From assembly GCA_046753965.1 (NCBI GenBank), contig JBHHUY010000010.1, forward strand, positions 1 through 24,000: 24,000 bases of DNA. The letters are read 5' to 3'. A program made the translations under genes and the position numbers. Under the pieces are notes generated by a model, which did no database searches, was not told the origin of the DNA, and was given only the letters and a program-made list of their open reading frames with translations. Shown in pieces: positions 1 through 24,000 of this stretch; the stretch's first letter is position 1; each line of letters begins with the position of its first letter. This DNA is from Phycisphaerae bacterium. Lineage in GTDB: Bacteria > Planctomycetota > Phycisphaerae > UBA1845 > UTPLA1.

Positions 1-175
1 GGGGGCGGCCGACGACGCGTATTCTCCGTGCCCGCCGATTCTGTCATGAACCCGACACGCACCGCTGGGAAGCAGTCCCGCCCTGCCGTGCGGGCGTTGC
101 GAATCGGCGGCGGCAGGGCGAGCGGCACCCCGAGGGGATCTGGGCTCGCGCGCCAAAGAGCAAGCCCGCAGACCT

Positions 176-229
176 CTGTGGCACGGGCGTCACGCCCGTG
201 CAGGCACCGCCGGGACGGCGGTGCCACAG
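176..229. repeat. Compact GC-rich twin-hairpin element (REP-like palindromic unit, structured RNA or tandem terminators)
   Basis: Read directly. 181-189 pairs perfectly with 193-201 (9 bp, loop TCA). 203-212 pairs perfectly with 216-225 (10 bp, loop GGA). CTGT 176-179 can pair with ACAG 226-229, closing both hairpins. CCTCTG occurs on both flanks (173-178, 233-238). No credible CDS covers it. Confidence 0.45.
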
Positions 230-296
230 GCCCCTCTGAACGTACGCTCAGTGCAGACGGTCAGGCCAAGGCTCGGATGGATGGCCCGTAAAACGG

Positions 297-332
297 CCAA
301 AACGGGCCGGCCGAGGCCACAGCCCGTTTTGG
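297..332 (-). terminator. Intrinsic-terminator-like hairpin downstream of flgM, possibly bidirectional
   Basis: CCAAAACGGGC (297-307) is the exact reverse complement of GCCCGTTTTGG (322-332): an 11-bp stem with a 14-nt loop. The A4/T4 tracts inside the arms give a U-run on either strand. On the minus strand the stem is followed by CCGTTTTAC. It lies 54 nt beyond the flgM stop codon. Confidence 0.45.
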
Positions 333-385
333 CGAACGAAAACGCAACGGAAGCAGGCGTTCCGTGTTCCCCGAAGAGTCAGTTC

Positions 386-670
386 TCAGCGGGGCTCGAT
401 CGCGTCGAGCAGACGCTCCGTCGCCACCGCCAGCTTCTCTTCGGACTCGTACGTGCCGTTGTCGATGGCGTTTCGGATTTCCACGATCTTGCGCGCTCTG
501 GCTTCGGGCAGTTCCGCCAGACGACCCAACAGGGCGGCGAGATCGGAGATCTCGACTCGGTCGGCCGGAGCGGCCGCTCGCTCCGCCGCAGGCGCTGACG
601 CCGCTTGCGTGCGAAACGCCTGGGGAGTGCCCGTCGTCGCCGAACCGCCAATCGCGTGAATATCGTTCAT
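386..670 (-). CDS. flgM: Anti-sigma-28 factor FlgM
   Basis: 94-aa ORF with ATG at 670-668 preceded by AAAGG. The C-terminal segment ARARKIVEIRNAIDNGTYESEEKLAVATERLLDAI matches the FlgM family signature (R..KV.eiK.aI..G.Y.vd.ekiA.kLl). The N-terminal half is small and disordered, as is typical for FlgM. Confidence 0.8.
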   Translation of the reverse strand: MNDIHAIGGSATTGTPQAFRTQAASAPAAERAAAPADRVEISDLAALLGRLAELPEARARKIVEIRNAIDNGTYESEEKLAVATERLLDAIEPR

Positions 671-935
671 GTCTGACCTTTCTGACCGCCCAATAAGAAG
701 CCGCCCTGCCTAGCTCATACGGAGCCTGCGACCCATCGGTTCGCGCCGATGCCTTTCGCTCGACGTCCTCCAGAATGGGCAATCCTTGCGCCCGGGCGGA
801 AGTCGCCATCGGCGATTCTCTCCGGCGGGCCCATGGATCGTCACCCATCCATGCTCTGGGGTATCGACCGGCAACACTGAAACGCTCCACCCTTTTTTTC
901 GGCCGACACACTATATGTTGATGGACAGAGAGTTA

Positions 936-951
936 CGTGATCTTTTTCACG
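936..951. promoter_or_regulatory. Inverted repeat CGTGA-N6-TCACG (CRP/FNR-family-like operator geometry) in the flgM leader/promoter region
   Basis: Read directly: CGTGA 936-940, 6-nt spacer TCTTTT, TCACG 947-951. This has the same core and spacing as TGTGA-N6-TCACA sites. It sits in the only AT-rich island of this intergenic region, just downstream of the candidate sigma-28 promoter. Confidence 0.25.
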
Positions 952-971
952 ATGTGTACAAACCGGCGCTG

Positions 972-998
972 TTATCGGGCAGGAACCAATAAACTCAA
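972..998 (-). promoter_or_regulatory. Candidate sigma-28 (FliA) type promoter upstream of flgM
   Basis: The minus strand reads TTGAGTTT-ATTGGTTCCTG-CCCGATAA. Against the enterobacterial sigma-28 consensus TAAAGTTT-N11-GCCGATAA this gives 6/8 in the -35 element, an exact 11-nt spacer and 7/8 in the -10 element. flgM is a classical sigma-28 target. Caveat: it lies about 290 nt upstream of the flgM ATG. Confidence 0.4.
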
Positions 999-1179
999 GG
1001 CTTCACAGGCTGTCATCCACGCTGCCGCCGCCCGCGACAGGGAGGGCGTCCGGTCGAACCCGCCTCGCAGACCCACTAGATATGGTGGAGGAGAAGCGCC
1101 AGGCGCCGGGGATGCATCCATCCACCCCGGATGGCGGCGTAGCCACCCGGTCCCGGCTGGCGCCGTTTTCGCCGATCAA

Positions 1180-2313
1180 TCAGAAGTTTTCGCCCAGGAG
1201 AAAGGCCCTGGCCATCTTGGTCGCCATCCGCGAGTTGGAAAACACGAGCGGCAGGACGAAGCGCAAATCCACGTTCGGGAGACGCAAGAATGTGACCATT
1301 TCCTCTCGCCACCGGCGATCGAACTCGGCCAGCGCGTCCTGCGGTTGAGAGGATTCCATCGCCTCCGCACACGTCTCGACCGCCAGCGAGGCCGACCAGA
1401 TGGCCGGAAGCAGGCCCTGTTGGCTGAGTGCCGCGACGAATCCTCCCGCGTCGCCGATCACGACACTCCGCTTTCCGACGTGGGTTTCCAGATCCAGAGC
1501 CACTCCGCGGGGAACCGGTCGATCGAAAACCTCACGGGGATCAATCGGCAGATCGACCGGCAGAACGCCTCCGTCAACACACCGCATCAGGAAGCGGATG
1601 AAAGACCCTTGTCCCCCGATGTCCGCCGGATCGCTGACCCACCCCGCCGCGACGCGGTCGGCGCCGCGCCAGACAAACCCGAACGAGAGCGGCTGCGCGG
1701 GCGCCAGCACCAGGACGAGCTCGCCGCCGGAGACGAGGGGCTGAGCGGTCCTCGTCGAGCGGCCCATCCAACTGTACTCGTGGCAGCAGGCTTCCCCGTC
1801 GGAGCGGGCACGCCCACAGATGCCCAGTTGTCGCGCCGCCCACGCTTCGTGACCGTCGGCCGCGATCAAGAAGCGACCGCGATACGTCGCGCCGGACGTG
1901 GACGTGAGCGCCACGACCTCCTCCTCCGGGCCGACATGGGCGATTTCCGTGGAGAAGCGGAGGTCGGCGCCGCTCGACTCCGCGGCCGCGCGGAGACGCT
2001 CCAGGAGGAGATCCGTCGCGACGAGATCAACCGGGGGATCGATGGGGATGGTCCCCGACCGGCCTTGCGCGAGTTCGACGAACCGAACCGTGTTGATAAG
2101 CCCGGCGGAAACGTCGGCGCGTCGGACGCCGATCGCCTTGAGTCGGTCGTACGTTTGTGGGTGGATCCATTCGAGCCGCCGGCTCGACGACACCGCGTCC
2201 GCGCGGTCCACCAGCGTTACAGAGAGCGCCTTTGCACGAGCGAACGCCGCGGCGGCCAGACCGGCCGGACCCGCACCGAGCACCAACACGTCGGAGATGT
2301 CGCGCGTCGGCAT
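1180..2313 (-). CDS. FAD-dependent oxidoreductase, geranylgeranyl-reductase-like family
   Basis: N-terminal Rossmann dinucleotide motif DVLVLGAGPAGLAAAAFARAKALSVTLVDR. Downstream motif VVIGDAGGFVAALSQQGLLPAIWSA resembles the GDAAG...GEGI motif of GG-reductase/FixC-like flavoproteins. I placed the start at the internal ATG 2313-2311 (MPTRDISDVLVLG) rather than the track start 2445, which would overlap the divergent gene. Confidence 0.7.
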   Translation of the reverse strand: MPTRDISDVLVLGAGPAGLAAAAFARAKALSVTLVDRADAVSSSRRLEWIHPQTYDRLKAIGVRRADVSAGLINTVRFVELAQGRSGTIPIDPPVDLVATDLLLERLRAAAESSGADLRFSTEIAHVGPEEEVVALTSTSGATYRGRFLIAADGHEAWAARQLGICGRARSDGEACCHEYSWMGRSTRTAQPLVSGGELVLVLAPAQPLSFGFVWRGADRVAAGWVSDPADIGGQGSFIRFLMRCVDGGVLPVDLPIDPREVFDRPVPRGVALDLETHVGKRSVVIGDAGGFVAALSQQGLLPAIWSASLAVETCAEAMESSQPQDALAEFDRRWREEMVTFLRLPNVDLRFVLPLVFSNSRMATKMARAFLLGENF

Positions 2314-2332
2314 GGGTGAGTCGGTCTCCGTG

Positions 2333-2361
2333 TTTCCCCCGGCCGAGGGCACCGGTATAAT
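2333..2361 (+). promoter_or_regulatory. Candidate sigma-70-type promoter with a perfect -10 TATAAT placed for a leaderless or near-leaderless transcript
   Basis: TATAAT at 2356-2361 is only 8 nt upstream of the ATG at 2370. The -35 element is weak (TTTCCC at 2333-2338, 17-nt spacer). There is no Shine-Dalgarno sequence between the -10 element and the ATG. Confidence 0.3.
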
Positions 2362-2369
2362 CCGCATCC

Positions 2370-3716
2370 ATGACCGCATCAAGATCCGGCAACCACGGCG
2401 AAGACCTGGCGGCGAACTTCGCCGAGCTCGAACCGCGCTATACACGGGACGAGGCCGTCGCTGAGGCGAGCCGCTGCCTGTTTTGCTACGACGCCCCGTG
2501 CACCCGGGCCTGCCCGACGCACATCGACGTCCCGAAGTTCATCCGGCAGATTCTCCATCGAAACCCGATCGGGGCGGCTGAAACGATCCTGGAAGCGAAC
2601 ATCTTCGGGGGGTCTTGCGCTCGCGCGTGCCCCACGGAAGTGTTGTGCGAAGGGGCCTGCGTGGACAACACGCTTCTCAAGGCGCCCGTGCGGATCGGGC
2701 GGCTCCAGCGGTATGCCTGCGACGAGGCGACGGACCGCGACATCCGTTTCTTCGACGCGGCCGACGACACCGGGAAACACGTGGCGATCGTCGGCGCCGG
2801 GCCTGCGGGGCTCACCTGCGCGCACGAGCTGCGCAAACGCGGACACGCGGTGACCGTCTTCGAAGGCCGCGAGCTTCCCGGCGGAATCAACACCTACGGC
2901 ATCGCCCGCTACAAGTATGACACCGAATTCGCCCTCTCCGAGGTGGCGCGCGTGGAGGCCGTGGGCGGCATCGACCTTCGTCTCCAAACACCGGTCGACG
3001 GTGCGAAGATCGCCGAGTTGCTGAACAAATACGACGCCGTCTTCCTCGGTATCGGGCTCGGAAGAACGGCTCCGCTGGGCATTGAGGGAGAGAATCTCAA
3101 GGGCATCTGGGAAGCCCTCGACTTCATCGAGCAGACCCACACGCTCCCGCTGGAGCAATGCACCTGCGGTCGACATGTCCTGGTCATCGGAGGCGGAAAC
3201 ACGGCCGTCGACGTGGCCACGGCCGCCGTCCGACTCGGGGCCGAGCGGGTCACCATCGCCTACCGCCGCACGGACGCCGAGATGCCGGCCTTCCGGTACG
3301 AATACGATCTGACGCTGGCCGACGGTATTGTCTGGGAGTTTTCCGCCGCGCCGGTGTGTATTCGTGGCGAGAACGGCGCGGTCACCGGTGTCGAATTCGT
3401 GCGAACCCGCCCACAGGGCGAGGGGCGCTCAGCGAAGCTGGAGCACATCGCCGGCTCGAACTTCACGCTGCCCGCGGACATGGTCGTCAAGGCGCTGGGG
3501 CAGGTGCCGCGGGCCGATCTGCTTGAGTCGATTCCGGGCCTGAAGATCGAGCGCGGGCGCGTCGTGATCGACGAGGCAACCGGGGCGACGTCCGTACCCA
3601 GGCTTTTCAGCGGCGGCGACTGCGTCAGCAAGGGCGCCGAGGTAGTCGACGCCGTCCAGGCCGGCAAGATCGCCGCCGCCGGCATCCACGCCCTGATCAC
3701 CGGCAAGGCCGGTTGA
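2370..3716 (+). CDS. NAD(P)-dependent Fe-S flavoprotein, glutamate synthase small-subunit-like / dihydropyrimidine dehydrogenase PreT-like
   Basis: N-terminal Fe-S cysteine clusters RCLFCYDAPCTRACP and CARACPTEVLCEGAC. Two dinucleotide-binding motifs: VAIVGAGPAGLTCAHEL and VLVIGGGNTAVDVA. The C-terminal FSGGDCVSKGAEVVDAVQAGKIAA is typical of the GltD/PreT/AegA family. Confidence 0.8.
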   Translation: MTASRSGNHGEDLAANFAELEPRYTRDEAVAEASRCLFCYDAPCTRACPTHIDVPKFIRQILHRNPIGAAETILEANIFGGSCARACPTEVLCEGACVDNTLLKAPVRIGRLQRYACDEATDRDIRFFDAADDTGKHVAIVGAGPAGLTCAHELRKRGHAVTVFEGRELPGGINTYGIARYKYDTEFALSEVARVEAVGGIDLRLQTPVDGAKIAELLNKYDAVFLGIGLGRTAPLGIEGENLKGIWEALDFIEQTHTLPLEQCTCGRHVLVIGGGNTAVDVATAAVRLGAERVTIAYRRTDAEMPAFRYEYDLTLADGIVWEFSAAPVCIRGENGAVTGVEFVRTRPQGEGRSAKLEHIAGSNFTLPADMVVKALGQVPRADLLESIPGLKIERGRVVIDEATGATSVPRLFSGGDCVSKGAEVVDAVQAGKIAAAGIHALITGKAG

Positions 3717-3761
3717 CGCGTCACGGCCCGGTTCGCTTCGACCTTCCCGCTTTTCCGTGGA

Positions 3762-4208
3762 TCAGGCCGAATCCCCATCCTTTGGCTTCTGCACGGCCTT
3801 CAGGTCGATCTCGGCCGTATCGGGCTTGACCTGGGGAAAACGTGAACGATCAGGTTCCTGTCGTTGGGTTTCGAGCGCCCGCAGCAAATCGAGGATCCGC
3901 AGGACGATCACCACGCCGAGAAGCTGGCCGATCACGAAGACCAGATCGTGTCGAATCGAAGCGTAGACGAGAAGCATGACGGTCGCGAGCAGGGCGACGT
4001 AGAGCGTCGGCAACGGGATGGCGATTCGCCCGTACCGCCGCGATGCACGCCAATGAGCGACCAGACATCCGGCGATCATCATCTGGGCGAGCAGCCCGAA
4101 GAACACCCAGGCGACACCGACGCGCCCGCCCGTGAGCGTCTCGATCAGCGCGTCCAGATCAAGGTAGGAGGCGGCCATGAGCACAGCGCCCACTTCCAGA
4201 GGGTTCAT
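3762..4208 (-). CDS. Small integral membrane protein with a lipid-A-biosynthesis N-terminal (LAB_N, PF07578-like) domain
   Basis: Three hydrophobic helices. The segment LLVYASIRHDLVFVIGQLLGVVIVLRIL resembles the LAB_N signature (Y...r.D.VFi.GQ..g..iY.RN). I placed the start at ATG 4208-4206 (MNPLEVG), which overlaps the upstream gene's stop codon as ATGA. Confidence 0.55.
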   Translation of the reverse strand: MNPLEVGAVLMAASYLDLDALIETLTGGRVGVAWVFFGLLAQMMIAGCLVAHWRASRRYGRIAIPLPTLYVALLATVMLLVYASIRHDLVFVIGQLLGVVIVLRILDLLRALETQRQEPDRSRFPQVKPDTAEIDLKAVQKPKDGDSA

Positions 4209-4828
4209 GAAGCCTGCTTCCCCTTGCGTTCGGCCGGCGCGGTTCCGCTCATCGGGCGCCGCGACCACCGACCCGGCCGATGGGCCCTGAGTTGCCGCAA
4301 CTCAGGGCGATCATCTCCCATGTCCGGATCGAATGCGAGCATCTCCGCGACCGCCTGCTCAACCGTCCAACCCTGCCGCTCGATACGATACAAACCACAG
4401 AGGTAACCGGTCCGATGGCGCCCCGCGGAACAGTGAATGAGGACCGGCTGATGCGTTGGATCGTCGACGAAGCGGAAAAAGGCCTCGACCTGGCTGTCCG
4501 GGATGGGCTTTCGGCTCTCCACGGGGATGCGCCAGACCTCCAGTCCTCGCTCCCGGGCATAGGCGGCCTCGTCCGGTACGCGTTTGCTGACCCCGCTCCG
4601 GACGATCAGAATGCTCCGCAACCCGATTCTGCCGATCAGGTGGTCGATCTGGTGCTTGTTGGGCTGGGCGGATCGGTAAAGCAGGCCCGGCTCCACCGCG
4701 GCGAACCGCCTGGGAGTGGTGAAGTAATAGAGCCACAATGGGACCCCGACTGCCAACGCGACGGCTGTCGCGCCCAGGGCGAATCCGAACCGCTTGCGCC
4801 GTCGTATCTTCGGCGGAGAACTCAGCAT
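4205..4828 (-). CDS. Membrane-anchored cysteine phosphatase of the PTP/dual-specificity superfamily (CX5R)
   Basis: Exact active-site P-loop HCSAGRHRTG (C-X5-R followed by T/G). It is preceded by the LYRSAQP...ILIVRS fold pattern of atypical DSP/PTP-like phosphatases. A basic N-terminus and one hydrophobic helix (FGFALGATAVALAVGVPLWLYYF) indicate an N-terminal membrane anchor. Confidence 0.7.
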   Translation of the reverse strand: MLSSPPKIRRRKRFGFALGATAVALAVGVPLWLYYFTTPRRFAAVEPGLLYRSAQPNKHQIDHLIGRIGLRSILIVRSGVSKRVPDEAAYARERGLEVWRIPVESRKPIPDSQVEAFFRFVDDPTHQPVLIHCSAGRHRTGYLCGLYRIERQGWTVEQAVAEMLAFDPDMGDDRPELRQLRAHRPGRWSRRPMSGTAPAERKGKQAS

Positions 4829-4995
4829 GCGAGGGCCATCCGTCTCCGGGGGCGGGTCCGGAGGACGACCGCCTCATCCCACACGCACGCGCCTTGCACC
4901 GACCCGTGCGCCCAGTCCACTCCAGATTATCTTCATGCGCAGCGGTAGGGTACCGACATCGATCGATCGGAGCAACGAGATTCAGGGGACGGGAA

Positions 4996-5023
4996 TTGAC
5001 TCTGCGGATTTCGATCTTATGAT
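4996..5023 (+). promoter_or_regulatory. Near-consensus sigma-70-type promoter upstream of the GT2 gene and the whole plus-strand run
   Basis: TTGACT (4996-5001), 16-nt spacer, TATGAT (5018-5023). This is 5/6 in each hexamer against TTGACA/TATAAT. It lies in a locally AT-richer stretch of the 264-bp divergent intergenic region, about 70 nt upstream of the ATG at 5093. Confidence 0.45.
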
Positions 5024-5092
5024 CCCGCAGGCCGCAGAAACCCCCACTTAGCCGAGCCCGCCGCCGATGAGCCGTCCAGGGGACCGTCCACC

Positions 5093-5842
5093 ATGAAGGC
5101 CTTGATCGCGATTCCCGTCTTCAACGAGCAGCGATACGTGGCGAACATTCTCGCTCGCATCCGGCGCGTCGGGCACGACATCCTTGTCGTGGACGACGGC
5201 TCAACCGATGGCACGCCGGGCATCCTGGCCCGCGAGCCCGGCATCGCCGTGATTCGCCAGCCGGAGAACCGGGGCTATGGCCAGAGCCTGATCGAGGCTT
5301 TTCGCTATGCGGCGCGCGAGGGATACGACTGGCTCATCACGATCGACTGCGACGATCAGCACGAACCCGCCCACATCCCGGAGTTCGTCGAGCGTGCGGC
5401 TCGGGATGATGTCGACGTCGTTTCCGGCTCGCGCTATCTGGCTGCCATGCCCGGCAACACGGCCCCGCCGCCCGATCGACGGCAGATCAACCGGCGGATC
5501 ACGCGGTTGCTGAACCGCCGGCTCGGCCTCCGCCTGACCGATGCCTTCTGCGGCTTCAAGGCGTACCGGGTCGCCGCGGTTGAGCGGCTCTCACTCTCCA
5601 TCCCCGGCTATGCCTTCCCGCTCCAATTCTGGGTGCAGGCGGCACATCACGGCCTGCGTATCTGTGAGTTGCCGGTCCAGCTTATCTACAACGATCCGAC
5701 GCGACACTTCGGCGGCTTGCTCGACGACCCGGACTCCAGGCTGGCACATTACCTTGAGGTCTTCGACGCCGAACTGACAAAGACCGGATACCGGCACGCA
5801 GCCGCATCCCTTGCCGGCGAATCCCGATCCTGTTCGAATTGA
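5093..5842 (+). CDS. Family 2 glycosyltransferase, polyprenol-phosphate glycosyltransferase-like (DPM1/GtrB/ArnC type), soluble catalytic domain only
   Basis: The N-terminus IAIPVFNEQRYV...VVDDGSTDGT, the DXD region ITIDCDDQHEP and VSGSRY are the classic GT-A/GT2 DPM1-like pattern. The 249-aa protein has no evident transmembrane helices. Confidence 0.8.
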   Translation: MKALIAIPVFNEQRYVANILARIRRVGHDILVVDDGSTDGTPGILAREPGIAVIRQPENRGYGQSLIEAFRYAAREGYDWLITIDCDDQHEPAHIPEFVERAARDDVDVVSGSRYLAAMPGNTAPPPDRRQINRRITRLLNRRLGLRLTDAFCGFKAYRVAAVERLSLSIPGYAFPLQFWVQAAHHGLRICELPVQLIYNDPTRHFGGLLDDPDSRLAHYLEVFDAELTKTGYRHAAASLAGESRSCSN

Positions 5843-5936
5843 ACTACGCCAACCGCCGGTCGCGGCAACTCCGTGGGCTCCCACGGCCGGGCGGAGCGAG
5901 CCTCGTTCAGATGACCACCAGGGGTGACAAGCATCC

Positions 5937-7538
5937 ATGACCGCAAGAACCGAGTCCGAGATCGACGCATTCGTCGCACCATCGGCCGACGGTGAACTCC
6001 TCGTCTGGCCGCGGACTCCGGGCCTGCGGGAGGCGGCAGAAGCCAACCGCCGACAACTGAGGAAAGGCGGCCTCCGTCTCCTCGACCGGCCCATCGAAGC
6101 CCTCTCGCCGAATCGGGCGGAGACGCGGCTGGTCTTCATGACCGGCCACCAGCCCGAGTTCTTCCATCCCGGTGTGTGGGCCAAGAACGTGGCCGCCGTG
6201 ATCCTCGCCGGCGCGACCGGCGGCGAAGCCCGCTTCCTCGTCGTCGACAGCGACGTCCCGCATCAAGTCGCACTGCGATGGCCGGATTGCGCCGCCCCTT
6301 ACTGCCAGGTCCGGACGGCGGCGGCCTCGCCGCGGGCGGAATGGCGTTCGTATGAGTTCATCAACGGCGAGACCGAGTATGCCGCGATGTTCGCGGCCCT
6401 CCCTCAGGCCTTCAGAAGTTCCCCGGACCGGCCTTTCCGCGCCTTCATGGGGGCCTTCCTCGGAGATGCGTCGGACGAGGAGCCTTCCGACCAGCCGATG
6501 CGATATGTCGAACGCTGGACACGCGGGATCGAGGCAGCCGAGGCCGCGATGGGCGCTCGCGCCCCTGCGCCTGAACGAATCAGCACGATCTTCGGCACCG
6601 GCCGATGCAGCGGCGCTCCGGCCGCCGCCACCTTCGCCGGCCACCTCATCCTGGAGGCCGATGCCATCTCGAACGCCTACAACACAGCGTTAGGCGAGTA
6701 TCGACGAAGGCGGCGCATTCGCGGCCGACAACACCCGATCCCCGACCTTCAGCGCTTGGGGGACCGGCTCGAAATGCCGTTCTGGTTGGTGCATCCCGAC
6801 CGGCCACGCGAGCGTCTGGCCGTTTCGGGCGTCCAATCGGGGGAGCGCCGGCTCTGGGCGGGACAGCGAGCGTTGGGTTCGGTCTCTCCGGCGGCGTTGC
6901 GGCGCGACCCTGCCGCGGCCCTATCACAAGCCCTCTGCGGCTGGCGAATCAGGCCTCGCGCCCTTGCGCAGACCATGTACGCCCGGCTGCTTGCCTGTGA
7001 CCTCTTCATCCACGGCATCGGCGGTGCGAAGTACGACCAGATCACCGACGGCATCATCCGGCGGTTCTTCGGCGTCGAGCCGCCGGCCTACGCCTGCGTC
7101 TCGGCGACCCTTCGGCTGGCGCTTCGGTCCTACGACATCACGGAGGCCGACCTGGCGAACCTCCGTCACGGGGCTCGCGATCTTCGCTATAACCCGCAGC
7201 GATACGTCGTCGATGGAGAACCGGCTTCCGAGGTTCAGGCTGTCCTGCACGAACGCCGACGGGCCATCGAGGCGTCCGACCGGCTGCGAGCCGAGAGGCC
7301 GAGAGACCGCGCGGCGCGGCGAGCGGCCTTCGAGCGCATTCATCGCGCGAACGCCGCGTTGCTCAGGGCGTCGCCGGGAGTTGTCGAAGCGGCGGCCCGG
7401 AGGCTCCGCGAGGCCGCGGCGAAACTCGAGAACGATCGAGTCGCTCGATCTCGCGAATGGTTCTTCGCGCTGTATCCGAAGACCGCCTTGGAGCGGCTCC
7501 GCGAGGCGATCCGGGCCGCCTTGCGGTCCAACCTGTGA
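5937..7538 (+). CDS. Conserved-looking protein of unknown function, distant BshC-like (putative Rossmann-fold ligase with a helical C-terminal domain)
   Basis: 533 aa. Three motifs resemble my recollection of BshC motifs: FMTGHQPEFFHPGVWAKN (aa 67-84) versus GGQQAGLLTGPLYTIHK; FLVVDSDVPH (aa 100-109) versus FWVAGEDHD; IRPRALAQ...IHGIGGAKYDQ (aa 338-368) versus LRP..Q....GGPGE..Y. The C-terminal ~100 aa is Arg/Ala-rich and helical, like the BshC coiled coil. The assignment was made by eye and needs an HMM search. Confidence 0.4.
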   Translation: MTARTESEIDAFVAPSADGELLVWPRTPGLREAAEANRRQLRKGGLRLLDRPIEALSPNRAETRLVFMTGHQPEFFHPGVWAKNVAAVILAGATGGEARFLVVDSDVPHQVALRWPDCAAPYCQVRTAAASPRAEWRSYEFINGETEYAAMFAALPQAFRSSPDRPFRAFMGAFLGDASDEEPSDQPMRYVERWTRGIEAAEAAMGARAPAPERISTIFGTGRCSGAPAAATFAGHLILEADAISNAYNTALGEYRRRRRIRGRQHPIPDLQRLGDRLEMPFWLVHPDRPRERLAVSGVQSGERRLWAGQRALGSVSPAALRRDPAAALSQALCGWRIRPRALAQTMYARLLACDLFIHGIGGAKYDQITDGIIRRFFGVEPPAYACVSATLRLALRSYDITEADLANLRHGARDLRYNPQRYVVDGEPASEVQAVLHERRRAIEASDRLRAERPRDRAARRAAFERIHRANAALLRASPGVVEAAARRLREAAAKLENDRVARSREWFFALYPKTALERLREAIRAALRSNL

Positions 7539-7551
7539 CGGAAGGCACGCC

Positions 7552-8463
7552 GTGGCCGACCCGCGTCCCGCTCATACCCCCGTCTTGCCCGAGCAGGTGG
7601 TCGCCTGCTTCTCGACCGATGGGTCGCGCACTGTGGTGGATTGCACGGTCGGCCTGGGGGGCCACGCCGAACTGCTTCTGGAGGCCTGCCCGGACCTGCG
7701 GATCATCGGCCTTGATGTGGATGATGAGAATCTGGCTGCGGCCGCGCGTCGTCTGGAAGCCCACGCGGACCGGGTCAAACTCGTCCACGCGAGCTTCGCG
7801 GGGCTGGAACAGGTGCTCGCCGAAGGAGACCACGGCCCCGTAGCCGGGATTCTGGCGGACCTCGGGGTCAGCAGCAACCAGATCAGCGACGCCCGTCGCG
7901 GCCTCAGCTTCGACATCGACGGGCCGCTCGACATGCGGCTGGATCGGCGGCTCAAGACGACCGCCGCCGATCTGGTCAACGGGCTCTCCGAGGGCGAGCT
8001 GTCCGATCTGCTCTACTTTCAGAGCCAGGAACGGCACAGCCGCAGAATCGCCAAACGGATTTGTCAAGTCCGGCGGCAGGGCCGGATCAGCAGCACCGTG
8101 CAGCTCGCGCGAATCGTGGCGTCGGCCGTCGGAGAACACCCGGACTCCCATCGGCGGCGAATCCACCCCGCGACCCGGACGTTCATGGCCCTGCGAATGT
8201 CGATCAATCAGGAACCGGCCGCGCTGCGGGAACTGCTCCGGATCGCCCCGGCAATCCTCGCCGAAGGCGGCCGAATCGCGGTCATCAGCTTCCACAGCGT
8301 CGAGGACCGAATCGTAAAAGATGACTTTCGGGCCCGATCTCGTGAAGGGATCTACCGGATTCTGACGAAAAAACCTATGGTTGCGAATGACGCGGAACGG
8401 GCGGCCAATCCGCGCAGCCGATCGGCGAAACTGAGGATCGCCGAGCGCCGGGCGACGAGATGA
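7552..8463 (+). CDS. rsmH: 16S rRNA (cytosine1402-N4)-methyltransferase RsmH (MraW)
   Basis: HTPVLPEQVV, DCTVGLGGHAELLL, ADLGVSSNQISD..RGLSF and SFHSVEDRIVKDDF are the canonical RsmH motifs. I placed the start at GTG 7552, preceded by GGAAGG at 7540-7545. The longer track ORF from 6964 overlaps the upstream gene in another frame. Confidence 0.9.
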   Translation: MADPRPAHTPVLPEQVVACFSTDGSRTVVDCTVGLGGHAELLLEACPDLRIIGLDVDDENLAAAARRLEAHADRVKLVHASFAGLEQVLAEGDHGPVAGILADLGVSSNQISDARRGLSFDIDGPLDMRLDRRLKTTAADLVNGLSEGELSDLLYFQSQERHSRRIAKRICQVRRQGRISSTVQLARIVASAVGEHPDSHRRRIHPATRTFMALRMSINQEPAALRELLRIAPAILAEGGRIAVISFHSVEDRIVKDDFRARSREGIYRILTKKPMVANDAERAANPRSRSAKLRIAERRATR

Positions 8464-8578
8464 AACCGTCGCGCGCGGTCGGCTTCCGGCCCCGGCGACA
8501 GGGATCGGCGGCGTCCGGTCGTCTTGCGTTTCTGGAAGGACCGGCTAAAATCACAACCCGGCACAGGGAGGTGCTTCA

Positions 8579-9745
8579 GTGACCAGGGAAACCAAAATCG
8601 GTCTGTTGGTGGGCCTCGCGTTCATCATCCTCTTCGCCATCATCCTCTCCGAAAAAGGCGATACTCGCGGAACCCAGCCCCCTTCCGGCTTGACGGTGGT
8701 GGATGCCAATCGATCGACCGGAGGGCCCCTATCAAACAACCAGGAACCGCTCTCTCGCGCGGGTCGCCTGCCGGTCAAGCCGGCCGCTCCCCAGCCAACC
8801 CAGATGGCCCGACACGACGCCGACGTCCCGACGATGTTGGAGGAGCCGGTCGGGAAGCCCATCCCGGCCGAGGACGAGGCCATCATGCCGTTGCCCGAGG
8901 CGGTCCGAAACCGGCTTAACATGCCGATGATCGAGACCGAGGTGGCCGTCAATCAGCCCGGCACCGAGGCGGGCGGATCGATGTCCTTGACGCAGGCGCT
9001 GACTTCGGCGCTGGAGGGAGCCGGTTCGGCGTCCTCTGATGCCGCCGTGGACGACACCGGCATGGCCGAGCCGATCACGCCTGACATGACCCAGGCGAGC
9101 ATGCTCGAGGCGCCCCCCGCCAAGGCCCCTCAAGCCGCGCCGCCGAAGTCCATGAAAACCATCGCAATTCACACCGTCCGGCCCCGCGAGAGCCTGAGCA
9201 AGATCGCCGCCCGGTACTACGGCCGGTCCACGCCGGCACGGGTTGCTGCGATCTTCAACGCCAATCGCGACCGCCTTAAGTCGATCGGGACGATTCGCGT
9301 GGGGCAGGAACTGAATATCCCACAACTGGATGAACTCCAGGGGATCGCTTTTCAGCCGGTGACCCATTTCGCGCCTTCGGAGCTTCCGCGTTCGCGATCA
9401 ACGCACCGCGAGATGTCCGTCCGGATTCCGGTGCCGCTTGACGCGCAGGCGGCACCCACCGCCCCGCCGATCGCGTCTGCCAAACGGGCGGAGCAGGCAC
9501 ACCCGGCTTCGCGGGCGTTCAGGTGGTATCAGGTCAGAGAGAAAGACACACTCAGCCGGATCGCGAAACGCGAATTGGGAGATGAGAAGCGCTTCCTCGA
9601 AATCTACCGGATGAACCAGGACATCATCCGCAACAAGCATCGGATCAAGCCGGGGATGAAGATCCGCCTGCCGGTCCGCACGGTGACGCGGGCGGGATCG
9701 GATGCCGCGTTGTCCGGCCTGGTTCCGTCGGCGATCGGGCCGTAG
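8579..9745 (+). CDS. Bitopic membrane protein with two C-terminal LysM peptidoglycan-binding domains
   Basis: GTG start at 8579 preceded by AGGGAGG (8565-8571). N-terminal helix IGLLVGLAFIILFAIIL. A long Pro/Ala/Gln/Glu-rich low-complexity linker follows. LysM 1: HTVRPRESLSKIAARYYG...IRVGQELNIP. LysM 2: YQVREKDTLSRIAKRELGD...IKPGMKIRLP. Confidence 0.8.
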   Translation: MTRETKIGLLVGLAFIILFAIILSEKGDTRGTQPPSGLTVVDANRSTGGPLSNNQEPLSRAGRLPVKPAAPQPTQMARHDADVPTMLEEPVGKPIPAEDEAIMPLPEAVRNRLNMPMIETEVAVNQPGTEAGGSMSLTQALTSALEGAGSASSDAAVDDTGMAEPITPDMTQASMLEAPPAKAPQAAPPKSMKTIAIHTVRPRESLSKIAARYYGRSTPARVAAIFNANRDRLKSIGTIRVGQELNIPQLDELQGIAFQPVTHFAPSELPRSRSTHREMSVRIPVPLDAQAAPTAPPIASAKRAEQAHPASRAFRWYQVREKDTLSRIAKRELGDEKRFLEIYRMNQDIIRNKHRIKPGMKIRLPVRTVTRAGSDAALSGLVPSAIGP

Positions 9746-9754
9746 GAGACGGCC

Positions 9755-10030
9755 ATGACCGTGCCGCGCGCGCTCCTGGTTCTGTTCATGCTGGTGATTA
9801 TCGGTGTGGCGATTGTGGCGATTCGCCAAGAATCGGCAAGAACGGCGAATCGCATCCAAACCCTCCACCGCCGGAAGATCACCCTCGAACAGACGCTTTG
9901 GACGAAGGAACTCGAACTGGCGAAGCTACGGGGCCCCGAGGCGATTCGCCGGCGGGCCGCAGAGCTGGGCTCGAACGTCGTTTCGCCGGGCGTGCCTCCG
10001 AGTTCCGATCGGCGTCGGAGCGGTTCCTAG
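9755..10030 (+). CDS. ftsL: FtsL-like cell division protein (short bitopic coiled-coil protein)
   Basis: 91 aa, ATG preceded by AGGAG. One TM helix (ALLVLFMLVIIGVAIVAI) is followed by a heptad-like helix and the tail PEAIRRRAAELG, typical of FtsL. It occupies the canonical position immediately upstream of ftsI. Confidence 0.6.
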   Translation: MTVPRALLVLFMLVIIGVAIVAIRQESARTANRIQTLHRRKITLEQTLWTKELELAKLRGPEAIRRRAAELGSNVVSPGVPPSSDRRRSGS

Positions 10031-10064
10031 AGGCACCCCGCTGCCTTGGACGGCGAACGAAGGA

Positions 10065-11825
10065 ATGGATGCCTTGCGGTCGCGCTTCTCACAACTCACC
10101 GGGCATTGGCTGATCGGGACCGTTCTCGCGGTCCTGCTGCTCCTCGTCGGGCGGCTCGTCTACATCAACACTTACAACCGCCCCGTGTTGCTGTCCCGCG
10201 CTCAGAAGCAGCACCGCTCGGATGTGCCGATCAAGGCGCGGCGAGGTCTGATCGTGGATCGCGTCGGCCGGATCCTCTCGGGGACGATGCTGCGGAAGAG
10301 CGTCTTTGCCGATCCGCAGGTCCTGCCCGACAAGCGACATGCGGCCGAGACGGTCGCCCGCGTCCTCGATCTGGATTTCGGGGAGATCGCACCCGACCTG
10401 CTCGCCGCAGGGGACCGTCGCTTCTTCGTCATTCGGCGCGGGGTCACCGAGGAACAGGCGCGTCGGATCAGCGCGGAGGGGATCTACGGCCTCGGCGTCT
10501 TCAGCGAACCCTATCGAACCTACCCGATGCACACCCTGGCCGCGGCCCTGATCGGCTTTGTCGCGCCGGACGGGCGCGGCATCAGCGGGCTTGAGCACCA
10601 GTGCGATGCCTGGCTCCGCGGAGAGAACGGCGTCAAGACGATCATCCGCGATGCGGGCCGCAAAGCCTTCTGGCTCGCCGATCGAGGCTATCGCCCCGCT
10701 CGCGATGGGTTCCACGTCGTCCTGACGATCGATGCCGAAATCCAGGCGACGGTCGAACGCTCACTCTCCGCCGCTGTGGCACGTTTCCGGGCCGCCGGCG
10801 GCGTCGCCGTCGTGATGGACCCGGTCACCGGTGCCGTCCTCGCCATGGCCAATGTCCCCGGCTTCGATCCAAACGACTACACGGATTCCAGCAGCGAGCG
10901 ATATCGCAACCGAACGATCACCGATCCTTTCGAGCCGGGCAGCACTTTCAAACCGTTCATCGCGGCCGGGGCGCTTGCCGAAGGCGTCGTGCGCTACGGA
11001 GAGGTGTTCGATTGCGAACGCGGCGTCTGGCGCGACGGATCACGAACCCTGCGAGACCACCATCCGTATGATTTCCTGACGTTTGAAGAGATCATCATTC
11101 GCTCCAGCAACATCGGGATGGGCAAGCTCGGCAAGCGGCTGGGCAACGCGCTGATCTACAAATATGTCAAGGCGTTCGGATTCGGCGAGAAGACGGGGAT
11201 CGACCTGGAGGCCGAAGATCCGGGCATCCTCCGGCCGCTGCCGCGCTGGAACGACTTCTCGACCACCAGTATTCCGATGGGACAGGAGATCGCCGTCACG
11301 CCGCTGCAACTGACCAGGGCGTTCTGCGTCTTCGCCAACGGCGGAAGACTCGTTCGGCCCTACGTGATCCGCGCCGTGATGGATGCCGAGGGCCGTGTGG
11401 TCAGCGACCTGACGCCGCCGCCGGCAGCCGGACAGGCCCTGCCGGCCGATCTTGTCAACGAGATGAAGGACAGGATTCTTTGCGAAGTGGTGAATCAATC
11501 CCACAGCGGCTCGGCGAAGCTGGCCGACTACCAGGTGTTCGGCAAGACCGGGACGGCCCAGATCGCCCGCAAAGGGGGCGGCGGCTACGAGCCGAACGCC
11601 TATGTCAGTTCGTTTGTCGGCGGCGCACCCGCGCACGCGCCCAGACTGGTCGCGTTCGTTGCCGTTCGCAGACCGGACAAATCGGTCGGCTACTACGGTG
11701 CGACCGTGGCGGCGCCGGTTGTGCGGGAAATCCTGGGCGAAAGTCTGGCCTACCTCCAGGTTCCCCCGGACCGCATGGCGCCCCGCGAATGGACGGCGTC
11801 GGCGGGCGACGCCGCCGAGGACTAG
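10065..11825 (+). CDS. ftsI: Class B penicillin-binding protein, peptidoglycan D,D-transpeptidase FtsI (PBP3)
   Basis: TM helix WLIGTVLAVLLLLVG. Dimerisation-domain motif ARRGLIVDRVGRIL. Transpeptidase motifs STFKP (SxxK), SSN (SxN) and KTGT. I placed the start at ATG 10065 (MDALRSRF); the track ORF start at 9804 overlaps ftsL. Confidence 0.9.
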   Translation: MDALRSRFSQLTGHWLIGTVLAVLLLLVGRLVYINTYNRPVLLSRAQKQHRSDVPIKARRGLIVDRVGRILSGTMLRKSVFADPQVLPDKRHAAETVARVLDLDFGEIAPDLLAAGDRRFFVIRRGVTEEQARRISAEGIYGLGVFSEPYRTYPMHTLAAALIGFVAPDGRGISGLEHQCDAWLRGENGVKTIIRDAGRKAFWLADRGYRPARDGFHVVLTIDAEIQATVERSLSAAVARFRAAGGVAVVMDPVTGAVLAMANVPGFDPNDYTDSSSERYRNRTITDPFEPGSTFKPFIAAGALAEGVVRYGEVFDCERGVWRDGSRTLRDHHPYDFLTFEEIIIRSSNIGMGKLGKRLGNALIYKYVKAFGFGEKTGIDLEAEDPGILRPLPRWNDFSTTSIPMGQEIAVTPLQLTRAFCVFANGGRLVRPYVIRAVMDAEGRVVSDLTPPPAAGQALPADLVNEMKDRILCEVVNQSHSGSAKLADYQVFGKTGTAQIARKGGGGYEPNAYVSSFVGGAPAHAPRLVAFVAVRRPDKSVGYYGATVAAPVVREILGESLAYLQVPPDRMAPREWTASAGDAAED

Positions 11826-11914
11826 GAACTCGGCGCTCCGCACAGCGAGGCAAGAGACAGCGCTTGAGACGTTCGGCGGACCGGATCGCCGATCGGCGTT
11901 ACAATGCCGCCGCC

Positions 11915-13444
11915 ATGGACAGGAGCACTCCGGCAGGGACCGCTGACACGACGATCCGAACCGCAGTCCGTTTACCGGATCTGGTGCGCCGGGCATTGGG
12001 GGCCAAACTCCCACCGACGGGTGACGCGCCGGTCCAGATCACCAACATCTGTTGTGACTCGCGTGAGGCCCGCCCCGGAGCCCTCTTCGTCGCGGTACCG
12101 GGCACCCACGCGGACGGCGCGGGCTTCGCCGCTGACGCGATTCGGCGCGGCGCCGCGGCTGTCGTCGCGGACCGACCGCTCGCTCTGCCCGTCGGGGTTC
12201 CCATCATCAGGGTCGCCAACGCGAGAGCCGCCGTCTCCCCGTTGGCGGCGACCTTCTTCGGGCTCGACCGGATTCAGGCCGGCGGCGAAATGGCCACGGT
12301 GGGCATCACCGGCACGAACGGCAAGAGCACGGTCGCTTACATGCTCCGTGCGATCCTCTGCCGGGCCGATCGGCGGGCGGCGCTGCTGGGCACGATCGAA
12401 TACGATCTCATCCGCCGAAAGCTGCCCGCCACACTGACGACGCCCGATCCGATCACCCTGGTCCGCCACCTGGTCGAAGCCCACGAGGCCGGCGCGTCGC
12501 ACGCCGTTCTGGAGGTGTCGTCGCACAGCCTCGACCAGCGCCGCACCGCCGGCATCGTCTTTTCGGCCGCCGTGTTGACGAACCTGACGCAGGACCACAT
12601 GGATTACCACGCCACCGCCGAGGCCTACCTGCGAGCCAAACGCCGCCTGTTCGACGACCTGCCAAGAGACGCCGTTGCCGTCGTTAACGCCGATGACCCG
12701 GCGAGCGGCCGCATCCTGGAGCGATGTCAGGCGCCGACCCTCCGATACGGGCTGCGTGAACCCGCAGAGGTTCGCGGCCGGGTACTCTCGGAAACCAAAG
12801 CCGGGGGACAACTCCTGATCGAGCATGGCGGCCGAGCGACCGAAGTGCGAACCGCCCTGGTCGGCCGACACAACCTGTCAAATGCCCTGGCGGCGGCGGC
12901 GGCGGCGATTGCCATCGGGCTCGAGCTCGACGCCGTCCGAGCAGGCTTGGCCGATCTGCGGCATGTGCCGGGCCGGCTCCAGCCGGTGGAAACACACGCA
13001 CTGGGCTTTGATGTCTTCGTCGATTACGCCCACACCGACGACGCACTGAGAAATGTGCTTCGGGCCTTGCGACCACTCACACCCGGCAAGTTGTGGTGCG
13101 TGTTCGGATGCGGCGGTGATCGCGACCGATCGAAACGCCCGCTCATGGCGCAGGCGGTGGCGGAAGGCGCTGACGCGTTTGTCGTCACGAGCGACAATCC
13201 ACGGACGGAAGACCCGTTGGCCATCATCGCCGAGATCGAGCGGGGCTTGACCGCGTCGCAGCGCCGGCGCGGTGAGACGGTGCCTGATCGGCGTGAGGCC
13301 ATCCGCCGTGCTGTTGAACATCTCGCGCCGGGTGATACGCTTCTGATCGCCGGCAAGGGACACGAGACGTACCAGATTCTTGGCGAAACGCGGATTCACT
13401 TCGACGACTTGGAGACTGCGTCGGAAGCGGTCGGGCAGAGATAG
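11915..13444 (+). CDS. murE: UDP-N-acetylmuramoyl-L-alanyl-D-glutamate--2,6-diaminopimelate ligase MurE
   Basis: P-loop GITGTNGKST and the Mur ligase central and C-terminal domains. The DNPR motif (VTSDNPRTEDP) is characteristic of meso-DAP-adding MurE. Start at ATG 11915 (MDRSTPAG). Confidence 0.9.
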   Translation: MDRSTPAGTADTTIRTAVRLPDLVRRALGAKLPPTGDAPVQITNICCDSREARPGALFVAVPGTHADGAGFAADAIRRGAAAVVADRPLALPVGVPIIRVANARAAVSPLAATFFGLDRIQAGGEMATVGITGTNGKSTVAYMLRAILCRADRRAALLGTIEYDLIRRKLPATLTTPDPITLVRHLVEAHEAGASHAVLEVSSHSLDQRRTAGIVFSAAVLTNLTQDHMDYHATAEAYLRAKRRLFDDLPRDAVAVVNADDPASGRILERCQAPTLRYGLREPAEVRGRVLSETKAGGQLLIEHGGRATEVRTALVGRHNLSNALAAAAAAIAIGLELDAVRAGLADLRHVPGRLQPVETHALGFDVFVDYAHTDDALRNVLRALRPLTPGKLWCVFGCGGDRDRSKRPLMAQAVAEGADAFVVTSDNPRTEDPLAIIAEIERGLTASQRRRGETVPDRREAIRRAVEHLAPGDTLLIAGKGHETYQILGETRIHFDDLETASEAVGQR

Positions 13445-13445
13445 C

Positions 13446-14843
13446 ATGCGGGCCCTTACACTACAAGAGATGGCTTCGGCCATGGGCGGGCGAGTCTACG
13501 GCGAGATCACGACGCCCCGGATCACCAGTGTCTCAACGGACTCGCGCGCGTTTCGAGAAGGCGCGCTGTTCTTCGCCATCAAGGGCGAACGATTCGACGG
13601 CCACGTGTTTGTGGAAACCGTCCTGGAACAGGGCGCCGCCGCGGCCGTGGTCGATGACGTCTCCAAAGTCGATCGGAAGTATCGCACCTCCGGCCGATTG
13701 GTCGAGGTCCCTGACACGGTTCTGGCCCTCGGCCGACTGGCCGGCTGGTACCGGCGACAGTTCGCCGCGCAGGTCATCGCGGTCTTGGGGAGCAACGGCA
13801 AGACGACGGTCAAGGATCTGATCGGCGCCGTGCTCGGCTCGACACTGCCCGGACGGGTGGCCGAAGCGAGTTTCAACAACGCAATCGGCGTCCCGTTGAC
13901 GTTGCTCGCGGCCGAGCCGGCCGACGAGTTCCTCGTGGTCGAGATCGGAACCAATCATCCGGGAGAGGTGGCCACCCTGGCCCGCATCGCCAGTCCGGAT
14001 CTGGCTGTCGTCACGAGCATCGGCGAGGAACACCTGGCCTTCTTCGAAAACCTGGAGGCCGTCGCGCGAGAGGAGTTTTCGTTCCTCTCGCTGATGCGGA
14101 GCCGCGCGTTTGTCGCCGTGAGCGACCAGGCCGCGCCCTACGCCCCCCGCCGAACCGACCGCTCCTGTGTGATGCTGACTTACGGCTGCGACGCGGGCGC
14201 CGACCTGCGAGCCGAAAACATCAAACAGAATCAGCGGGGACAGCGCTTTCGCGTGAACGGCCGATTCGACTACACCATTCCATTGTTCGGCAGGCACAAC
14301 GTACGAAACGCCCTGGCCGCGATTGCAATTGGAACGCGTTTCCGGCTGCCGCATGACCGGATCGCGGCGGCCCTGTCCAAGTGCCACGCGCCGCCGATGC
14401 GACTGGAGCGGCGGAAGCTCGGCTCTATCACGGTGATCAATGACGCCTACAACGCCAATCCCGGCAGCATGCGCGCCGCCTTCGAGGCCATGGACGCCAC
14501 GACGGAAGCCCGGCGCCGCGTCTTCATCCTCGGAGACATGCGCGAGCTGGGAACGGCGGCGGCGCGATGTCACGGCGCCGTCGGGCGCGAGGCGGGTCGG
14601 TCATCGGCCCAGGTCATCGTGGCCGTCGGAGACCATGCCCGCGTCATCGCCGACGGCGCGACCGTCACGGCCGGAACCTCCAAGCGCATCTACGCCTATC
14701 CGTCGGTCGCGGCACTCAAGAACAAACTGCCCGATCTGCTGGAGCCGGGTGATGTCGTGCTCTTGAAGGCCTCCAGGGCCGTCAGGCTCGAACAGTTGGT
14801 CGAACCCATCGCGAAATGCGCGCACTACACGATCGTGGATTGA
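13446..14843 (+). CDS. murF: UDP-N-acetylmuramoyl-tripeptide--D-alanyl-D-alanine ligase MurF
   Basis: VSTDSR...ALFFAIKGERFDGH, P-loop VLGSNGKTTVKD, and VINDAYNANPGSM. ATG 13446 lies 1 nt after the murE stop codon. Confidence 0.9.
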   Translation: MRALTLQEMASAMGGRVYGEITTPRITSVSTDSRAFREGALFFAIKGERFDGHVFVETVLEQGAAAAVVDDVSKVDRKYRTSGRLVEVPDTVLALGRLAGWYRRQFAAQVIAVLGSNGKTTVKDLIGAVLGSTLPGRVAEASFNNAIGVPLTLLAAEPADEFLVVEIGTNHPGEVATLARIASPDLAVVTSIGEEHLAFFENLEAVAREEFSFLSLMRSRAFVAVSDQAAPYAPRRTDRSCVMLTYGCDAGADLRAENIKQNQRGQRFRVNGRFDYTIPLFGRHNVRNALAAIAIGTRFRLPHDRIAAALSKCHAPPMRLERRKLGSITVINDAYNANPGSMRAAFEAMDATTEARRRVFILGDMRELGTAAARCHGAVGREAGRSSAQVIVAVGDHARVIADGATVTAGTSKRIYAYPSVAALKNKLPDLLEPGDVVLLKASRAVRLEQLVEPIAKCAHYTIVD

Positions 14844-14898
14844 GCCGCGATCGTTCGACCGCGCCGCCACGGGGGAACGCTAGAAGGACCTGCAAGGC

Positions 14899-16029
14899 GT
14901 GATCTATCACCTGCTCAAACACTTGATCAAGGGACACTACGGCTATGAGAACCCCCTCTTCCGCGCGACGGTCGCGATCCTGGTGGCGTTCCTGGTCGTC
15001 TGGACGCTCGGTCCTTCGGTCATCCGCTGGCTGATCCGGATGAAATGCGGCGACATCCCCGATTTCGATCACCGCGAGCTCAACGAACTGACGATCCACA
15101 AGGCCAACGTCCCGACCATGGGCGGGTTGCTGATCCTGTTCGGCGTGGCGACGGGCGTGCTCCTCCTGGCGGACCTCACGGTCTTCTACATCCATCTCGC
15201 GCTGACCTGCATGGCCTGGCTGGGCGCCGTCGGCTTCTGCGACGACTGGTTCAAGCTCATGGACAAGGGCAAAAACCGTAACCGAGACGGACTCAAGTTC
15301 TACCAGAAACTGCTGTTTCAGATGGGACTGGGCGTGATGCTCGGCTTTTTCATCTACAAGGTCGGGAAGCAGGCCTATCAAGGGCAGGAGATCGAGCTCT
15401 TCCGAATCCTCAGCATTCCCTTCGTCAAGGGCGACCTTCAAAATCCGATCCTCCTGTCCGTGCCCGCCTTCATCATCATCACCATTCTTGTCGTCGCCGG
15501 CACCTCCAACGCCGTGAACCTCACCGACGGAATGGACGGGCTGGCCGCCGGCTGCGTCGCCATGTGCTGTCTCGTGTTCATGTTGCTCTCTTTCGCCGTG
15601 GGAAACGAGGATCTGGCGCGCTACCTCCAGTATTCTCACATCCCCAGGGCCGGCGAACTTTCGGTCCTCTGCGGCGCGATGCTGGGGGCTTCGCTGGGAT
15701 TCCTCTGGTACAACGCCAACCCGGCCCAGGTTTTCATGGGCGACACGGGCTCCCTTCCGCTCGGCGGCCTGATCGGGTTCGTCGCCATCGTGATCCGCCA
15801 GGAACTCATGTTGCTGATCGTCGGGGGCGTATTCGTCATCGAGGCGCTCTCAGTGATGCTCCAGGTCGGATACTTCAAGGCCAGCGGCGGCAAACGGCTC
15901 TTCCTCATCGCCCCGATCCACCACCACTTTCACCTCAAAGGATGGAAGGAGAATCAGGTCGTTATCCGATTCTGGCTGCTGTCCGCCCTCTTCGCGGTCG
16001 TGGCCTTGGCGACGACAAAACTCCGATAG
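14899..16029 (+). CDS. mraY: Phospho-N-acetylmuramoyl-pentapeptide transferase MraY
   Basis: PTMGGLLIL, CDDWFKL, NAVNLTDGMDGLA, MGDTGSLPLGG and APIHHHF are canonical MraY motifs in a polytopic membrane protein. GTG start at 14899. Confidence 0.9.
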   Translation: MIYHLLKHLIKGHYGYENPLFRATVAILVAFLVVWTLGPSVIRWLIRMKCGDIPDFDHRELNELTIHKANVPTMGGLLILFGVATGVLLLADLTVFYIHLALTCMAWLGAVGFCDDWFKLMDKGKNRNRDGLKFYQKLLFQMGLGVMLGFFIYKVGKQAYQGQEIELFRILSIPFVKGDLQNPILLSVPAFIIITILVVAGTSNAVNLTDGMDGLAAGCVAMCCLVFMLLSFAVGNEDLARYLQYSHIPRAGELSVLCGAMLGASLGFLWYNANPAQVFMGDTGSLPLGGLIGFVAIVIRQELMLLIVGGVFVIEALSVMLQVGYFKASGGKRLFLIAPIHHHFHLKGWKENQVVIRFWLLSALFAVVALATTKLR

Positions 16030-16041
16030 CCGCGTTCGCCG

Positions 16042-17316
16042 ATGATAGACGGGGCGGACGGCCGATCGTTCAGCTCGGTGACCCCCTGGAGGCAGGAAAT
16101 GCTTCGCGTCGACAGCCAGCCGTCGCCCACCAGCACAACGATCACCATCGCCGCATCCGCGCTGCTCGGCCTCGGCATCGTCATGGTCTTCTCCGCCGGT
16201 GCGAGCCTGTCTGCGCCGCCGCTGACCGAGCATCCGCTTCGCAACCCATCGGTGCGCCAGGCCGGGTTCACCCTCGCGGCCCTCACCACCATGCTGATGG
16301 TGGGCTTGTGTCCCTATGATTCGTGGCGAATCCGCAGGCGATCGTTCTTCCAGCCGGTCCTCCTGCTCCTGCTGCTCATCCTCGTTCCCGGCATCGGCGA
16401 ATCCCGTCACGGGGCCCGGCGATGGCTGCCGCTCGGCCCGGCCGGCCTGGGGCTCGGGTTTCAGCCCTCGGAAGTCGCAAAGCTGGCGCTCGTGCTGTTC
16501 CTGGCCGCGTTTTGCTCGCGCATCGGCGATAGGATTCGCAGTTTCTGGCTCGGGTTTCTGCCGGCCGTCGCCGTGATCGGTACCATCGTCGGCTTGGTCG
16601 GAGTCGAGGACTTCGGTACGGCGGCCTTATTGGCTGTCGTCGGGGTTTCGATCCTGTTGGCAGGCGGCGCGAGGCCGTGGCACCTGCTGCTCCTCAGTCT
16701 GCCCGCCGTGGGAGGCGTCGTCACCCTGATCGCAATGAAACCTTATCGCCTCGCGCGGTTGACGTCGTTTCTTCATCCGGAGGCCGACCCGCAGGGCGCG
16801 GGGTACCACCAGATCCAATCGCTCGTGACGATCGCCTCGGGCGGCTGGTGGGGAAGAGGTCTTGGTGCCGGCATCCAGAAGTACGGCTATTTGCCCGAGG
16901 GGCGGACGGACTTTATCTTCGCCGTGATTTGCGAGGAATTGGGAATCGTCGGCGGCATCGCCGTGATCGCGTTGTTCGGCGTCCTGCTCTGGCAAGGCAG
17001 ACGCGCGATGCAGCGGGCCCCGAACGAGTTCGGGCGCCTCCTCGCCCTGGGGGTCACGCTCATGATCGGCTTGCAGGCGGCCATGAATGTCGCGGTCGTG
17101 ACGGTTTCGGTTCCGACCAAAGGCATCGGCCTTCCACTGGTATCCGCCGGCGGAACAGGCGTCGTCCTCTTCAGCATCCTCATCGGCCTTCTCGTCAACG
17201 TGGCGCGGCGACGATCTCCCGAAAGAAGCCGGCGACCGCGGAGCGATGTGGTTGCCCCCGTTCTCCCACCGGTTTCGTTCGCCGGTACACTCGCGACCAC
17301 GAGTGAGGCGCATTGA
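16042..17316 (+). CDS. ftsW: SEDS-family peptidoglycan glycosyltransferase / lipid II flippase-like protein FtsW
   Basis: Polytopic protein with the FtsW/RodA/SpoVE motifs RWLPLGP...FQPSEVAKLALVLFLA, PEGRTDFIFAVICEELG and GIGLPLVSAGGTG. It sits in the dcw cluster between mraY and murG. The start could be 16042 or the internal ATG near 16099. Confidence 0.85.
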   Translation: MIDGADGRSFSSVTPWRQEMLRVDSQPSPTSTTITIAASALLGLGIVMVFSAGASLSAPPLTEHPLRNPSVRQAGFTLAALTTMLMVGLCPYDSWRIRRRSFFQPVLLLLLLILVPGIGESRHGARRWLPLGPAGLGLGFQPSEVAKLALVLFLAAFCSRIGDRIRSFWLGFLPAVAVIGTIVGLVGVEDFGTAALLAVVGVSILLAGGARPWHLLLLSLPAVGGVVTLIAMKPYRLARLTSFLHPEADPQGAGYHQIQSLVTIASGGWWGRGLGAGIQKYGYLPEGRTDFIFAVICEELGIVGGIAVIALFGVLLWQGRRAMQRAPNEFGRLLALGVTLMIGLQAAMNVAVVTVSVPTKGIGLPLVSAGGTGVVLFSILIGLLVNVARRRSPERSRRPRSDVVAPVLPPVSFAGTLATTSEAH

Positions 17317-17366
17317 CCGGCGCGGCGCGCGGCGGCACGTTCTTGCAATCAAACAGAGCAAGATGA

Positions 17367-18485
17367 ATGCCCACCGATAGACCTTGGTTCGTCATCGCCG
17401 GCGGCGGAACGGGTGGACATCTCTATCCGGGGCTGGCCGTGGCGGATGCGCTCCGCGCTGGCGCGCCGGACTATGATGTCACCGTCTTCGGAACGCCGCG
17501 CCCGATCGACAGGCGTCTGACCGAGCCACGCCGGATCGAACTCGTCGAACAACCCGTCCTGCCGTTTCCCCGGAAACCGCTGGAACTCTACCGGTTTCTC
17601 CGGGCCTGGCGTTGCTCCGTCACGGCGGCGCGGGCGCGTTTCAAGAAACGCAGGCCCGCCGTCGTCCTGGGGTTGGGCGGCTATGCCGCGGGGCCGCCCT
17701 TCGTCGCCGCGGCGAAGCTGCGGGTTCCCACAGCATTGTTCAACCCGGATGCGCTTCCGGGCCTCGCCAACAGGCGTCTGGCCCCGAAGGCAGATCGCAT
17801 CTTCGTCCAGTGGCGGGAAACGGCCGAGCAATTCAGTCGATCAGAACGCGTCCGCTGCACCGGCTGTCCCATCCGCGCCGACTTCGCCTTCGCCGATCGT
17901 GCCGAGGCTGTTCACGCCCTGAAGCTCGATCCCCGGCGCAAGACGCTCCTTGTCACCGGAGCCTCCCAGGGCGCCTGGTCCATCAACGCCGCGATGCTCC
18001 AGCTTGTTGACCTCTGGCGAGCCCTCACCGACTGGCAGATCGTCCATCTGACCGGCACAACCGATCTGCAGACCTGTCGTCAGAAGTACGCGCAAGAAGG
18101 CATCCGCGCGCGGACCTTCGCGTTCACCGAGCACATGCCGCGGTGCATGGCCGCCGCCGATCTGATCCTGAGTCGCGCGGGGGCGGGCACGCTCGCGGAA
18201 ATCACGGCGATGGGTCTGCCCAGCGTCCTGATGCCTTATCCGTTCGACAGAAAGAAGCACCAGCTCGCGAACGCCCGAGTCCTGGTCGGCGCGCATGCCG
18301 CCGTGCTCGTCGAGGACGCGAACAACCCGGAGATCAACGCGGAACGCCTGCGCGGGGTTCTCGGCAATCTCATGAAATCCGAGGACCGACGTCGTCATCT
18401 GGGTGAGGTGGCCGGTGCGATGGGACGGCACGACGCCGCGGAAACCATCGCCGCCGAATTGCTCGAGCTGGCGCGCGCGGGTTGA
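17367..18485 (+). CDS. murG: Undecaprenyldiphospho-muramoylpentapeptide beta-N-acetylglucosaminyltransferase MurG
   Basis: N-terminal AGGGTGGHLYPGLAVADAL, TGASQGA, and SRAGAGTLAEITAMGLPSVLMPYP are typical MurG (GT28) motifs. Confidence 0.9.
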   Translation: MPTDRPWFVIAGGGTGGHLYPGLAVADALRAGAPDYDVTVFGTPRPIDRRLTEPRRIELVEQPVLPFPRKPLELYRFLRAWRCSVTAARARFKKRRPAVVLGLGGYAAGPPFVAAAKLRVPTALFNPDALPGLANRRLAPKADRIFVQWRETAEQFSRSERVRCTGCPIRADFAFADRAEAVHALKLDPRRKTLLVTGASQGAWSINAAMLQLVDLWRALTDWQIVHLTGTTDLQTCRQKYAQEGIRARTFAFTEHMPRCMAAADLILSRAGAGTLAEITAMGLPSVLMPYPFDRKKHQLANARVLVGAHAAVLVEDANNPEINAERLRGVLGNLMKSEDRRRHLGEVAGAMGRHDAAETIAAELLELARAG

Positions 18486-18518
18486 CCCGACACGGCCGCG
18501 AACCGCGTCGAGCCGGAT

Positions 18519-18542
18519 CGAGAATCCCATCGCGAATCCCAC
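18519..18542. repeat. Tandem 12-nt direct repeat (CGAGAATCCCAT / CGCGAATCCCAC)
   Basis: Read directly: two adjacent 12-mers are identical at 10/12 positions, with an exact shared GAATCCCA core (18522-18529, 18534-18541). It lies 34 nt after the murG stop codon and about 145 nt upstream of the next gene. Confidence 0.5.
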
Positions 18543-18686
18543 AACAGATCAAGGAGCCCGGCCGGCTTGAGTTTGTTCGTCCGTCCATTGGCCCCTGGCA
18601 CCACTACGCTGTAGGATCATCTTCTGGCCGATGCCGAACGCGGCGACAGGTCGGGCAGTCTCCTTTCATCCGCGAGGGATTCTTCC

Positions 18687-20069
18687 ATGAAAACAACCTT
18701 GCTCGCTCTCACGTGCCTTGAATTCTGCACAGGGTCTGCGTTCGGCGCTGCTCCATCGGGCACTGCCGTGAAGTATTGGCCGCAATGGCGCGGCCCGACC
18801 GCAACGGGCGTCGCGCCGCACGGGAAGCCTCCGCTCAAGTGGAGCGAATCAAAGAACATCCGCTGGAAAGTTGCCATTCCCGGCCGAGGACATGCGACGC
18901 CCATTATCTGGGGCGATCGGGTCTATGTTCAGACCGCCGTGAAGACAGCCAAGACGGTTGAGCCCAAGGCGAGGGCAGACAAGGCACCGGAGGAGCGGCC
19001 GAATCGCCGCAGGCGCGGTCGACGGAACTGGATGGGCAGTGTCGAACCAACCCATATCTACAAGTTCATCCTGGTCGCTCTCGACCGCCAAACGGGGAAA
19101 ACAGTCTGGCAGAAGACCCTTCGCGAAGAACTTCCGCACGAGGGCGGCCACCGCGACGCCAGCCAGGCCTCCAACTCACCCGTCACCGACGGCAAGTACC
19201 TCATCGCCTACTTCGGCTCTCGCGGTCTCTATTGTCTGGACATGGAAGGCAAGGTGCTCTGGGAGAAAGACCTGGGCGACATGCGGACGCGTCTGGGCTT
19301 TGGTGAGGGCAGCTCGCCGGCGCTCTACGGCGACACGGTCGTCGTCAACTGGGATCACGAGGGGCAGTCGTTCATCGTCGCGCTTGACAAGAAGACCGGC
19401 CGGCAGCGCTGGAAGATCGATCGCGACGAACAGACCTCCTGGGCCACACCGCTGATCGTTGAAGTCCGCGGCGAGCCGCAGGTCATCACCAGCGCTTCAG
19501 GCCGCATTCGCAGTTACGACCTGAAGACCGGCGAAGTGCGTTGGGTATGTGGAGGGATGACGCCGAACGTCATCCCATCTCCTGTGTCCGGGAACGACCT
19601 GGTGTTTGCCATGAGCGGCTTTCGCGGCAACGCGTTGCGGGCCATTCGCTACGTCGATGCGCGGGGGGACATCACGGACTCGTCCGCCGTGGCCTGGAAG
19701 TACGACGGTAACGGCACACCGTATGTTCCTTCACCCTTGCTCTATCGCGACACGCTCTACTTTCTGAAACGCAACAACGCGATTCTGTCCTGCTTCGACG
19801 CCAAGACCGGCAAACAACACTACTCGAAGAAGCGCCTGGAAGGGTTGGAGGGCGTCTACGCATCACCGGTCGGCGCCGCGGATCGCGTCTACATCGTCGG
19901 CCGAAACGGCAAGACGGCGGTCATCAAGCGGGGCGCCGAGTTCGAATTGCTGGCCGTCAACTCGCTCGACGACGAGTTCGCGGCCTCCCCGGCGATTGTC
20001 GACCACGCGCTCTATCTTCGCGGCCGGACGCACCTCTACTGCATCGCTGAAGGCGCGACCTCCGATTAG
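18687..20069 (+). CDS. Secreted PQQ-like (BamB-type) beta-propeller repeat protein
   Basis: Signal peptide MKTTLLALTCLEFCTGSAFGA. WPQWRGP..TGV opening motif. Repeated blades of the type G.VYV / DG.V.W. (RVYVQT, GKTVWQ, GKVLWE, GEVRWV, DRVYIVG, ALYLRG), typical of PQQ-like propellers. Confidence 0.75.
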   Translation: MKTTLLALTCLEFCTGSAFGAAPSGTAVKYWPQWRGPTATGVAPHGKPPLKWSESKNIRWKVAIPGRGHATPIIWGDRVYVQTAVKTAKTVEPKARADKAPEERPNRRRRGRRNWMGSVEPTHIYKFILVALDRQTGKTVWQKTLREELPHEGGHRDASQASNSPVTDGKYLIAYFGSRGLYCLDMEGKVLWEKDLGDMRTRLGFGEGSSPALYGDTVVVNWDHEGQSFIVALDKKTGRQRWKIDRDEQTSWATPLIVEVRGEPQVITSASGRIRSYDLKTGEVRWVCGGMTPNVIPSPVSGNDLVFAMSGFRGNALRAIRYVDARGDITDSSAVAWKYDGNGTPYVPSPLLYRDTLYFLKRNNAILSCFDAKTGKQHYSKKRLEGLEGVYASPVGAADRVYIVGRNGKTAVIKRGAEFELLAVNSLDDEFAASPAIVDHALYLRGRTHLYCIAEGATSD

Positions 20070-20333
20070 CGCTCCATGATTCTCCCACGGCAAGCTTTCC
20101 GCCGACTGCCACAGCGAGGGCCTTGCCCCCAACCAAGTCTATCAATGGCGGATGCAATTGCCGGCCTCGATCGCGTTCACGATCGTGCAGATCCGGAGTC
20201 GCCTCCGGCCGGGCGTCGCCGGAAACTGAGCACGCCCGGCGTGCTGCAAGAGTAGGAGAACATCAACTGTTGACCTGCCCCAAAGAGCGTGCCGGGATGC
20301 AGTACGACGTGGTTGCCCTGTCCTCTCCCGCCC

Positions 20334-20363
20334 TTCAGATACCGACCGTGTTTGTGTTATCAT
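20334..20363 (+). promoter_or_regulatory. Candidate sigma-70-type promoter for the GH13 gene
   Basis: TTCAGA (20334-20339), 18-nt spacer, TATCAT (20358-20363), in a short AT-richer patch. This would give a ~70-nt leader ending in a strong GGAGGAG Shine-Dalgarno sequence (20428-20434). Confidence 0.3.
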
Positions 20364-20439
20364 GATGGCATGCGGCGCTGCGCCTTGGGGATGCCGAGGG
20401 CGTCGCGTAGTCTCTGCGAAGTCCTTCGGAGGAGATTGC

Positions 20440-22977
20440 GTGTTGAAAAGAACGAGCGAATGCCTGCTCACCGCGTTGTGCTGGTGGTGCATCGTCCCGA
20501 ACGCTTCGGCCGCGCCACTGAACGGGCGGGAAGTTTCGGAGGACATCTTCTACCAGTTCATGCCGATCGCATGGCGAGATTCCGACAACGACCCTTTCCG
20601 CTTCGGCGATTTCGACGGCATGACCGCGTCGCTGGACTACCTGGAGAATCTGGGTATCACCGCCGTCTGGATGAACCCGATCTTTCCATCGCCTGCTTAC
20701 CACGGCTATCAACACGGCCCCGGTGATCAGATCAACGCGCGCTTCGGCACCGAGGCCCAGTTTCTCAACTTCGTGCAGCAGGCACACGCGCGCGGAATCA
20801 AGGTGTTCATCGACTTCGTCGTGTATGGGATCAGCCAGGATGCGATCTGGTTTCAGGACGCCTTCGGGAATCCGTCCAGTCCGTATGACAACTGGCTGGC
20901 GTTCACCAACTCGGGCAACACGAACTACCTCGGCAGCGTCTACACCACCTGGAACGGAGACACCGTCGGGTTCATTCACTGGAACCTCGACCATCCCAAC
21001 CCCACGGGCCTGGTCACGACGTGGGCCCAGCACTGGCTGGATCCGAACGGCGACGGCGATCCGGCGGACGGCATCGACGGGTATCGGCTCGATCATGTCT
21101 GGGAGCAGTACCCAAGTGGCCCGAACGGCTGGGGCTACAACCTCGACTGGTGGATCACCTGGCGGGACAACTTGCGCACGGTCTATCCCGACGTATTCAT
21201 CTTCGCGGAGCAGGCCGATTGGGGCATCACGGGGGCCAACCTGTTGCCCGCCTTCGACGCAACGATGACCAAACCGTGGGAATTCGCCGTCCGAGACGCG
21301 CTGTCCAACGAGGACGCCGGGAGTCTGTACAGCCAGACGGCTGCCACGCTGGCGTCGCTGCCGAGCGGCAAGTACTTTCTCGGCATCATCGGCGATCACG
21401 ATGTCGATCGACTGACCTCGGTCATCGGGGGCAGTCTGGAGAAAGCCAAGGCGGCCGCCGCAGTGCTGCTCACCTCCCCCTTTCCGCCGATGATCTACAC
21501 CGGCGACGAAATCGGCATGCTCGGCTTCAAGGGGAACTACGGAAGCGACGCCAACGACATTCCGATGCGCGAGCCGTTCAAGTGGAACGCCGTCGCCGGT
21601 CCTCCGATGAGCAACTACTGGGTGCTCAACAGCCAGGCATTCAACAATGCCTACTCGTCGAACAACGACGGCCGGTCGGTGGAAGAGCAGTCGGGCGTGG
21701 CCGGTTCACTGCTGGAAGAGTACAAACTGCTGATCGCGGCGCGCAAGGCGCATGTCGCCCTGCGCCGCGGTACCTACATTCCGATCACGGCGACCACGAC
21801 GCGCGTCTGGGCGTTCCTGCGCTATCAGGACAACACGGAATCACTGATGGTCGCCGTCAACCTGCGCGGCAGCCCGACCACCTTTGACCTGGATCTCTCC
21901 GCGATGGTGATTCCGGGCGGCTCCACGACCGTGCAGGATGTGATCACCGGCCAGCTCCTGCCCGACCTCAATAACGCAAACAGGAACGCTTATCAGATCA
22001 CGCTGGGCGCTTATCGCTACCACGTCCTGGCGGTCAACCTTCAGCCGCCTGCGCCCGATCCGACCGCCATCGACGGAATCGACATTCCCGACAGCTTCAC
22101 CGCCGCCGAAATCGTCGCCACCCAGGACAATGCCACCGGCCTGGGCGACAACATCTCCGAGTTGGATCAGTTGTTCGTCCGATTCGAGGTCGATGGCTAT
22201 CGCGTCGGCATCACGGGCAATCTCGCCACCGACGGCACCGGGCTTGCCCTCTTGTTTGACACGATCTCCGGCGGGCAGAACGTCCTGGACTTCAACGGCT
22301 TCGCCCCTCCGCCGGCCGGTCCCGACCAACTGACCGGCCTGCGTCTGGACGGTGGATTCGCGCCCGATCACATGATCTTCGTCAACACGTTCGGCGGCAG
22401 CATCTGGGTCGATCAATACGTCCTGCCGACCGGCAGCCCCGCCGCCAAGACCTATCGCGGCACAGGAACGGTCAACGACGGCGACGGACTGTTGACCGGC
22501 GGCACCAATCCGAACGGCATGCAGGTCGCGATGAACAACACCAACAGCCTCGGCGTTACGGGCACGGACCCCTCCGGCGCGGCCACGGCACGCCACGGTT
22601 TTGAGATGTTCATCCCTTACGCGGACATCGGCGCCGCAGGGCCGGGTGCGACGGTCGGCGTTTCCGCCTTTATCATGGGATCCAGCGGTGACGTGAGTAA
22701 CCAGTGGCTTCCGGGCTTGGGCGGAGGACAGTCCAATCTGGGCGTGGCGCCGGATCTGACCACGGTTCCCGGCGATCAGTTTGTCCTCATCGCGCCCCAG
22801 GTGCCCGGCGATCTGGACGGCGACGGCGATATTGACTTCGTCGATCTCGGCTTCTTCGTCGGCGTCCTCGTCGGCACGGATCTGGACGCCCAACACATCG
22901 CTCGCTCCGATCTGAATCTAGACGGCAACTCCAACGGAGAAGACGTCTCGCTGTTTGTCAGTTTAATGCTTCCGTAA
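20440..22977 (+). CDS. Secreted GH13 alpha-amylase-family glycoside hydrolase with an unassigned beta-rich middle domain and a C-terminal dockerin-like module
   Basis: GTG 20440 lies 5 nt after GGAGGAG and is followed by a signal-peptide-like LKRTSECLLTALCWWCIVPNASA. GH13 regions: YHGYQ, GIKVFIDFVVYG (region I), GIDGYRLDHVWE (region II, nucleophile Asp), VFIFAEQ (region III, Glu), IIGDHDVDR (region IV). The C-terminus DLDGDGDIDFVD...DLNLDGNSNGEDV gives two EF-hand-like dockerin repeats. Confidence 0.8.
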   Translation: MLKRTSECLLTALCWWCIVPNASAAPLNGREVSEDIFYQFMPIAWRDSDNDPFRFGDFDGMTASLDYLENLGITAVWMNPIFPSPAYHGYQHGPGDQINARFGTEAQFLNFVQQAHARGIKVFIDFVVYGISQDAIWFQDAFGNPSSPYDNWLAFTNSGNTNYLGSVYTTWNGDTVGFIHWNLDHPNPTGLVTTWAQHWLDPNGDGDPADGIDGYRLDHVWEQYPSGPNGWGYNLDWWITWRDNLRTVYPDVFIFAEQADWGITGANLLPAFDATMTKPWEFAVRDALSNEDAGSLYSQTAATLASLPSGKYFLGIIGDHDVDRLTSVIGGSLEKAKAAAAVLLTSPFPPMIYTGDEIGMLGFKGNYGSDANDIPMREPFKWNAVAGPPMSNYWVLNSQAFNNAYSSNNDGRSVEEQSGVAGSLLEEYKLLIAARKAHVALRRGTYIPITATTTRVWAFLRYQDNTESLMVAVNLRGSPTTFDLDLSAMVIPGGSTTVQDVITGQLLPDLNNANRNAYQITLGAYRYHVLAVNLQPPAPDPTAIDGIDIPDSFTAAEIVATQDNATGLGDNISELDQLFVRFEVDGYRVGITGNLATDGTGLALLFDTISGGQNVLDFNGFAPPPAGPDQLTGLRLDGGFAPDHMIFVNTFGGSIWVDQYVLPTGSPAAKTYRGTGTVNDGDGLLTGGTNPNGMQVAMNNTNSLGVTGTDPSGAATARHGFEMFIPYADIGAAGPGATVGVSAFIMGSSGDVSNQWLPGLGGGQSNLGVAPDLTTVPGDQFVLIAPQVPGDLDGDGDIDFVDLGFFVGVLVGTDLDAQHIARSDLNLDGNSNGEDVSLFVSLMLP

Positions 22978-23210
22978 CCGCCGATAGGCAACAACGAAAC
23001 CCCGAGCACGATTCGAACCGGATGCTGACAGAGGTTCGCCTGTTGTCACCGTTCGAAACGAAGGCAGGCGATGTGTGAATGCTGCCTCAGGAATCTACGC
23101 GCAACCCGGGACGTCTTGTTCTTGCTGTCCGCCTGCAGAACGCATGACCACCCACACGGGAGGCGGACGCGACAAGGAATGCTCGTCTCCCTTCGTCTTT
23201 GACGCCTGCT

Positions 23211-23231
23211 CCGCAAGGGAGGTTCTTGCGG
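23211..23231 (-). terminator. Short hairpin immediately after the DUF420 gene stop codon (possible terminator)
   Basis: CCGCAAG (23211-23217) is the exact reverse complement of CTTGCGG (23225-23231), with a 7-nt loop. It lies 5 nt beyond the stop codon at 23237-23239. No clear U-tract follows, so support is weak. Confidence 0.25.
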
Positions 23232-23236
23232 TCGGC

Positions 23237-23665
23237 TCATCCCACCTTCATGTCCCATTGATACAGCATGAGATAGACGATCACGCCGGTGATCGAGACA
23301 TAGAGCCAAATGGGCAGGGTCCGGCCCGCAATGCGCCGATGCCGCTCGAATCGCCGCCGGACGGCGTGCGTCAGGGTGATTCCCACGAGAACCGGCACGG
23401 CCGCGGCCAGCACCGTGTGTGTGAGAAGAATGGTAAGGTAGACCGTCCGGACGGTCCCGCCATGTGTGAATCGCACCGAGCCGACCTGGGCGTGATAGAT
23501 GAGATAGCTGACGAGAAACGCGGCCGAGACTGCGACCGCGCCGAGCATACATGCCTTGTGAGCCCCAACGCGTTTCCGACGAATGAGGATAAAGCCCGTG
23601 ACCAGCAGGACCGCGCTCAGGGTGTTCAGCGCCGCATTCAGGTGCGGCAGATCTTCGACGCTCAC
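23237..23665 (-). CDS. DUF420 family membrane protein (cytochrome c oxidase associated, CtaM-like)
   Basis: The pattern LPHLNAALNTLSAVLLVTGFILIRRKRVGAHKACML...FLVSYLIYH...ILLTHTVLAA...HRRIAGRTLPIWLYVSITGVIVYLMLY matches the DUF420 four-helix family. The GTG start overlaps the upstream SCO gene's stop codon (GTGA). Confidence 0.8.
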   Translation of the reverse strand: MSVEDLPHLNAALNTLSAVLLVTGFILIRRKRVGAHKACMLGAVAVSAAFLVSYLIYHAQVGSVRFTHGGTVRTVYLTILLTHTVLAAAVPVLVGITLTHAVRRRFERHRRIAGRTLPIWLYVSITGVIVYLMLYQWDMKVG

Positions 23666-24000
23666 CGGTTGTGCTCGTTCAGGAGTGATCGGATATCGGC
23701 GATCAGCTTGCGTTTCGTTTGTTCAGACATGGGCTTGTCGATGACTTCCGCCCTGGGCAGCCCGAACACTTCCTCGTCGCTGACAACCTCATAAGTCGCA
23801 CGGAGCCGGCCTTGCCGATCGACCAGCGCGAAGCGCGGCGAGTGTTCGACGGCATGGGATCCGTCGCCCTCGGCGGCGGTCAACAGGAACCCTTTGATCG
23901 AGAGGTCGTGAATCTCGCGCTCGCTGCCGGTGAGGAAGTACCAGTCAAACGGGTCGGCCTGCTTGAGGGTCGCGTACTCCCGCAGAATCTCCGGCGTATC
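23662..24000 (-). CDS. SCO1/SenC family thioredoxin-fold copper chaperone, C-terminal part (5' end lies beyond the window)
   Basis: The frame is open from the window edge. My translation is DTPEILREYATLKQADPFDWYFLTGSEREIHDLSIKGFLLTAAEGDGSHAVEHSPRFALVDRQGRLRATY. This matches the SCO1/SenC C-terminal pattern (D.PE.L..Y......W.FLTG....I......F......H....LVD..G.IR). The track ORF 23662-23883 is only the part after an internal TTG. Confidence 0.75.
   Translation of the reverse strand, partial: DTPEILREYATLKQADPFDWYFLTGSEREIHDLSIKGFLLTAAEGDGSHAVEHSPRFALVDRQGRLRATYEVVSDEEVFGLPRAEVIDKPMSEQTKRKLIADIRSLLNEHNR

What the first reader, a model, noticed from the sequence alone, without database searches (positions are those of the whole stretch)
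3762..8463. Unusual envelope-lipid module (LAB_N + membrane CX5R phosphatase, divergent from DPM1-type GT2 + BshC-like protein) in place of mraZ at the head of the dcw operon
Seen in sequence: from the GT2 start (5093) to the murG stop (18485), eleven genes lie on the plus strand. Gaps are 13 nt (BshC-like to rsmH), 1-56 nt inside the mur/fts block, and at most 115 nt elsewhere. I found no convincing terminator between them. The best promoter-like sequence in the window (TTGACT-N16-TATGAT, 4996-5023) precedes the GT2 gene. Divergent from that promoter are a membrane-anchored HCSAGRHRTG phosphatase and a LAB_N small membrane protein, joined by an ATGA overlap. Established knowledge: DPM1/GtrB/ArnC-type GT2 enzymes load sugars onto polyprenol phosphate. 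This GT2 lacks the TM helices many such enzymes carry, and from memory LAB_N domains occur next to or fused with such GT2s. PTPMT1-type membrane CX5R phosphatases act on lipid phosphates. Inference: the four genes may form a polyprenol-linked sugar or aminoacyl modification pathway co-expressed with lipid II synthesis. I do not recognise this gene combination as a described pathway.
Basis: partly seen in the sequence, partly recalled or inferred. Interest (0 to 1): 0.7.

Follow-up and report, generated by a model that had tools for sequence, protein, structure and literature searches.

The report
Conserved planctomycete sugar-transferase plus BshC-fold operon
At the head of this bacterium's cell-wall gene cluster is a two-gene unit, a sugar transferase plus an uncharacterised enzyme folded like the bacillithiol enzyme BshC, that is kept together across the phylum Planctomycetota, whereas the neighbouring phosphatase and small membrane protein are a separate pair that lies there only in this genome.

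Summary
The sequence observations hold. Eleven co-oriented genes run from GT2 to murG with short gaps. There is a TTGACT-N16-TATGAT promoter-like site, and a divergent phosphatase and LAB_N gene joined by an ATGA overlap.

The proposed four-gene module does not hold. It is two independent pairs.

Pair 1 is the DPM1/PpgS-like GT2 plus the 533-aa protein ("X533"). They are adjacent in 80 of 85 informative loci across Planctomycetota, with a median gap of about 2 nt. A conserved promoter-like element lies about 89 nt upstream of GT2. X533 matches no Pfam or NCBIfam model and fails a profile-profile comparison with BshC. Its high-confidence model nevertheless has BshC (4WBD) as clear top fold match, followed by class I aminoacyl-tRNA synthetases. 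The family has about 3,700 clusters at 50% identity, and all named members are "hypothetical".

Linkage of pair 1 to rsmH and the dcw genes is confined to one Phycisphaerae subclade and arose once.

Pair 2 is a Siw14/TpbA-type phosphatase (not PTPMT1) plus LAB_N. In relatives it lies elsewhere, after a FecCD-type ABC importer, and never near pair 1.

The most likely function of pair 1 is GT2-made glycosyl-phosphate or glycoside followed by ATP-dependent ligation by X533. This function is inferred, not shown.

The parts
3762..4208 (-). LAB_N small membrane protein (148 aa, three TM-like segments). It is the second gene of the phosphatase-LAB_N pair and not part of the conserved GT2-X533 unit.
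   Evidence: PF07578 E 7e-11, 42.5 bits against a cutoff of 26.7. Hydropathy. Homologous small proteins follow the phosphatase in L084-L086.
4205..4828 (-). Membrane-anchored Cys-based phosphatase (207 aa, HCSAGRHRTG) of the Y_phosphatase2 / Siw14 / TpbA type. Its stop overlaps the LAB_N start (ATGA).
   Evidence: PF03162 61.6 bits against a cutoff of 27. Best solved relatives are Siw14 6byf (1.5e-11), TpbA 4r0s (1.8e-10) and plant PFA-DSP1. TM-like segment at 13-36 preceded by RRRKR. 93 homologs, mostly Phycisphaerae.
4996..5023 (+). Sigma-70-like promoter element TTGACT-N16-TATGAT for GT2-X533 and probably for the downstream dcw genes.
   Evidence: 10 of 12 match. Identical hexamers in L002, L005, L006, L088 and L089 at about -89 nt from the GT2 start. 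At least 9 of 12 in 35 of 77 loci against 23 of 1428 control windows. In alignment A3 only the two hexamers are conserved.
5093..5842 (+). Soluble GT2 glycosyltransferase (249 aa) of the DPM1/PpgS/ArnC-like polyprenyl-phosphate glycosyltransferase type.
   Evidence: PF00535 1.3e-31. Best NCBIfam hit is PpgS at 110 bits, below the equivalog cutoff of 370, followed by AglJ, dolichyl-P hexose transferase and ArnC. Best PDB hits are DPMS 5mlz and ArnC. No TM segment. Invariant DxDxQH and other motifs in 76 orthologs.
5937..7538 (+). X533: uncharacterised 533-aa protein with a BshC-like / class I aaRS-like Rossmann fold and a C-terminal helical domain. It is the conserved partner of the GT2.
   Evidence: No Pfam or NCBIfam hit. 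872 homologs, all 'hypothetical'. 3730 clusters at 50% identity. AF2 pLDDT 91.6. Foldseek top hit 4WBD BshC, E 1.8e-10, then TyrRS, GlnRS and CysRS. hhalign against BshC not significant.
7552..8463 (+). rsmH (mraW), 13 nt after X533; no mraZ.
   Evidence: PF01795 2.9e-90 and TIGR00006 273 bits. Same order in L001, L002, L005, L006, L011, L014, L016, L017, L034 and L087-89.
8579..9745 (+). LysM membrane protein, conserved between rsmH and the ftsL-like gene in the linked clade.
   Evidence: PF01476. Homologs in the same position in relatives.
9755..10030 (+). FtsL-like 91-aa protein (N-terminal TM segment plus coiled coil).
   Evidence: Hydropathy and sequence. Genes of 84-103 aa at the same place in relatives. 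No Pfam hit.
10065..11825 (+). FtsI-type PBP.
   Evidence: PF00905 and PF03717. Start chosen.
11864..13444 (+). MurE-type ligase (start uncertain: 11789, 11864 or 11915).
   Evidence: Mur ligase domains. Candidate starts.
13446..14843 (+). MurF-type ligase.
   Evidence: Mur ligase domains. ATG at 13446, 1 nt after the MurE stop.
14899..16029 (+). MraY.
   Evidence: PF00953.
16042..17316 (+). FtsW.
   Evidence: PF01098 6.5e-89.
17367..18485 (+). MurG.
   Evidence: PF03033 and PF04101.

Best explanation
Shown: the region is a junction of two unrelated, separately conserved gene pairs.

The core feature is a two-gene operon found across Planctomycetota. It consists of a soluble DPM1/PpgS-like GT2 and a 533-aa protein (X533) that has the BshC / class I aminoacyl-tRNA-synthetase fold. 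A conserved sigma-70-like promoter lies about 89 nt upstream of GT2. In one Phycisphaerae subclade, which includes this genome, the pair sits directly in front of rsmH-lysM-ftsL-ftsI-murE-murF-mraY-ftsW-murG, in the position usually held by mraZ. It is probably co-transcribed with those genes.

The phosphatase-LAB_N pair is a separate unit. It is a membrane-anchored, probably periplasm-facing Siw14/TpbA-type phosphatase with a three-TM partner, brought next to GT2 by a rearrangement specific to this lineage.

Inferred mechanism: GT2 transfers a hexose or HexNAc from a nucleotide sugar to a phosphorylated acceptor at the cytoplasmic membrane face, most likely polyprenyl phosphate. X533 uses its Rossmann site (invariant GHQP...HPG...K, DSD and IHGIGGAKYD motifs) to bind ATP and ligate a carboxylate, most likely an amino acid, to the sugar product. 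This follows the logic of BshA-BshC and MshA-MshC but uses a different, inverting GT2 enzyme.

The gene organisation is well supported (about 0.85-0.9). The chemistry is a weak inference (about 0.3).
For: Pairing: a GT2 ortholog lies immediately upstream on the same strand in 80 of 85 informative X533 loci. These include MAGs labelled Thalassoglobus, Planctomycetaceae, Pirellulaceae and Gemmataceae. The median gap is about 2 nt and 38 of 80 pairs overlap or abut.

Promoter: enrichment and positional clustering across loci.

dcw linkage: the same order GT2-X533-rsmH-LysM-FtsL-PBP-MurE-MurF is seen in L001, L002 and L087-89 and, by homology, in five more loci. All linked loci fall in one clade of the X533 tree.

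X533 fold: pLDDT 91.6 and pTM 0.89. The top Foldseek hit is BshC 4WBD, E 1.8e-10, over 527 columns. Class I aaRS follow at E of about 2e-3 and weaker. The only segment hhalign aligns is the beta1 strand plus GHQ/GQQ motif.

GT2 type: PpgS, AglJ, dolichyl-P hexose transferase and ArnC are the best NCBIfam hits, far ahead of other GT2 families. DPMS and ArnC are the best PDB hits. The DxDxQH motif is invariant.

Independence of the phosphatase-LAB_N pair.
Against: No sequence-level link to BshC was found. PF10079 and TIGR03998 do not match, hhalign gives probability 0.07, and the PDB profile search misses 4wbd.

The global TM-score to 4WBD is only 0.45.

BshC's own ligase activity has never been reconstituted in vitro, so the analogy rests on genetics.

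No deacetylase, flippase or GT-C transferase recurs near the pair. A complete lipid-linked or thiol pathway is therefore not visible.

The GT2 scores far below every equivalog cutoff (110 against 370 for PpgS), so donor and acceptor are unknown.

Co-transcription with dcw is inferred only from gaps, the lack of terminators and the single promoter-like site. In L008 the dcw genes lie on the opposite strand. In L009 the linkage has been lost.
Confidence: 0.45

Rival explanations
1. One reading: all four genes (LAB_N, phosphatase, GT2, X533) form one envelope-lipid pathway. LAB_N anchors or activates the soluble GT2, and the phosphatase acts on a lipid phosphate intermediate.
For: The genes are divergently arranged around one 264-nt intergenic region. 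GT2 lacks TM helices and could need a membrane partner. Related GT2s (GacI, PpgS) do use small three-TM partners.
Against: HMMs for LAB_N and the phosphatase hit none of the 86 other X533 loci. The six dcw-linked relatives whose gene calls were read carry TPR or dprA in that position. The phosphatase-LAB_N pair is conserved elsewhere, after an ABC importer. The known partner family is DUF2304, not LAB_N. The phosphatase is Siw14/TpbA-like, with a probable periplasmic orientation.
Confidence: 0.05
2. GT2 and X533 make a soluble low-molecular-weight thiol or glyco-amino-acid. GT2 glycosylates a small acceptor and X533 adds cysteine, as BshC and MshC do. This would supply the thiol redox buffer that has not been identified in Planctomycetota.
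For: X533's best fold match is BshC, with CysRS also in the list. Both known sugar-thiol pathways pair a glycosyltransferase with a class I aaRS-fold ligase. Planctomycetes are stated to have no documented or predicted low-molecular-weight thiol. The pair is found across the phylum and has a conserved sigma-70-like promoter element.
Against: The GT2 most resembles lipid-phosphate glycosyltransferases, not BshA/MshA (GT4). No LmbE-type deacetylase is linked. No sequence homology to BshC or MshC was detected. A cysteine- or zinc-binding site could not be examined.
Confidence: 0.2
3. X533 is a nucleotidyltransferase or a non-ligase accessory factor. It would make the activated donor or allosterically support the TM-less GT2, as DPM2/3 and GacJ support their catalytic subunits, rather than ligating an amino acid.
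For: The HUP Rossmann class includes cytidylyl- and adenylyltransferases with HxGH-type motifs (established knowledge). X533 keeps invariant H77-P-G79 at the start of the first helix. Tight translational coupling fits a complex.
Against: Fold matches are to BshC and aaRS, not to small nucleotidyltransferases. X533 has no membrane segment, so it cannot serve as an anchor. More than 55 invariant residues across the family, including many Arg, Asp and His, argue for catalysis.
Confidence: 0.15
4. The position at the head of the dcw cluster is a neutral synteny accident in one subclade and has no regulatory or functional meaning for cell-wall synthesis.
For: Linkage occurs in only about 13 of 85 loci and arose once. 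The pair also occurs in MAGs labelled Pirellulaceae and Gemmataceae, orders reported to lack most lipid II genes. In L008 the dcw genes are inverted and in L009 they are unlinked.
Against: The order has been kept across relatives only 36-53% identical in X533, with gaps from -4 to 90 nt to rsmH. No other consensus-like plus-strand promoter exists in the 13-kb block. BshC itself sits directly upstream of mraZ-rsmH in S. aureus.
Confidence: 0.4

Closest known systems
BshC (YllA), bacillithiol cysteine-adding enzyme, PDB 4WBD, PF10079 plus PF24850
   Same: Similar size (533 against 539 aa). Same overall fold: a Rossmann core with inserted subdomains and a C-terminal long-helix domain. BshC is the top Foldseek hit at E 1.8e-10. 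There is a similar beta1 strand followed by a G-[HQ]-Q motif. By eye there are also similar acidic (DSD against EDHD) and FI.G.G...Y segments (inference). Both are genetically associated with a glycosyltransferase step. Both are found directly upstream of the rsmH/dcw block in some lineages.
   Different: No detectable sequence homology. X533 keeps an H-P-G element where BshC has T-G-P. The partner is an inverting GT2 of the lipid-phosphate type, not the GT4 BshA. No BshB-type deacetylase is nearby. X533 is from a different phylum.
MshC and class I aminoacyl-tRNA synthetases (CysRS, TyrRS, GlnRS)
   Same: The Rossmann catalytic fold is recovered by Foldseek at ranks 2-50. X533 has a partial HIGH-like motif (H77-x-G79) and a glycine-rich loop with lysine (GGAK365) (the functional equivalence is inferred).
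   Different: These are weak matches (E at or above 2e-3, TM about 0.2). X533 has no canonical HIGH or KMSKS motif and no anticodon-binding domain homology.
PpgS/GacI/DPM1-type short polyprenyl-phosphate glycosyltransferases (GT2) with small partners (Rv3632/GacJ of DUF2304; DPM2/3)
   Same: GT2 of about 230-250 aa without TM helices. Best profile matches are PpgS, AglJ, dolichyl-P hexose transferase and ArnC. Best solved relatives are DPMS and ArnC. It is encoded in a tight pair with a second protein.
   Different: It scores far below the equivalog cutoffs (110 against 370). The partner is a 533-aa soluble Rossmann protein, not a small three-TM protein. The usual C-terminal R-x-x-G-x-S-K region reads R-H-F-G-G (the comparison motif is from memory).
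Siw14 / plant PFA-DSP / P. aeruginosa TpbA phosphatases (Y_phosphatase2, PF03162)
   Same: CX5R active site HCSAGRHRTG. PF03162 is above its cutoff. These are the best solved relatives at 1e-11 to 1e-10. Like TpbA, it has an N-terminal hydrophobic segment consistent with export or anchoring.
   Different: It is translationally coupled to a LAB_N membrane protein and follows a FecCD-type ABC importer in relatives. The substrate is unknown. It is not PTPMT1-like.
Canonical dcw cluster headed by mraZ-rsmH
   Same: The order rsmH-ftsL-ftsI-murE-murF-mraY-...-ftsW-murG is present.
   Different: There is no mraZ; GT2-X533 occupy the head. A LysM membrane protein is inserted after rsmH. murD, murC, ftsQ, ftsA and ftsZ are absent from the block.

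Membership tests
BshC (PF10079 / TIGR03998) | Match to the family profile HMMs | tested here: not met
   No Pfam or NCBIfam hit at E of 0.01 or lower. Genuine BshC proteins all carry PF10079 plus PF24850.
BshC (PF10079 / TIGR03998) | Profile-profile homology to a BshC alignment | tested here: not met
   hhalign of A1 against A2 gives probability 0.07 and E 0.69, with only 10-13 columns aligned. The PDB profile search does not find 4wbd.
BshC (PF10079 / TIGR03998) | Three-dimensional fold: Rossmann core with CP inserts and a C-terminal helical domain | tested here: met
   AF2 pLDDT 91.6. Foldseek top hit 4WBD, E 1.8e-10, probability 1.0, 527 columns, but TM only 0.45. Long C-terminal helices at 431-530.
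BshC (PF10079 / TIGR03998) | Genomic association with BshA (GT4) and BshB (LmbE deacetylase); production of bacillithiol | not testable with these tools
   Neither recurs within about 6 kb in 86 loci. Whole genomes and metabolites could not be examined.
Polyprenyl-phosphate glycosyltransferase (DPM1/PpgS/ArnC-like GT2) | GT2 domain with DxD, and best similarity to members of this subfamily over the acceptor half | tested here: met
   PF00535 at 110 bits. PpgS model positions 3-203 of 226 aligned, E 1.4e-31, against 1e-5 to 1e-9 for other GT2 types. DPMS and ArnC are the top PDB hits. D85-x-D87-x-Q-H is invariant.
PpgS equivalog (NF058614) | Score above the curated equivalog cutoff | tested here: not met
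   109.7 bits against a cutoff of 370.
Polyprenyl-phosphate glycosyltransferase (DPM1/PpgS/ArnC-like GT2) | Use of polyprenyl phosphate as acceptor | not testable with these tools
   This is a biochemical property. The single-sequence AF2 model was unusable (pLDDT 44.6).
Y_phosphatase2 (Siw14 / PFA-DSP type Cys phosphatase) | Profile match above cutoff and a CX5R loop | tested here: met
   PF03162 at 61.6 bits against 27. HCSAGRHRTG is present. Siw14, TpbA and DSP1 are the best PDB hits.
PTPMT1-type lipid phosphatase (DSPc) | Best similarity to the PTPMT1/DSPc family | tested here: not met
   DSPc PF00782 scores 30.7 bits, below its cutoff of 33.5. No PTPMT1 chain appears among the PDB hits.
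LAB_N (PF07578) | Profile match above cutoff | tested here: met
   42.5 bits against 26.7. The relative in L085 is also annotated LAB_N. Those in L084 and L086 score below the cutoff.
dcw operon | Co-oriented rsmH-ftsL-ftsI-mur-mraY-ftsW-murG with short gaps; mraZ as first gene | tested here: inconclusive
   Gene order and gaps are met. mraZ is absent from the position, with only 13 nt before rsmH. A single transcript has not been tested.

The most novel reading that the evidence does not exclude
The GT2-X533 operon encodes a previously unrecognised biosynthetic route specific to Planctomycetota. A DPM1-like GT2 and a BshC-fold ATP-dependent ligase would together make either the phylum's missing sugar-based low-molecular-weight thiol or an aminoacylated polyprenyl-phosphate sugar used to decorate the envelope. 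X533 would then define a new enzyme family that is a structural sister of BshC.
Probability: 0.3. Interest if true: 0.8.

Novelty: new variant of a known kind. Interest (0 to 1): 0.6.

Why it matters
X533 defines a large protein family with no annotation. It has about 3,700 clusters at 50% identity and occurs in at least 581 species genomes. All of the best 80 are labelled Planctomycetota or one of its lineages, apart from one MAG titled only 'bacterium'. The family has the fold of BshC, an enzyme whose chemistry is still unresolved.

Its near-obligate pairing with a DPM1-like GT2 gives a concrete, testable two-enzyme system. Planctomycetota have no known low-molecular-weight thiol, and their envelope biosynthesis is unusual and debated.

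The finding also corrects a tempting over-interpretation. The four-gene 'module' is a synteny breakpoint, not a pathway.

Finally, a BshC-fold gene sits in front of rsmH both in Staphylococcus and in one Phycisphaerae clade. This parallel is curious and unexplained.

Tried and rejected
1. Pfam, NCBIfam and PDB sequence or profile searches gave no hits for X533.
2. hhalign of X533 against genuine BshC was not significant under several settings. Sequence-level membership is therefore rejected.
4. The single-sequence AF2 model of GT2 had pLDDT 44.6 and was not used. Homologs taken from loci could not be submitted as an alignment.
5. An Rfam scan of the whole window found no RNA family. The GT2 5' UTR is not conserved, so a riboswitch is unlikely.
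6. I looked for recurrent neighbours that could complete a pathway (deacetylase, flippase, GT-C). Only a TPR lipoprotein, DUF1844, a rhomboid and a class IV aminotransferase recur. These are synteny within Phycisphaerae, not phylum-wide.
7. A literature search for PF07578/LAB_N returned only irrelevant papers. The BshC structure paper PMC4303302 is not held.
8. My first PTP HMM was contaminated by other proteins in the same file, and my first promoter scan used wrong start estimates. Both were redone.
It was validated by 99% identity to database BshC proteins that carry PF10079.

Full report
**1. What is in the window**

The window has about 65% G+C. An identical copy of the phosphatase is named by NCBI as coming from a Phycisphaerae MAG.

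Gene calls and profile searches give the following map:
- a GltD/DPD-like oxidoreductase at 2370-3716(+)
- LAB_N at 3762-4208(-)
- a CX5R phosphatase at 4205-4828(-)
- GT2 at 5093-5842(+)
- a 533-aa ORF, here called X533, at 5937-7538(+)
- rsmH at 7552-8463
- a LysM membrane protein at 8579-9745
- an FtsL-like 91-aa ORF at 9755-10030
- ftsI, murE, murF, mraY, ftsW and murG, ending at 18485
- a BamB-like beta-propeller gene and an alpha-amylase gene after that

These are the ATGA overlap, the 13-nt gap before rsmH, the count of eleven co-oriented genes, the short gaps, the lack of convincing terminators and the TTGACT-N16-TATGAT site at 4996-5023.

**2. GT2 and X533 form a conserved unit**

X533 has 872 homologs in the word-indexed search. 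All named ones are 'hypothetical' and none has a Pfam domain. A profile search of 1.84 billion representatives found 3,730 clusters at E of 1e-3 or lower. Ten further representatives are also unnamed.

A scan of one genome per GTDB species found relatives in at least 581 genomes. All of the best 80 are labelled Planctomycetota or one of its lineages, apart from one MAG titled only 'bacterium'. Most are Phycisphaerae, but MAGs labelled Thalassoglobus, Planctomycetaceae, Pirellulaceae and Gemmataceae are included.

I searched the six-frame ORFs of these loci with the window's proteins and with HMMs built from them. An ortholog of the GT2 lies immediately upstream on the same strand in 80 of 85 loci that have enough upstream sequence. 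The estimated median gap is 2 nt, and 38 of 80 pairs overlap or abut. No other neighbour is conserved across the classes. The TPR lipoprotein, DUF1844, rhomboid and class IV aminotransferase recur only within subsets of the loci.

**3. The promoter is conserved**

The element TTGACT-N16-TATGAT recurs with identical hexamers upstream of GT2 in L002, L005, L006, L088 and L089. Close variants occur in many other loci.
- At least 9 of 12 matches occur within 150 nt upstream of GT2 in 35 of 77 loci, against 23 of 1,428 control windows from the same loci.
- At least 10 of 12 matches occur in 15 of 77 loci, against 1 of 1,428 controls.
- The position is tightly clustered: median -89, interquartile range -97 to -80.

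In an alignment of 14 upstream regions only the two hexamers are conserved. There is no conserved leader and no Rfam hit. Within the window this is the only plus-strand site with at least 9 of 12 matches between 3600 and 19000.

**4. Linkage to the dcw genes is specific to one clade**

The order GT2-X533-rsmH-LysM-FtsL-PBP-MurE-MurF is seen in the called genes of L001, L002 and L087-L089. By homology it is also seen in L005, L006, L011, L014 and L034; L016 lacks the GT2 but keeps X533-rsmH-LysM-PBP, and L017 keeps the order as far as the PBP, where its contig ends.

In a neighbour-joining tree of 85 X533 sequences, all 13 linked loci fall in one clade of 17 tips. The other four tips are two truncated contigs, one locus where the dcw genes lie convergent (L008) and one unlinked locus (L009). 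The linkage therefore arose once and has mostly been retained.

The pair also occurs in MAGs labelled Pirellulaceae and Gemmataceae. A 2025 survey reports that those orders have lost murA, murC, murD, murF, murG, murJ and ftsW (PMC12283558). The function of the pair is therefore unlikely to depend on lipid II.

**5. The phosphatase-LAB_N pair is a separate unit**

Three relatives of the phosphatase (51-55% identical) were looked up. Each is followed by a small membrane protein of 136-161 aa: a 4-nt overlap in two cases and a 75-nt gap in the third. The L085 protein is annotated LAB_N. The L084 and L086 proteins match LAB_N only weakly but are homologous. Each phosphatase is preceded by a Peripla_BP_2/ABC_tran/FecCD importer. 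L084 also has the GltD-like gene convergent, as in the window.

None of these three loci carries GT2 or X533. Conversely, HMMs of the phosphatase (93 sequences) and of LAB_N hit none of the 86 other X533 loci. The six dcw-linked relatives whose gene calls were read (L001, L002, L003, L087-L089) carry a TPR gene or dprA divergent from GT2. The intergenic region 4829-5092 is therefore a synteny breakpoint.

The phosphatase matches Y_phosphatase2. Its best solved relatives are Siw14, TpbA and plant PFA-DSP1, not PTPMT1. Its N-terminus (RRRKR followed by a hydrophobic segment) suggests an outward-facing catalytic domain like that of periplasmic TpbA. This is an inference.

The literature partner of PpgS/GacI is DUF2304 (GacJ/Rv3632), not LAB_N (bioRxiv 10.1101/180810).

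**6. What X533 is**

The AlphaFold model built from 39 family members is confident, with pLDDT 91.6 and pTM 0.89. Foldseek against the PDB gives BshC of B. subtilis (4WBD) as the only hit below E of 1e-3: E 1.8e-10, probability 1.0, 527 aligned columns, 12% identity and TM 0.45. TyrRS, GlnRS, TrpRS, CysRS and GluRS follow.

I then fetched genuine BshC proteins, all carrying PF10079 plus PF24850. The query was recalled from memory and validated at 99% identity. I aligned 18 of them. hhalign of the two family profiles is not significant: probability 0.07, and only the beta1 strand plus 'GHQ'/'GQQ' segment aligns.

X533 is therefore a structural relative of BshC, not a detectable sequence-family member. 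By eye, three conserved segments correspond:
- G-[HQ]-Q...G...K
- DSD against EDHD
- R-P...F-I-x-G-x-G-x-x-x-Y

This correspondence is an inference that needs a residue-level superposition. X533 keeps an invariant H77-P-G79 at the start of the first helix and a GGAK365 loop. These resemble the HIGH and phosphate-binding elements of class I nucleotide-binding folds.

**7. What the GT2 is**

Its best NCBIfam matches are PpgS (1.4e-31, model positions 3-203 of 226), AglJ, dolichyl-phosphate hexose transferase and ArnC. Other GT2 types score 1e-5 to 1e-9. Its best solved relatives are P. furiosus DPMS and ArnC. It has no TM helix. In 76 orthologs the D-x-D-x-Q-H motif and other motifs are invariant.

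It is far below every equivalog cutoff, so its donor and acceptor are unknown.

**8. Mechanism**

Shown: a tightly coupled, phylum-wide operon of a DPM1-like GT2 and a BshC-fold protein with a conserved promoter, and in one clade its fusion to the head of the dcw block.

Inferred: GT2 makes a glycosyl phosphate-lipid, or possibly a soluble glycoside. X533 then performs an ATP-dependent ligation on that product. This parallels the glycosyltransferase-plus-ligase logic of bacillithiol and mycothiol synthesis (PMC4360819).

Planctomycetes have been singled out as having no known or predicted low-molecular-weight thiol (PMC6282198). That keeps the thiol reading open. However, the lipid-type GT2 and the lack of a linked deacetylase argue against a simple copy of the Bsh pathway. 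BshC's own activity has never been reconstituted, which limits the analogy.

**9. A parallel worth recording**

In S. aureus, bshC lies immediately upstream of mraZ-rsmH (PMC8572050). From memory the same is true in B. subtilis. A BshC-fold gene in front of rsmH in two distant phyla may be coincidence, but I cannot explain it.

**10. Verdict**

The real finding is narrower and stronger than proposed. It is not a four-gene envelope-lipid module. It is a conserved, uncharacterised GT2 plus BshC-fold operon of Planctomycetota that one Phycisphaerae lineage has placed at the head of its cell-wall operon.

Novelty: a new variant of a known kind. Interest: 0.6.

Noticed in passing
L084:2161-6079, L085:1994-6139, L086:2087-6086; window 3762-4828: In three relatives the phosphatase and LAB_N-like pair directly follows a Peripla_BP_2/ABC_tran/FecCD (iron-siderophore or cobalamin type) ABC importer on the same strand. 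The window lacks the importer at that position. This linkage of a Siw14/TpbA-type phosphatase with an importer and a LAB_N protein is unexplained.
   Followed up: partly
window 8579-9745 and the same position in L001, L002, L087-L089: A membrane-anchored protein of about 380-400 aa with LysM domains is conserved between rsmH and the ftsL-like gene in every dcw-linked relative. It could be a lineage-specific divisome or peptidoglycan-binding component in bacteria that lack FtsZ.
   Followed up: partly
window 14899-20069: The dcw block goes straight from mraY to ftsW to murG. No murD, murC, ddl, ftsQ, ftsA or ftsZ follows. Next come a PQQ_2/BamB-like beta-propeller gene (18687-20069) and an 871-aa alpha-amylase-family gene (20362-22977).
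   Followed up: no
Literature: S. aureus MW2 (PMC8572050): Genuine bshC lies immediately upstream of mraZ-rsmH in S. aureus, and from memory also in B. subtilis as yllA. This mirrors the position of the BshC-fold gene X533 in front of rsmH here.
   Followed up: partly
L008:917-9659: GT2-X533 are followed by MurF, MurE and PBP homologs on the opposite strand, convergent. The dcw genes are adjacent but cannot be co-transcribed with the pair in that genome.
   Followed up: no
51 of the X533 loci, e.g. L024:3635-4714(-), L087:4160-5038(-): A TPR-repeat protein of about 200-390 aa is the usual divergent neighbour of GT2, at the position held by the phosphatase in the window. The representative from L024 has a lipoprotein-like N-terminus.
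   Followed up: partly
Downstream of X533, e.g. L047:5698-6129, L039:8277-9494, L066:9452-10324: In subsets of the X533 loci a DUF1844 protein (18 loci, about 76 nt downstream), a rhomboid-TPR protein (23 loci) and a class IV (D-amino-acid or branched-chain) aminotransferase (17 loci) follow X533.
   Followed up: partly
window 937-2319 (+) and 261-911 (-): Two long ORFs (460 aa and 216 aa) have no Pfam hit. Long antisense ORFs overlap them, as expected at 65% G+C. Their reality and function were not examined.
   Followed up: no
window 2370-3716 and L084:6090-7466: The GltD/dihydropyrimidine-dehydrogenase-like Fer4_20 plus Pyr_redox_2 gene is convergent with the LAB_N gene both in the window and in L084. 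Synteny is therefore kept on that side of the phosphatase-LAB_N pair and broken on the GT2 side.
   Followed up: partly

Follow-up and report, generated by a model that had tools for sequence, protein, structure and literature searches.

Genes and features of the locus

The window, a 24,000-nucleotide stretch of the genome of a Phycisphaerae bacterium (Planctomycetota), codes for a 533-aa protein of an unannotated family, predicted here to be a ligase with the BshC fold. It is flanked on the same strand by a soluble GT2 glycosyltransferase upstream and by rsmH, which opens the local dcw cluster, downstream (Table 1). A sigma-70-like promoter match lies about 70 nt 5' of the GT2 start (1 found versus 0.4 expected in shuffles). 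As the initial annotation had noted, the BshC-fold gene is positioned directly upstream of rsmH, whose GTG start codon lies 13 nt past the BshC-fold stop and is preceded by a ribosome-binding site (GGAAGG, 7540-7545). No terminator-like hairpin was found between the GT2 gene, the BshC-fold gene, and rsmH, and the one detected after rsmH is weak (1 found versus 2.0 expected). Upstream, in divergent orientation, the window encodes a LAB_N membrane protein and a PTP-type phosphatase; in other loci neither stays next to the pair, and both were rejected as members of the system.

Table 1. Features predicted in and around the BshC-fold gene (positions in the window)
Feature	Position	Strand	Basis
Sigma-70-like promoter match, TTGACT-16-TATGAT, 10/12	4996..5023	+	consensus match only
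Soluble GT2 glycosyltransferase, 249 aa, GT-A fold, DPM1/PpgS/ArnC-like	5093..5842	+	PF00535, E 1.3e-31
BshC-fold protein, predicted ligase, unannotated family, 533 aa	5937..7538	+	
Motif 1, T-G-H-Q-P-x3-H-P-G-V-W-x-K	6141..6185	+	secondary structure, hhalign columns, conservation
Motif 2, D104-S-D106, aligned with DHD of canonical BshC	6246..6254	+	hhalign
Motif 3, R-P-R-A...R350...D355...H359-G-x-G-G-x-K-Y-D, residues 339-367	6951..7037	+	hhalign, conservation
C-terminal helical domain, helices 431-453, 458-478, 480-503, 515-530	7227..7526	+	AF2 secondary structure
rsmH (16S rRNA m4C1402 methyltransferase), first gene of the local dcw cluster	7552..8463	+	PF01795, E 6.6e-90
Terminator-like hairpin after rsmH	8507..8523	+	consensus match, weak

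Motifs and conservation of the BshC-fold family

The motifs on which a resemblance to BshC had originally been proposed were all located in the 533-aa protein. Motif 1 (residues 69-83), which overlaps the string GHQPEFFHPGVWAKN (residues 70-84), spans the junction between strand β-1 and the following helix in the AF2 secondary structure, where class I enzymes have their HIGH signature. Motif 2 is FLVVDSDVPH (residues 100-109), and motif 3 consists of RPRALAQ (339-345) followed by GIGGAKYDQ (360-368), with the two parts separated by 14 residues rather than the 15 originally given. The C-terminal 100 or so residues are Arg/Ala rich, as had been described, and are predicted to form long helices (431-530).

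Searches with the 533-aa protein retrieved no Pfam or NCBIfam family at an E value of ≤10, and neither phmmer nor a family profile found a match among PDB sequences. Nevertheless, it belongs to a large protein family without any database model, comprising 3,730 clusters at 50% identity (counted at E ≤ 1e-3). Across 121 sequences, identity to the window protein is only 21-53%, but D104, D106, R350, G360, G362, G363, and Y366 are present in 121/121 and G70, H71, G79, and K83 are present in 120/121; W283 is likewise invariant in 120 or 121 members, and R341 and H77 are kept in 118/121 and 113/121, respectively. Given this invariance of the motif residues, the motifs are not a product of chance.

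A very distant relationship to BshC

The proposal that this is a very divergent BshC-like protein was borne out by structure and profile comparisons. Neither PF10079 nor TIGR03998 detects the protein, and PF10079 has no match anywhere in its genome, while the positive controls from B. subtilis, Thermus, and Deinococcus all score. With HMM and PDB sequence searches negative, the relationship is visible only by fold search and profile-profile comparison. The top Foldseek match of the AF2 model (pLDDT 91.5), and its only strong one in the PDB, is B. subtilis BshC (4WBD; E 1.5e-10, probability 1.0, 520 of 540 columns aligned), followed by class I aaRSs, including CysRS; the model thus displays the architecture of BshC, a class-I-like Rossmann core that carries CP insertions and is followed by a C-terminal coiled-coil-type domain. 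Comparison by hhalign with a profile of 19 genuine BshC sequences gave a probability of 77.6% (E 1.9e-5), and a broader profile gave 94.0% (E 1.4e-7); the genuine-BshC profile itself matches 4WBD at 1.8e-118, and the negative control scored 0.09%. BshC dimerizes through its coiled coil (PMC5790435), of which the C-terminal helical domain is the predicted counterpart.

The hhalign columns pair the motifs as had been predicted, with GHQP opposite GQQP, K83 opposite an invariant K, DSD opposite DHD, RPRA opposite LRP, and G..GG..Y opposite G..E..Y, so that motif 3 as a whole aligns with LRP...GPGE..Y. The new family and BshC (YllA of B. subtilis, which adds cysteine in bacillithiol synthesis; PF10079/TIGR03998) therefore have in common a whole-length fold with a Rossmann core and a C-terminal helical dimerization domain, a similar length, an identical order of the three core motifs, and a shared set of invariant G/Q/K/D/R-P/G/Y positions. 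They differ in that identity is only about 11% and in several columns: His71 takes the place of the first Gln of BshC, with the second Q kept; the HIGH position still has H77-x-G79, aligned to GGPL of BshC; the central His of DHD is Ser, with the first and third D kept; and G363 replaces an invariant Glu. The initial annotation had already pointed out His-Gln for Gln-Gln and SDVPH in place of EDHD. A phylogeny including bona fide BshC places the family in a clade of its own, with about 2.9 substitutions per site separating it from canonical BshC. Judging from the modeled fold and these alignments, the protein is a very distant relative of BshC.

MshC, the mycothiol Cys:GlcN-Ins ligase, and CysRS are class I aminoacyl-tRNA-synthetase-type cysteine ligases, and the 533-aa protein shares their Rossmann nucleotide-binding core. 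In the fold search with the AF2 model, CysRS ranks second (8qhp, E 3.8e-3), as a far weaker match than BshC. Of the HIGH signature of class I aaRSs, the His and Gly of the first and third positions are kept (H77-P-G79-V), but the sequence has no full HIGH and no KMSKS-like string. In CysRS and MshC, a Cys-based zinc site recognizes cysteine, whereas the new family has no conserved Cys ligands; a comparable site formed by C354, H359, and C387 was considered and rejected, with C354 found in only 39/121 and C387 in 69/121 members. Canonical BshC is likewise not known to have this site. The missing KMSKS motif, together with the fact that the BshC reaction has never been reconstituted in vitro (PMC5790435), might be taken to favor a protein without catalytic activity that has simply retained the BshC fold and serves as a scaffold or regulator for the GT2 enzyme. 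We consider this very improbable, as some 20 polar residues, grouped in the motifs of the Rossmann core, do not vary among the 121 sequences despite their divergence, a pattern typical of an active site.

The upstream GT2 gene, and not the dcw cluster, is the constant partner

The GT2 protein has its best NCBIfam match in PpgS (109.7 bits, below the cutoff), and its profile matches DPMS (7e-21) and ArnC (5e-19) in the PDB. Its AF2 model (pLDDT 94) is closest to ArnC, DPMS, and GtrB in Foldseek comparisons (TM 0.65-0.71), with further matches to GpgS and mannosylglycerate synthase; no TM segment is predicted. A GT2 gene lies immediately 5' of the BshC-fold gene on the same strand in 71/76 named loci of the new family, spanning Phycisphaerae, Planctomycetia, and Brocadiia, and adjoins it in 19/41 GTDB loci; in one locus (L200), the two genes overlap by 4 nt. 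This GT2 clade was found in 50/51 genomes with the new family and is kept even where the genes are unlinked (f38). Two divergent contigs of the family showed a GT2 as the sole module partner. A divergent query (f3) used to look for members outside Planctomycetota reached Phycisphaerales only. Thus, the constant partner of the BshC-fold gene is the upstream GT2 and not the downstream dcw genes. Downstream genes for DUF1844, rhomboid-TPR, and class IV aminotransferase proteins recur in 25-43 of 80 loci and are read as lineage synteny.

The initial annotation had further suggested that the link to the dcw cluster is conserved across distant phyla, which would be expected of a BshC paralogue with a distinct division or wall function occupying an ancient slot at the head of that cluster. 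The close spacing to rsmH with no intervening terminator, the same arrangement in five close relatives, and the reported location of B. subtilis yllA next to dcw genes (PMC5656894) are in line with such a role. However, rsmH or dcw genes flank the family gene in only 5-6/80 named relatives, all of them the closest kin of the window, and in 0/40 other loci; a stretch of 6-9 kb around the gene is free of dcw genes in 114/120 loci of relatives, and 20/20 canonical Planctomycetota bshC loci likewise have none, rsmH included. The mraZ gene sits elsewhere in the present genome, indicating that the start of the cluster has undergone rearrangement in it, and with about 200 lineages sampled, one chance juxtaposition would be unsurprising. 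With a dcw neighbor in 5-6/120 loci, we reject the link as a property of the family and give almost no credence to the division or wall function; the placement of the gene ahead of rsmH results from a local rearrangement in this lineage and lies outside the mechanism. For annotation, the lesson is that adjacency to rsmH is no guide to the function of a BshC-fold gene.

Phyletic distribution of the family and of bacillithiol pathway enzymes

Among 301 Planctomycetota genomes, the new family was found in 51, canonical BshC in 157, both in 0, and neither in 93. A BshB1-type deacetylase (E ≤ 1e-30) is present in 49/51 genomes with the new family, 152/157 with canonical BshC, and 9/93 with neither type, a co-occurrence whose statistics overstate the signal, as related genomes are not independent. 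At least 15 genomes with the new family are listed with a BshB1 over the curated 182.5-bit cutoff (TIGR04001). BshA (GT4, TIGR03999) scores over its cutoff in 143/301 genomes, nearly all of them holders of canonical BshC, and in 0/51 genomes with the new family, in which the partner glycosyltransferase is instead the GT2. A diverged GT4 might serve as BshA; in genome G172, a GT4 gene overlaps the 3' end of the new-family gene. The three states interleave within a single class, with f5 canonical, f1-f4 new, and f6-f7 neither.

The original remark that no bshA or bshB lies in the window holds for the entire contig, on which there is no GT4 or BshB-like gene; a genome-wide search placed all such matches on other contigs, with the BshB-like gene on contig C114 scoring 146.9 bits, below the cutoff. 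Across the 120 Planctomycetota loci, BshB was found within 6-9 kb of the pair in none. The suggestion of a functionally distinct paralogue needs revision: the family is indeed never found with canonical BshC (0/301), yet it accompanies BshB1, as canonical BshC does. This combination of exclusion and co-occurrence makes it look like the last enzyme of a variant pathway of the same type.

A further state is seen in five genomes (f45) that have a canonical-type BshC and BshB but no BshA. In 4/5 of these, the same GT2 clade directly follows bshC, in the slot occupied by bshB in 13/20 canonical loci. The f45 BshC nests inside canonical BshC in the tree and was rejected as an evolutionary intermediate. 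As to other thiol-related genes, in one holder (G093), a BshB1 (218.7 bits) and a putative bacillithiol-disulfide reductase of the YpdA family (307 bits) are encoded 2 kb apart, and the f2 holders also carry full-length YpdA-like genes; YpdA is absent from the f3, f9, and f38 holders. GshB scored over the cutoff in none of five holders. YtxJ and BrxA/B were each found in 0/5, but both markers are patchy or limited to Firmicutes. YtxJ, BrxA/B, and YpdA were thus rejected as deciding markers of a bacillithiol system for being too patchy, with only the YpdA genes of G093 and f2 suggestive. In the cultured Blastopirellula marina DSM 3645, the GT2-BshC-fold pair in that order is accompanied by a BshB1 (212 bits), with no BshA and no PF10079 match.

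A proposed variant bacillithiol-like pathway and its alternatives

The BshC-like fold and homology, the adjacency of GT2, the co-occurrence with GT2 and BshB, and the mutual exclusion with BshA and BshC are shown by this analysis. Because the fold, the hhalign homology, the GT2 adjacency, the phyletic profile, and the f45 state agree, and also because of the YpdA genes in G093 and f2, the lack of GshB in five holders, and the interleaved states, we favor, at a probability of roughly 0.55, a variant bacillithiol-like pathway of GT2, BshB, and the BshC-fold ligase. The soluble inverting GT2 would place a HexNAc, most likely GlcNAc, on an acceptor, taking the role of the GT4 BshA of the canonical pathway. 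The unlinked BshB1-type zinc deacetylase (that on C114 in the present genome), as the phyletic profile suggests, would then free the 2-amino group. Finally, by analogy of fold and homology, the BshC-fold protein would dimerize through its C-terminal helical domain, and its class-I-synthetase-like Rossmann core would couple an activated amino acid, cysteine being the likeliest, to the freed amine. The residues implicated are the invariant H71, G79, K83, D104, D106, R350, and G360-G363/Y366 and the near-invariant H77. A low-molecular-weight thiol of the form Cys-HexN-X would result. Against this reading, the closest solved relatives of the GT2 (ArnC, DPMS, and GtrB) all use polyprenyl phosphates; an inverting GT2 cannot make alpha-GlcNAc-malate, the product of BshA; BshB never adjoins the pair, and that of the present genome is below the cutoff; and YtxJ and BrxA/B, and in some holders YpdA, are missing.

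The first of these points leads to the main rival, which we regard as unlikely: the GT2 might make a polyprenyl-phosphate-HexNAc at the membrane surface in the manner of PpgS, ArnC, and GtrB, a PIG-L/LmbE-type deacetylase (the "BshB") would expose its amine, and the BshC-fold enzyme would aminoacylate or acylate the lipid-linked HexN before its transfer to an envelope glycan. Precedents for the deacylation step are ArnD, which deacylates Und-P-Ara4FN, and PIG-L, which deacetylates GlcNAc-PI. By both sequence and structure, the GT2 matches such enzymes best (ArnC, DPMS, GtrB, and PpgS), and the alignment takes in the juxtamembrane helices; ArnC, DPMS, and GtrB have TM helices that the partner GT2 lacks, but PpgS-type enzymes are likewise not known to have any. 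The window also has the LAB_N and phosphatase genes divergently upstream and dcw envelope genes downstream, although, as noted above, neither neighborhood is conserved. The ArnC/ArnD and PpgS systems, while nearest to the partner GT2 and sharing the logic of a GT2 followed by a deacylase, have no BshC-fold enzyme, and their deacylases are not of the BshB1 type, whereas the deacetylases of the holders score as BshB1 equivalogs. Moreover, neither a flippase nor a GT-C transferase is a conserved neighbor, the GT2 model is matched as well by GT-A enzymes whose acceptors are small hydroxy acids (GpgS, TM 0.66), and the strict exclusion of BshA and BshC and the f45 state are hard to explain by a lipid product.

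The identity of the amino acid bears on another reading, in which the product is a soluble, non-thiol HexN conjugate with a different amino acid or acyl group, acting as an osmolyte, a metal chelator, or a signaling glycoside. No sequence feature identifies cysteine as the substrate, the zinc site of CysRS and MshC has no conserved counterpart, and YtxJ and Brx are absent from holders. Conversely, the exclusion of BshA and BshC, the lack of GshB in holders, and the BshB1-YpdA linkage in G093 point to a thiol role, and canonical BshC is not known to have the zinc site either; we deem such a conjugate quite improbable.

Implications for low-molecular-weight thiols in Planctomycetota

We found no publication describing a module of GT2, BshB, and a BshC-fold protein. 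In 2018, Planctomycetes were listed with other major lineages as having "no documented or predicted" thiol of low molecular weight (PMC6282198). In our sample of 301 genomes, about half have the canonical bshA-bshB-bshC set, about one sixth have GT2, BshC-fold protein, and BshB, and the rest have none, a three-way split that provides a concrete, culture-testable hypothesis for the missing redox buffer. Our tentative proposal, to which we assign odds well short of even, is that the GT2, BshB1, and BshC-fold ligase make a cysteine-hexosamine thiol, new to science, that would serve about one sixth of Planctomycetota as their main redox buffer. If this is true, the users of the thiol would include the anammox bacterium Scalindua and the cultured B. 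marina. The BshC-fold ligase, in keeping the HIGH-position His lost in canonical BshC, may depend on ATP and be amenable to assay in a reconstituted system, in which case its reconstitution could reveal how BshC-type enzymes activate cysteine. The new family also opens a second way into the unsolved BshC reaction, through a branch of the BshC fold that is differently equipped.

A family of proteins with the BshC fold

At E<=10, neither Pfam nor NCBIfam has a family that matches the 533-aa product of the BshC-fold gene, and phmmer and a 36-sequence profile likewise match no PDB chain. An AlphaFold2 structure computed from the family alignment has high confidence scores (pLDDT 91.5, pTM 0.89) and one strong Foldseek match in the PDB, Bacillus subtilis BshC (4WBD; E 1.5e-10, probability 1.0; 11% identity over 520 aligned columns), followed by weaker matches to class I aminoacyl-tRNA synthetases, namely CysRS (3.8e-3), then GlnRS and TyrRS. 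Comparison by hhalign with a reference alignment of 19 genuine Planctomycetota BshC proteins, which itself matches 4WBD at 1.8e-118, gave 77.6% (E 1.9e-5), and a broader 50-sequence family profile gave 94.0% (E 1.4e-7, 299 columns); the negative control, a GT2 alignment, gave 0.09%. In a maximum-likelihood tree, the family forms one clade with 100% support, which includes very divergent 430- to 460-aa Phycisphaerales forms and lies about 2.9 substitutions per site from canonical BshC (PF10079/TIGR03998). Because of the fold and hhalign matches, the separate clade and the lack of a family-model match, the protein is regarded as a homologue with the BshC fold that falls outside the BshC family as databases define it. 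The initial annotation had called it divergent BshC-like, to be checked against the BshC crystal structure and the family models; the likeness holds in the fold, where 4WBD is the top match, and in hhalign, but not in the Pfam and NCBIfam models, which are silent. A word-seeded search gathered 872 homologues and an exhaustive profile search 3,730 clusters at 50% identity; all are unnamed proteins, and those from named sources are all from Planctomycetota.

All motifs that had been listed for the protein were found, with a spacer of 14 residues, not 15, between RPRALAQ and GIGGAKYDQ. Their predicted pairing with BshC motifs is borne out by the hhalign columns, in which T-G-H-Q-P of the family aligns with T-G-Q-Q-P, K83 with an invariant Lys, D104-S-D106 with D-H-D, L/I-R-P-R-A with L-R-P and G360..G363..Y366 with G..E..Y of BshC. 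Across 121 members, G70, H71, G79, K83, D104, D106, W283, R350, G360, G362, G363 and Y366 are invariant, and H77, N249, E279, R341, D355, D367 and R506 almost so. In the model and alignment, H77-P-G79-V occupies a strand-to-helix junction, the position of HIGH in class I enzymes, where canonical BshC has GGPL instead. That the protein is an inactive scaffold appears very improbable.

Genomic neighborhood

Coordinates of features in the window and at loci on other contigs and in other genomes
Feature	Position	Strand	Remarks
LAB_N-domain membrane protein	3762-4268	-	Divergent from GT2
PTP/DSP-type phosphatase	4205-4828	-	PF03162, E 8.9e-17; divergent from GT2
Phosphatase and LAB_N genes	3762-4828	-	Phosphatase directly upstream of LAB_N gene, overlapping it
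GT2 glycosyltransferase	5093-5842	+	Upstream of BshC-fold gene
BshC-fold gene	5937-7538	+	533 aa
rsmH	Start GTG 7552	+	13 nt past BshC-fold stop; PF01795, E 6.6e-90
Region of the LysM protein between rsmH and FtsL-like ORF	8579-10030		LysM protein of 388 aa; arrangement kept in five close relatives
mraY, ftsW and murG region	14899-18485		ftsW directly after mraY, without murD between
mraZ locus, another contig of the window's genome	G000:C11:17977-19434 (L001 1225-3051)		PF02381, 51 bits
Canonical bshC cluster (example)	G014:C98:23328-26783		With bshB and bshA
Canonical-type BshC, then GT2 (f45)	L099 7742-10128		Also in G205 and G135
Canonical-type BshC, then GT2 (f45)	L100 7748-10125
Divergent family member and GT4 (G172)	L076 8995-14233		442-aa member
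YpdA-like reductase, 580-aa protein, BshB1 (G093)	L193 4847-8439

In the window, a GGAAGG ribosome-binding site precedes rsmH, which is followed by genes for the LysM protein and an FtsL-like ORF and by ftsI, murE, murF, mraY, ftsW and murG. A promoter-like site lies upstream of the GT2 gene, and the first terminator-like hairpin in the run from this gene onward lies past rsmH. murG is followed not by murC, ddl or ftsQAZ but by a BamB-like propeller gene and an alpha-amylase gene. The occurrence of LAB_N and PTP-type phosphatase genes beside the GT2/BshC-fold pair is not conserved in other genomes.

The initial annotation proposed a link to the division/cell-wall (dcw) cluster conserved across distant phyla and called for a survey of rsmH adjacency. 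Our survey took in 80 named loci of the genome collection, which span Phycisphaerae, Planctomycetia (including Blastopirellula marina DSM 3645, Thalassoglobus, Pirellulaceae and Gemmataceae) and Candidatus Scalindua, together with 40 loci of GTDB representative genomes; window neighbors were located by tblastn. rsmH follows the family gene in 5/80 named loci, and in one further locus dcw genes lie convergently; these six loci belong to the window's closest relatives; dcw genes lie within 9 kb in none of the 40 GTDB loci, and rsmH is near canonical bshC in none of 20 Planctomycetota loci. The proposed conservation across phyla is not upheld, the link being confined to the window's closest relatives. 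In the window's genome, mraZ is detached from rsmH and dcw, directly after the genome's best, sub-threshold BshA-like GT4; its position on another contig means that this lineage has undergone rearrangement at the head of the dcw cluster. The placement of B. subtilis yllA beside dcw is consistent with PMC5656894, and the likeness of the window locus to it is best read as coincidence. A dcw-linked function is the least probable of the readings considered here.

The constant partner of the BshC-fold gene is the GT2 gene, which immediately precedes it in the same orientation in 71 of the 76 named loci with enough upstream sequence and in 19/41 GTDB loci; the two overlap by 4 nt in one locus (L200). 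Genes for DUF1844, rhomboid-TPR and class IV (D-amino-acid/branched-chain) aminotransferase proteins lie 3' of the family gene on the same strand in 25 to 43 of the 80 loci (L124-L188), a MurG/MGDG-synthase-like GT precedes GT2 in eight loci, and nine have an upstream PAP2-like phosphatase on the opposite strand.

Phyletic distribution in Planctomycetota

Six queries were run on one set of 301 Planctomycetota genomes and the lists intersected; the genomes are related, hence not independent, and Fisher values from such counts are not readable as probabilities. The new family occurs in 51 genomes and canonical BshC (PF10079) in 157, with none holding both; canonical bshC genes mostly cluster with bshB and bshA. 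BshA (TIGR03999) follows canonical BshC and exceeds its cut-off in 0/51 holders of the new family. At E<=1e-40, 56 genomes contain a GT2 of the window's clade, namely 50/51 holders, five from genome family f45 and one genome that is incomplete; genome family f38 retains it though unlinked to the BshC-fold gene. The BshB1-type deacetylase (TIGR04001, E<=1e-30) is found in 210 genomes: 49/51 holders, 152/157 canonical holders and 9/93 genomes with neither. The curated BshB1 cut-off of 182.5 bits is exceeded by at least 15 holders and by 174 genomes overall, more than the 152 canonical holders with any match. Blastopirellula marina DSM 3645, for example, has the GT2/BshC-fold pair, BshB1 at 212 bits and a best GT4 of 126 bits, below the cut-off of 274; PF10079 matches nothing in it. 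Since the three states interleave within the window's own class (f5 canonical, f1-f4 new family, f6-f7 neither), the pattern is not one clade's inheritance.

In f45, BshC is of canonical type, nesting inside canonical BshC in the tree, BshB is present and BshA absent, and in four of the five genomes GT2 directly follows bshC, a slot that holds bshB in 13/20 canonical loci. This combination of canonical BshC, GT2 and BshB without BshA is a third pathway configuration. The GT2 match of G135 contains two stop codons. In G172, the divergent family member overlaps a downstream GT4 (175 bits on BshA) by about 100 nt, a xylose-isomerase-like TIM barrel comes next, and GT2 lies 3 kb off on the opposite strand; GT4 and GT2 may both act there.

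One holder (G093) has BshB1 (218.7 bits) 2 kb from a putative bacillithiol-disulfide reductase of the YpdA family (307 bits); the 580-aa protein of this cluster matches no NCBIfam family, and its gene may be part of that thiol system. Similar full-length YpdA-like genes occur in the three f2 holders, and YpdA is absent from most remaining holders and likewise from most canonical holders. YtxJ was found in 0/5 holders, 0/5 genomes with neither and 2/5 canonical holders, and the sole BrxA/B match was the B. subtilis control; both are uninformative as markers. Glutathione synthase exceeded its cut-off in none of five holders.

A candidate variant of the bacillithiol pathway

The GT2, a GT-A enzyme of 249 aa, has no transmembrane segment. 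Its best NCBIfam match, below cut-off, is PpgS; in the PDB, both sequence and structure place it nearest to DPMS, ArnC and GtrB (TM 0.65-0.71), and its model also matches glucosyl-3-phosphoglycerate synthase (TM 0.66) and mannosylglycerate synthase. Read literally, the resemblance to ArnC, DPMS and PpgS would mean modification of a polyprenyl-phosphate-linked aminosugar, the main rival explanation, which fits the envelope genes of the window; we consider it unlikely, and it leaves unexplained both the mutual exclusion with the soluble BshA/BshC pathway and the f45 state. Synthesis of a soluble conjugate that is not a thiol is a somewhat weaker candidate again. The simplest account, which we favor at a probability of roughly 55%, is a variant bacillithiol route in which GT2 would take the place of BshA, the BshB1-type deacetylase would be retained and free the amine, and the BshC-fold enzyme would, as the last step, ligate onto that amine a moiety that is probably cysteine.

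We found no paper on the new family or on a GT2-dependent bacillithiol-like route, and the BshC reaction itself is still unreconstituted (PMC5790435). Planctomycetes were placed by Hiras et al. 2018 (PMC6282198) among lineages for which no thiol is documented or predicted; the presence of canonical bshC in 157/301 genomes conflicts with that statement of no predicted low-molecular-weight thiol in the phylum.
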